NCBI GenBank assembly: GCA_010093995.1
Contig: ML992503.1
Location: 1,107,234-1,171,233, forward strand
Source: Elsinoe ampelina
Taxonomy: Eukaryota
Length of the DNA: 64,000 nt
Direction of reading: 5' to 3'
Positions 1 through 64,000 of this stretch are shown piece by piece. Under the pieces are notes generated by a model. That model saw only the letters and a list, made by a program, of their open reading frames with translations. It had not been told where the DNA came from and searched no databases. The position numbers and the translations under genes are program-made. Each line of letters opens with the position of its first letter. Within the stretch, counting starts at the first letter, position 1.

Positions 1-552
1 ATCGGCTTCGACGCCAGTACAGCCATAGTGAACAGCCTCGTAGAAAGGAATACGTCGCCAGTAGTCATTGTGCGAATGGCAAGGAATAGGCACTACATCT
101 CGAGTAACATCAGTCGGATAATGCGCAATATCTTCTCCGATATGTCCAGGCTTGCCCCAGTCAGGCCAGAACTCATCCTTGTCCGGCAGACCCCACAGGA
201 GATTCTCGCCACCAAGATGAACCCGGAGTAGGTGGATCAAGCCGAAGAAGGCCAGAATGACCACCGGAATGGTCAAGAGAGCACGCATGACCGGACTGCC
301 AAGGCATCTCCGCTTGTTCTTTATGGCGAATTGTGGTGATCCGAGAGCTTCGCGGTAAGTCTTCCGAGTACGAGATGGCGATGGCAGAGTCGGGATGACG
401 CGATTGAAGACGCGGCGGATACTTGACGGTGAAGAGGTCGACACAGAGTCTCTGTATGCTTCGCATTCGAAAGAGTCGCGGTCGTAAGTCTCTAGATGGG
501 GTCCGAGCATATATGAATGCTCGCCGGTATCTGTCGGCGATCTGGGAGACAT
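1..552 (-). CDS. AIM6: AIM6-family PLC-like phosphodiesterase, 5' part (gene runs off the left edge)
   Basis: Not in the ORF track. Manual translation from ATG at 552 is open to base 1: MSPRSPTD..., a hydrophobic segment (ALLTIPVVILAFFGLIHLL), then YPTDVTRDVVPIPCHSHNDYWRRIPFYEAVHYGCTGVEAD. The HSHNDY...G..GVEAD motif is typical of Aim6. Confidence 0.85.
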   Translation of the reverse strand, partial: MSPRSPTDTGEHSYMLGPHLETYDRDSFECEAYRDSVSTSSPSSIRRVFNRVIPTLPSPSRTRKTYREALGSPQFAIKNKRRCLGSPVMRALLTIPVVILAFFGLIHLLRVHLGGENLLWGLPDKDEFWPDWGKPGHIGEDIAHYPTDVTRDVVPIPCHSHNDYWRRIPFYEAVHYGCTGVEAD

Positions 553-921
553 GATTGAAAGGGCCAGCCAAGAGGTGGTTATAAGGTCAAGAATTTATAG
601 AATGAAAAGAAGGTGACTGGACATCAGCATCACTTTGATCGTCCATTTGTACAGCAATCACGACAACCAGGTTAATTGCGACAGGTGTTTTCCATGTTTG
701 ACACTTGGATGATAGGAGTGAAGACACGGAACAGCCGCGTCCCACTTTTGGTGCACAACATGCCGACAGCTGAGAATGCCAAGATACGCTAACCACTTCT
801 GGTATTGTTCGTGAGCAATCCTGCTGACCATCTAGTTGCGCTCGACTCTTTTTGATTCATCACACATTACTAGAAACCTCCGCGAGGTCTGAACATAATA
901 TCCGAATGCAGTCCCTGCGAA

Positions 922-2632
922 TCAATTGCAATTACAGCCGTCGTACAGCACGCACTGCCCGCCTGTCCATTGAGCAACCTCGCATCGGCCATCTGCAGCA
1001 CATCTGTTTCATGTCAGCTGTGTGAATGCCCCCTGCACATACTCTGACTTACTGGTTGCCGCATGAATCTACATCAATCTGATAGCATGCATACTCGTTA
1101 TAGTAGCAGATGCTGTTGTTGCTACAGTACTGCAACAATGTTAGTGGTTGCCACGCTTGGACCACTCTGATCTATACATACTGTGCCTGGGGGAGGGGGA
1201 CGCGAGTTTGAGGTGCAAGTGGGTGGTCCCGCCGGGGCTGTAGTTGTAGTAGTAGTCGTCGTTGTTGTCGTCGTAGGAGTGACGGTTACAGTCGAAGTGG
1301 AAACGGTCGTGACGGTGATGCCGGCGGTAGTGACGGTAGATATAGATGTACTAGTCACCGAAGTCGTGGTTGTCGAAGTGGTGCTCAAAGTACTGGTCGC
1401 AGTCACGAAACTGTGCTTGTCAATTCTGAACCCATGGTCTGTCGTCACGAAACATACCTGGTGGACGTGGACGTAGCTGTGCTTGTGGCCGTGACGCTGG
1501 TAGTTGTGGTCGGAGTCGTGGTGGCTGTGATAGTCGTCCTGGTCTGGAGACAGTAGCAAACATTGCCAATCACAGACGTCGCGTACGAAGCAAGTTGTGA
1601 AAACTTGCTTGCTCTAGGATCGTTGGGTCGAGTGGTGGTCGTTGTGGGTGACGCACCCACGTTGCAGGAAGCACTATAGAACTTGTAGGGCGAGGTAGGG
1701 TCCTCCCGGAAGTTGGCAGGTAGAGTCGTGGAGTATAGGTGGCATGTGTTGCGACCATAGGCGAAGGTCTTGCAATTCTTTGTCTTTGCGCAAAGTGCAG
1801 AACATGCCGCAAGACCAATGGAGCGGCTGTCAACCTGAAATGCGGTAGGTTTGTTCCTGTCATACCCAACGAGACCACAGTTCGTCTGTACGGGTGCTGC
1901 CGAGGTAGTCGACGGGGTGGTCGAAGGTGCGGTAGACGGAGTGGTCGAAGGCGTCGTGGCTGGTGTCGTGGCTGGAGTCGTGGAAGGTGCAGCTGGTGTA
2001 GTCGAAGGGACTGAGGAAGTTGTAGACGGTGCAGCCGGGGTGGTGGACGGCGCACGCGGAGTGGTCGATGGTGCAGCTGGCGTAGTGCTGATGGCTCTGG
2101 TCGTGGAAAGCTGACGCTTCAGGTGACGCTTCAAGTGGGATTTTGTATTCCTTTCTGGCCAGATGGTGACAACCTCGCCGCGCTTGTTTCGTTTCAACGG
2201 ACTCCTTGTCACGGTGACTGTGGTCACGCTCGTAGCAGTGGATGTGGTGTAAGTCGAGACCGTTCTGGTGACTGTTGCTACGGTAGTCGTTGCGGTCTCG
2301 GTCGTAGCGAAGGTGGTTGACGTCGTCGTGGCTACAGTAGTCCTACTGAAAGTCAGATGGGAAAGCTTGACGATGTCGAGAGATGCCTACTCGACGATGA
2401 TTGGAATATCAGTCAACGTCGTTGTCGTTGTGGCGACGGTCGTCGACACAGTAGATGCCGGCGCAGTGGATGTCGTGGTTGTTGGCGCGACCGGGTACTT
2501 GGATGAGCAGAAGGACGTAGCAGGTGGCCAGCCGGAAATGTCAGAGGCCAAGCTAGCGTAGAAGCCACCCTGACATGTCTGCCCAAACACTTTGGCGGCA
2601 AGTGGTAGAAGGAGGAGAGCTAGACGTGCCAT
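922..2632 (-). CDS. Secreted Thr-rich mucin-like protein with two PAN/Apple-like Cys domains (5 exons)
   Basis: Signal peptide MARLALLLLPLAAKVFG. Frame-preserving GT-AG introns at 2346-2390, 1411-1457, 1130-1181 and 1004-1052. Domain 1 is CGLVGYD...ACSALCAKTKNCKTFAYGRNTCHLY; the terminal domain is ...SCGNQCAADGRCEVAQWTGGQCVLYDGCNCN*. Confidence 0.8.
1895..2105 (-). repeat. Intragenic tandem repeats encoding PSTTPAA / PSTT units (21-nt and 12-nt periods)
   Basis: Translation reads STTPAAPSTTPRAPSTTPAAPSTTSSVPSTTPAAPSTTPATTPATTPSTTPSTAPSTTPSTT. Confidence 0.8.
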
Positions 2633-3899
2633 CTTGCACCTGAATGTTTGATGGGATACCGCAGAAACCGTGGGGAGGTACCAGCCTTTTGCTAGCACAT
2701 GCACACTTATATAGCATCCCCTTCTGCTTACCTGCAGGGTGGTCCTTCACGACAGGCACTGCTTGCCACTTGACAGAGGGCATGCTCGAATGGTACTCTC
2801 AAAGTCAAAAGGGGCGTTCTGGATCGTCTGTGCGAAGTAAATCATGACAGTGTTGTTTGTAGCATGTAGCCGACCAGATCAGTATCCCCAACCCGGTAGG
2901 CCCTCTGGGGAGCAGGCCATGCTCATGATTCGCCGACCACTCTCGGAGACAGCGTTCACCGCGTGGAAGCCGTGAGACATGCTGGACTGAGGCGACCTGG
3001 ACATTTTGCATATCGTGGTAAAGGAATCGGTAGTGACAAAAAGAGGCGTATTCTAAGCAGATCTAGCAGGTCCCTAGGTCGGCACAGACCGTGGTGCTAG
3101 TCCTGCGGCTCTCCCAAGACCACGAGACACCACGAGACGAGGCTGAAAAGAGCGACCTCGCAAGCCAAGGCGGCTCTTTTTGGAAAGGTTTCAGAAACCT
3201 TGATCCTTTTGGGTGCGTTGACGTCTCCACTCGAGGCCAGGCGGAACTTCCGTCAGGTTCTGATGAACGACGTCGCATGAGTTCAGGTGGGAACGGGCTG
3301 CAGCTGACCGGACGTGCAGAGTCAGCTCCTTCCAAATGTTGTCCGACTGTCGTGACCATGGGGTTACAACGCGGGCCCCTTGGGTCAACGGTCGACTAGG
3401 TTGTTGCAGTTGTTCGAAGACGCCCGCATGAGATCAGTGACTGTACCTGTAGGCATCTAAAATTTCCGGTGCCGGCTTGCCGTGAAGAAAATCACGTGCA
3501 CGGGCCCTCGCACTTTGCTCCACCGAGGTTACCCCCCTGCGACCTTTACTCATTCTCACGAACCAATTCTTGAGTAAGCGTATTCGGACCATCTCCTGCG
3601 TGGTTGGCATCTTCACCACCCATCCAGTGAAATCGTGTTGCGACGTTTACGTACTGTAGGGCCAGTGTCCCGGCGTGGCGTCATAAGACGTCCATTGGCA
3701 CACAAGTAAGCACGGCTGGTAGGCTGATCCACTTGTAGACACCGCCTTCGACAGCTTGACCGCGCATACCAGACCAAGTACCGCATATTCCCACACTGAC
3801 CTATACATAACCGACAGCCAAGACGTTCAATTACCAAACATCAAGTCCACAACCCGGTCGACCAAGCCCAGCAACAAGTAAGCTCTATTAGCTCACGTT

Positions 3900-4829
3900 A
3901 TGGCCAATTCCTCGGACGACTACCCCATCCCTCGGGGCGTCATAGACTCGGTCCGTCTCAACGTCGGTCATCTGCTATGGAAGAAAGAGTTTCCATGGGT
4001 AGTGCATCCTTCGGTCCCGCTCAAAGGCAGAGAGAATCTTCGGATCGCTGATGTGGGGTGTGGCACAGGGTAGGTGTTCTCGACAAATGGGCCGAGCATG
4101 TTGAACTGACTAGCCTTCCAGCCTGTGGGTGCTAGAAGCTTACGAAGAGTTTCCACACGCAGAGGCTGTGGAAGGTCTGGACATTGCTTTGCATCAAGCT
4201 CCAGCCAAGCACCTGCTCCCAGGCAATGTCAAATTCAGCTACTTCAATGCCTACGAAGATGTCCCAGAACAATTCATCGGCCGCTATGATCTCATTCATG
4301 CACGATTCTTACTAGCGCTCGTCAAAAATGATGATCCTATTCCTCTTGTTCAGATGCTGAGTGAGTACATCAACATACCTCTGACAATCAAACTGACACA
4401 CATTCAGAGCCAGATGGCTACATCCAATGGAACGAAACAGACTGGGAATGTGACACCTACGTCGGCCTAGAAGAAAACGGCATCACCAAGGAGGAATCCG
4501 GCATGCACAGAATGCGTAGCTTCGGTAGGCAGGGCTCCAGTCTGGGCACCATCACATGGCCCCAGAAGCTGGCCAACATTCTGCAAGAACAGGGCATGAA
4601 GTTGATCAAGGAAGATCGGACCACTCTGGAGACTTTTCCAAGAATGTACGCTTCGTACTGGACCGACACGATTGTCGCAGCTGCAATCGATGCTCATAGC
4701 AAGATGCCTGCGGGTCAATTGAAATCGACATATGCACGTCTGATCGACGGCGCGAGCGAGGATGCGAGGAAAGGAATTGCCTGGGTGGCTGATCACATCG
4801 TTGTCGTCGCACAGAAGAATGGGCAGTAG
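3900..4829 (+). CDS. Class I SAM-dependent methyltransferase, LaeA-like/UMTA-type (3 exons)
   Basis: ATG at 3900 (MANSSDDYPIPRGVIDSVRLNVGHLLW). Motif I is IADVGCGTG|LW, followed by GLDI, YDLIHARFL and LKPDGYIQW. Introns at 4070-4121 and 4361-4407 join the ORF-track fragments. Confidence 0.85.
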
Positions 4830-5147
4830 CTGTCTAGGGCGGCGTGGGAGTAGAGTCTCGGCCGGCTCCGCGAGCGAGACATCAGACCGTCCGAGGCCAT
4901 AGCTGATCCAAACACCAACATGTTAGAACCTCGAGCATCAATCTCACTCCCTCGCAATTCCTCGGAGATCAATATCCCGAGAAGCGGAGAGCTATATGAC
5001 TCACACTTTCCTTCCCATGCAAAAGGTAGAAGACTTCCCCAATCAAAGCCCCTTCGAACCACCTTTCCTCTACCTGCTATCACAAGACCCTATACCATTC
5101 TCGGCAACACCTCCACCACCACCCGCTCCCATTCCCACCATCCGAAA

Positions 5148-6401
5148 ATGGCCGACGTCCACGGCGCCCTCCCCCTCCGCGCTCGCCATGACCTCCGCCG
5201 CTCCATCGCCACCACATCAGACCCTCTCATCTCCGCCCTCCCCAAAATCGAACTCCACATCCACATAGAAGGCACCCTCACCCCGGCCCTGAAATGGAAA
5301 TTCTCCCAACGCAACGCCCAAGTCCTCCGGCACCCACGCACGGGCATCCCCTTCTCCTCTCTGGAAGAACTCCAGGACTCACACGACAGCTTCAAAGCGC
5401 TGTCCGACACCACCACAGGGGAAGGGCCCGGGGACGGGGACGGGGGAGGGAGCAGGCAGACCAATGCCGAGGAAACATTGTCCTTTTTCGAAGCTTATTA
5501 CGGCGGGTTTGAAGTCCTCAGGACGGAGCAGGATTACTTTGACCTCGCCATGCATTACTTCGAAAAGGCAGCGGGGATGAAGGTGAGGTATTGTGAGTTG
5601 TTCTTTGATCCGCAGGGACATACGAGGACGGGGGTCGGGTGGGGGACGATGATGGGGGGGTTCAGGAGGGCGCAGGTGGAGGCCGAGGGGAGGTTGGGGG
5701 TGAGTTTGTCTTTGCCATTGGGGTGGGGGAGGACAGGGGATGCTGATGGTGTGTAGGTTAAGAGTGCGTGGATCATGTGTTTCCTTAGGGATGAGTCGGT
5801 GGAGTCAGCGAGGGAGCATTACGAGGCGGCGCTGGAGTATCGGGATATGGTTGTGGGCATTGGGCTGGACTCGAATGAGGATCAGCGACCGCCGTTGATG
5901 TTTGAGGAGATCTTTCGGCGAGCGAGGGAGGATGGGTTTAGACTGACGGCGCATTGCGATGTTGGAAAGGCGTACCCAGTCGAGAATTGTAGGCAGGTGA
6001 TCTGCTCGCTCGGCAAGACTGGGGCTGATCGAATTGACCACGGTCTGAACGTAGTGGAGGACAGTGAGCTGATGGAAATGCTGAGAAAGAAGGAAATGGG
6101 CATGACGATCTGTCCCTGGTCTTACATTCGACATCAGCCGCTTGATGAAGTATTCCAGCGAATACGCCAGCTTTTCGATGCCGGTATCTTGATCTCGATC
6201 GCCAGCGATGACCCGACATTCATGGAAGACACATGGATATTGGAAAACCTGCTTGTGGTGATGAAGTTTTGCAACTTAACTGATCAGGATCTTATCAGGC
6301 TGACCGAGAATGCTATTCGCACTTGCTGGGCTTCCGAAGCGGTCAAGAAGGAGATCATGGACGAATTGGAAGACGTCAAGAAGGAATGTATAGACTCATG
6401 A
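5148..6401 (+). CDS. Adenine/adenosine deaminase family amidohydrolase (2 exons)
   Basis: Motifs LPKIELHIHIEGTL, YCELFFDPQGH, GIGLDSNE, DRIDHG and ASDDP. One intron at 5700-5756. Confidence 0.9.
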
Positions 6402-6824
6402 TGGCGATATTGGGCAAATGGAAGATCGAATTACTGTGCGGTGCTTTCCAATTACCGGTCTCTGAGGAGAAGGCCAAAAGATGTCGGCCCTTAAGAAATA
6501 GACTGTTGGTAATGAGCTCAAACTTGAAAGTCCTGCAAGCTGAATCTTCCTTGGGTAAGCTTCACCCATTAGTATCCACCTCTGATGGAGCTTTATGTTA
6601 GTAGAGGCCCGAGTGCGAGGTCATGACAGATACGATCCCCGAGTCATCCTGTATGTTGAATCACATAAGATCTGATATCTGAACTTACGTTAAAGATAGA
6701 AAGGTACGGTTGACTAAACTCACGCTTTGTGACCGAACGAGTAAGATATGGTCCACCGTACTTGCATGCAACTTTTCTCTACAATCCACAAGCCCCTCAC
6801 GATCCGTCCCTCCTCAAGACCACT

Positions 6825-7784
6825 ATGCCTCACAAACATACCCGGCGACCCGGCGCCTCGTCCGCAAAGGACTTTGACCTCCCTCCCACCACCACAGCGC
6901 GTCCACTAGCGGTCGGCAAAAAGTCAAAGGGCAACGCCTCGGAGCAAAAAGGAAAGAAACGAAAGCGGGGCAACGACGATGACACGCCTCGCGAGTTCAA
7001 GCGGCTCATGGAGCTGCAGAAGCACATGGCCATGCGCAAAGGGGCCAATGGCAGCGCCAGCACCAGGCCAGGAGGTGTAGAGGACATGCCGCGGCAGAAG
7101 AAGGCGACGGGGAAAGGCAAGCCTCGGGCGAAGGAGGCCTCAGTCAAGCTCGAAGACGCAGAGGAAGTCGAGAACAAAAAAGATCTGAAGAAGCCCGCAG
7201 AGCCCAAGCGATCCAATGGTCTCGACGACCCAGCCTGGGGCCAGCGCGGACCCATGAGCAAAGACATACCCGCTCTGAAGGAGAAATCCTCCCGCCTCCA
7301 GCGCAAGATCGAGAAGAAAGTCGCGACTTGGCGGACCGAGGACGAGCGGTTGCGGAAGAAGCGCGAGGAGGACGTGGCCAAGTACAGGGAGCAGGAGGAG
7401 GAGCGCATCTCTGCCCTGCTGGAGAAGAGCGGGATGAGTAGCGCAGCGATCGAGGATCCGGATCTGTTGAAGCAGTTGGGTTTGGACGATGGGGCGGATG
7501 ATCTTGCGGAGAAGGAAGTGCTGGCGAGGCGAGGGAAGAAGAAGAGGAAGGGGAAGGAGGAGGACGATTTTGCTGTGTTGAAGGAGAAGAGGGAGAGGCC
7601 GAAGGGGTTGCATGATGTGGTGCAAGCGCCGCCAGAGTTGAAGAAGTTGAAAGATAGATTCGGGACAAAGAAGGCTGTTGTGAGTGGGGAGGGAGGGTTG
7701 AAGAGGCAGGCAGATCTGCAGGAGGCGAGGATGGAGGTCATTAAGCGGTACAGAGAGATGATGGGACGGAAGAAAGATATGTGA
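6825..7784 (+). CDS. Conserved basic Lys-rich nuclear protein (UPF0653/CCDC137-like)
   Basis: MPHKHTRR start, FDLPP, DDDTPREFKRLM, LHDVVQAPPEL and a C-terminal R.EVIKRYREMM, matching this fungal family as I recall it. Confidence 0.7.
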   Translation: MPHKHTRRPGASSAKDFDLPPTTTARPLAVGKKSKGNASEQKGKKRKRGNDDDTPREFKRLMELQKHMAMRKGANGSASTRPGGVEDMPRQKKATGKGKPRAKEASVKLEDAEEVENKKDLKKPAEPKRSNGLDDPAWGQRGPMSKDIPALKEKSSRLQRKIEKKVATWRTEDERLRKKREEDVAKYREQEEERISALLEKSGMSSAAIEDPDLLKQLGLDDGADDLAEKEVLARRGKKKRKGKEEDDFAVLKEKRERPKGLHDVVQAPPELKKLKDRFGTKKAVVSGEGGLKRQADLQEARMEVIKRYREMMGRKKDM

Positions 7785-7980
7785 TACCCCAAAGATGAGA
7801 AATGAACTCGATTCTAACGCTATGAGTATCGTATACCATGAAGGAGATCGTGTGAAGTCGAGTAGTCCTGCGCCATGCCGTACCAGCCATCCCATATGCC
7901 ATCTAACATGCAGATATCTTCCATCATGAATCGTAACATAAAAGCTGACCCGCCAAAGAAGTGAAGTCCCCAGCACTACC

Positions 7981-10900
7981 TCATGACATCTCCCCCTCCT
8001 CCCTTCTCACCCTCCCATCCTTTCCCAACGTCGGCATCCTCTCCCCCTCCCACTCCTCCCCCGGCCACCCCTGCCTCGTCGTCCCCTCCTCCACCTCATC
8101 CCCTGCCATGACAAGCGTATGCTCCATCAACACCGCCCCCTTTCCCATCTTCGCCCCACTCAACAACCGACTCCCACTCCTCAAGACGCTCCCCTCGCCC
8201 ACATGCAACTCATTCAAATCAAAAACCCCTCTACTGTTAATATGCCCCACCAAACTCGCATCATCCACCACCACCCTATCTCCCAACGTCAACAAATCCG
8301 GCTCCGTGAACAAACAACTCGGACTCCCCGAGGCAAAAAGCGCCGTGTCCTTGCCAATCCTCGCCCCCAACGCCCGGAAATACAGCACCATATAATGCGT
8401 CCCCGTCAACAAACCCAACACCCCCTGGCCCCCATAGCACTGCCTCCTGATCCTCTCGACGGTGAGGAAAACCTGCCACCGCTGGCAATACGACGACTTG
8501 TCCCAGTCGTGATTCCCTGCTTTCCTCCGGCCGAGCAGGGCCCATTTCGCGGCGATGACGATGGCGAGAGCCAGCACCGCGAGGAATGTCTGCAGGATGG
8601 AGATGGAGAGGGTGAAGAGGGCGTAGATGAGGAAAGGGCGGTACGTGTCGGTCGGGAGGACGAGGGAGCCGAAGTAGGGGAGGAGGAAGGAGAGGATTTG
8701 GACGGATGTCGTGGTGGCGACGTTCCAGTAGAAGGCGGTGAAGGTGGTGAGGAAGGTGGAGTAGAGGATTATGCTGGGGAGGCGGAGGACGTGGTAGGGT
8801 GCTTGGTGGAGGTAGAAGGCGCGCCCGAAGGGGGTGGTCGGGGTGGGGGTCTCGGTGGGGAGGGCGGTGGTGGTGCTGAAGCCACCCTTGGCTGGTGTTG
8901 AAGGGCCGGTTTCAAGAGAGGAAGAGTCGAGCTCCACTGTGGCGACGACGGTGAGGCCTTTTTCCAAGTTGAACTTGACGTCGGCGACGGTGCTCTGCTT
9001 GCGGGGGTCGGAGAGACAGACGGCTTCTCCCCCTCGACTACCAACCCAGACGGTGCCTGGCTCGTAGTGTTTGTCGCGTCGGCTGAGAGCACCGCTACCA
9101 AAGACGGTCTTCCCTTCCACCGTCGTACCTGGGAGAAGAACGACGCGGTCTGAGATCATGGCTCCATTGCCGACTTTGACAATGTGGCTACCATAGCCAT
9201 CAGAAGTTTGGATATATGACCGAGATCCGAAGACCACATCGTCGCCAATGTCCAGCAAGTCAAAGTCCTGTACAGCCGGTCCAGTACCGGGCCAGTAGAC
9301 TCTCTGTCCAACCTTGGCACCAAATGCACGGTAGATCTTCGATGTGACTTCGTAGTGTGCGCCAAAAAGGTCGATCAGCTTGTGGAATTGCGGCATAGGA
9401 ATGAGATGCCTGAGTATAGATTGGCGAAGCTTGTAAAGCTGGCTCCTACCGGTGACCACACCTGGCTTTTGCTTGCCCAGGGTGACATCCAGAAGCTTCT
9501 TGACTAGGAAGACAGCCACGAACCACGCCATGGGTCCGCAGTAAGCATGCAACACCAGCGCAAGGTAATGAAATCCGATCCTGTAAGGCTCAGCGAACCA
9601 GTGAATTATGGCGAGAACGTGATCAGGCGATGGCTTGGGCTCGAGCATGACGATGGGTACCAGCCCACCGATCCATGGCCCTGACCTGACGAGATTGACA
9701 ATGGCCGATAATGGGTAGCTGATGATCAGATCGAGGAAGAAGTTGGCGGCTGGCACCTTGCTCGAGAGTAGGTTGCGATTGCTCTCATCAGCATCTTGAG
9801 TTTCCCAGCTTGAAGAGTTTGGTCCGATGCAGACACTGTGCGGGACCTTTGTCCCAGGCGCGACAATGGAGTTGAGTCCTACACTTGCGTTCTTTCCAAT
9901 CGTGGTACGGGCAAGATACATCGAGGTGTCCTTCTCCCCTGCGAAGGCTCGGAAGATACACTTGTCAAGACTCGCACCGTCACCAATTTCAAGCAGGTCG
10001 TATTCACCGAGGGTCGCGGCTCTTGCGATTGTGACATTCTTCCCGATCTTTGCTCCAAGCAGGCGATAGTACAAGACCAGACCAGAGTTTGACATGCCAA
10101 AGTGGCCTTTGCCACTGATCGCTATGATCTTCTGGACTAACCACCATCGGGTGTGGTAGAAGCCCCACATTGGGTAGAGGCCTTCGCGGTAACGACCAAT
10201 CAAGATCCATTTTGAGAGGATGGCGAGGAGAGGGGCAATCAGGAAGGTAACCATACGACCAATTGCCATGCTGACGATCAAATTGAAGATGCGGCCAGCA
10301 AGATATGGAGTGGTCGGCCAGAACTGCGACTCAGCGAGCAGGTACATGAAGATAGTCCAGGTGAGAGCACGCTTCATAGGGTAGACCAGAACAATAGGGA
10401 TCAGCTGGACGAGCAGGAGGAACGGATTGGTCGAGCTGCAACGCTGCTTGATGATCGGCTGGCTATCAGCCTTGCGGATAAGAACCGGCTCCTTGCATTC
10501 TCCTGCACCAGTGGCTTTCTCGATGTACTTTGCGATAGCCGAGATCTGTCCGCACGTGAAAAGGAGGTCAACAGGAATCCTGGTCTTGGATTCGCGGCGA
10601 AGCTCAGAGAGTAGCTTGCCGGCGCGGAGTGAGTCGCCGCCCATCTCGAAGAAGTCGGAGTCACGGCCAAGCTTCGACAGGGGACAGGCGAGGACTTGCG
10701 CAAAGAGCGTGGCGATCCTGGACTCCATCGTACTCATATCGCTCTTAGTTGACCCTGTATCTGACGTATCCTTGATCATGCAGTCAAGCTCGAAGTGGTC
10801 GATATCCCCGGCGGCGTCTACTGGGAGCTCGTATTCCAGCAGGTGGACAGTATTTGGCATGTCCAAGTCATCCAGTTTTCCATGGAGAAGTGTTCTTGCA

Positions 10901-13083
10901 TCAGACGTCGAGGGATACTGCAGATCAGGTGGGGAGTCCATAGCTGGAGCAAGGACACCTTCGGAGTAGCCATCAATGACGGATGGACGGACGTAGACAT
11001 CATAGTTCGCTCCCGCTACTTTGAAAAGCTCGCGCGCCAGGGTATCAAGGTCTGAAGTGCAGGGTGATTGGGCGATCTTCTCGCTGAGCGGCGTGTTTGG
11101 CGGCGGGCAGACAGCCTGGAAATGACGGTCCGCCAGCAGTACATCGTCCGAAAGGTCCGGCATATCCATTCGCTGAGCGAGCTTGATCCGAAGAATCTTG
11201 TTGTTGTTCTTTGGAAGGTCGTCCATGAAGACAAGCACCTGAGGCCACTTTACTTGACTGAGCGACTCCTTCACGGCTTCCTGAACGGTCTTGATGCACA
11301 CCTTTCGCGCGCCAATTGGGGTGACTACGACAAGTCCAACGACTTCTTGCAGCACGTCGTGTGGCATCGAGAAGGCCAAGACCGCACTGATCCGTCCTTC
11401 GACGGGCGAGCCAGAGGTTTGTGATGCCGACAGGACAGCTTCTTCAACTTCGAACGGTGAGATGAGCTCGCCGCCGCGATTGATGACCTCTTTGCTGCGA
11501 CCAGTGACGAAGAGGTAGCCGTTATCGTCGAGGTAGCCCATATCACCAGTGCGAAACCAATTCGAAGCAGTGAAAGGAGATCTGTCCGTAGAGCCATTCG
11601 ACTTCAGATAACCTGCAAAGAGCGGGGCACCCCTGACAGCAATCTCGCCCACCACACCCGCGCAGACCACATTGTCATTCTCATCAAGGATCCCGAGATC
11701 AGGGCCAACACTGACGCCAGATGTGCCAGACCTGTCCAGCTTGTAGTCAAGGGGCGGACTGGAGATGGGCATACACTCCGTCATGCCATAACTAGGTAGT
11801 ACCGTGCATCCAAAGGTGTCGCGAAGGTTGCATGCGAGTGACGGAAGCAGACCACCGGCAGCATTGCAAATGAGGCGCATGTTGCATTTCTCCAGAGCGT
11901 CCTGACGGTACTGTGATGTTTCCAGGATCATCTGATGCATCGTTGGAGAGGCATAGTACCAGGTCGGGGAGTGATCCTCGACAATGTCCCAGAAGGAGTT
12001 GGCATCGAAAGCTGCGCAGCAGATTGTGGAACCTCCTGCCATGATCGGAGCGAACAGATTACGGACAATACCGCCGACGTGAAAAAGTGGCATCATGTTG
12101 AGACATACGTCGTCCTGTTTGAGACCCCAGGATTCGATCACGAATGCCACGCCAGCGATGAGGGAGTGGAGGGTGATAGGTACTGTCTTCTTTGTCCCGG
12201 ATGTACCGCTAGTGAAGAGCATTATAGCGACGTCGTTTGGTCCATTGGGCGTAGGACGATGGGAATCGATGTCGGGCGATGGACGGTCCACACCCTCGAC
12301 ACAATGCATGCTGAAAGTCATGTCATGTTCTTGCTGCAAGACCACAACCTTGACCCCGGCATCCGTGATCCAGGAACCGTCGAGTCCAAGTCGCTTGATA
12401 TCCGCTCGGGTGACAAAGACGACACTCGCCTCGGACTGCGCAAGATCACTCCGGAACTGCTCCGCTCCACTTGCTGTAGACAGTGGACATGCTGTGTAGT
12501 AGGTGGTGGTCGCCAGTATGGCCAGACCGAGTAGTGGACCATTCGGTAGCGCAAGAGCGATCTTGGTCTGCGACGGGCCTGTGCAAAGATCGGGCAAGCG
12601 GAAGGTGTGCATGAACGTGGCGAGGCGGTCGTGAGTGAGGGCCGCTTGCGAATGGCTGTCCTTTAGTGCTGGACCAGTGGTGCCCGGGAGAAGGTCTACC
12701 AGGTCGGCGTAAGTTGACATGACCTGCTGCTGCACATGATTTGCAAAATCGGTCTCTCTTGAAGGGCGGCTTGCTTTGACATCCTCTGGTAGATGCTTCC
12801 AAAGTCGCGCAAAGCAGCATTGTACATCGAAGACTGGCCATGGTCCAGGTACGAATGTGAGCAGTGTTGAAAGAATACTTAGAGGAGCGATGGAAGGCTT
12901 GCCAGTAAGAGGTATGCTGATCAATATCCGCTTCTTCTCGAGATCGATGTCGGCTGATGATAGCACTGAGTCAACGAATGTAAAGCAGGTATTCTTCTCG
13001 TCTTGAGTGAGATCCGTCGGTAAGTCAATGTATACGTTACGGTCGTGAAAATGAATGCGGTCCATGGTATGGAAAGACGCCAT
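7981..13083 (-). CDS. Membrane-bound single-module NRPS-like polymer synthetase (A-T-TM/beta-helix x3; Pls/PosA architecture), probable poly(beta-L-malate) synthetase homologue
   Basis: Intronless 1700-aa ORF. Adenylation motifs FTSGTSGTKK, SYGMTE, FRTGDMG, GRSKEVINRGGE and LPKNNNK. Carrier domain DFFEMGGDSL (Ser818, nt 10630-10632). Three R-x-[LF]-GA[KR][IV]G hexapeptide-repeat domains are separated by hydrophobic TM segments. Confidence 0.85.
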   Translation of the reverse strand: MASFHTMDRIHFHDRNVYIDLPTDLTQDEKNTCFTFVDSVLSSADIDLEKKRILISIPLTGKPSIAPLSILSTLLTFVPGPWPVFDVQCCFARLWKHLPEDVKASRPSRETDFANHVQQQVMSTYADLVDLLPGTTGPALKDSHSQAALTHDRLATFMHTFRLPDLCTGPSQTKIALALPNGPLLGLAILATTTYYTACPLSTASGAEQFRSDLAQSEASVVFVTRADIKRLGLDGSWITDAGVKVVVLQQEHDMTFSMHCVEGVDRPSPDIDSHRPTPNGPNDVAIMLFTSGTSGTKKTVPITLHSLIAGVAFVIESWGLKQDDVCLNMMPLFHVGGIVRNLFAPIMAGGSTICCAAFDANSFWDIVEDHSPTWYYASPTMHQMILETSQYRQDALEKCNMRLICNAAGGLLPSLACNLRDTFGCTVLPSYGMTECMPISSPPLDYKLDRSGTSGVSVGPDLGILDENDNVVCAGVVGEIAVRGAPLFAGYLKSNGSTDRSPFTASNWFRTGDMGYLDDNGYLFVTGRSKEVINRGGELISPFEVEEAVLSASQTSGSPVEGRISAVLAFSMPHDVLQEVVGLVVVTPIGARKVCIKTVQEAVKESLSQVKWPQVLVFMDDLPKNNNKILRIKLAQRMDMPDLSDDVLLADRHFQAVCPPPNTPLSEKIAQSPCTSDLDTLARELFKVAGANYDVYVRPSVIDGYSEGVLAPAMDSPPDLQYPSTSDARTLLHGKLDDLDMPNTVHLLEYELPVDAAGDIDHFELDCMIKDTSDTGSTKSDMSTMESRIATLFAQVLACPLSKLGRDSDFFEMGGDSLRAGKLLSELRRESKTRIPVDLLFTCGQISAIAKYIEKATGAGECKEPVLIRKADSQPIIKQRCSSTNPFLLLVQLIPIVLVYPMKRALTWTIFMYLLAESQFWPTTPYLAGRIFNLIVSMAIGRMVTFLIAPLLAILSKWILIGRYREGLYPMWGFYHTRWWLVQKIIAISGKGHFGMSNSGLVLYYRLLGAKIGKNVTIARAATLGEYDLLEIGDGASLDKCIFRAFAGEKDTSMYLARTTIGKNASVGLNSIVAPGTKVPHSVCIGPNSSSWETQDADESNRNLLSSKVPAANFFLDLIISYPLSAIVNLVRSGPWIGGLVPIVMLEPKPSPDHVLAIIHWFAEPYRIGFHYLALVLHAYCGPMAWFVAVFLVKKLLDVTLGKQKPGVVTGRSQLYKLRQSILRHLIPMPQFHKLIDLFGAHYEVTSKIYRAFGAKVGQRVYWPGTGPAVQDFDLLDIGDDVVFGSRSYIQTSDGYGSHIVKVGNGAMISDRVVLLPGTTVEGKTVFGSGALSRRDKHYEPGTVWVGSRGGEAVCLSDPRKQSTVADVKFNLEKGLTVVATVELDSSSLETGPSTPAKGGFSTTTALPTETPTPTTPFGRAFYLHQAPYHVLRLPSIILYSTFLTTFTAFYWNVATTTSVQILSFLLPYFGSLVLPTDTYRPFLIYALFTLSISILQTFLAVLALAIVIAAKWALLGRRKAGNHDWDKSSYCQRWQVFLTVERIRRQCYGGQGVLGLLTGTHYMVLYFRALGARIGKDTALFASGSPSCLFTEPDLLTLGDRVVVDDASLVGHINSRGVFDLNELHVGEGSVLRSGSRLLSGAKMGKGAVLMEHTLVMAGDEVEEGTTRQGWPGEEWEGERMPTLGKDGRVRREEGEMS

Positions 13084-15503
13084 GGTGACTAACAGAACGC
13101 TGCAGAAGAGAACAAAAGTGGTGGAAAGTGCCTACCTCACACGCGAGCGAGTGCCCATATGGATGTTATAGCGCAAGAGACCGTTGTGCGAACGCAGCTG
13201 CGGTATCTCCCTAGGAGGCCGTTGTTTGACAGGGCGGCTCGAACGGATCTAAGCAAGATCAAGGTTGAAATTTTGCGCCATGGACGGTCAGAGCGACCCG
13301 TTCAGTGGCGCTTGCACCAGGTCTATCGAAGCCTGGCATGCAAAGGATAGGACTGGTGTGGACCCCCAAGATGGTTAATGGAAACGCAGCATGTGCCACA
13401 TGGCCAACGAAAGGATGTTTCTTGAAACATGTACCTTTTTGGCTCGAACAAGTGTAAGCAGTCCAGAAGCATCGGACCAGTGCGTGGTTAGTCTTCCAAT
13501 GGCGGACTAGATAGACCCAGGAGCTTGGACAGTCAAGCGATAGTGCATACACCCCTATGAGTGTCTGCCGTTGTGAGGACTGCTTGGTACAGGCTCGAAG
13601 TAACCTGTACAAAGTTAAGGTGAATCCGTCCGAACCAGGCATGGTCGTTTGCAATCATACATCCATGGTAGGAAGAATGAGATGACGGTATGATGGCACT
13701 ATGAGTGGTTGAGGCCACTAGTTTGAGGTGCAATTGTAGGCGATTCGCCGGGTGCCAATAGATATCGTGGCTGGCGGAAACGCCGCAGATTTCCCCTGCA
13801 AGGCTGATGCAGGCGTGTCGAGAGCATGGTGAATGTCAGGGCGACCGTTTTGAAGCCAATGCATGAGCGTTCTGCCGGACGTGACGTGTACCGAGCATGG
13901 AACAGACGGTGAGTGCGACTGTGATCAGAGGCCTGGCGCGGCGTTTGTGGTCCAGAGTATGTCGGAAAGTCTGTAGCCAAAAGGCTCGCGAGAGTCCATT
14001 TCGATAGCGGAGTTGAGCATTGCTGCAATGGGGCGGAGATCACGATGACACTCGTAGTACTGTTATCGGCTCAATGATGGCAGTCGAGAGGTCACAGAAA
14101 AGGGTGAAGTCCCGGAGAGATAAATTAAGAGGCGGTGCTATTGCTTGCACTTGGAGCCGAGCCTTTCCCTTTTCGGAGCCACCTCCGGAGGCTCGTCCCT
14201 TATCCTCAGCGTGGGATATTCTCGAACGTCCATGGACATGGAATAATCCCTGGGAGATGTCGTGCAACGACAAGCGATTTCTTTCAAAGGCCCACATCCC
14301 ACGAAATGGTGCAAGCCTCAAACATTGGAGCCATCACCGGAAGAACTCCGCCGACCCAGAGATGCCCCTATCGTGGATCTTTTCGTACACTAGCATGAAC
14401 TCTACACTATCTCTGGGTTTGCAGATCCTGGTCACGTATCTCTGACATGAACACTACCAGGTCAATGCCGTATCTTGGCGGCTCGTGATATCGAGGGCAA
14501 CCCGGAGCGGAGGAGACTTCAGCTAGCCTGCATCCCGTCATGCCCAATGCAAACAGTGCAGACCAGAAGCGTCGGGCACCTGCATGAGATGGTACCCCTT
14601 TTTGGTTGTGGGTGTATCCCCATTCGGAACATGCCTCATATCAGAGACGCAGGAGATCGTCACAGATGGTGGCACATGTGTCGATGCATGGCAGCCACAT
14701 GATATCGAATCCGTTGAGATGATCCTGCCAGCATCCATTATGCATTGCTTCACTAGTTGCCATTATATCATTCTTGGCAGTAGTGGGTATGTCGTCTCAG
14801 AGCTGGCCTGACAGACGTCAAGTCTGATCAAGCCGTCGCCCATGAGAAATGAGCCTTCCGGCCACTATCGTTTACTCTTGCTTCTCTGTCCACACTTGAG
14901 CACCATTTCCTTTTGGACGGTGACAAGCTCTAGCTAATTCGAAGCGAACATGGCACGTCGACGCGTTTGACACAGTGCATACGAGTATAAGCCGTCGAAG
15001 AACGCGCGCGTTTCAACAGCGAAGACCTCTCCCAAACTCAAGCGTTGGAGCCACACTGGTACGCAATGTCCCCGAGACCCTGGTGTGAGTATTGACATAC
15101 CGTGGTGGAAACGACGGGGATGCATCCAACCCCATGAGACTCAGTGGTGCTAGGTCCTGATTGATGGACCACACATCCAGAATTGGAGACCAACGTCAAG
15201 TACAAGTAGTTCAGCGACCAGAAGCGCGCTGCAGATGATGATATTGGGAAGTCATGAACAGAATTGTAGAGAGGAAGATTTGGACGTGTGTGAAATTTCA
15301 ACACCCCGGACAATGGCACGTGACATGCAACAAAGTGCAAACGATGCAAACTCCCCACGCGACGTCATGCCAAACATCTCCAGCTCATTCCGCACCCCAA
15401 ACCACAACATCTACACTCACACCCCCCTCCCTCACCAAGCTCCTCGACACCTCAATGCTCTAATCATCCCGCCAATCCAACACCTCCCTTTCCCCCCACC
15501 AAG

Positions 15504-16208
15504 ATGCCACCCAAACGCCGCCCCCCTCCCCCCAACACCACCGCCAAACGCGCCCCCGTCCCCCGCCCCTCCCGCCTCGCCAAAGAACACGGCGCCACCG
15601 CCGCCCAAGAGTCCGAAATCAAAGAAGCCTACCTCCTCTTCGCCGTCGCCGACCCGGACGCCTCCACCGCCTCGGGTAAACGCAAAGCCAACGACGTCGA
15701 CGGCACGGTGATACGCACTGGGGACGTGCGACGATGTCTGATCGCGCTCAACGCGCCGAGTAGTAGGGAGGAGATGGCGGAGATACTGGAGACGTTGGAT
15801 CCCGAGGGGGTTGGGGTGGTGGGGTACGAGCATTTTTTCGCGGTGGGGGTGATGAAGGTGCAGAGCCGGGGGGAGGAGGGGGAGGGGGAGGATGAGGGCG
15901 AGAGGGATGGGTATGAGGATGAGGGGGAGGAGGAGGATGTGGGGGTTCGAGGCAAGGGGAGGGCGAAAGGGAAGGGGAGGCAGGGGCGGGCGGAGGCGGA
16001 GATCGAGACGGCGTTCAAGTTGTTTACGAGGGATGAGTCGGAGCAGATCACGTTGGCGCATTTAAGGAGGGTCGCGAAGGAGTTGAGGGAGGATATTGAT
16101 GATAAGACGTTGAAGGATATGATCAGGGAGGCGAATGGGGGTGGGAAGGCGGGGGTCGGGAAGGAGGAGTTTGGGGATGTGATGAGGAGGGCGGGTGTTT
16201 TTGGTTGA
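15504..16208 (+). CDS. Centrin/calmodulin-like EF-hand protein with an acidic insert
   Basis: EIKEAYLLF, GDVRRCLIAL, ETLDPEGVGVVGYEHF, AFKLFTRDESEQITLAHLRRVAKELREDIDDKTLKDMIREAN and EEFGDVMRRAG give a centrin-like helix/EF pattern with degenerate loops. Confidence 0.8.
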   Translation: MPPKRRPPPPNTTAKRAPVPRPSRLAKEHGATAAQESEIKEAYLLFAVADPDASTASGKRKANDVDGTVIRTGDVRRCLIALNAPSSREEMAEILETLDPEGVGVVGYEHFFAVGVMKVQSRGEEGEGEDEGERDGYEDEGEEEDVGVRGKGRAKGKGRQGRAEAEIETAFKLFTRDESEQITLAHLRRVAKELREDIDDKTLKDMIREANGGGKAGVGKEEFGDVMRRAGVFG

Positions 16209-16633
16209 AAAGAGGACTGGGCAGAGAGGACCTTGGATACCCTTGAGATGAAGACCATCAGACTTGTTCTGGACTGTGTCAGCCACGGTCATACCGCCCT
16301 GACATCCGGCGGGATCAAGAACAACGTTCAACCAGATCATGCGGACCAGTCGATCATTTGTCTACAGTACAAACCTCCGGCATCAACCTCACGAGTTCCA
16401 TCCACGGTGTGAGGTTGAGGGACGAGCCCGAGTGGGAGCGCAAGAACCAGATCGGGAGAAGCTGGTCACGAATAGACAGTGCTGGCACGGCCTAGACCAT
16501 AGTCCAATGAAAAGATCATGTTCATCATGTCCTTCAAGACGTCTGCCCGCTATCATATACACCCAAACCAGTCATTCGCTCACTCGTGCCTCCAGTCATA
16601 ACGCCATGCCAATCACACCCGCTTCCCTCAAGA

Positions 16634-19600
16634 CTAATCACCAAGCACGCTCTCCACCTCCGCCTCAGGCTCCTCCTCTGCAACCTCCTCCTGCTCCTCC
16701 TCACCATCAACATCATCCTCCAACTCCTCGTCCTCACTCTCGCTCTCCACGACCAGCACCTCCTTCTTCTTCTCCACTTTCGGCTTCCCCTCCTTCTTCC
16801 CCTTCTTCTTCTCCTCCAGCAGCTTGATCACCTCCTTGTAATTCGCCCCAAGCTTCATCTTGTTCACCTCCAATCTCTTCCGTACAGGCTTCTCATCCAC
16901 CACGCCAGCGAGTATAGCCATGACCAGCTTGACGCCAAACTCACACAGGCGCTGTTCCGCAGTCAAGGCGCGATGCATATGTCTCGCTTCCCGGGCACCT
17001 TCTTCTTCCTCTTCGTCCTCGTCGCTGCTCTCCTCCGCGTCTAGGTGGACTTCGGCGTCGGATTCCTCGGGATCCTTGTCGAGCTCGTCTTCATCCATCG
17101 GGTCTGCGTCTACGGGGCGTTCCTCTGGCTTTTTGTTCTTGCGCGCCTTGCGGCCTTCTTTGACCTTCTCGATGTGTCTCCCTGTGACGCGAGCGAAGCG
17201 TTGCTCCTGTGCGCCAAAGACTTTGAGGCCGACAGTGGTGACGTCTGGCGAGACGTCTAGTGCGAGAGCTAGAAAGTCTTCTCGTCCTTTCTGTTTTGGC
17301 GTGACCCCGCGGAGAGAGGCGCCGGCGATATGAGCGTCTAGCAGGATGAGGGAAATGTCGGTGGCGATGGGAGCAGAAGGCAGGCGAGAAGCAAGGACTT
17401 CGATGAGAGCAGAGATGAAGGCGTCCCGGCTGGTGGCGAGGGAGTCGATTGCAGAATCAGGTGGGTTGCTTTCCTCGAGGCTGGTCCGCAGATTCGAAAG
17501 TGACCACAGAGTGTAGAAGCCAACAACTCGAGCAGCCGTGAGGGACAGAGTATCTTCTGCTAGAGCGTAAGACCTGTCTTCTTGAACGTCTGGCTCCAAG
17601 ACCGCTCGACGGATGAGACTGGTGAGGAGATCCAGAGCTGGCCCTGATGCTGCTGTGCTCTGTCGCTGTGATTTGGTGGTTGCTGCCGTTGCCACATCTA
17701 GATGAGGCACCGGGTTGGAAATCGCCGCCAGACGTTCAATGCGTGCGATAGTCTTCGTGAGACCATCCACAACTTTGGAAGTCAAGTTACCGCGCACTGT
17801 GAGGTTCTTGCTGCCGACAAGTCTCCGGAAGGTTTCGAGGGTCTCATCCCATAATTCGTCAATCTTCTCCTCCGTCACATCACCGAGGTCGGTATATGCC
17901 TTGGCTCGGAGAAGCGCTCGCGAAGCTTCATTCAGGACTTCATCGCTGCCATGGGAAAGGAATTGCTTCTCGATATCATCAAGAAGATTCTTGTATGTCG
18001 ACGGATCTTGTTGGAAATCCGAGAATGCGGACAGACTGACAATTCGTTCTAGGCGCAATACAGCAAGGACAGTCTGGGGAGAGTCGCCGAATCGCTTGAG
18101 GAGCTGGGGAATGAGAGTCGTGATCTCGCGTGCGGTGGACTCCTGCTCGTCCGCCAGATCATCACGTTGTCTCTTCGTCTTCTTGCCTTTCTTCTCGGCC
18201 GCCGAATCAACCAGATTGCTCACGTGCTGTCGGATGGACACGTTGAGAATCTCCAGCAAAATGAACTCTTCACGATCGCTAAGCTTGCAGGAGGTCCGGA
18301 GCTGAGAGCCAATATCCCCCGATACCCCATTTTGGCCGCCGTCTGAAGTGTCGTACAGCAGGTACTTTGCGAGTGTGTCCCAGTCTTTTACAATGTCCAT
18401 ACTTGGATACAGGGTCTCGGCCACAATGATGAATCGGGATTCCAGCTCCTCGGCATGCAGCCTGTAATTATCGCCAGGTCCTCTAGTAGCATGTTTTGAC
18501 ATTTCAGGGTCGAATTGATCGTAGATGTCCAGCACCTCGACCAAGCACTTCAGATGTAACCATGGCAGGCCAGGCTGCTCCGCGCTCTCTGCTGAATCGC
18601 CCAGCTCTTCAGTAACAGCTTCCTCCCCGCCAAGCTCTTCTACTTTACCTTCGTAGATCTCTTGCACACTCGAGGAGAAGAAATGCACAACAGCTTTGCG
18701 TACTCGCGATTCGGAGTCAAAGATGAGACGACCCACAGCATCGATGTCGTCCGGCTCCAAGAAGCCTGCTTGCCGCAAAAGGTCCAGTAGTTCTACTGCT
18801 GAGGCTCTGACAGTTGGCTCGCTGTCCAGTGTTGCCATTTCCACCATGCGGGCCCTGAATCGCTCGGTGAAGGTTTTGAGACCAGCCAGCCGGTCCTTCT
18901 TCTCATAGAGCCGCCTCAGCTGCTTGACCACCTCGAAACGAGCTGGCCAATGCGAATCTGAAAGCACCCATCCAAGGTATCGCAGATGTGCACCGTCGAA
19001 GAACACGTCGGGATACGCCAGGATCCAGTCTCCGAGTGCCTGGGCGCAATCTACACGGATCTTCGGGTCTACATCACGGTATCTGTGAATAAAAACCGTG
19101 TCGAACCAATCCTGGAGAATCGCATCGAGAGCTGCTTGTTTCTGTTGTGCTGCCGTCGCGTCCTGCAGTAGACCGCTTGCGCGCTTCTTGTTCGCCCCCT
19201 TGCCCTTGCTCATATTCTCGCTTTGCCTTTGAGCTGTTGCAGCTGCACCGGCCAGGTCCTTTCCAATCTCGGTGAGAGCAGTCATGACCGCGAGTGATGC
19301 TACTGTCGCAGTGTGCCGAAATGGTCGATTCTGAGCGCTGGTCATGGTAGTCAACCACACGTGGAGATTGTCAATCAGCTCAGGACTGGTGAAGAGCGCT
19401 CCCGTCGCGTCAATCGTCTTGACCAGCACGCCGAAGAATTCTACCAGTGTAGCTTTGAGTGTGGTCGCGAACTTCGTCTTTGCTATGATCGGATAATCGC
19501 TTACGTTTTGCTGGAGTCGCGTCAGTCAAAAGCGATGCGCCGCATATACTGCCACACGTACTGTTTGGAACTCATCCTGTAGATCGCTGACCTTGGTGGT

Positions 19601-20176
19601 CGCGCCGTCCACATCCTCGATATCGTAGTTTGTCACTTCTGATTCACAGCCAGCACACTTCAAGACAAAGTTGACAATCTCTGCTAGCGCATTGGACTCG
19701 TGTTGCTCGAATCGCTGCATCCAATTGCTTGCGACCTCTTCAATTGCCTTGCCGCCAGAGAAGACTTCGGCATACAGTCCACCCACCTCTTTGGCATTTG
19801 GAACTGTGCTGGCTTTGCCCTTTTTGCTCGGTCTCTTCTTCATTGGTGTACTCCTGATGGGTATTTGGACGGGCGCACCATTCGTCTTCGGCTTTTTCGC
19901 AGCAGGTCGCTTGGTTCCGTTTTTGGTCTTCTTTGCGCGTCGTTCTCGTAGCTCCTCCTCAGCCGGCTCATCATATTCGGCTTCATCGTCATCCTCGTCT
20001 TCGTCACTGGTGTCCTCGGCGCCGTTCACGTCATCGTCGTCGTGCGGCGCGGCTCGCTTGCGCTTGGTGCTAGCAGGCTCAGTGACCAAGAATTCGGGCT
20101 TCTTAGAGACGCGACCGGATCGGCGCTTGTTCGTAGATGCGACCTCCTCGTCATTATCTGGTGGTGGCGAAGACAT
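16634..20176 (-). CDS. SCC3: Cohesin subunit Scc3/Psc3/STAG (2 exons)
   Basis: STAG motifs RPFRHTAT, VFIHRYRDVDPKIR, LRYLGWVLSD and FTERFRARMVEMA. Intron 19511-19561 joins the two ORFs; likely start MSSPPPD at 20176. Confidence 0.93.
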
Positions 20177-20557
20177 CTCCGGAAGAAGGACTCCTGGCAT
20201 TGAATGTTGGATTCCCGGCGCGATAGATGGTATGTACAGCGAGGGCCGAGTGTGCCACCACAAAAGGATCGAACAACGAATGCGGAAGGCTACAGAGAGG
20301 AAGAAGAAGCCTCAATGTCCTCGTAGTGCTAAGTCAGGCAACGATGTCACTCGCGAAATGATGGAAGAACGCGTGAGACGCGACAGTGCAAGTGGGGACC
20401 TCTGCGGAGTTACAGTATTCAGTCGTGTCCGAGGTCGGAAGTCTTAACCGAGCCAGAGCCGCACCTCATTGTGCATGACGAGGATCATCGGTATAGACTG
20501 CATGGGAAACACACTGTCGCTTCATTCATTCGTGATTACCATTGACAATTACAGTCC

Positions 20558-22410
20558 TCAGACAGTACCAGCTGGCTGCTCCATCCCGAAACGGACATGA
20601 TCATCAGCCACTCGTCTTCTGAACATGCCCAGCTCCTTCATCAGATCATCCACATCCATCTGCCATTCATGCGGTGCCGACTCATAGCCGTCATCCTCCT
20701 CACTGGCATATTCCGTCTCCGCGTACTCGGTTTCATCATCAGTGGCGTAGTAGTTCTCCTTCTCCTCCGCCTTGGGTATCACGATCGGGTTCTTCAGTTC
20801 TCCTAAAGCCAGTGCAAGATGTCTCCTCAAGCTGTCAACCTCGTTCTGCAAACTCTCAGCATGTGGTCGGAGATCGTCCAGCTCCTGTGTGAGAGCTCGT
20901 ATCTTCACGTCGCTGACGGACTTGGACTCCTCCATGGCTCGCTGCATCTTGAGTACCTCTCGCTGGTAGTTCTCCAGTTCTTCCGTGGCTCGGTCAGCCT
21001 CGTCTCGCTTCCGAGTCGCTGCAGTATTCATACAGAGCTGAAGACTTCGAATTGTCTCTTGCATCTCTAGAATCTTTGCATCACGCTCGGCAGCGGAGAC
21101 GGCGTCTTGATTGACATGGGCACGAGTGCGAATCTTCTTGGCTTGATCGGCATAGCGTAGTGTCGAGAGAGTCTCTTCGTAGTCAGTCGGGCTGATGCAA
21201 GCTACCATGGCCGTCTTGGAATTGCCTCCTAGACTGTCCTTGAGCAGCCACGTGAGAACTGAATCTCTGTACGGCACCACATCCAGTCTTCGCTTGGTCT
21301 GGTTTGCTGGTCCCTTGGCCTGAAGTGCACGTTGACGTTTCGGATCTGCCAAAGCGGCTATGACTCGACCAAGCGTCGTCAGCGACTGATTGATGTTGCT
21401 ACCCTCTTTCAGGCGAGCACCTGTCGCCTCTGTGCGATTGGCTCTCTCTGATCCAGCAAGGTCGACCAATCTCATGCGCGCCAACCTCTCAATGGTGCTG
21501 TCTGATGCGATGTCGTGCTGAATTTGTTTCAGGGTCAAGGTGAAGACGGCATGGGAGCGAGAAGAGGTGTCGTTCATCTTTGTCGAAGCTGTAGTACGAT
21601 TCTGATCGCCAGCCTTCATGATTTTCTCCACTTCAGCATAGCTCTTGACCGGGCTGTCGGTAAGACCTTGCACATAGACACCGTCTGCTTTACTCTCGCG
21701 GATCTTCAGGTAGGTCGCTGGGTTCGTCCTCGGTGTGAGCAGGTCCCGGACGTGCTCATTATAGACTTCAAAGTATGAGACGTGAACGTTGTATGTTATG
21801 TTCCCGTTCTGCTCATCGTTGATCCTCTCGAAGAGACCTTCGCATGTGCGCGGTATCAGACCAGGTTGCTCTGGTGTTCCCATCATCGTGTAAGATTTGC
21901 CTGATCCTGTCTGTCCGTATGCAAATATGCATGTGTGGTATCCGTCAAAGTTGTGGTCCAAGAACTCCTCACCGAATGAACCATACACATCTTTTTGGTG
22001 TGCATAGTGTCCGGATTCTATGTCGTGCGACCAGAACGATTTGTCGAACGTAAAGCTCTTTTCTTCGTAGACCTTGCGTGATGCTTTTGCTTCTGTGACA
22101 CTGACAGGGGGTGGGTGAAGGGTCGTCTGTTGAGTGACTGGGTTCATTTCGACGATACATGGCGCAGATCGATCCAGCTCTGGAGAATGTAAGTGGTATG
22201 CAGGCGAATGGACGATGTGGACATACCTCGCTGAAGAAACTTGCGCACTCGCACGACGACCTTGACGCTGTTCCCTCCATCAGGAGTCGTCGGCCTCGAG
22301 TCAATCATGTCCGATTCTCTTGCGCGCATCGAAGGTGTTGAAGCTGTACTGACATAAGGGTATCTGGCAGCGGGGGCTCCGCGGTTCGCGGCAATCTCGG
22401 TCAACGCCAT
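20558..22410 (-). CDS. Short fungal kinesin-3 motor (UncB/Nkin3-like, no FHA/PH tail seen) (2 exons)
   Basis: SVKVVVRVR, FTFDKSFWS, P-loop GQTGSGKS, NDTSSRSH, DLAGSER and VPYRDSVLTWLLKDSLGGNSKT, then a short coiled-coil tail. Intron at 22180-22226. Confidence 0.92.
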
Positions 22411-23772
22411 TTCCTCAAGAGTTTCGATTACATCCACAACGGTTTGCTGAGCGCGGATCCTGAGAAAGGTATACATGGACTCATTATCATTGCGACCCAG
22501 TGTAACGACTCAGCCAATGTCAGTGCGCATCTCGATCAGCCACTAATAGTGTGCGCTGTCGCTCATCATCCCGAATTCGCGCCCAAACAAGTGCGTCATA
22601 GCGTTGCGAGGGGCAACGCTTCACGCAAAGGCCGAGGCAGTCAAAGTGACAGCTCTATACGTTCCCGCCTGTCACGCTGTGCCATGGATTCAAAAATGTT
22701 TGATCAATCAAGCATCCTCAGGCTTTACGCTCTGTAAATATTGAGGGGGCGCGCACGGCTCCAGCAACTTGGATTCTCGTTCAATGAGCTCTGCCAACAT
22801 CTAGCAATCTCAGCTGGGCCCCCACCGGTATCGTGAAATAGGTCGCGCACATGGCAGGCTATAGTACCCAAGTCACTAGCGAAATCGATCCGGAGATGGT
22901 ACTGTCAGCGATCAGGGTCCCATGCGATATTGATTTATCCACGCAAGTTGGTGCCGAAGCCGACATAAGCCTGCACAATCGGCTCGATCGGATCTCGTAG
23001 GTCTCTTGGGACGCCCTCTCACGAGATTTACCAACCTGTGGTCCGCCATGACGCTGCCGGATGAAGTCGCAAGCGTGACAACGTAGACCAGGCATCTACG
23101 TACCATCGCAGGCAAGAGATGCCTACCTCTCGTCCTGGTATCGAGATGTCGAGGCATCTTAGCCAACCCGAGTTTGTGACTGCTATTCGACTTGACCCTA
23201 ACAGCAAGGATTAGGAGCATCCGCGATAGGACCGAACGAATATGCTGCCCTGACCATTCGAAGAGAGAGCCACCTCAATGATCACCACGTGCCTCTACCT
23301 GCATCGTGACCCTGACGGTCGCCGTGAGAGCATCTGCGTCAAGCCCTGCGGCAAGTCCAACATGTCTCTGGTTCCAGATCTTGGAAATGAGCTTTTCCTT
23401 CATGGCTTGAGGCTTGTCAGCGCCGTCAAAAATGCTTCGTGGTGACGAACCAATTACAGGAGCGCCCTCACTCGACTTCGGAGAGCCTTCCCACCTTCGA
23501 CTCGAGGCAGTTTCTGGGGACAGGCGTCTGTCTGGATGCGAGCGGGGCAACCTCTGGCTAAAGACGTTCTTGCGGGGTGCCCTAGGTATTCTCCTCAGTG
23601 GTATGAAATCTCACAACATTATCCATATCAACCGGACTATGCAGCTTCTGAAATGAGCTGACCATGGTTCGTGTCCCAGGCAAGATGGACTATGGCTAGA
23701 TAAATATCCTGGCTATGGCCACCAAGGCAACGCCGTTCATTCACACTCTCCAGCCACCATCATCACTCCGAT

Positions 23773-25310
23773 ATGGCACCTCTCATCCCCGTCCTTCTAG
23801 GTCTCACCCTTGGCCTCGGAGCTCGCGCAACTCCACCTCCACCACCAGCTCACCCATCGCCACCTCCTGCTTCGGATGCCCTGACTATCACAGTGAAGCC
23901 CCAGGTCCAATACCAGCAGATTGACGGCATTGGTGTCTCGGAGGCTTTCCAGCGCTCCAATGTCCTATATGGCCTCAACGAACCTTACCGCTCTGAGGTT
24001 CTGGATCTACTCTTCACTGCGAAGGGGGCCGGTCTTACCATCCTGCGCAATGGCATCGGTTCTTCCGTCAGCAACCCATGGGACTTGATGGCGTCCATTG
24101 CTCCCGTAGCCCCTGCGTCAAACAGCAGCGCTGTAAGTTAAACGTGAATTTCATTGCACATGTTGCATCAGAGTACTGACATGAACGGCCAGCTCAACTT
24201 CATCCCTCTGCCCAACGACGACCAACACCAGGTCTGGCTTGCGAAGCAGGCAAAAGCCCGTGGCACCAACTATTTCTACGCCGATGCATGGTCTGCCGAC
24301 CCATACATGAAGACCAACAGTAAGTGATTCGAATGCATTGACGATAATTAACTCAATGCGAACCAGACAACGAGAACTTCGGCGGTAATCTCTGTGGTGT
24401 CAGGAACACCAGCTGTGCTACTGGCGACTGGCGTCAATCTTACGCCAGCAAGTTGGTCAGGTTCCTTCAGCTCTACAAAGCTCAGGGCATCACCTATGAC
24501 TACGTTGGTTTCCTGAACGAGCCAGACTTCAACGCTAGCTATGCCGGCATGCTGTCCGACGGCCTGCAGGCGGCCGACTTCATTGAGGTCCTCGCGCCAG
24601 CTTTGAAGAAGGCAGGCCTCCGTACCGAAATCGCTTGCTGCGAAGGCACTGGCTGGGATATCTCCCGCCAATTGCTTGAAGGCGTTCAATCCGCCGGGCA
24701 GGAGAAGAACATTGGTCTTGTCACCAGTCACGGTTATAGCTCTGCTCCTGGTGCTCCTCTCAACACCTCAAAGAAGGTCTGGCAAACTGAGTGGTCGACT
24801 TTTGACGCCACAAACTACGATTGGTACTCTACCGGCAAGTCCTCAGATGGTCTTGCCTGGGCCAACAACATCCAGAAAGGCTTCCGCGACTCAAACTTGA
24901 ACGGCCACATCTACTGGTGGGGCGCTGCCAATGCGTCGGACAATGAACCTCTCATCTTCATCAACAATACAGCCGAGGTCCGCGTCACTGCCCGTCTTTG
25001 GGCTCATGCACACTTCGGTAGCAAGTTCGTCCGCAAGGACGCGCACCGCATCGAGGCGACTATTGGATCAGCCGCCCTGAACGTCTCGGCTTTCCAGAAC
25101 GTCGACAAGTCCATCTCCGTCCAGATCATCAACAATGGCAACACCCCCCAGGATGTCGTCGTGAAGGGCTTCGGCCCACGCGGAAGGATCAGCACTTTCC
25201 TTACCAACAACGCCAACAACCTGACCCGAGGCGAAGCAAGAGTAGATCCTCAGGGTGCTCGTGCCAGCATTCCTGCATTCTCCTTGCTCAGCTTCCTGTA
25301 TACTCGTTGA
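23773..25310 (+). CDS. Secreted glycoside hydrolase family 30 (probably GH30_7 xylanase-type) (3 exons)
   Basis: Signal peptide, then YQQIDGIGVSEAF, ILRNGIGS, YADAWSA, acid/base FLNEPD and nucleophile VWQTEW. Introns at 24133-24192 and 24320-24366. Confidence 0.85.
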
Positions 25311-25639
25311 GAGCTAGCAGAGGATATGGAGTGGGCATTAGATACAGTCCTGAACTTGATGTACCAATTCGACCATGATGGGCGCCGAGGAGACAATTCG
25401 CTTTTTCGTATATGCTTCCGAGTCTTGTCAGTTATTCTCCATGCCGTCTTAGCCAGTCCACTCCTTCCGCTACCTGAAAATCGTTTGAATCTCGCCTTCC
25501 GCCCTGTTTCGTGATTAGTCAGCTCGCTCGCACAGATCTGGCCAATCACAATCGATCTCTACCACCTCCATGAAGTTTCGCTGGTAGTCAAGGATATATT
25601 CCATCGAGCACTTTGGTCAGGAGTCGATCTACTCGTCGC

Positions 25640-28600
25640 ATGCAACACTCGACCTCGGAGAATGGCCTTGACAGGCTGTTCGCTCGCGTCCCTCTCGAGG
25701 AGCAGGCGGCGGCTCTGGAAGAGCTTGCTACCTCCCTGAGGACAGAAAATGACCTAACTGTTGCGTCCTGGTTACTATCAAGACCAGCCACCGCAGCATT
25801 GGAAGGTTGTCGACACGCGGTGTATCAATTTTTGGGGTTGCTACTGCGAGAAAAGCCGTTGTCTGTCGTAGCATTCTGTGCCACATCGCCTGAAGTCAGC
25901 CAGTGGGCCCTGCAAGCAGCTGCTACAGATCTCAAGCAGAAACACAAGTCGCTAGTCACCCTGGTAGAGGCGTCAGAAGGATCTGAAGATCATGATTTCG
26001 ACCATGACGTCGATCGATATCGCGCTGGGGAGCAGCAAGCGATCGATGGAGTGGCTGATAGCATCAGTATGCTCGACATCGTGCATGAAAGGAGTACGAA
26101 GAATGGCCAACTAGCCCTGGACATCTCTCTACTGGATCTGCTGCTCCAGATCTACTGCACTTGGCTTAAAAGGTATGAAGCCATGTCTTCCAATGCAGGC
26201 ATAGTGTTGAGGAAGTGGATGGACGCCGTTGCTCAGCATCCGACCAACCAAGAGACTCTGCAGGAAGTACAGGAGCGATTATGGCACTACCTTGGCATCA
26301 TGTGTATCGGTGGTGTCAGGTCAGATTCTACCAAGGTCTTTCGTCTCTGGTGGTATTCACTGAACATCCAGACCATTTCTAACGAGAACAATGAATTTCG
26401 GTCCCGCCATTTCCTATCAGATACATCATGGTCTACTCTGCAGGACGGACTGTTAATAGGGGACACAGAGGTCCGTCGGAATGTCTTGCGCATTCTGCGG
26501 ATGTCCATAGACTTTTTGGCGAGAAGTGATGTGGTTGTCGACTGCCAAAATCTACAAATCACGGAGTCAAATAGGGGTGAGCATATCAATCACGAGCAAA
26601 TGGAATATCATCTGACAACAAGCTTAGCTAGGGTGGCCCGTAGTATGGAGCGATTCTGCACAGTCTTCGAAACCATCGTCATGGGAAGATACATCAATCA
26701 AGTCAGGGAGTTAGAGCTCGACCTTGCACAGCTAGCCGGACCCACTGCAGTCCTTCCAAGATCATGGCTTTTGACAGTACTTCAACCAGCCATGTCAAAT
26801 AAGATGCAAGACAGCATACGGAATTTCATTGGCAACTGGATTCTTGACGCAGACCTATCTGCACCAGAACATGGTTCGAAACTGGACGGGCTGCTTCGCG
26901 AAACTCTACTACCCTGGATCACTAGAGGAGCCAGCTATGTCAACACTATTCGAGGTACAACCGACGATCTTATCAGCACACATGGTCAGAGGGTGTCGGC
27001 TTTCTTCCGAAGACTGCTCAAAGAAATGGGCGATAGGACGCAAAGATCTCATATCACGACAATCGTTAACTACCTAGCAAAGGTACGCCACAACACAATG
27101 GCCTTTGCGATAGTTTGTATACTACATGGAGTGCAGCAAGCTGTTAGCGATTGGGCACCACAGGCCATCGTCGCCGATACGCTGTATGCACTCGGCGATA
27201 TAGCATCGACACCTGGGCTGCCCGAGGTCCAACGAGATCTGATAGTCGTACTGTGCCGGGAGATTTCTACCAAGCTTTTCTTCCCAGGAAGAGATGACCG
27301 AGTCAAGTTGAAGCTTGAGCCGGTTCAAGAGCACTATCGTCGCCTTGTGGAACCGAGTCCAAAATCCCGACCAGAATCTCCGCAGTGGAGGACTCTGGAC
27401 GACCTTCAGCACGATATAGATCTGACTCGCTCGAACTGTCTGAAAGGTTCCGGCTTACTGGATGCCTGTGCCTGCCTAGGAACAATCCCCAGCAGTGAAG
27501 ATGCGGCTCTATCAGCCACCAAGTTGGCCAAGATCTTTGACAGCGTATGGGAGCAGGTAGAGATTCAAGATTACCCCAAGGTTGTACTGTTGGAAGTACC
27601 AGCACTCTTCTTACATCCGCGGTCGATCGGATTGACTTCACAAGACGAGTCGCTGAGGGATCAAGTCGTGTTCTTTGTCAGGGAATATCACAAGCTCTTC
27701 GCAGGGCGGATCTACACCTGGACGCCCTTCATGGTATCCCTCAGACGTGCAGTGCTGTCTACCAAAGACCCTTCGGACACATTGAACACGATGAACATCA
27801 GCGATATCGTTGACTATGTAGTGCGCTCGCCACCGACAGCGAAGCCTGAATTTCAACTCGATGCTGCGGCTGCCAACACATTGTCGTCGTTCTCGCCAGC
27901 TACGTCACATTTGACTTATGAGCACTATTATGGCAGCCACGAAGAAGTTGGCTGGGCAGCATTCTTCGATCTAGTGGCTCATTTGGACTCAGCAGATACC
28001 GACTATAGCCTCCATCTACTCGATAAGCTATTGGAGCCATGGATCAAGCAGCGGATACCCGCGGTGATCGTGAATCAATGGAAAACCACGGAATGGCTGC
28101 AGACCGTGTTGATTTTGTTGGAAAGCAGCCAGCTTGTCCACAGTGTCGATCTGGCTGGAAAGTATGCTCAGACCATCATGTACCTCTTGTCGGTTGAGCC
28201 GCTCCCACGCTATCGATTCCTTCTCGAATGGATGCTTTGTCGCCTGATAATCAAGCACAAGCTATTGATTGACCTAGTCATCGATGTCCTATCGTCTATC
28301 GACCACCACGGGAACCCGAAATACCTGGCTTCCATCGTCAAGGTAGCCATCAGCATCATCTGCAGTAGTATAGGTGACGAGACTATGGCCACTCGAGTCA
28401 TCCCGAGGCTAGCTGGTCTCGCAGCGAGCTCCAAGATCATAATCCGACATGAAGCGCAATGGGCATTACCTGCCTTCTGGAAACACGCTGAGCTCAATGA
28501 CTGGAAAACTGTTCTTGATAACCACGTCGTGCGTGGCCTCATGGACTACATCCATAGTCTTGAGCGGACTATTGTGCCTGCTCCGGAACGAGAGAACAGT

Positions 28601-29392
28601 AGATTCGATCTGGATCATGACCACACACTGGCAACCCTACTCTCTGGTAGTTATCTCGGTCTCGAACCGACGGTCATGCCAAGGGTAGAGGAACAAGATT
28701 TCAGCAAACTCTTTGAGCTTGACGGTCACGCGGTCAACAAAGTTGAGACGAGTCTGTGTCGAAACATGCCAGTCGGCAACAAGCCACGAGCTAGAGTGGC
28801 AACTGCCTACTCGGACGTGCCCAAGGAGAAGAAAGCAGTCAACACAGAAGACATTGTGGCTCTACAGACCAAAGGGACGTCCTATCTTGGCGGTACAGTC
28901 GAAGACTTGCGTAAGAAGAGAGTCGGATCTGGGTTACTTGTTGTTGGGTCGCTCGTGGACAATCCTTACAATTTAGGCGGCCTTTCGAGAGTCTCGGAGA
29001 TCTTTGGTGCAGCAGCACTGTATGTTGCGAATACCAAGGTACTCACGCACAAAGACTTTGAATCTGTGGCTGTCTCATCACACATGCATTTTGATGTGAA
29101 GGATCTGCCAGTCGCAGAGATGGTGGACTTCTTCTCAAGCAAGAGACTGGAAGGCTACTGCATTGTCGGGATCGAGCAGACCGATCGCAGCAAACTCCTG
29201 GGACAGAAGCAGACGATACTTCCGGAAAAGACAATCCTGGTACTCGGTGCCGAGAGAGAAGGCATGCCTGCAGAGATCCTTGCCGTCTGTGATCTGCTAG
29301 TGGAGATACCCCAAAAGGGCAGCACACGATCGCTGAACGTCCAGACTGCGGCAGCTTGTGTCCTCTTTGACTACTGTAGACAACATCAATGA
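25640..29392 (+). CDS. TRM3: tRNA (guanosine-18 2'-O)-methyltransferase, Trm3/TARBP1
   Basis: Long helical N-terminus and a C-terminal SpoU domain: SLVDNPYNLGGLSRVSEIFG, VGIEQT, LVLGAEREGMP and VEIPQKGSTRSLNV. Confidence 0.9.
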   Translation: MQHSTSENGLDRLFARVPLEEQAAALEELATSLRTENDLTVASWLLSRPATAALEGCRHAVYQFLGLLLREKPLSVVAFCATSPEVSQWALQAAATDLKQKHKSLVTLVEASEGSEDHDFDHDVDRYRAGEQQAIDGVADSISMLDIVHERSTKNGQLALDISLLDLLLQIYCTWLKRYEAMSSNAGIVLRKWMDAVAQHPTNQETLQEVQERLWHYLGIMCIGGVRSDSTKVFRLWWYSLNIQTISNENNEFRSRHFLSDTSWSTLQDGLLIGDTEVRRNVLRILRMSIDFLARSDVVVDCQNLQITESNRGEHINHEQMEYHLTTSLARVARSMERFCTVFETIVMGRYINQVRELELDLAQLAGPTAVLPRSWLLTVLQPAMSNKMQDSIRNFIGNWILDADLSAPEHGSKLDGLLRETLLPWITRGASYVNTIRGTTDDLISTHGQRVSAFFRRLLKEMGDRTQRSHITTIVNYLAKVRHNTMAFAIVCILHGVQQAVSDWAPQAIVADTLYALGDIASTPGLPEVQRDLIVVLCREISTKLFFPGRDDRVKLKLEPVQEHYRRLVEPSPKSRPESPQWRTLDDLQHDIDLTRSNCLKGSGLLDACACLGTIPSSEDAALSATKLAKIFDSVWEQVEIQDYPKVVLLEVPALFLHPRSIGLTSQDESLRDQVVFFVREYHKLFAGRIYTWTPFMVSLRRAVLSTKDPSDTLNTMNISDIVDYVVRSPPTAKPEFQLDAAAANTLSSFSPATSHLTYEHYYGSHEEVGWAAFFDLVAHLDSADTDYSLHLLDKLLEPWIKQRIPAVIVNQWKTTEWLQTVLILLESSQLVHSVDLAGKYAQTIMYLLSVEPLPRYRFLLEWMLCRLIIKHKLLIDLVIDVLSSIDHHGNPKYLASIVKVAISIICSSIGDETMATRVIPRLAGLAASSKIIIRHEAQWALPAFWKHAELNDWKTVLDNHVVRGLMDYIHSLERTIVPAPERENSRFDLDHDHTLATLLSGSYLGLEPTVMPRVEEQDFSKLFELDGHAVNKVETSLCRNMPVGNKPRARVATAYSDVPKEKKAVNTEDIVALQTKGTSYLGGTVEDLRKKRVGSGLLVVGSLVDNPYNLGGLSRVSEIFGAAALYVANTKVLTHKDFESVAVSSHMHFDVKDLPVAEMVDFFSSKRLEGYCIVGIEQTDRSKLLGQKQTILPEKTILVLGAEREGMPAEILAVCDLLVEIPQKGSTRSLNVQTAAACVLFDYCRQHQ

Positions 29393-29815
29393 AGCAATTC
29401 CGGGAGGAACTCGCAGCTCAACCAGGAATGCGACCAGGATACCCGCCATGCATGCATCTACTGCAGGAGGAAGCAAGTGACTCCACTATTGCCATGGTAA
29501 AGAGAAGTATGAAAAGGTGGAGAAGAGGTAGTTGTCGACAATGTTTGGTCCGTGCGCATCTCCCCAGCGACCGTCTATTTGTGGTTCGGCGTCACTTGAC
29601 GCGCCAATGGCTCAACCTCTGAACTCCAAAAGTCTACCGTTCGACAGAAATCCTCAAGACCACATACCGAATGATGCAAACAACGAATTGAACCCTTCGA
29701 ACATACATACGATCGCAAAAAATTAAAGGACTGCTGGTTCGACCGACGCTGCGCAACCGGATCGATTTCTGCATGAACGACTGATCTGCGGGCGGGCAGC
29801 TGGAGACATTCCACC

Positions 29816-32387
29816 ATGGACACAAGCTACCTGTCTCAGCAAGTCACGACAATTGTGAATCAGCTACATGGATATTTTGACGAGATTGGAGTGCCTACCC
29901 ATGAGCGCGACCAGCGCGAATCAGAGGTGGGTTCGTCGCTGTGGCAGAAACCATCTTTGCTGACAGACAACAGCTCTTCTCTGCACTTTCAGAGACTCTA
30001 CATAACCAGCTCAAGCTCGTCGCAAGGTAGGACATCGCTTCATATCGCTCTCCAATGTCGCTAACATCATCCAGCGAAAAGCATGAGCTCACCGAGCAAG
30101 CGCGCCAGCTAATTCGGACAATCCGGCAGATGGAAGCAGCCCTTGACGACACCAAAGTCCGCGATGATTATGACAGAGACGACGACGATCTCCAGGTCAC
30201 TTGTCCTCTCCTCTCATGCATCGACCACCTGAAGCAAAAGCACAAGACTATCGCCAAGCTGCACAGAGAGAGATACGAGCAAGTCAAGAGTATGTGGTGA
30301 AGAATATGTAAGCAGGCTTGGAGACTGACAGGGACAGGACTTGCTGAGGCGCTCGGATCATACGCATCACACATTGAACCTTCTTTCCTCACGATTAAGC
30401 TCCCGCCTACCTCTCCCAACGCCAAGCTGTCACCTACCTTTGACATCTCACCCACCTACGTTGCGGCCCTCGACAACGAGTTTACCAGAGTCTACGATGA
30501 GTACAATAGGCGAGTCGCGTTGGTACAGCAATTGGCAGAGGAGATCGTCATGCTATGGGGAGAGCTCGGAACACCTCAGGCACAAGTCGACAGCACAATT
30601 GTCAAGTGCTATCGTGACGCACCAGAGCAGCTCGGACTACACCAAGACGACATTACGAGGATCAAAGCTAGACGTGAGAAGCTCATCGACGAGAAGCGAG
30701 CACGGGAGAAGCGGTTGAAGGACTTGCGAGCCACTGTGGAACAGCTATGGGAGAAGCTAGGGATCGAGAATGCAGACCGCAAAGCATTCCTGGCTGCGAA
30801 TAGAGGTTGTGGCATGAGGACGATCAATGAGTTTGAGGATGAATTGGCCAAACTGGAAGAGATGAAGAGGCAGAACCTACATCTATTTGTCGAGGACGCG
30901 CGTTTCAAGCTGCAAGAACTGTGGGACAATCTGTATTTCTCAGAAGAGGAGATGATGGAGTTCACTCCTGCCTTCTCAGGTGAGCAGGACCTATCGAGAA
31001 CCAGGAACAAGCTAATCACTCTTCAGATGTATATTCAGATGCCCTCCTCTCAGCACACGAAGCCGAACTTGCTCGTCTCGAGGCTCTGAAGCAACAACGC
31101 GCACCCATCCTTGCTTCCGTCGAGGAGTACCGCTCGCTCATCAAAGATCGCGAAGACCTTGCTGCGTCGTCACAAGACGCTTCTCGTCTTCTCGGTAAAG
31201 GCGCAAAGGGAGAAAAGCGTGACCCAACACGCCTGCTTCGAGAGGAGAAGATGAGGAAGAGGATCCAGAAGACGTTACCAAAGGTCGAAGCTGAGCTTCG
31301 AAAAGTGCTCACATCCTGGGAGGACGAGTATGGACGACCATTCCTGGTACATGGGGAGCGGTATCTGGACGAGCTTGAGAGCTTATCCGCACCGCCAGTC
31401 CGTGCAGCGCCTCCGAGGTCAAAAACACCTATCAATCCTCCGCCAGCCGCGAACACAAAGTCAGTACGGACAGCACCTCCAGCAAGCAGGAATGGCACAA
31501 TGCGCGGACTTCCACCTAGGAGTAAGACTCCCAATGCCAACCTACTTCGCGAGCGAAACCCTCTCGCATCTTCGGTACACGGATCGTCAACTCTCAAAGC
31601 TAGCACGATCAAGCCTTCCACCGTACGCGGATCACCGAGCAAGATTCCCTCGAGACAGCCCCTTGGAGGTTTGGCGGACGGCGGCAATAGTCCTGAGCGT
31701 CGTCCGAAGACTGCATCTGGCTTCCGTACAGCAGACACTGAAAACCTCAACACTAGTACCATCAAAGCTCGTCCTACTCCTGGCAAACCAGCGACACTGC
31801 GCGCAAATCCAACACGCATGGGTCCTCCTGCCCGTGTGGCGCCGCCAAAGATGAAGGACTTCTTTCCTCCTACACCTACGCCTACGAATTATTCCGACAC
31901 CAGCGATCACTCCTCAGTGATTGTCCGTCACGTGGATCCAGAAGATGTTTACGATGATCAGAGCTACCGCTCGCACCCATCGGGCAGTACTGCAGGCAGT
32001 ATGAGGAGTGTCATGGTCCACGGGTATCCGTCTCGCGGGCAGGGCGGTTATCCCATGGCGCCCCCAAGCCGATTAGGGAGCAACAACTCGCAATCCAGTC
32101 ACAGCAGCCAGGTGAGCCATGTTACGCATAGCACTGCAGTATCGGGCAGCGAGAATTGGGAAACATATACCGACGCTAGCGACGAGGACTACTACCAGCG
32201 AAGAGCAGAGAAGAGGTTGACACCTGATGATGGGTTTGACGAAGAGCAGGTCAGGAAAGGAGTAGGCATGAAAGGACTCGGGCTAGGCATCAGAGGAGGT
32301 GGGATCATGGGTATGGAGAGGGCACGGGAAGGGACAGTCGAAGGCAGCGAGGCCTGGACCGAGACGGATGATGGGGAGGTGTTTTGA
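29816..32387 (+). CDS. ASE1: Microtubule cross-linker Ase1/PRC1/MAP65 (5 exons)
   Basis: MDTSYLSQQVTTIVNQLHGYFDEIG, LQELWDNLYFSEEE, RLLREEKMRKRI, WEDEYGRPFLVHGERY and SGSENWETY. GT-AG introns near 29928, 30027, 30290 and 30980. Confidence 0.9.
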
Positions 32388-32678
32388 GATGCAGGCGGAG
32401 ACTTCTTGTAATATACTTATTGAAGAGTGAAGGACAGGGAGGAATGATTGATTCGGAGTTGGGAAGGATCACGAATATGTCCGCGAGGATGAGAGTCACA
32501 AGATGCAGATACGAGAAATGATATCTTGGTTCACTGTATACCGCGCCTTTCGACGGTGCGTTCTTCTGGATTGTCTTTGCCAGTGACGATTTGGCCGACG
32601 GCATGGGCTTCGCTGTCAATTTTTTGCCGAAGACGACGTTGGTGATCACCACACTTTCCACATGGAATCACTGGACTG

Positions 32679-33371
32679 ATGCGATCCACATTTGCGACCT
32701 TCTCTGACAGTGTCGCCTCGTTCCTTCGCAGCTCCAGCCCGGACACTACCTCAGCAGCCTCAACACTAGGTCTGTCTCCCATCAGCTATTTACAACCCAC
32801 CAACACCTCAACGACCATGACCGCCCCTCCCACCGAAGACGACATCACCTCCCCTCCCTCCCACGAACTCTCCAAACTCCGGCAATCCAACGCCCTCCTC
32901 CTCAAAGCCAACACGCACCTCACCACCCGATCCCAACTCCTCTCCACCAAACTCCTCACCTCGCACACCCGCATCCGGGACCTCAAAACGCTCATCGCCG
33001 ACCTCGAAGCCGAGAAAGAGGATCTACTCGCGCTGATCACAAAGATGGAAGTCGAGCACGGCATGGCGCGCATCGAGAGGGAGTTTGAGCACGAGATGGA
33101 GGTGGAGAGGAGGGGAAGGGAGGGGGAGGCGAGAGTGAGGGGACTGGAGGAGGAGGTCAGGAGGGAGAGGGAGACGGCGGAGAGGAAGGTGAGGAGGGTG
33201 AGGGAGTTTTATGAGGGGTTGTTGGTGGGGGGGATTAAGGTTGAGAGGGTGGAGAGGAAGGTGGAGGGGGTGGAGGGGGAGGGGGAGAAGGGGACGGGGG
33301 AGGGAGGGGCACAAGGAGCGGGCGAGGAAGTAGGGGAGATTAAGGAGGTCGGGGACGGGGACGGGGTGTGA
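32679..33371 (+). CDS. Hypothetical coiled-coil protein with a low-complexity E/R/G tail
   Basis: 230-aa ORF with heptad-like LSKLRQSNALLLKAN...LIADLEAEKEDLLALITKME. The start may be the later ATG near 32818. Confidence 0.55.
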   Translation: MRSTFATFSDSVASFLRSSSPDTTSAASTLGLSPISYLQPTNTSTTMTAPPTEDDITSPPSHELSKLRQSNALLLKANTHLTTRSQLLSTKLLTSHTRIRDLKTLIADLEAEKEDLLALITKMEVEHGMARIEREFEHEMEVERRGREGEARVRGLEEEVRRERETAERKVRRVREFYEGLLVGGIKVERVERKVEGVEGEGEKGTGEGGAQGAGEEVGEIKEVGDGDGV

Positions 33372-33899
33372 TGTGTGAATCTTCAAGTGTATAGGGAGGC
33401 CATCTGAGGGTCCTTCGGCAGGGCAAGGACAAGGATGGGCAGGGGTCATGGCATGGCGCCGGTCAGGAGAACGACATGTGCTGCACGAAGGTGAATATGG
33501 ATCCCCTCAACTAGCACTTACGACTTGCTGCTGCATCTATATTCCCGCATCATTGCAGTCATCATGTGCTGATACAGAGTGTGAGTTGCTGACTCAGGCA
33601 TGTGTATCAAGCTTCACATGCCAATTATACTACATAAAAGAACTTTCTCACCCCTCTAGACTCTTCTTTACTTTACCTTCCAGGCCCTCCTTTCTTTTCG
33701 CGCTTTGCCTCTTCTTCTTTGCGAGAAATCTCTTCCGACTTCCTCTTTCTCCTTCACCACCTCTTCCACCTTCACGGATACCAATACTATACACTGCACA
33801 ACTCTTCGACAGGTAGTATATCACCAGCACGATTCAAAGGTGGTTCGAAAACTCCCAGTTGACGACTTGAGACGAGCGTACTCACGAGCCCGAATTCAC

Positions 33900-36047
33900 A
33901 TGCCAGTTCTGCCACCTCACCTGCCCTCGCCAACTGACTTTCACAAAGGTAACATGGCCTCCAACAACTCCAGTAAGGAGTCTTTGATGGACGAGCTCGC
34001 GCCACGCGAACCACAGCTTGGTTCAACAACTTCGTCTGTCAGTCAGCCGCCACCCCAGGCAGCGCCACCCACTTTCCGCCTCTTTCCTCGTCAGACTGAA
34101 AAGAAAAACACCGGTTTCATCTTCGACTCGAAGGCCACCGGTGAAGGTTCCTTCAGCTTCTCTACTGCGCCGACCACAGCGCACTCAATTACCGCATCTG
34201 GGCAGCCGCCCCTTAACCTCGGGACGGCAGTCAACACAACTACGTGCACAGCTCCTAACGAAGCGCCACGCGAATGGAGCGGCAAGGCTGAGGATTCAGG
34301 AAAGGCCGCGGATCGAATGCCGGTCACCAGAGTCGAGACCGGTCCCAAGACTGAAGTCGAAGCTCTCTTTTTCGAAAAGGACGCATCCGACGAGTGCATC
34401 GTGGCGAAGATGCAGCGTATGTTTGAGGACGAAAAAGCCTTCAGAGCCGATCAGTTTCGGAGTGATATGCGGGATCTAGCTGATAAGTATCGCATTGAGA
34501 AGGACATTATTGCTGCATCACACAAGACACAGATCGACGAAATGATGTCGAAGTTCAGCAAGGAGAAGGCAGACATGGCAAAGTCTCATCAGCGCACCAT
34601 GCAGGTTATGATCAGTAGCCACGAAACAGACAAGAAGTACAACGCCGATCTACACAAAGCGGCTCTGGAAAGATTCATCCAGGACCGTGATTTGCAAAAG
34701 CAGCACGCCGCTCAACAGCACGGCTTGGAGGTTGCTGGGCTCGAGAAGAAGCTCAAGGAACAGGCCACACAGCATCAGACCAAGGTCTCAGCGCTTGAGG
34801 GAAAGCTCGCCGGTATGAAGAAATGGTACACAATCACATTTGCCAATCTCAAGAAGAAGACCAGCGACAATGATGAGAAACGCGAAGCAAAGATTGCACA
34901 GCTTGAGGCTGAAGTCGCCAGGCTAGAAGACAAAGTCATCGATCTCGAAGTGGACCTTGAAGATCACGACGAGCAGATGGAGCATCTCTGCCATCTCGAG
35001 AAGGACGTTATAGAACTGAAGGAGGCTGCTACGAAGCTAAGGTACGCGAACGAAGACATGGTTGAGAAACATCGGATTGAAGTCGCGGAGTTCGAGGAGA
35101 TCATCGAGGACCTAGCCGATCAGCATGAAATCGAGGTCACGGAGCTGGAGAAGACTATCCAAGGCCAAGTCGATGAGCACCAATTCAAGGTCGCGGAACT
35201 GGAGACTAAGATGAAGGACGAAGCAGCAAAGCTCAACAACGAGTTCACGGCCCTGGAAAAGACACTCAAGGATCAAGCGGACCAGCATCAGGTCAAGATC
35301 GTAGAAATGGAAGCGGTGATCGATGATCAGGCCGAACATCATCAGCTCGAGATCACAGAGATGCGGGAGGAGAACACGGCCCTCAAAGGGAGTGTGGAGC
35401 ACTTGGAGAAGGGAGTCGCGAGGTTGAGCGCAGATCTGGCGCAGGCAGAGGACGAAGTGGATGTCCAGCATCGGACAAATCTTGACTTGCAGAGAACAGC
35501 TGTAAAGCTGGCACAGGCGAAGAAGGAACTCATTGAGGAGCATCAAGTCAAGGTGATGGAGATGCAGCGGGACGTCGCCGACATGGTCAGCCAGCACGAG
35601 GTCAAGGTCCAACAGCTGCAGAAGATCATCTGCGATAACGATGATGCCCACAAGCAGACCTTGGCTGATGCCGACGCCAAAGCCACGCGACTTGCCCAAG
35701 AGCATGAGCAGACCGAGAAAAGCTTGAGGGCTACTTGCAGGGAACTCTCCGGCAAACTCGATGAGGCCCAGTTCGTCAGCAACTGCAAAGACCAGGAAAT
35801 GATCACCCTACTCAAAAGAACCAAAGCAGCAACCATCCAGGCTCGAAATCATGCCGAAGGACTATCGATGCAGAATCGTGACTTGAAGGCCGAGTTGGAC
35901 GAGCACAAGCATGCTTTGGAACTCATGACACAGGAGCTTGTCGAGAGGCAGAAGGCTGAGGCCGAGGACGGTGAGGATGATTTTGAGAACATCTCTTTGC
36001 CGGAGGAGTCTGATGGCGAGGAGGTCGAGGGCCCTGAGGAGTTGTGA
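33900..36047 (+). CDS. Hypothetical long coiled-coil protein with His-periodic repeats
   Basis: Uninterrupted ORF of about 715 aa from the first ATG (33900), with a disordered N-terminus, E/K/Q-rich helix and acidic C-terminus. Confidence 0.75.
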   Translation: MPVLPPHLPSPTDFHKGNMASNNSSKESLMDELAPREPQLGSTTSSVSQPPPQAAPPTFRLFPRQTEKKNTGFIFDSKATGEGSFSFSTAPTTAHSITASGQPPLNLGTAVNTTTCTAPNEAPREWSGKAEDSGKAADRMPVTRVETGPKTEVEALFFEKDASDECIVAKMQRMFEDEKAFRADQFRSDMRDLADKYRIEKDIIAASHKTQIDEMMSKFSKEKADMAKSHQRTMQVMISSHETDKKYNADLHKAALERFIQDRDLQKQHAAQQHGLEVAGLEKKLKEQATQHQTKVSALEGKLAGMKKWYTITFANLKKKTSDNDEKREAKIAQLEAEVARLEDKVIDLEVDLEDHDEQMEHLCHLEKDVIELKEAATKLRYANEDMVEKHRIEVAEFEEIIEDLADQHEIEVTELEKTIQGQVDEHQFKVAELETKMKDEAAKLNNEFTALEKTLKDQADQHQVKIVEMEAVIDDQAEHHQLEITEMREENTALKGSVEHLEKGVARLSADLAQAEDEVDVQHRTNLDLQRTAVKLAQAKKELIEEHQVKVMEMQRDVADMVSQHEVKVQQLQKIICDNDDAHKQTLADADAKATRLAQEHEQTEKSLRATCRELSGKLDEAQFVSNCKDQEMITLLKRTKAATIQARNHAEGLSMQNRDLKAELDEHKHALELMTQELVERQKAEAEDGEDDFENISLPEESDGEEVEGPEEL

Positions 36048-36617
36048 AGTGTCGCTAAGATCGACACGCTCATACAATGGTATTCTCTCGGCGTTGTGCG
36101 TTGGAGTTTTGCACTTGTGAATATTTCACAAGGACACCGGCGACGAACATTTCCGGCTATACCGAACGCTTTCTCCTTCGACTAAAGCAGATCACAACAG
36201 AACAGCATAGTCACCCAGCATATCTATTCGGTATACCTATCTAGCTGTCATAGCCTTTCACCAAACCATTATCGAAAGTCTCTTCACTTTCCAGGTCAGC
36301 TGATCGTGTCAGCTATGCCTCAGGACAGTGCAGAATCACAAGCTACTATTGTTTTGGCTTTGAGACATTCTGACGAGACTCTACTCACCCATCCTCTTCA
36401 CGTTGCTTTCAGGAATGCGAACCAGACCATCTGTCTCCGACAACGAAGCCACCCAGCCACCAACAGCCATGGACATGCACAGAGAAGGCAAACATCATCA
36501 TCATCATCTAGCCTCGAACGGGACAGCAGGGATAGTCGAAACATGTACTCGTGATTGACAAATTCCATTTCTCCCATCCCACCCTCACATTACTTTCCTA
36601 CAACACCTCCCTCCCAG

Positions 36618-36644
36618 CCCCCCCCCCCCCCCCCCCCCCCCCCC
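36618..36644 (+). repeat. Poly-C homopolymer, 27 nt (poly-G on the transcribed strand, just 3' of the wall-protein gene)
   Basis: Counted directly in the sequence. Confidence 0.9.
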
Positions 36645-36701
36645 ATGTCAGCTACCATTACTCCCTCCCTTCCCCTACCCGCTCAACCTTTCATCGCCCA
36701 C

Positions 36702-37520
36702 CTACAAGAAAGCCAACAGACCCAGCGCCACGACACCAGCCACCGGCCCGACCTTGTCCGCAGCACCAGTGAAGCTCTGCACCGCCGGCCTCGTAGTCGT
36801 GGCAGTCGTGTTCTTCCCCGCGGTGGTCGCAGGCACAGAAGCGTACACGACCGGGGTCGTCGGCACCGGAGTCGTGCCCGCAGGGGTGGTGACCAACCCC
36901 GTGCTCACGACCGTGCAAGGGCAGTCCTTGATCGTCAAGGTCGTGGCGGAAGTGACGGTGTAAGTCACGTTGTTCACCGCGAACTGGGTGGGCGAGGGGC
37001 AGTAGGTGGTGTAAGCCGTGACGACCTGGGTTGTGGTGACGGGGAGCGGGGCGGGGGCCACGATGGGGCTGGAGGAGGGCACGGTCGCGGCGGTGGCGGT
37101 GCAGTCGCCGCGGGCGATGGCGGCGGCGTTGCAGAAGCCGTTGAAGGTAGTCGAAGCGGTGGTGGAGGGGACGTATGCCGCGGTGGCGGTGCAGTCGCCT
37201 CGTGCGATGGCGGCGGCGTTGCAGAAGCCGTTGAAGGTTGTCGAAGCAGTGGCAGTGGGGACGTTTGCCGCGGTGGCGGTGCAGTCGCCTCGGGCGATGG
37301 CGGCGGCGTTGCAGAAGCCGTTGAAGGTGGTGCTGGAGGGGACGGACGCGGCGGTGGCGGTGCAGTCGCCGCGAGCGATGGCGGCGGCGTTGCAGAATCC
37401 GTTGAAGGTGGTGGACGCGGTGGTGGAGGAGGAGGAGGATGCGGCTTTATTTTCGGGCATGTAGGCCGCTGAGGCGACGGAGGCCACGAGGGCTGCGATG
37501 AGCATGTTTTGGGAAGACAT
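36702..37520 (-). CDS. GPI-anchored cell-wall protein, Ccg-6/Sed1/Spi1-like, with four N-terminal Cys-RGD repeats
   Basis: Signal MLIAALVASVASA; family motif TTQVVTAYTTYCPSPT...TYTVTSATTLTIKDCPCTV; GPI-type end FTGAADKVGPVAGVVALGLLAFL*. Confidence 0.88.
   Translation of the reverse strand: MSSQNMLIAALVASVASAAYMPENKAASSSSSTTASTTFNGFCNAAAIARGDCTATAASVPSSTTFNGFCNAAAIARGDCTATAANVPTATASTTFNGFCNAAAIARGDCTATAAYVPSTTASTTFNGFCNAAAIARGDCTATAATVPSSSPIVAPAPLPVTTTQVVTAYTTYCPSPTQFAVNNVTYTVTSATTLTIKDCPCTVVSTGLVTTPAGTTPVPTTPVVYASVPATTAGKNTTATTTRPAVQSFTGAADKVGPVAGVVALGLLAFL
37081..37415 (-). repeat. Four tandem coding repeats (81-90 nt) of STTFNGFCNAAAIARGDCTATAA
   Basis: Copies align at 37101, 37191, 37281 and 37362. 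Confidence 0.95.
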
Positions 37521-37660
37521 TCTGGATTGTGGAAAGGTGTAGTTTAGGGGAGGTAGTGGAATGGATGTGGTGGATGTTGCGGAGATGATGCTGATGGGGT
37601 AATGTGAGGAGAGGAAATGGCAGACCTTTATGTGTAGGCATGTCAAGGTTCATGGTTCCG

Positions 37661-37692
37661 TCACATCGTATTGCCCTCACATCGTATTGCCC
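37661..37692. repeat. Perfect 16-bp tandem duplication TCACATCGTATTGCCC x2 upstream of the wall-protein gene
   Basis: The copies occupy 37661-37676 and 37677-37692. Confidence 0.85.
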
Positions 37693-39223
37693 ACACGACC
37701 GACGGCTGTCTTGGATGTGGCGAAGTCAAAGTCGACTGAATACCGAAGAAAACAACACTCTTTCCATGTTAGGTGGTGTACCAGCGGGCCGGATGCCCAA
37801 TACGAGACGTACCGACATCGACGGCACAACTCACGTCACAGGCATAAGCCCAAAGTATGCCTATTTGCAAAACATCACTTTTGCCGGTTTGTGTCTCTGG
37901 ACCGTTGTTGATTCGCGAGACAAGACCTAGTGAATGAGCGTAGTCTGTAGCTTATTGCATTTTTGCAACTGACGGTTGAGAACGATGACGGCTGTGATCT
38001 TGATGCGGCGCGATGCGGCTGAATCGTCGTTGTTTGATGCTCTCGCAAACGAGCGTGGTCTATGCACTCGCGATATGCGCGTTCAAAGGACTGGAAAGTT
38101 GCCAGGAATTTGGTAGCACTTCCTTTGGTGCAGGTACCCGAGCAAGGAAGTGAAGTAGGGCTGATCCCTGGACACGGCCCCCATTTGCAGTGTCGAGGGA
38201 TTCCTGAAGTCTCTCCTGGTTGCATCGCAAGTTTCCCGATCAGGCGGGCCCAATGAGGAGAGTCCCGCCGACTTAGGAAACCATAGTGGAGTCTCATTGT
38301 TTCAACGTCATATTGAGAATTGTCGGGAGTCTGGTGTTGCTTCAAGCGCAACGGCTTTTGGTTGAAGACTGAGCAAACTTCGTTAAAAAAAGAAGCCAAA
38401 AATAGAGCCGGGTGAGAGCCGCATCCCAAACGGTGGCGGCAAGTGACGTCGAACACCGTTGAAAAGGACTCAACATGGTCACATCGATTGGAGGCCAGTG
38501 ATCGAAAATTGCTCGATTGGACTTGAGCATGTCAAATGCATCACAACCTATCCGTGTATGTCCTTCATTCGAGACACCCAGAAAGACTGTCAAGTGACAT
38601 TCCTCAAATGGCTCATTCAGTGTGCCATTTTCATCTCAAGGTATCTCCACCAAGTAGGAGTGTCGCTGGCTGGGTGTCGCGTATCGTTCAAGCTTCGTGT
38701 GTGATCATTCTGTCGCTAACATGTGGTCCGTTACTCGTGATGTCAATGGCACACGACTGTGCATGTCGGGCGTCGATAAATCAGGCAAGAGTATGTGGTC
38801 TGTCGCCATGCATCGCATATTCGTAGGCTGTGTAACAACAAGATTCACTCCGTGCTGCTCAGACGGTGGCCTGCAAGAGATGAAAGGCGAATGAGAAGGA
38901 TCTCGAGCCGTGGCTGGACAGCGTCGCGTGTTCGCCCGTCGAAGGCTTCCATTCGCAGCATCAGATGAGCGTGGATGCTGAGCCACCATGTTGATGCAAG
39001 AGCAATGCACTTTCAAGTCGAGATGCAAGGACAGTAAGCAGCCAACGCAGCTGTGGCGGGAATGGCGCACACAGCCTCGCGGATTTGATTGGCAGCGGGT
39101 GCATGCATGGATTGCCAGAGCTGAAGGCAAAGACGGCAGCTCAGGTTTCAGGCAGCCTATATCAAGTCCTTCAAAATATGCATCGACTGCTCTGTTGTGG
39201 ACGAGGTGTCTGTGTCAGTCGCT

Positions 39224-41072
39224 ATGCCTGGTTCTTCAACTCCGCCCGCTAGCCGGCCATCACGGCCAGCTTCAGGTCAGACATCCGGTGCTACCACGGC
39301 GGTTAGCAGTCAGCCGCCTAGACCTCTTGAGATAGTAACTCAAATCGAACATCATTCGCTTGACAGGTAGTCCATCGCCACTGTGTTCAATGAGGATACT
39401 GACGGTCGTAGCAATGGTAGTTGGGTTGGTCAGCCTGGTCTCGACCAAGCCGGTTTTGACAGCTTTGATGTGAGTGCTCTGCAAGCGAGTCACCAACGCA
39501 ATTAACAACTTCTAGCCAGATAATGCCGAAGGTGTCCATGTCTTGTGAGATTTTTGATGAAGTATAGAGGGTGTCAGGTGACTGACCACCAGAAAGCTTC
39601 ATGCCCTCGGTGAGGGAAATAAGACCGGACAGTCCAAAGTGGTCCAATTTGAGATCCATACTCAATGCCAAATATCACGTTCCGTGGTATTTCTTCGGTT
39701 TCTTGGGCTGGAATCACAACGGATCATATACCGGCATTCTATCTGACGGGGGCCGCAAGCATGGTAAGCAGACATCATGCCCAAGAAAGAAAGACGCTAA
39801 CAGACACGACCAGTCTCAACTGCACGCTACCTCATCAAGCAGATCCAGACCTCTGACGAAAGGGAGGACATTCCGCTGAAGATCAAGACCAACTTCTCAT
39901 GGGACTTTCTCTGCTTTCATGTACTATGGCGAGAGACTTTGACTGGCTCGAAATCGCTCATTCTGCTCTGCTTTGATCTGGCCGGGGGTGAGGTGAAGGA
40001 GACGAACGAGAGGCTTCTGAAGCGCATGAAAGACCACATCTTGAACGTGAATGAGACGAATGTGCACAGCGGAGTCTCCGAAAATCCCTTTTCGATCCAC
40101 ACCATTCTCCTTCGAGAAGTCCTTAGCATCATTGACGGTTCTGTCTGGCGGTTCAGAGATCCGTTGAAGTCACTCGAAGAGGTGAGTGCTCGGTGGGAAT
40201 TTGGATACCGAGTCGCTGACATGTCTATAGCAAATCAAGCCAGAGGATGACGACGGGGTTAGGAAGCAGCAGGGAGGACAAGCTGCTCCAGGTACTCCAC
40301 CACCGAATAGTCTACCAAACACCAAAGGACCGCCCAAGCAACCTTTGACGACCAGAAACAAGCTCGATCTGGCCAAAAGGGAAAGTATCGAACTGTACTA
40401 CCACCTGCTTGGGCTACTCCGTCATCTCACCCATGGCATAGAGACAATGTCAGCTAGCGGCACGGCGCTCGCACGCATGGAGCAAGACTGCGCGAACTTC
40501 TTCCCGCCGGTAGAAGTTACGGCGGGGGTGAATGGCAGTGAGAGAAAGCGATTGATGGTTGACCCGACGCTGGAGGAAATGAGATGCACGATTGGCCTAC
40601 TAAAGACGATGCAAGAGCGTGCCAATTCGAACGAGAAGCGGCTTGAAAGGCAGCTCGATAGGGTGAGCTCATTGTGATAAACACTACCGAGTGGCGTTAA
40701 CATCCATACCAACAGGTCTTCCACCAGGTCGACTTGGAGAGCGTAGCCATATCCCAGAGGGTACTTGACGAGATCCGCAACAACGATCGAGATGTGACAG
40801 AATTCCTCACAAGGCTGACGGTCATTTTCTTACCAGCCACCTTCACAGCCGTGAGTGCACCTATAATCTACGGCGTGCCAGACTGACGATTTCAGACATT
40901 CTTCGGCATGAACTTTTTCGAACTGGTCGATTATCCCATCTGGATATATTTCGTGGTCACCATCCCAATGACTCTGCTGTTGTTCTGCCTGGGACTGGGT
41001 CTACCCGGCTTTGGCAATTGGGAGGCTCTCGTCAGGAAAGTTAAGCGGCATCCTGAGCAGAACATAGTTTGA
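39224..41072 (+). CDS. CorA-like membrane protein with GMN motif (multi-exon; 5' exon structure uncertain)
   Basis: Spliced translation ends ...RANSNEKRLERQLDR|VFHQVD...LTRLTVIFLPATFTA|TFFGMNFF...IWIYFVVTIPMTLLLFCL, which is the two-TM CorA end. Upstream exons are YHVPWYFF..NGSY, LLCFD and NPFSIH. Confidence 0.75.
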
Positions 41073-41367
41073 AGACTGGTTATGCCTTTGAAGTGGGGTA
41101 ATTCTGGACAGTCTCAGAGAATTCCCTAGACCGAACGACACTCCCGCCGTCTCTCCCACATGGCTTTCAGAAGCTAAGTGTCCCTCTTCTGCATGCGGGG
41201 AGAAGAACTGCGACAGTCCAGGAGGGCAGAGTCTTGTTGGAGATGGTCGCATCATGGTGGACATGGTAGGTGATACGATGTATGTATCGGGAGGTGAGCA
41301 ATCATCTTGCGTAAAGCACACAGCGGTGGATTGCAGGCAATACTACCAGTGGCACGGTCGTGATGAT

Positions 41368-42117
41368 TTAGTGTTTCGATTTTCGAATGACATATCCATA
41401 ATAGTCGAATCCACCACCACCACTTAGTACTTGCATGTCCAGTCCCCAAAGACCATCTGGGTTGAGCAATGGTTTCATGAAATGTGGTTGTCGAAAAGTG
41501 AGATACAGAAAGGCGCCATCGTCCTTGAGCACTCGATGGACCTCACGGAGATACTTTGACGTGTTGTTTCTGACCTCGTCTGGCGGCGACCAATTACTGC
41601 CCCAGATCATAGCATCGAGCGTCCCCTTGTCAAAGGCAACATCGACAGCACCGTCCTCAACGGAATTCATATCCCTGACGTCGACCTGCCTCCATTGGAT
41701 GCCTTGAATGTGATTGTGGCGCTCACTCATCATCTTGACGACAACAGGAGAAAAATCGAAGCATAGCTGCCGAGTGTAGCCGCGAGAGGCCAGGTCGCTC
41801 GGGACGGCCTAAGATGACGAACAGTCAGGAAAAGGACACCTACCATCGGAACACGGTGAAGCCTGATAACGTTGGAGAAGACGGGAGATTGGGAGGTGCT
41901 AGGTTGTACGCACAGAGTCACCGCTTCCGAGGTGCAGTATTTGCGGATCGTCCTCTGGCCTCAAACCTTGGACGCTGAAGAGATTTTTTGCAAGCAAGGG
42001 TTCGAGCTCGGAGAATGACTTGAACCATTCGTGGGTAGGCACGTCGCCGTCGGACTGCTGATACCTGCCATCCCAGTAGCTGGAAGTGGACAGCGCCTTG
42101 TCCTCTTCGATAGTCAT
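41368..42117 (-). CDS. EEF1AKMT4/METTL13-N-like protein-lysine methyltransferase (2 exons)
   Basis: YWDGRY...HEWFKSF, ILHLGSGDS, DFSPVVV, DVAFDKGTLDAM and EVHRVLKDDGAFLYLTFRQPHF. One intron of about 100 nt near 41810-41913. Confidence 0.85.
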
Positions 42118-43038
42118 GTCATGGGCGGAGGGCAGTGCCCGGTATCAAAAGACAAGAATAGGTAGAGCAATTTTTCTAGAAGGTCTGGAGAGTCAGTGTC
42201 TTGACAAGCCCAGGATTAGGCTCTTGCCGATTCGGGATATCGCTTCCGCCCGTCTGTCGTGCATGCCGAGCCGTAAAATATCTGGTGATGCCCAACGCTG
42301 ATTCGACGAAGCGAGAGTGGGCGGACAAACGCGACAAAAAAAGGGAGATGGCGCACAGCGTTGGACACACCAAGCGAAGTGAGTGCATGCGTGCATGATT
42401 TCTTATTCGGTGACACTGTCATCGGGATGATCGGGACTGGTAGGCCGCGGGCACAACGGGGGTTTTGCAATATGCATTTCGGTTGTGTCGCGCATGTGAG
42501 TGACACACGAGCACTCTGGAGCGCGTGCCTCCCTTGCCTTGGGTTGCGGGCTGCAGCTCCAATCTGAGCCTCGCAAATCCCTTATCAGTCACTCTGTACC
42601 ATCCCATCCTTTTCGCAGACGCCGCAGCCGGCGGGCGAACGAAACTGACGACACGGCTCCTGATAGCTGGAGTCGTTCTTCTGCACTCCACACGCTGCTC
42701 CTCACTCCTGCTGATCTCACTTGCATTCTTCTTCTTGATTTCTTAACTTCCATACCACCTTCTTTTCCCTACTTCTGCACAGACTGCCTTGAGGTCGATG
42801 AAACACTTTGATTAGGACCCTGACTGCTTGGCCTTCTGTAATCGGTCTAGCTGGCAACCCAAGGGCACAAGGGCACGCGATTCAGGCGGATCCGACGCAG
42901 CTGGCCGCTTCTTCCCCAGATTCGGCTTCTTACGTACCTTCCGATTTCACAAACGTAATAATCGGTGCTCGTACTGGACCCACGCGACCAGTGTTGGGCC
43001 AAAACTCGGATAGCGCCTGAAGGTCATAGTCTGACTTC

Positions 43039-44616
43039 ATGTTCTCCTTCAAGTACCTACGACGGCCACTTCACAATTGCAATGACGAAAAGGACTCGTT
43101 ATCGACCATGACACGCGACATGTGCAAGGCGCAGAGGGTCCCGCCCGGGACTCCGATAAGGAAGAATGACGCTGTCCACCACATCCCACCACGAACAAGT
43201 CCACGCCCAACCAGTCCGACAGTCTCCAAACCAGTCACGATACCGTCGAGAAACTCGTCGAGAGGTGCAAGCTCGAGAAGGATATCATCAGGCAGCGGGC
43301 AGACCGTCAAAGGCCGCCGCGAGTCGAGCAGTTCTGCAAACACACATCGCCGGGATGCAGTGCCGGCTTCTGTCGCTGCGCTACTCGCCGTGACAGCTAT
43401 CCCACCACGAAAGACGACGGCGAAGAGGCGGATAGATCCACAACGGCGCATCTCTATCGACGAGTTGGTCCAAGAATGGAAATCGGAAGCTCTGAGCATG
43501 CCTTCGTATGGCAGCCTCAAGTCCATGGAGGTTTTGCTTGAGCCGTCAGAGGATACCGCCGAGTGCAGTCTCGAGAGTCCTGGGGAATATCCTGAGGGCC
43601 TGCTATCGTCTCGCTCAGCTTCAAGCGACTCTACTCCCTCGCTAGATTTGGACCAGGCATCTCTCTTGTCTTTGGGCAACCCTCCAACACCAAGTGCGGC
43701 GCGAACATCCAGGACTGGCAGCATCTCTGCTTCCGCTCGCAAAATCAAAGCAGTGTCCCTAACACCAACCGAAGACTGCGTCCTTGACCATCCACTCATT
43801 CCACGATCCACGCCAGATCTTGACGATGACTTCGACTTTCCTGTACCTCTTGTAATAGCCTCCAACAAGGACCTCGATCGACGAAAGTCCTCCTTCAAGT
43901 CGAACCTCACACTTTCACTCCAATCACTCAAGACCCGCGCCCTCTCCTCGCTCTCTCAACTTTCGCTCAACAACGCCGGGCCGCACCTGTCCAACACTCC
44001 CTACGCCTACTCGGATGCTACGCTGTGGGAACACCCCTACATCTTCCCGAGGTTGTCGCCAGAAGTCCGACCTGTCTCTTTCTCTGGCGTGCCGACCAAG
44101 TCCGAGCGCAGATACTTCAACCCCTCGGTCCTCAGCTTTGACGAACAGCAGTCTCGGTATCGCGAAGCTCTCCACAACTCTTCCAACGATATCTTCACCA
44201 ATGAGGTTCTGGAAGAGCATCGTCACAGCCCGATGATCCAAATGAAGACCTACAACCGTAGTCCGGCACCGAGGCGGACAAAGGCAAAGAGCACACCCGA
44301 CGCCAACAGTGAAGCTGGCCGTGCTCTTGCTGGCCCACCACTTGTGCGCCAAAGGGAACCAAGAGAGAACAGCGACTTCCTACGAGTCGTTGTGCTGGAG
44401 ATGAACATGCGCCGTGTCGGCAAGCTCGAAGAAACAGTCCGCGGACGAGCGAGGATCTGGCTACCACCCCGTCAGAACGTAGTCGTAATTGAGACTAAGG
44501 AAGTCCGAACAGACGGTGCGGATGTAATGCTCGGAGGCGGTCCGGTAATGACGGACAGAAAGAGGAGGAGTAGACCTGTACCCAAGCGCTGGGTCAGCGT
44601 GGGAGTGGACGATTAG
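43039..44616 (+). CDS. Conserved fungal protein of unknown function, Ser/Pro-rich
   Basis: Motif islands VAALLAVTAIP, DHPL, SFKSNLTLSLQSLK and RQREPRENSDFLRVVVLEMNMRRVGKL...GRARIWLPPR in a disordered background. Confidence 0.75.
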   Translation: MFSFKYLRRPLHNCNDEKDSLSTMTRDMCKAQRVPPGTPIRKNDAVHHIPPRTSPRPTSPTVSKPVTIPSRNSSRGASSRRISSGSGQTVKGRRESSSSANTHRRDAVPASVAALLAVTAIPPRKTTAKRRIDPQRRISIDELVQEWKSEALSMPSYGSLKSMEVLLEPSEDTAECSLESPGEYPEGLLSSRSASSDSTPSLDLDQASLLSLGNPPTPSAARTSRTGSISASARKIKAVSLTPTEDCVLDHPLIPRSTPDLDDDFDFPVPLVIASNKDLDRRKSSFKSNLTLSLQSLKTRALSSLSQLSLNNAGPHLSNTPYAYSDATLWEHPYIFPRLSPEVRPVSFSGVPTKSERRYFNPSVLSFDEQQSRYREALHNSSNDIFTNEVLEEHRHSPMIQMKTYNRSPAPRRTKAKSTPDANSEAGRALAGPPLVRQREPRENSDFLRVVVLEMNMRRVGKLEETVRGRARIWLPPRQNVVVIETKEVRTDGADVMLGGGPVMTDRKRRSRPVPKRWVSVGVDD

Positions 44617-45236
44617 CATGACTGGGTATCTGCATCAGCCTTGTATGAGATGGGATCATGTCCAGTGACATGTTGGGATATATTAGCGGCATAGCGCTTG
44701 GATGATATAACGATTTACCGAGCTGAGGGACAGTCCCGGCAAGGATAGAGATATTCTATGATGATGAGAGATTATTATTACCATTGTCCGCATTGTAGTG
44801 ACTAACAGATTGATGGAGACGGGACATCAAGGTAGATGTATGCAGTCACATGTGGTAACTCAGGGACCCCGCAAGTTGTCTTGCTCGCAGCATCACCTCA
44901 CCTTGCGTGATCACGACGCTTCGAGCATGAGGTGCCATGCTCCGGCATTTGCCAAGGCAACGTCTCATATTATTGCAGCCGCCACATGAGAAGACACGAT
45001 GTCGATATTGCAACACGCATCTCGCTCATTAGGGAAGAAAGTGTGGAATCCAGCTGACTACGCAAGTGTCTCCCTCTCCCTCACCAGCCAATTCCAATAG
45101 CGATGCGACTGCGAGAGTAAGGATCGCCACTAAAGGCATTTTTATCCTTTTAGAACACAACAAACAGATTTATACAAGGAGCTTGCGCAAGGTCTTTCTC
45201 AGTGCCAATGAATCCTCCTCTTTTTGTCATGCCGCA

Positions 45237-47427
45237 CTAGTTTGTCCTTGCCCACTCCCTATACCACTCCAAACACTCCGCATTGGCCACCGATGCCGAC
45301 GTCTTGACATTCAACCCACAAAGAATCTGCTTGACCGCATTCTCGACCCTGTCAATCATTAGCGACCCTCTCAAGCCCTCAGAAACAGAAACTCACTTCT
45401 TCCCATTCACCGTCACCGGTATCTCGGGACACTCCACCACCACACCGGGCACATGCCTCGCACTCAACTCCCTCCTCACCACCCCCTTGACCCTCTGCAC
45501 CAACTCCTCCCCAAACTCCCCTCCCTCCTTCATCTTACAAAACAACACCACCGTCTCATCCTGATCCGTCTCCCTCCTCCGGCCAATACACAACGAATCC
45601 TCCACCTCGCCCCCGAAATGCTCAAAGACCAAATTATAAATCTCCGCGCTCCCGAACCTGACGCCTCCCGGCTTGAGGATACCGTCGCTCCGACCCAGCA
45701 TGTAGATGCCGCCCGTGGACGGGTTGAAGCGCACAAAGTCGCCGTGCGCCCACACGTCGGGGAACATGTCGAAGTAGCTGGCTTTGTACTTTGCCTCCCC
45801 GTCGGGACCCCAGAACGTCACGGGCTGGCACGCGAAGGGGCGCAGGCACACGAGGTCGCCTGGTTCGCCTGTCGGGCTGACGTTTGCGCCTTGGTAGTCC
45901 CATGCTTGCACCGCCATGCCGAGGCCGAGGACTTGGATTTCTCCGCAGTGGACCGGGGTTAGGGGGCACGGGGCGCCGAAGAGGGAGATGATGTCTGTGC
46001 CGCCGGTTATGGAGCCGAGGTTGAGAGGGGGGAAGGCGGTGTAGACGTAGGAGAAGGTGGAGGGGGCGAGGGGGGAGCCGGTGGAGTAGATTGCTTTGAG
46101 GGTGGTGAGGGAGAGGTTGTGAGGGGCCGAGCGGGGGAGGAGGGATTTGCCTTCGAGGATGGAAAGGTATTTGGCTGAGGTGCCGAAGTGGGTGATGCGG
46201 AGTTCGTCGATGAGGCGGGGCATGGCGAGGTCGTCGGGGATGGAGAGGTCGGAGGAGGATGCAGGGGCGGGGGAGCGGAAGGGGGAGCCGTCGTAGAGGA
46301 TGAGGGTAGCGCCGGAGGCGAGGCCGGATATAAGCCAGTGCCACATCATCCAGGTGGTGGAGCTGTAGTAGAAGAGTCGGTCGCCTGGGCGAATGTCGCA
46401 GTGGAGGATGTGCTCTTTTTTGTGTTGGAGGAGGGTACCGATGGCGCCGTGGACGATGGCCTTGGGCTTGCCTGTGGTACCTGAGGAATAGAGGATGTAG
46501 ACGGGGTGGTCTGGTGGGAGTTGCTTGAACTGGATCTCTTTTGAAGCTGGAGCGGATGAGAACTGTGAGTGGGTGACAGCGCGACCAGAGAAAGATTCAG
46601 CCTGGGTGTTGATAGGGAATGATGTGATGGTCTCGAGAATGACAATCTTCTTGACCGAAGGCAATGAGGCGCATATCTCTTCGACCTTGGGCAGTGTTGG
46701 GTGCGTCTTGCCATTGTAGATGACAGCATTGTCGCAAATGAAAATGACCGGCTCAATCTGCACCATCCTATCCAGAACTGCCGTCACCCCTGTATCCGGA
46801 GATACTGCTGTCCAAACACCACCAAGAGATGTCGCTGCCAGCATCGCCACTAGAGCATTGGTATGGTTGGCCACAAAGCCCCCAACCCGATCGCCAACCT
46901 GCAGACCGGCTGCGATCATACCCGCTTGACATTTTCGTACACGTTCTCGTAGCTCTGACCAGGTCACTTGCTCTCTCGACACCTCATTTGCTGAGATGAG
47001 TGCAAGACTCTCTGGGTCGACATGTCGTGTTGGGTAGAGCAAATTCTCTGCAAAATTGAGCTCGGCACCGGGGAAGAATGAGGGTCGCGGGAACATGACA
47101 TTCTCGTCAGAGATGGACTGATGTATGGTCAGCATACCATGCATAGTGTTGATCCACACTTCTCAATAGACATGGCCTCACCTTGCCATAGCTTTTCGAG
47201 GCTTTGATGCCCACATATTGCCATGTCTCGGACCAGAAAGACGAGATGTCGTCTACGCTCCATTGATACAGGTCGTTATATGTCTTGAAGTCCTTGCTGT
47301 ATTTTTTGTTTATTCCTGTCATAAATTCGTGCATGTGAGTGCTCTCTGGATCTGGTTGCCTCCATAGTTCAGCGCCAGGTTGGACAGGGGCTTTCGCCAC
47401 CCCATTGGTCTTCACGTGACCATTCAT
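45237..47427 (-). CDS. Acetoacetyl-CoA synthetase (3 exons)
   Basis: YNDLYQWSV, FFPGAELNFAENLL, ILYSSGTTGKPKAIVH, TTWMMWHWL, SITGGTDI, WAHGDF, GRSDGILKPGGVRFGSAEIY and NGKK|VENAVKQIL...ANAECLEWY. Introns near 47118-47181 and 45350-45397. Confidence 0.93.
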
Positions 47428-47669
47428 GAAGCAGCGAGGTCGAAGATTGAAAATTTGTACATTCAGGATGGTACGATATCAAAAGTACCTGCAGTGATGA
47501 GGCTCATGTCTTGGTCCCATTTCCGCTCCGGACTCCGGACACCGAAAGTCAAGTCGACCCGGTTCCAATGTTGGGGAAAAAAGGAGGAGCCGATTCCAAC
47601 CGAGATGATCCCTGATTGTCTTCGTCTCTTCACTTCAACCTCGGAATCATCATTCTTCGACCTTCATGG

Positions 47670-48412
47670 TCACAAGCCAGCCGTATCCTTGATGCATCTC
47701 GCCACCTCGTGCTGAGCCAAGTTGGCGATGGCCAGGAATACCACATCGTCCAGATTGACAGCAGCCTCGTTCAGGTCCCTCGCAATGATGCCTCTCTTCG
47801 CCCATGCCAACCAATGTCGATGACTCTGTCCCACATGCTGGCGCCACTTCTCCTCGCTCTCGAAAGACATTGAACACCAAGGCAGGTCACAGCAGAACCG
47901 CTCAGGGCCCTGCTTCTTGACGTGCGCCAGGAGATTCCGCTCAAACGCCACGAGATTGCCGTAGTCGATCATGGTAACCAGCAGTTCTTCGGCCGCTTCA
48001 TGCTTCTTTGCGTCACACAGCTATCGCTGTCAGCTTGCGCGGACTCATCATCTCCCCAGACTCCAACTCACTTGGTCGTAGAGGTAGGCGAAGGTGGGAT
48101 CACCCTTGAAAACAGAGAGGTACCTCGAGCGCTCAGACTCAACAGCCTCGCCAATATCGCAAATTCTCAGAGTCTCTTCTTGCTCGAATCCTGGCAGACG
48201 CAGCGGTACAGGCATAAACTGGTAGTCTGTAATGTGTCAGCACGTATTTGTAATGGGCGACGTGATTGCAATCCACATTCACCCTGCTCAATCACATTTG
48301 CCAATTTCTTGAGCACTTCTCGGGCGGTGACGACACCGAAAGAGCCACAGCTTCTACCAGGCCTCGACTGCTTCGCGGGCTTGACCTTGTTACCGTTTCG
48401 AGCTTGCGGCAT
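47670..48412 (-). CDS. Hypothetical protein with a single C2H2-like zinc finger (3 exons)
   Basis: MPQARNG...EQ|DYQFMPVP...YLYDQ|LCDAKKH... joined by two canonical introns with CTGAC branch sites. Contains CDLPWCSMSFESEEKWRQHVGQSH. Confidence 0.65.
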
Positions 48413-48619
48413 GGCGGAAGGTGCGAAAAGGACTTGTGACAAAGAGAAGGAGTCACAGGCGAGCTAGAAGCATCCTGATCTTCACACTTCCCTTCGGCAT
48501 GTGTTTTCACATGATCGTTCCATCAATACCACAATCCATACAGTACTGCCACAAGATTCATATAGTACTACCACAATTCGTGCAACAGCACTACCACAAT
48601 TCGTAGAGTACCACCAGCT

Positions 48620-49547
48620 ATGGATCCCAGAAGGCCATCGGGGCCATCAGTTCAACAATCGATCAATATCGAAGACGATCCACCAGTGACGACGGCGCCA
48701 ACAGCACACATGTACGAGGCAAGATCCAATACATCACAAACGGCTGCCACGGCTGAAGCGGAAGCGACTGCTGCAACGACTGCCGCAACGACTGCTGATA
48801 CGACCCACCCCGCAACCGACGGATCAGAGGTACCAGACGCCTCTGCACAAATTGTCGACATGTTGACAGGAAACACCCTCAAAGGCCGCCCCTGGAATGA
48901 GGTCGGACCCGCCGCCACATCCGCCTTTGTCGTAGGTCTAACACGAGAGTCCCACCGTATCTGCAGGTGCACTAACGACGACTCACCAGGCACGCTATCG
49001 CGATCTCGTCTCCGACTTACCGCTCACAATGAATACTGTTCGCGTCCTCGTTGTCTGCGTCCTCACGTACAAAGGAGAGATCCCGCAACGGGTGTACACA
49101 GCACGCACCGTTCGTTGCATTGCTGCTCTCTACATTGCTATACTCAGGTCCCAAATGCTGGTAGGAAGAATGGGCGGAGAGGCACGTACCCAGGAGCTGC
49201 CCTCGATTGCTTATGCAAATCTCGCAATACGTTCTGCTATCGACTGGGGCCTGGGCGACCTCGACACAAGCCTTGGTCCACCAGTGGTCACGCTACAAAA
49301 TCTACTAGAAGCTACAGCCTTTGTGCGACATCGGCAGACCTCCCGGAACGACGAATTGGCGCGCATTGTGGTAGTTTCACGCAATGATCCAATTGCCCTG
49401 GAACAAGCTCTGATCCTGCTTGAGAATCCCGCTCGCTGTAAACCTGGTAGTTTGCCACGCTCGAAACTACCACCACCCAGGCTAGATGCGTTACTCGCAT
49501 GGGTCCAACATCACTGGGTAAGACAGTTCGGCACGCAAGGCCGATAG
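48620..49547 (+). CDS. Hypothetical protein (2 exons)
   Basis: Exon 1 is MDPRRPSG...ATSAFV. A GTAGGT...CTAAC...CAG intron (~48932-48989) joins it in frame to ARYRDLVSDLPLTMNTVRVLVV... (ORF 49029-49547). Confidence 0.6.
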
Positions 49548-49718
49548 AATCCGGAGATTTTCGTGCACATCTCGGAAGCGTGGGATAAGTGGTACGTCAA
49601 TCTATGGATGACGAGGGGCAGTCCCTGGCAACTCGACCTAAGAATCGTGCCGTACTCGATGTAGATGGACATTCATTCACAGCCAGGCTCTCGCTAATAC
49701 TACCACATTCTCTCCTCC

Positions 49719-52700
49719 CTACCTCTTCAACGTCTTCTGCTTCTCCCCATGCTCCACCACCTTCCGCTTAACAAACAGTCCCTTCCTCTCCCTCACCCTC
49801 TCCACATACCGCAACGCCACGTTCTCCTTATCCCCCTTCTCCCCTAGATCCTCCAACTCCTCCTCCGTCGTCGGCACCCAATACGGATCTTCATCCAACA
49901 TCTCAAACCCCTCAAACACCAACTGCGGGCTCGCGGCACCGCTCGTCCTCTTCCTGATCTCATCGGCAAAACCCCAACTCTCGGCCACGGGCAACAGCGC
50001 CACGATCGTAAAATTCGGCGACGGCTCGAGCAGCGACTCGGAGATGATCCGCCCTCGTCGGCGGGTGATGACACCGTACACCCTCCCCAGCACTTCGGCC
50101 GAGGCCTGGATCTCGCAGCTGTACATGGCGAGCAGGATACGGGGGGACCAATCGAGGAAGGCGGCGCGGATGGAGTCGCGGACCGCTTTGATGACTTCGC
50201 CCGTGAGACGGCCTAGGTTCTGACGCTCGGAACTTGCGGCGTCGGGGGCGATGGTGATGCTCTCGAGGAAGACGGCGGCGCCTTGCATTGGTTCGGCGCA
50301 GAGGGGGCCTTGGTGGGTCGCGAGCTGGAAGGCGTGGGCGATTTTGTCGACGAAGTCGGACGGGGTGAGGGAGGTGTGGGAGGGGGTTTCTTGCGAGGAG
50401 GAGGAGGAGGAGGCGTCGGGCCCGTCGTGGAGGAAGGCCCCGCAGATTTTGTCCGGGGTGGCGTCGATGAGCAGGTTGGGTCCTACGCGCCGGGGCCCGA
50501 AGGCGATGATTTTGCTGACGATGGAGGTCCAGATGTCTTTGTCTTCGGGGACGGAGGCGAAGGTCGTGGTGAGTTGGGTGCGGAGGTCGGAGAGGGTGAG
50601 GGTCGAGGTGGCGGCTTCGTCGATGGCGTCTTCGATGCGGGTGGAGTTGGTGGGGGTTTCTTCGGTGTCGGAGGAGATGTCGGTTTGGTCGGCTTTTTGG
50701 TGCCTTTGTTCTTCGGCGGCTTTCTTTTCGGAGTAGAGCTTGCGGATGGCTGCGGCATTCTTGACAAGGAAGTCGGTAACGACTTGGGGGAGGGGTCGGA
50801 CGCTGAGGCGGACTGTGACTTGCTTGCTGGTGGCGATGGCGTCTATACGGCCTCGACCCAGCTCTGTATTCTTTGGTGCGTTCATATCTTCTTGCCTGAC
50901 GATGCCTTCTCGGTAGGGTACGATGACTTCGCCGGCTTGAACATCGCATTTGGCGAATCGTTCCCGGAGATCTTTCAAGCATCTTTCGAGATGCAACTCG
51001 CCAGCTGTGACAATGACATGCTCACCGCTTTCCATCTGCTCGTATATGACAGCAGGGTCAGCCTGCTCGAGGAGCTTCAGTCCGGTGATCATCTTGTCAA
51101 GATCAGTCGGCCATGCTGGTTCTAGTGCTACACGGACAATTGGTGCGTTCGTGCTGATCGCGCCCGTGCTGGAAAGATTGGGACCTCCTTCAAGGACAGT
51201 AGAGATGGTGCCAGATTTGAGTACAGCACCTTCGAGGCCACCAATACCGACCACGGACCCTGCAGGGACCGATGTAAGGGCCTCCAAACTTCTTCCCATG
51301 AGTAGGTACAAAGCTGTAACAGTGACCTTCTTCGGCTCAGGTGATGCATGTGGCTTCGCTGGTGTGAATTTCGGTGGCAGGACGTAGACTTCGTCGCCAA
51401 CCTTCAGAGTTCCAGAGAAGACTCGTGCAAAACCTATCAGATGCTCCTTCTCCTGCTTCTCACCTGTGCTTCCATTGGTCGGCTGTCTTGACAAATCTCC
51501 CTCGTCGCCAATAGCGGCAGTACTCAGAGCATCAGTAACGGAATCCATGTCTGGATTCTCGCCGTTCGCAAGAGCTTGTGCGCGAGCAAACTCGGCTCTC
51601 TTCTTCCGGCCGAGCTCGCGAGCTTCCTCAGCAGTCAATGCGCCGCCTTTTCGTTTGTTGACCGGTAGTTCGCTCTCCGGTACAGCGACCATCTTGCTGA
51701 CATATGCGATTACTGGATCATCGACACCTTTCTTGAACTCGCACATGGCTGCTTTGACTTTGTCGTCCACGTAGTCGGATCCAGGGGAGCTCTCGATCAA
51801 TGCTGGAAGTCGTGAAGCTTGTGCGACTGGAGGCGAGGGAAGGTGTTCGACGACTGAGACTAGGACGGCTGTCGATAAAGGAAGCCAGGACGAGAAAACG
51901 GTGGTAAGGAGTCCTCGAGGATCCCTAGCCCTGAGGACATGCTGTGGAATAGTAATGTTGAGTGCGTTGGAGATCTTCTCTAGCATGGCAGGATCCCTGG
52001 ACTGAATTAGCAAGCGGCCTACAATAATTAGTGTAGTTTTATCTGCTCACCCTTTGCCATTGTTGCTCCCCACAGTAGCCTCATAGACTGCCCAGATATT
52101 ATCCAGTACAAGCTGTACAAATATAGGTTTGAGATTCCGCCCTTTCAAATGCTTGCTACCCAGTATGCGCTTCGTCTTCGGATCCAAATAGAAATCGCCC
52201 CATAGTACCTTTTCCAGAACTGCTCGCTTGATGCCTAATTTCTTTTCGTATATCCCAGCAAATTGCCGCGGCGTGAATGCCCATCCATCTATCGCACTTC
52301 CAAATATGACATTGTTGTTCTCCGGCGCAAAATAGATACTCTCGTCGTCGTCGTCCTCATAGTCTGCGGGTGTCGCAGTCGTGTCTAGACCTCCCTCATC
52401 GCCCACAAAGCTCGCTTTCCGTGGTCGACCTGGAACTTCTGTGGCATTATCCTGCTTCAGCTTCGCAGCAGCCGCGGCTACCGACTCGTCTAGTCGTTCT
52501 CGCCACCGGAGATCTGATTCCATGCGCTCTCCTAAGGCGAAGCTCCCCATTACAGCGTTGACCTGCTCCAGCAGTTTCGAAAGGTGTGTGTATGCTTCTA
52601 GAGGAGTCATCTTCAGCTCCGTGATCAGTCTATCCATCTTATTGATCACCAGTAATGGCTTCAACTTCTCGTTCCATGTTTGTCGAAGGACCGTCACTGT

Positions 52701-53207
52701 TTGACTGCATACACCCTCGACGGCATCTACGAGTACCAGAGCTCCATCACATAAGCGTGATGCAGTAGAGACCTCACTGCTAAAGTCGATATGGCCGGGT
52801 GAATCTATCAGGTTTATAAGATGCTCGCTGGGCTTCGGTTCTGCATCTGGTGACGTCCGTCGAAGTAGGGAGAAGAACAGTGAGATGGCGGAGGACTCCA
52901 TGGTGATCCCCCGTTGCTGCTCATCTGGTCTGGAGTCCAGATAGCGGATCTTTCCCGCCATGCGAGCTGAAATGATCCCATTTGTGGCGATGAGTGCGTC
53001 TGTGAGCGATGTCTTGCCGTGATCCTACTTGTGTGAGTAGCGGATATGACTTGACTTCTCGTGGTACATACAACGTGAGCCAAGATACAGATCTGTGAAT
53101 TGTCAACCCCTGTTTAGACCAAGAGCACCGCCTCTATGACGTACATTCCTCATACCATCTGCGGCATGCTGGAGCTTCACCAGCTTTTCTGGCGAGACTA
53201 CAGGCAT
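49719..53207 (-). CDS. RIA1: Ribosome-assembly GTPase Ria1/Efl1 (EF-2-like) (4 exons)
   Basis: MRN|ICILAHV|DHGKTSLTD, YLDSRPDEQQRGITMESS, LIDSPGHIDF, NKMD, GELHLERCLKDL and RKRTSGAASPQL. A 21-nt exon lies at 53072-53092. Confidence 0.95.
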
Positions 53208-53636
53208 CTTGAATGGAGTTCATGGGGACCCGTGGACAGTAGTGAGATCCCGTGGCGATATATGAATTCACCCTCTGCCGCGAGTGACGCAGAATGAGTA
53301 ATTCAAGTGGAGCATAAAAATGCTTGATCGCTCACGAACCGCCTCTGCACAGGCCACTTCCCCAGATTCCGGCTGGCATGAACAGTGCACGTCAGTCACA
53401 AACTTGAACGTGGAATGAATCTCAATCAACTGAAACCTCCGCCGACCGTGTGACTTCTCCAGCTGTCAAGGTCATTCCTCCGCTGTCAGAAGTCGACATC
53501 GCGTTGTAAAACTCCGACTCTACCTCCGGAAAACCCCAAGCAATCTCAATACCCAGCCTTCAATGGACAAGACACAAATACGGACCGGCCGTCGCTTACT
53601 GAGCTCCGATCGACTTTCCAACAACAAGCGGTAGAG

Positions 53637-54926
53637 ATGGCGAATGCAGTGGCCGCCCCTTCCGCGTCTGCGCGACCTATAGGACCTCTTCGATTGGACA
53701 GCACTCCTTCGCTGGCCAATGCCGCCGAGCGCGTTAGAAACGTACACCTCGCACTTGATACTCTGTCTCCCGTCAATCAAAAAGGACATTTCGAGTTCGA
53801 CCGGGTGATCAAGGCAGGACAAGTGCTTAAGCGGACACGTAAGACAAAGTCATGGCGGCCAGTATACCTGGTCCTGAGACCGAATCTATTGTCAATATAC
53901 CGGAAGGAAGATGAAAACAAATTGCGACACAAGATCATCCTCTCGGACCTGACCGCAATCGCCCGTCAGCGAGATCCCAAGGGCAAGGCAAAGCACGTCT
54001 TTGGTCTCTTCTCCCCTTCGCGCAACTTCCACCTCGGCGCCAAAGACGACAAGGAAGCACAAGAGTGGGTAGAACTCATACGGAGAGAAGCGCGCATCGA
54101 CGAAGACGAGGAGGACATGAACCTAATGAGTCCCGGTGGCAGGCCAGACAGCAAATATACTGGCTTTGGCAGACACGGCAGACATACCACACAACACCGC
54201 AGCACACCCCAACGAGGCACTGAAGGACCGGGCTTCAGCTCCTCCGACCCGGACCCCTTCCCACAATCCTCCCCCTCCCGTACCGCCCCGACCTATCCCC
54301 CAGGCGACCCCCGCCGCCCCTCCACCACCCTCGACTATTCCGGCCCTGAAAACGCCTCCTACTCCGACTTCTCCGACTTCGCCGGCAACGCTGCTCGCCT
54401 CTCAGCCCTCTCCCTCTCCCGCCCTAAAGGCCTGGACCAAGACGTTCCCGAAGAACCCAGCGATGGCGCCCCAACCCCTGCCTCCCCTGTCCCTCCTCAA
54501 CCTGCCCCAACAGCCGACTCCCCTGAAGACGCCCACGCCCTCGAAGAAGCCTCCGCCCGCGCCACCGTCGCCCAAATGCAAGAAGCCGCCCGCATCGTCA
54601 ACCAAGACTGGATCCTACTCCTCCGCTCCCGAGGCGCCGTGAAGCAATGGAAGAAAACCTGGATGGTGTTACGGCCGGGGTCATTAGCGATGTACAAGAA
54701 CGAGAAGGAGTCATCTGCGCTGAAAATCATACCGTTCGATGAGATTGTGGATGCGGTGGAGATTGACCCCATCAGTGGGAGTAAGAGGTATTGTTTGCAG
54801 GTCATCACCGAGGAGAAGGGGTATAGGTTTTGTGCGGCTGATGAGGATAAGTTGCTCAAGTGGTTGGGGGCTTTTAAGAGTTTGTTGGTGAGGAGGAGGG
54901 GGGAGGGGGGCAGTGTTGCGCTGTAG
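53637..54926 (+). CDS. Tandem PH-domain protein (Opy1-like)
   Basis: PH1 is IKAGQVLKRTRKTKSWRPVYLVLRPNLLSIY...AQEWVELIR. PH2 is QWKKTWMVLRPGSLAMYKNEKE...LLKWLGAFKSLL. Confidence 0.85.
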   Translation: MANAVAAPSASARPIGPLRLDSTPSLANAAERVRNVHLALDTLSPVNQKGHFEFDRVIKAGQVLKRTRKTKSWRPVYLVLRPNLLSIYRKEDENKLRHKIILSDLTAIARQRDPKGKAKHVFGLFSPSRNFHLGAKDDKEAQEWVELIRREARIDEDEEDMNLMSPGGRPDSKYTGFGRHGRHTTQHRSTPQRGTEGPGFSSSDPDPFPQSSPSRTAPTYPPGDPRRPSTTLDYSGPENASYSDFSDFAGNAARLSALSLSRPKGLDQDVPEEPSDGAPTPASPVPPQPAPTADSPEDAHALEEASARATVAQMQEAARIVNQDWILLLRSRGAVKQWKKTWMVLRPGSLAMYKNEKESSALKIIPFDEIVDAVEIDPISGSKRYCLQVITEEKGYRFCAADEDKLLKWLGAFKSLLVRRRGEGGSVAL

Positions 54927-55664
54927 GAGAGGGGGGAAACGGGAGGGGGGGAACGGGGGTAATGGATGATTGTTCTGGTCCGAACGGGAGGCCAAAGATG
55001 TCACCTTGTCGTGCAAAGTCGCCACGTGTCGCGGCCACTCTTGGGCGCTTGTATGCAATGTGGAAATCTGCAGTCTTGTGTGGGCTTCTGAAGCCTTGGT
55101 GTTGCGATATGGATCCAGTCTTGGCCTCCCGGCCGCCATGTGGCAAATGCTTTGGTATGGCGCGGCCATTCGCCGCTCTGGAATGTCAACACCCGATCAG
55201 ATTTGTACGTTTCGCATGACTGTCTTGTTGTGGTGGTGGCGGAGCAGATGCAAGTATACGGCGCAGCGGCGCTTCGCAGCTGCAGCTTGACGGAGCTTCA
55301 TGCACGCTCATGTTTCAGATCAGACATTGAGATGGATATTGTATGACATTGGTTGTACGTGCTGCGTTTACCTGGTCTCCTATCCTGAATCGAATGGGCA
55401 GTATTTGTCTCGTGTAAGGCCGAAGCACCGGCGTCCGGCGTTCTTAGGGCGGCGCTTGGATGCATGCATTATGGAGATGGACTCGTGGCCACTCATTACA
55501 AGCATGATATGTCAATCCTAGGTCAGGAAGAGCTAGGAGGGGCGCTCGTTGGGGACGACCTATGTTCCAGTTGAGCAAGTGGGTGAGGCAACATGCATGC
55601 TCCAGGTTGCTCGCACTGCTTTGACACGGTCAAAGGGGCGCGGTATACAGATCTCTACGCGCCG

Positions 55665-56474
55665 TCATCTGGAGGGTTCGAGCACTGCTCGTAGCCGGTC
55701 GCTAGCAGCAACGACATCATGCGGCACGTCGACATGTTTTATGAAACCCTTGCCTCGAGGCCCGTAGCCGTTCTCATCATCCCGCAATCGCGGTATCTCC
55801 CCGGCCAAGAGATCAAGGAAACGTTCTAGAGGCCAGAGATGGCGCGTAGGCAGATGTGGGTAATCGTATGCAATCCCAGTCGCGGTAGCCACCACCCTTG
55901 GTATGAAAGTTGGGCAGCCGAGGAAGCGAGGAGGTCGGTCCGAGTCCTCATACACTTTGTCAAAGCTCGCCAGAGTTCGCCGGAGCATAGTTGGGTCTTG
56001 TATGACGATGCACGTGCGTGGCGTGGGGATCCCTGTGGCTTCTAAGACCTTGCGAGTCTGTGATGCATTGGCGCCGCAATTGGTCGACTCGTCCTCGAAG
56101 AGAAGGCGGCAGCCACGACTCGTGATTTGAGGCATGTCGAAGAAGCGTTCGAGGAGAATGCCAACGACTCTTGCCTCTGGTAGTCCTTGAACGTCGTCAG
56201 CCACAATGTGGTAGTCTGTATGACTGGCCACTGCATCGTAGATGGCTTGAGTCGAGTGGCCGATACCGCCAGCGATAACCACGGTCTTGGAAAGGGCAGG
56301 ATTGTTTTCCAATGCTCGGAACAGTATTTCGGCTTGAGCGAGCACTTGAGAAGCGCAGATGACGATGCAGTCAACCGCGTCTTGTGCGCCTATGTTCTGA
56401 ACATCGGCGCGAGCCAGGTACTCGACCAGCAGGTTGATAGCGTCTGCTAGTCGAGCCGGTTCTGAGATCGACAT
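55665..56474 (-). CDS. DUF218/YdcF-like protein
   Basis: [36 protein letters not shown] and [27 protein letters not shown]. Confidence 0.85.
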
Positions 56475-57038
56475 GGCTGCAGGGAAGATGAAGTGGCGCG
56501 GGCGGCCTGGAGAGGTCAATGTGACGGGTGGCTCTCATCAGCTGGAATTGAACATGTGCAAGCTGCAGCAGTGTTGGTGCGGCATGGAACTATTCCTGGG
56601 GGACCCGTTTTAGGCGAACGGAGCTGCAGGTGATCGGAAGCATGTTCTTGTCGGTCCGAGAAATTGGTCGGTCGCCTCGTTTACGCGCTGAAGTGCATTA
56701 TATTTTCCGGATGTGGTGCAGGGACTGCAGCGATGGACCTGGAGGTTCAAGCGATAAGTGCCATAGAAGAGAGCGTGGTAAATGTGTTGATGAGTGCATT
56801 GCTAGGATGGTTTTGGCTCGGAACATACTCGGACGACGGAAAGCCGACCACATGCGGCGCGGTTTCCACTGGCAATATATGACAAACGCGACTCCAGGCC
56901 TTGAGATGGTCACGAGGGAAGAAAGATGATAGCGCGTTGGATAATACAGCTCATATCATAAATGATAGGGAACTATAATATGTACTATTACGAGTGTAGA
57001 TCAAACTCTTCCTCTCCTGAAAACATCTTGTCAAGCAT

Positions 57039-58665
57039 TTAGGCCTTGGTCTCAGCCAACTCGGTGACGGTGGTGGACTCCTTGAGACCCATCTCGGCAG
57101 CGAAGGTGGTTGATGGCTTCCAGCCAGCAGACTTGCGGGCAGTGACCTCATCCATCATCTTGTCAACCTGCTCAAGAGACAAGCCCTTGGTCTCGTGGAC
57201 CATGAAGTAGGCGAAGACGGCGCAGGTCGCGCAGGTGGAGCCCCAGAGGAAGAACACCTTGGTCTTGAGATTACCATAGGCGGGCTCCATGAGGTAAGGG
57301 GTGATGACACCGATGATACAGTTCCAGAACCAGTTGGAGGCGGTGGACATGGCGACACCCTTGGATCGGATTGGGAGGGGGAAGATCTCGCTGCAACCTT
57401 GTTATTGGAATGTGATAAATGAGGGAGAAAACTACGTACCCAATGACGACCCAGGCACCTGGGCCCCAGGTGGAGGCAAACCAGAAAATGTAGATGCAGA
57501 CGAATGCAATCATGGCGCGCTGAGCGTTGGTGTTTCCGTTCTGACCGTCACTGGTGGCGGCGCCAATGATGGCAACAATGAACTCGCAGACGCACATGAA
57601 GACAGCGCCCCAGAAGAGCAGAGGGCGACGACCGAACCTCTCAATAGTCCAGAACGAGATTGGGGTGGAGCAGACGTTAACGATGGTGGTAATCATGGAG
57701 ATCAAGAAAGCGTTTTGGATACCGATGAGCTGGAAGAAGAGAGTCGAGTAGTAGAAGATGAAGTTGACACCAGTCCACTGTTGGAACATCTGAAGAGCAA
57801 TGCCGATGACGACTTTGCGGACGTTGCTGTTGCGAACACCGAGACCGCCCTTGAAGCAGCCGGCCCAAGTGACCTCGCCAACCTGGAGCTCGTACTCGTA
57901 GTTGGCCTGAATCTCAGCAAGCTCATCCTGAATGTAGTCGGAGTCGGCTGGCTGGCCACGGACGCGGGCAAGAGCCTTGACAGCGGCGTCGAGGCGCTGC
58001 TTCTTGACGAAGTAGCGGGGCGACTCTGGCAGGAAGAAGAGTCCAACGGCGAGAATGATGGCGAAAACGAATTGGATACCAATTGGAATGCGGTAAGAGC
58101 CAGTGTCGTTGCGGCCATTGACGGCGTTGGTAACGATAGAGGCCAACATGAGACCAATGGTGATGGCGAATTGGTAGCAGGAGACAATGGCTCCGCGAAC
58201 CTTCTTGGGGGCAACCTCGGACATGTAGAGAATGTTAATGGCGGAAACGAAGCCGACACCGACACCAGCGATCAAGCGACCGACCACGAGGAGGGGGATA
58301 CCGGTGGAGGCGACCTGAAGGACGACACCAATGGAGAAGACACCGCATCCAGCAATAATGGTAAGGCGACGACCGAACCAGTCGGCAAGAGCACCAGAGA
58401 TGAGGGCACCAAAGAAAGTACCGGCGGAGAGGATAGAGACGATAAGGGAAGTGTTGGAGGCATTGATGAAGTAACCAGTGGGGTAGCTTTCGAGATCTGT
58501 CGTGGGCTCACCAAAGTTCTCCTTGACGAAGGCGGTACCGAGAACACCGTTGATGTATCCAGAGTCGAAACCGAAAAGGATACCAGCAAAGGCGGCGAAA
58601 GCGCACATGAGGTAGGCCTTGACGGTGACAGGCGCCTCAACGCGCTCCACAGTCATGGGCGCCAT
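57039..58665 (-). CDS. MFS sugar porter, high-affinity glucose/hexose transporter (2 exons)
   Basis: GILFGFDSGYING, DWFGRR, GRLIAG, YMSEVAPKKVRG, LPESPR, QQWTGVNFIFYY, ERFGRR, WGPGAWVVIG|EIFPLPIR and HETKGLSLEQVD. Intron at 57391-57439. There is no long sensor-type C-tail. Confidence 0.95.
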
Positions 58666-61600
58666 GGCGAAGGTAGTATTGAATGAAAGTGAGGTATGTC
58701 AGATGGTAAGAGGGAAGAGGAGTGACAACGAGGGATGGACTCGCGAGATAGCAGGAGCTGAGAGTAGAAACAACAGGGCCATGCGGGTCAATTTATTATT
58801 CCCTCGCAGATCAGCTTTAGCTTCGGTGGCACGCGAGTCCGAGCATGGGAGAGGTCAGGTAGCTCGAGTCAGGGCCTGGCAGCGCAGAGAGCAGCGCGAG
58901 ACACCCGTTGGCGGGGTCACGGCTCACATTCCAGAACGGCGGCGAGGCGACTCTGGGAGCTCTGTGGGAGTGTATCGAGTCTGTGGTAACTCAGAGCAAC
59001 CTTGTCCTGTATCCACCTCCAGATGGAGGCTAGTCGCATCTCGAGGCTGGAGCCCCGACCTTGGCGCTGTCTTGCAAGCAAATCAAGATGTGCGCCAGCC
59101 GTTTTAGCGCAAAACCGGCGCCTCGACTCGAATGAATGGCGCGTTTTTTTGGGAGGACCGTGTGTCACATGGTGCTCGTTTCGTCAAACTTTTCTCTGCC
59201 GTCCCCGTCTCACTATGCCAAATCACAACGTCGCATTCGCTAGTCCGGAGGCGCACAGGGAAGGATGGGCAAGGACTACAGTAGACTACGGTGGTCCGCC
59301 AGGTTGGACATGGGTTGCACAACCTCGTGCAAGTGACCAAATTGTTCATTCATGGCCAGACGACCGTGGACAGTGGAATGCGCAATTTTTCTTCACCCGT
59401 TGCGACAGCCGCACTTCTCCGCATTTCAGGAGACGCCAACGACGGTGAGGCCCCTCGGGAAAAGACTGGGACAAGACGGTAGGATGCGATCTTGTCTGGT
59501 AGTGACCTGCACCCCGACCTTGGACTTTCTGACTCGGCCTCCTGATTCGCATGGCGGGTGCCCGCCTTTGCAGAGGAGGGTCGTGTCAGCGACCGACTGG
59601 CTTGCCGTGTGCGACAACGATCGACCCACGGATCGCAACGTCCACGCCCCGGTGATACCTAGCGCTCGTTATGTGGCATGTCATGTGGTGATCAATATCA
59701 CGCATCGATTGGATGTCAGATCCCATCCATTTGGCGACGACGCTTCTCTTGCATGAACGACGGGCAAACAAAGGAATGAGGCAATCGCCAGTGTGTTTTA
59801 GTCCCATCTTAGGAACAGCGCTAGAAGGTTAATAGCGCGAGTGAATTCTTTCTGGTGCGGGCGCAAATGGGACTTGATCCACGAGCACGATTCTGATTGG
59901 TCTCGTAGACTCCACTAAAACCACGCCTCGCCAGGAAAAGCAGGCTTCTGGAAATTCCATGCATGAGCCAATTTGCACATGGCTTCACATGCGACTGGTA
60001 CTGGGGAACAGATTGGGGTTGTGGAGTCGCCCTAACCACGCCGTCGGTCCTATGAATGACTGTCTTTTCAGCCTCAGAATTGAACCAGTCCATGCTCTCA
60101 GCAAGCGATGCGTTCAGGTCTGCCGAAAGGACGTGAAGTCATGCATCCGCGGACCGAGATGTAACTTACACAAGTCGCAACGGCCAGGACGCCACCATTT
60201 CGGAGTTCGGGCGTCCTCTTCGTGTCATCACTGGCCGACCAGTCACCACTTCCCGACGGCAAGAGGTTGTGGTCACGCATCAACCTACACCGACGACGGA
60301 TGCGGCTAAGAGGCGTGGTCCCGAGGTGGTCAGTTGGTCCAAGTGCTGAACCAATCAAATTGAGACTCTGCGTCAAATTCAAGGTGCATTTGATATTGGA
60401 AAACGCAATGATCACTTCACTAGTGGACCGCGCGACCCAGACTACGATGAACACCTGCATCATCCTATACCATGCGCAACTTGATGGCGCATTCCGTTGA
60501 GCTCGCGAAGGCATGAGGCAGCGACGCCGCATCTCGCTTGCATGCAAATCGCGACACCGACTTATGATAGTCGCTATATGAGGTCAGATGTCTGGTAGAG
60601 AGCTTCTTGGCTCGGGCGACGTTGACAGTTTGGCTGTCAGATGCTCGTCAACTGTCTCATCGTCTACCGACAAAGGCTTGATCGTATCGAGATTGACGTG
60701 GGCCGCGTTTTGTCAGGCAAGATGGTACGATGCGGTACGAGATGAAGGCTGGTAGGAAAACTCTGCAAAACCTCATTTCACGAGCCCACTTGTCCCGATA
60801 AACATGATGGATGTTATGTCTCGAAAAGTCATTTTTCCAGGGCAGTGATCTCAGTCTATTGTTGACATTCGCGGCGTCTAACCCGCCAGCCGGGTCATTC
60901 ACGGGAACCAAGTCAAGGGTGGTCCACTTGGAAGTACCTTTTTCCACTGCCGCCGTGCCGCGAATCCGTGGCATGGCCCTAAAACACCACATACGAACCA
61001 TCACGAGGTATGCCAATCTCTTCTGCTATTTTGCCTGCTCGGTGCGAATTATTGCCGCGTCTAATGCTGGATCGCGATATTCGCCCCTTCGTGGACTGAT
61101 CCAGTACCATACATTTTGCAACGTTGAATTTTACTCGGCCATGCCGAACGAGCACCTCGAACAATTTTCGAGACAGGGGCGTATGACAAAAAACCTTTTG
61201 CAAATCTTTTCCACCGCTCATACCATGCCTCTGACGATGGCAACGCTTTCGACAACTGCACTTCTTGCGAGGTTTTCAGGGGGGTTGTAGTAACTTACCA
61301 AAGTACACGGTGGCCGAGACCGCAACGAAGTGGAACGTCTTGAGCAGATGTGAAAGCTTGTTCTTTTCAAGATGGCCCGATCTCGGTCCAGAATCATCAC
61401 ACGCGTCACGCCGCTCGTGTTGAATAATCATGCCGACTGTATCGAGTGGGACCTCATCTCGTGAAAGAGTCCATCAACAGCGACATGAGGCGGCTGAATC
61501 GTGGCGACCCTCGACTGACAACATCGCGTGGCTGACTCTTCCGACCTGGTCAATATCATGGTGACCTGGATGCTGTCGACTCTGCGGATGTAGTGAACGA

Positions 61601-61762
61601 CGCGACAACTTTTGAGCCGAGGTAAGTCACGTTTGCGGCTGCAATTGTCAGCCTCACCTCGTTGCAGAACCTGAAGTCAACAAAGCTATTGTGTTCTACT
61701 CTGTCCAATCCACATTCGAATTGTGTTACTGTATATCCTGTGTCAATTTACAGCTTCGCAAA

Positions 61763-62837
61763 ATGCCACCACCTAATGATGGGAACGAATACCTTCCTTT
61801 CGCCGACATGATCGCCCTGGAGAAGATCAACGAGGTAAATTATAGAAGCAAAGCTATGCCATTCTCGCCAGGAGGTAGTGGCAGAGCATACGGTGGACAC
61901 GTCTACGCTCAAGCAGTATGGGCAGCTGCACAGACGGTGGCCAAAGGCTATGTCGTTCATGTATGCCTCCACAAGCTCAAGTGGCTAGCTCGCGACTGAT
62001 GCGCTCGCGCAGAATGTGACTGGTTTCTTCATACTAGCCGGGCTGACCAATGTGCCTTTCGTCTATAACGTCAAAATCATCCGAGACGGCCGATCATACT
62101 GCACCCGCATCGTGAATGTCACGCAAGCCGAGGGCAAAGGCATCTGCTTTACTTGCACGTGCTCGTTCAAGACCGACGAGGAATCGCCTCTCGATGTCCA
62201 AGAAGATATCGACCTCTCAGAAAAGTACGCAGTCGTCCTTCGTGGCAAGAAGGAAGAGGACTGGCCCGAGGCACCAGGTATGGACGTCAAGTGGTATTGG
62301 AACATGCTTCGCGAAGGGACCCCAAACGACAAGTTTCCAGGTCTGGACTCACGTAAGGTTGACATGACAGCCTACAATGAACATCGAGACCCCTTCTCGA
62401 GACGACAACTACTCTTCTACCGAGTCATAGGCTCGCTCCCATCCTCTGCTGATCCAAATCTCCATGCTTGCGCCCATTTGTATGCTTCAGACCGCAACTC
62501 ATTGTTCATCGTTGCCAACCACCTCGACGTGGGTCAGAATTTCACCCAGATGGCAAGTCTAAGCCACACCGTCGTCTTCCATACCCCGCATGAGGATTTC
62601 GCCATGGAGCGGCCTGGTCAATCTGGGCAAGAAGAGCGCATCTGGTACTGCAAAGAAGACTGGACCTCTCGAGCTGCTGGTGGTCGGGGCATCCATCATA
62701 GCCGCATGGTAGGACCTGGTGGCCGACATGTTGCTACTTCATGGCAAGAAGGTATAGTCCGAGTGGGAAAAGATCAGGATGAGCAGAGAGCTGCATACCT
62801 CAAAGGGGCGTTTGGCAAGAACCCCACCAAGCTCTGA
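61763..62837 (+). CDS. TES1: Acyl-CoA thioesterase II (Tes1/ACOT8/TesB), probably peroxisomal (2 exons)
   Basis: AYGGHVYAQAVWAA, H|NVTGFF, IRDGRSYCTR, HLYASDRNSL, MASLSHTVVFH and WQEG. The C-terminal -TKL resembles a PTS1. Intron at 61961-62013. Confidence 0.88.
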
Positions 62838-63056
62838 TATCACGATATCAGGACGGGTAGCGGGCGGGAACCACGTGGGTGCTATAATAAGTTCAGCACA
62901 TTAGAGTCGCGGCGTACCCGGGAGAATCACACTGGAAGTCGACGATCACCTTTCTCAACATGAGGTTGGAGCGGCAGATGCTACACGAAGAGGTCCCGAC
63001 AATCCATGACCCCTTCTACCAGCGGCAACAACCAAAGCACGAGAGACACTTCGATC

Positions 63057-64000
63057 TCATCCGACCCAAGCATCCTTGATCTTGTCGAAGAGAACCGCAC
63101 AGCCATCATTGAGCATGCCCAGCTTCGTCCGGACAGGATTCCGACACAGGTTCATCGAAATCCGCTTGCCGAGCCCATCACAGCCACACACCTTGTCGTG
63201 GACGCGAGCATAGAGCTCTGCCCTAAGGCATCCGGCTGTGCAGCAATTCTCGGTCTTTACCCCGAGCTGCGCAGGCATCTTCGACTTGAGCCCTCGGTCA
63301 CTTGTGGTGACTGTGACCTTGTGATGAGGCTTGGTGAAGGCGTCCTGTTTGACGATGGGCGTGGGTCGAGTGCTGTCGATCCTTGATGAGTCGGGGATGG
63401 GCGTGATCTCGTCGTCGACTTCCTGCTTCGATCTGGTATTCGAAAGCAGCACGTCCCGGGACGTAGCTTGGCCGAGGCGAGCGTCTTGTGTAGCAGTCTG
63501 GGCGAGCTGGCGGTCTTCTGTGCCCATCTGGGTCAGAGCATTGCTTCCCGTCCTCGCTGGTCGGAGCTGGAGCTCATGGTCTCCTGCACTATTCTGCGCC
63601 ATCAGCGGGCTCGTCGCAGCCGCTGTCTCGGCCTCCCTGGCTGCGCCTTTGTCGCCTTTCGCACCCTTCATACACCAACCTCTCATCTTCCTCCAGATTG
63701 TCTTCATCCCACCGCAAATCATCTCCTCTTCCTGTTTCTTCACCTTCGCCTCATTCCCTCCACACCAACCCCTCGCCGTATCCCACGCATCCTTCATCAA
63801 CTTCCCCTCAATCTCATCCCCCTCCTCAAGAGTCCACACCTTCACCGTCTCCCTCTCCCGTCCCGCCAACCTCGGCACCGTACACCCACACTCAAACTTG
63901 GCATTATGCCCGACACACATCCTCAAACACCCCTCCATCGCCCACCTCCCGGCCCTCAACCGCCACCTCGCCGCCCGATTCGCATACACCTCCACCCCCT
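63057..64000 (-). CDS. Hypothetical Cys-containing protein, 3' part (starts beyond the right edge)
   Basis: The frame is open from the window edge to a stop at 63057. No family recognised. Confidence 0.5.
   Translation of the reverse strand, partial: GVEVYANRAARWRLRAGRWAMEGCLRMCVGHNAKFECGCTVPRLAGRERETVKVWTLEEGDEIEGKLMKDAWDTARGWCGGNEAKVKKQEEEMICGGMKTIWRKMRGWCMKGAKGDKGAAREAETAAATSPLMAQNSAGDHELQLRPARTGSNALTQMGTEDRQLAQTATQDARLGQATSRDVLLSNTRSKQEVDDEITPIPDSSRIDSTRPTPIVKQDAFTKPHHKVTVTTSDRGLKSKMPAQLGVKTENCCTAGCLRAELYARVHDKVCGCDGLGKRISMNLCRNPVRTKLGMLNDGCAVLFDKIKDAWVG

Follow-up and report, generated by a model that had tools for sequence, protein, structure and literature searches.

A 1700-residue reading frame and its surroundings

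The window analysed here is a stretch of 64,000 nucleotides from Elsinoë ampelina (GenBank assembly GCA_010093995.1, contig ML992503.1, positions 1,107,234 to 1,171,233 of the forward strand). On its minus strand, a frame without stops spans 7981..13131, with the first ATG at 13083 and the stop codon ending at 7981, and no intron is required because homologues align with the encoded protein end to end (96-100% coverage for the closest relatives). The start may be M1 or M7: two Elsinoë annotations use M1, while those of Sphaceloma murrayae and E. australis start at the M7 equivalent. The features of the first half of the protein and of the upstream region are as follows.

7981..13083, minus strand: whole coding sequence including stop, 1700 aa, intron-free; putative PMAs-type A-T-(TM2-LbH)x3 synthetase (single ORF, full-length homologues)
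12640..13083, minus strand: N-terminal extension, residues 1-148, poorly conserved and without a family; 35-37% identity to Aureobasidium
11164..12639, minus strand: adenylation (ANL) domain, residues 149-640 (PF00501, 3.8e-49; NF004511 FadD7 family, 1.7e-66)
10720..11163, minus strand: A-T linker, residues 641-788, without a Pfam family; 40-43% identity to Aureobasidium
10522..10719, minus strand: carrier (thiolation) domain, residues 789-854 (PF00550, 5.7e-14)
10630..10632, minus strand: Ser818 codon, phosphopantetheine attachment site in GGDSL (815-819) (motif position, conservation)
13084..15323, no strand assigned: intergenic region between the gene and a divergent EF-hand ORF upstream of it (motif scan)

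A first-pass annotation, made from the sequence alone, had placed the gene outside any cluster, and its neighbours bear this out. We scanned 22 ORFs of at least 130 aa within 1-32.4 kb of the window, 10 of which have Pfam matches (adenosine deaminase, EF-hand, cohesin SCC3, kinesin, GH30/59, SpoU methylase and MAP65/Ase1), and found no typical secondary-metabolism, transporter or regulator families among the 22. As these neighbours are housekeeping genes, there is no gene cluster in the scanned 1-32.4 kb. In comparison with the PMAs gene of Aureobasidium, only one of the two published motifs for calcium control by Crz1 occurs in the roughly 2.2 kb upstream: CAGCCAC is present twice (13767-13773, minus; 14692-14698, plus), where about 0.9 sites are expected from the window-wide density, a count that we do not take to exceed that density, and GNGGCKCA is absent from 13084..15323.

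An acyl-CoA-ligase-like adenylation domain followed by a carrier

At E ≤ 0.1, Pfam yields four families only, namely AMP-binding (residues 172-493, 3.8e-49), PP-binding (789-854, 5.7e-14), Hexapep (5.6e-10) and a weak AMP-binding_C. Condensation, thioesterase and reductase families are missing from the 1700-aa protein at the same threshold, in line with the original reading of the sequence. The adenylation domain, whose match to solved structures begins at residue 149, has the P-loop TSGTSGTKK (291-299), H335-V336-G337, A408-A409, G433-M434, P439 and the catalytic Lys629, and includes the motifs MPLFHVGG (at 331), PTWYYASPTMHQMIL (at 373), SYGMTE (at 431) and KEVINRGGELISPFEVE (at 531). The carrier serine, Ser818, is kept in 53/54 PMAs-type rows and 2/2 Pls-type rows of our alignment.

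The domain had been likened to the oxalate-CoA ligases Pcs60 and AAE3, and rightly so: its best three solved-structure matches are oxalyl-CoA synthetases (6qjz, 1.5e-65; AAE3, 5ie0, 2.3e-58; Pcs60, 8aff, 1.5e-49), followed by malonyl-CoA synthetases, and related genomes name such proteins ‘Oxalate--CoA ligase’ or ‘peroxisomal-coenzyme A synthetase’. With AAE3, Pcs60 and LsOCS it shares the ANL core motifs and the catalytic Lys; those enzymes are stand-alone, soluble and about 510-545 aa long, whereas here the domain shares a protein of 1700 aa with a carrier and a polymerisation domain and would be expected to thioesterify its own carrier rather than CoA. Both the structural matches and the annotation names would suit a CoA ligase for oxalate (or malonate) to which no more than a membrane anchor has been added, but we consider this very improbable, as a carrier with an intact Ser and an 820-residue Pls-type domain are under selection across the family, and the oxalate-specific residues are gone. 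The available text of PMC8905533 gives Ser289 and His319 as the oxalate-binding residues of AtAAE3; in a hand-mapped alignment, only 3/8 of the AAE3 pocket residues (pocket as given in that text) are kept here, and the equivalents of the Ser and His are Ala409 and Pro439, found in 45/54 and 52/54 PMAs-type rows, respectively. Because both residues are replaced, the A domain is no oxalate activator; we reject the reading as a plain CoA ligase, and the names used in related genomes are probably wrong.

A terminal domain of the Pls/PosA type

The C-terminal half of the protein comprises the following features.

7984..10446, minus strand: Pls/PosA-type terminal polymerisation domain, residues 880-1700 (TIGR02353, AlphaFold2 model)
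10201..10401, minus strand: helix pair 1, TM1 895-919 and TM2 928-961 (model; max KD19 1.19 and 2.07)
9754..10200, minus strand: C1 unit, residues 962-1110, with YYRLLGAKIGKNV (at 1005) and conserved Asp1029 (motif, model, conservation)
9478..9741, minus strand: helix pair 2, TM3 1115-1145 and TM4 1166-1202 (model; KD19 1.50 and 1.91)
8989..9477, minus strand: C2 unit, residues 1203-1365, with IYRAFGAKVGQRV (at 1250) and conserved Arg1252 (motif, model, conservation)
8851..8991, minus strand: Ser/Thr/Pro-rich linker of low confidence, residues 1365-1411 (pLDDT <50; 17-20% identity to Aureobasidium)
8533..8781, minus strand: helix pair 3, TM5 1435-1471 and TM6 1482-1517, ending with conserved Lys1513 (model; KD19 1.17 and 2.55)
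8029..8532, minus strand: C3 unit, residues 1518-1685, with YFRALGARIGKDT (at 1568), Glu1594 and His1614 (motif, model, conservation)
8242..8244, minus strand: His1614 codon, candidate general base of the putative polymerisation site (conservation)

The first-pass annotation described an A domain and a GGDSL carrier followed by three hexapeptide domains alternating with membrane segments. All of these motifs were found, the serine being residue 818, and the AlphaFold2 layout agrees: in the model of residues 880-1700 (mean pLDDT 88.8, pTM 0.88), six long helices form three pairs, with a beta-rich segment after each pair. Kyte-Doolittle 19-residue windows reach at least 1.5 in four of the six helices, so that the transmembrane prediction proposed as a check on that layout is borne out for these four; TM1 and TM5 peak at 1.19 and 1.17, below the peak of the soluble part (1.63), so that homology and the model, rather than hydropathy, place these two in the membrane.

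The same annotation had recognised a Pls-type architecture, and a scan with TIGR02353, the Pls/PosA terminal domain, supports it with an NCBIfam match at 1.7e-60 over three stretches, though its 205.2 bits stay below the curated cut-off of 423.1 bits; two bacterial controls score 625.7 and 603.9. As judged from this profile match, the terminal domain is homologous to the TIGR02353 family yet outside the curated family. A fold search with the domain matched left-handed beta-helix acyltransferases only, and these only locally; we found no solved Pls-type structure: a sequence search yielded nothing but small beta-helix proteins, the best with an E of 0.008, and in the fold search no query TM-score exceeded 0.13.

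Conservation points to a common set of polar residues. We compared 17 PMAs-type sequences with a set of 76 bacterial and archaeal ORFs, 75 of which have a Pls-type A domain. His1614 is present in 75/75 Pls-type and 17/17 PMAs-type sequences, Glu1594 and Lys1513 each in 74/75 and 17/17, and Asp1029 in 69/75 and 17/17; Arg1252 and a Trp-Trp pair are also common to the Pls-type sequences. With all catalytic positions kept in a 5.1-kb ORF without a stop, and with 92% identity to an E. batatas protein in a homology search, it is improbable that the gene is intact yet silent or vestigial in this fungus.

Placement among polymalate and polyamino-acid synthetases

The PMAs of Aureobasidium melanogenum ATCC 62921 (QHD40385.1, 5049 bp; Wang et al. 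2020) has A-like, T and C-like domains and six TM regions but no TE, and its deletion in Aureobasidium abolishes polymalate (PMC9210645, PMC11286673, PMC11905612, in their available text). The Aureobasidium proteins compared here belong to clusters of 126 and 52 members, and QHD40385.1 is not among the 15 + 15 members listed; that they can serve as stand-ins for it we infer from their genus, their architecture and their length (1688-1690 aa, against 1682 aa for QHD40385.1). These form a single family with the same architecture as the E. ampelina protein and are 56-57% identical to it over 98-99% of the query; the alignment is collinear over the full length, with 53-74% identity in catalytic modules and 17-43% in linkers. 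The E. ampelina protein resembles PMAs in its A-like, T and C-like membrane domains, six TM regions and lack of a TE, as well as in its length of about 1690 aa and in needing no tailoring genes, and differs from it in taxonomic order (the window is Myriangiales-like, Aureobasidium belongs to Dothideales).

A phylogeny against Aureobasidium had been proposed as a check, and we carried it out with the proteins of the same architecture (56 rows, 803 columns, quick IQ-TREE, with SH-aLRT as the only support). The E. ampelina protein groups with Elsinoë/Sphaceloma, Myriangium and one further row in a 7-row clade (SH-aLRT 100), which is sister (SH-aLRT 99) to a 4-row clade with the Aureobasidium rows, a placement that makes the gene look ortholog-like to that of Aureobasidium. 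At all 10 of the A/T positions checked, the E. ampelina protein has the residue seen in both Aureobasidium rows, and these residues occur in 43-53 of the 54 PMAs-type rows. Given that these pocket-equivalent positions are identical and near-invariant, the enzyme should activate whatever its Aureobasidium counterpart activates.

Pls-type enzymes are the other relevant comparison. Like the E. ampelina protein, the ε-poly-L-lysine synthetase Pls (Streptomyces), Epls (Epichloë; the poly-lysine enzyme, for which VibA is the transcription factor, PMC7179176, available text) and PosA (Acinetobacter) have A-T followed by a domain of about 730-820 residues in which helix pairs and beta-helix units each occur three times, and the published AlphaFold model of PosA, the δ-poly-L-ornithine synthetase, has this layout; the pseudo-threefold packing described for PosA in the same available text (PMC10522769) would apply here by analogy. 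They differ in that their A domain is of the amino-acid branch, whereas here it is of the acyl-CoA-ligase branch, in that an isopeptide is expected there and an ester here, and in the longer N-terminus and longer A-T linker of the E. ampelina protein.

The identical overall architecture, the TIGR02353 match and the common His/Glu/Lys set would all fit an enzyme of the Pls/Epls/PosA kind that makes a cationic polyamino acid (poly-lysine, poly-ornithine or the like), but the adenylation domain makes this extremely unlikely. Positions 335-336 are H-V, like in acyl-CoA ligases, rather than the F-D of both Pls-type rows; TIGR01733 (amino-acid adenylation) is absent among the best 25 of the 116 NCBIfam matches of the protein, whereas both Pls-type controls match it at about 1e-130; the median score of Pls-type A domains is 446 bits against their own kind but 41 bits against the one described here; and the Pls-type outgroups are separated in the tree by a branch of 3.0 changes per site. 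The first-pass annotation had allowed for a polyester or a polyamide: with H-V standing where amino-acid A domains have their F-D motif, a polyamide is very unlikely and was rejected, and the polyester is favoured.

Its further proposal, that the enzyme is of the poly(malate) type, emerges as the best-supported reading, on the basis of the 56-57% identity and sister-clade relationship to the Aureobasidium proteins and of the published PMAs architecture. We thus regard the gene, with moderate confidence, as an intact membrane-bound homopolymer synthetase of PMAs type, the putative Elsinoë counterpart of the Aureobasidium enzyme.

Family distribution and the identity of the product

PMAs-type proteins occur in Pezizomycotina, chytrids, marine protists and one Novosphingobium. 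Homologues with 46-52% identity are found in Sordariomycetes, Lecanoromycetes, Orbiliomycetes and chytrids, and further members in marine protist transcriptomes and in metagenomes; an ESM Atlas search added nothing beyond the Ascomycota cluster to which the protein itself belongs and bacterial clusters that are Pls-like. The Novosphingobium percolationis ORF (L001:3520-8112, 1531 aa) is the only one of the 76 prokaryotic ORFs examined to carry a FadD7/oxalate-ligase-like A type. It has the same A type, T and terminal domain as the E. ampelina protein, with 33% identity over 1591 aligned columns and the same residue at each of the 10 positions checked, and differs in being bacterial, shorter and uncharacterised.

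Such a distribution means that the gene is no peculiarity of its lineage, and that the Elsinoë protein is a new addition to an already-known, widely conserved fungal family rather than a new kind of system. The suggestion that the product might be new to this lineage holds in so far as our literature search for Elsinoë together with polymalic acid or polymalate found no report linking them; it does not extend to the gene itself, a member of this conserved family. As the family is present in many fungi not known as polymalate producers, either the polymer has been overlooked or the general product of the family is a different one.

The latter is a possibility that we take seriously while thinking it doubtful: the same class of enzyme could act on another small hydroxy or dicarboxylic acid, or hand the carrier-bound acyl group on to something other than its own chain, for example a lipid or wall polymer, and the product would not be poly(β-L-malate). 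This would fit the occurrence of homologues in the fungal classes above and in marine protists, where polymalate is not known; in addition, the evidence for the function and substrate of the Aureobasidium enzyme in the available text of the papers cited is genetic and does not come from in vitro work (PMC9210645, PMC11286673, PMC11905612), and complementation there regained only one third of production (PMC9210645). Against it stand the pocket-equivalent positions, near-invariant across the family and identical to those of Aureobasidium, and the loss of polymalate on deletion of the Aureobasidium gene. Poly(β-L-malate) is, by analogy with that enzyme, the probable product of the E. ampelina synthetase.

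For poly(β-L-malate) synthesis, we propose that the N-terminal ANL domain would adenylate a small carboxylic acid, most likely L-malate, via Lys629, and that the carrier would then take over the acyl group on its phosphopantetheine arm at Ser818. The C-terminal domain, with its three left-handed beta-helix units on six predicted membrane helices, would repeatedly join the thioester to a hydroxyl, either that of the next unit or that of the growing chain, presumably through the conserved polar residues His1614, Glu1594 and Lys1513, of which His1614 may be the base. Because an even number of membrane helices precedes each beta-helix unit, all catalytic parts should be cytosolic, on the same side as A and T. 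The polyester would be released without a thioesterase and would have to leave through or beside the helix bundle.

Implications

Polymalate, a polyester of black yeasts, is in demand both for drug delivery, as a biodegradable carrier, and for obtaining malic acid, and to our knowledge only genetics has so far linked its synthetase to a producer, in a single yeast genus. Our reading predicts that polymalate is made far beyond Aureobasidium. We tentatively suggest that PMAs-type enzymes, the acid-activating branch of the Pls superfamily, are of ancient origin and very widely distributed, from Pezizomycotina, chytrids and marine protists to at least one alphaproteobacterium, and that they always combine a near-invariant pocket with the His/Glu/Lys set of polyamide synthetases, which, if all members make poly(β-L-malate), would render polymalate a common overlooked polymer, either secreted or membrane-associated. 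That the catalytic residues are common with poly-lysine and poly-ornithine synthetases suggests, at the level of conserved residues, one active-site design for both esters and isopeptides. The presence of the same enzyme and pocket in a lineage of crop pathogens and in a very broad set of organisms would offer many natural variants for biochemistry, for which the intron-free ORF is a clean template for heterologous expression. If all members do make poly(β-L-malate), the polymer of Elsinoë, a scab pathogen, could have a role on the surface of the host, such as calcium binding or shielding of the fungus.

Gene model and genomic surroundings

The stand-alone membrane polymer synthetase recognized in the first-pass annotation is an intact open reading frame (ORF) of 1700 residues with the predicted domains. 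On the minus strand, a single frame without a stop spans 7981–13131, with its first ATG at 13083; no intron is required and the closest database proteins cover 96–100% of its length (92% identity in Elsinoë batatas, 82% in E. fawcettii, 76% in Sphaceloma murrayae, 75% in E. australis and 66% in Myriangium duriaei), which points to an Elsinoë-like Dothideomycete as the source. As the annotations of relatives disagree, translation may begin at M1 or at M7. All eight motifs quoted earlier were found in the translation, and the carrier serine is residue 818, as numbered there. The E. batatas annotation (P0002, KVT40_000006) misses 13 residues of the adenylation (A) core near 325–340, including the position of Gly337 (399 of 412 aligned), where our ORF is unbroken; the gap is likely an intron wrongly called in that annotation.

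We scanned 22 ORFs of at least 130 residues in the first 32.4 kb of the window, 10 of which have Pfam matches, and found no sign of a biosynthetic cluster, transporter or pathway regulator among them, in line with the earlier placement of the gene outside any obvious cluster. Neighbours identified by Pfam include:

4854–6398, plus strand, adenosine deaminase
15324–16205, plus strand, EF-hand protein
16637–19525, minus strand, cohesin SCC3
20561–22279, minus strand, kinesin
23704–25307, plus strand, GH30/59 hydrolase
25574–29389, plus strand, SpoU methylase
30301–32384, plus strand, MAP65/Ase1

A 356-codon Lys/Glu-rich frame without a Pfam match (6714–7781, plus strand) faces the synthetase gene tail to tail and ends roughly 200 bases from the stop codon of the latter. 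The upstream region (13084–15323) holds two CAGCCAC sites, a density no higher than that of the window itself, and no GNGGCKCA. Over the window as a whole, the two strands together carry 25 copies of CAGCCAC, compared to 11.0 ± 3.4 in shuffles that preserve dinucleotides (0 of 100 reach 25), and GNGGCKCA is under-represented (12 compared to 24.0 ± 4.9).

Domain architecture and predicted fold

At E ≤ 0.1, Pfam matches only AMP-binding (172–493), PP-binding (789–854), Hexapep and a weak AMP-binding_C, and no condensation, thioesterase or reductase domain. The top NCBIfam matches are a FadD7-family ligase (1.7e-66) and TIGR02353, the terminal domain of poly-lysine/poly-ornithine (Pls-type) synthetases such as Pls and PosA, which matches the C-terminal half in three stretches (1.7e-60), though its 205 bits fall under the 423.1 cut-off. 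Together with the structural model, these matches bear out the proposed adenylation–carrier–membrane architecture.

The AlphaFold2 model of residues 880–1700, built from an alignment of 56 rows, is confident (mean pLDDT 88.8, pTM 0.88) except in a Ser/Thr/Pro-rich linker (1365–1411) and the final 16 residues. It comprises three pairs of long helices, each followed by a beta-rich unit (C1–C3). The alternation of hexapeptide domains with transmembrane segments described previously thus holds in the model layout, whereas hydropathy by itself picks out four of the six helices. Foldseek returned 10 PDB matches at E ≤ 0.001, all left-handed beta-helix acyltransferases or relatives (LpxD with acyl carrier protein, galactoside/maltose and serine acetyltransferases, and gamma-carbonic-anhydrase-like proteins), each spanning a single beta-helix unit (TM-score to query ≤0.13). 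No Pls-type structure was found in the PDB by sequence search or by fold; the published PosA model (PMC10522769) shares with ours the layout of helix pairs and beta-helix units.

The fungal proteins differ from bacterial Pls-type enzymes and from stand-alone oxalate-CoA ligases in two segments: roughly 120 additional residues at the N-terminus (within residues 1–148; 12640–13083) and a linker of roughly 145 residues between the A and carrier (T) domains (641–788; 10720–11163), the latter with conserved patches in the family consensus.

Probable orthology to the Aureobasidium polymalate synthetase

According to PMC9210645, PMC11286673 and PMC11905612, the polymalate synthetase (PMAs) of A. melanogenum ATCC 62921 (QHD40385.1, 5049 bp) has A-like, T and C-like domains, the last with six transmembrane regions, and lacks a thioesterase; its deletion abolishes polymalate, complementation brings back about a third, and induction runs through Crz1. 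The literature surveyed contained no in vitro evidence on PMAs. We found Aureobasidium proteins of exactly the synthetase architecture (1688–1690 residues, 56–57% identical over 98–99% of it) in two clusters, with 126 and 52 members, whose species include A. pullulans, A. melanogenum and A. subglaciale. From architecture, length (1682 compared to 1688–1690 residues) and genus we infer that these correspond to QHD40385.1; that accession is absent among the members listed (15 of 126 and 15 of 52). Identity is distributed across all catalytic modules: 65–67% in the A core, 72–74% in the A C-terminal subdomain, 53–56% in T, 57–58% in C1, 57–59% in C2 and 66–67% in C3, with 17–43% in the linkers.

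For the terminal-domain tree (quick IQ-TREE, SH-aLRT support only, 803 of 821 columns), 56 rows were picked from 120 and 150 listed proteins plus three prokaryotic ORFs; supports are starred unless noted. The synthetase groups with E. batatas (100), the five Elsinoë/Sphaceloma rows group together (99) and then with Myriangium (97), and with one further row they form a seven-row clade (100) that is sister (99) to a four-row clade containing the Aureobasidium rows. Because the tree agrees with the accepted placement of Myriangiales relative to Dothideales, the gene looks vertically inherited and orthologous to that of Aureobasidium.

Elsewhere in the tree, chytrid homologues (P0025, P0035 and P0040, from Geranomyces and Thoreauomyces), 46–52% identical to the synthetase and equally close or closer than Sordariomycete ones, form a clade (100) among Pezizomycotina lineages, with unresolved forks around it; the position of this clade could reflect slow evolution or transfer of the gene. 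Instead of joining their own classes, P0051 (Xylariomycetidae sp.) and P0091 (Dactylellina haptotyla) fall among Capnodiales-type rows (Hortaea and Polychaeton; 91, not starred). P0162 and P0166, on a long branch within the Sordariomycete clade, have degenerate-looking A domains (Lys629 equivalent Glu or Asp, His335 replaced by Asp, and the carrier Ser by Glu in P0166) and may be inactive or repurposed paralogues.

Substrate class of the adenylation domain

The best solved relatives of the A domain are oxalyl-CoA synthetases (6qjz, 5ie0 and 8aff), as its noted resemblance to oxalate-CoA ligases anticipated, followed by malonyl-CoA synthetases. PMC8905533 describes the AAE3 oxalate pocket as Val215-His216, Cys288-Ser289, Ala313-Met314, His319 and Lys500, with Ser289 and His319 restricted to oxalate enzymes. 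Mapped by hand through a phmmer alignment to 6qjz (same numbering), the equivalents are Val336-Gly337, Ala408-Ala409, Gly433-Met434, Pro439 and Lys629. Of the eight residues, three are retained, both oxalate-specific ones are lost and three bulky residues become smaller, which fits a substrate bigger than oxalate.

At these positions and at His335 and Ser818, the two Aureobasidium rows match the synthetase throughout (10 of 10), and each residue is kept in 43–53 of 54 PMAs-type rows (acid-activating A, T and Pls-like membrane domain), the minimum being Val336 (43, with Ile in nine others). In two bacterial Pls-type rows, positions 335–336 are Phe-Asp, the motif by which amino-acid A domains bind the alpha-amino group. 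Given the match to Aureobasidium at the checked positions, the missing oxalate residues and the Phe-Asp of the Pls-type rows, the synthetase should share its acid substrate with the Aureobasidium enzyme and should activate neither an amino acid nor oxalate.

A candidate polymerization site

We aligned the terminal domains of 75 prokaryotic Pls-type and 17 PMAs-type sequences, the prokaryotic set being drawn from 79 loci by longest ORF (at least 1150 residues); BLAST of their A domains gave 75 Pls-type and one PMAs-type. At 27 positions the two groups share a residue that 90% or more of the sequences in each carry, mostly Gly, Pro, Trp and Leu. Conserved polar residues are common to both types (Pls-type, PMAs-type):

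His1614, 75/75, 17/17
Glu1594, 74/75, 17/17
Lys1513, 74/75, 17/17
Arg1252, 70/75, 17/17
Asp1029, 69/75, 17/17
Lys958, 69/75, 16/17

As hexapeptide acyltransferases usually use His as general base and His1614 is conserved in both groups, we propose this C3 residue as the base for activation of the incoming hydroxyl.

A widely conserved family

A full-library HMMER search with the terminal domain retrieved 2464 cluster representatives at E ≤ 0.001, a number that falls to 1213 at ≤1e-10 and to 334 at ≤1e-30. Relatives at 46–52% identity occur in Dothideomycetes, Sordariomycetes, Lecanoromycetes, Orbiliomycetes and the chytrids Geranomyces and Thoreauomyces, and ten deep representatives include one EukProt transcriptome (Artemidia motanka), one MMETSP entry and one cluster with a TARA metagenome member. 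The sole PMAs-type A domain among 76 prokaryotic ORFs belongs to Novosphingobium percolationis (contig L001, 3520–8112, plus strand), whose 1531-residue protein has the same acid-type A, T and Pls-type terminal domains as the fungal enzymes, is 33% identical to the synthetase over its full length and matches all 10 positions.

The literature searched held no report linking Elsinoë to polymalic acid or polymalate; the suggestion of a product possibly unknown for this lineage therefore stands as an absence of reports. Judged by its homologues, the gene is part of a known, widely conserved family rather than a lineage-specific novelty, and its poly(malate)-type interpretation is supported by Aureobasidium homology, the tree and pocket identity.
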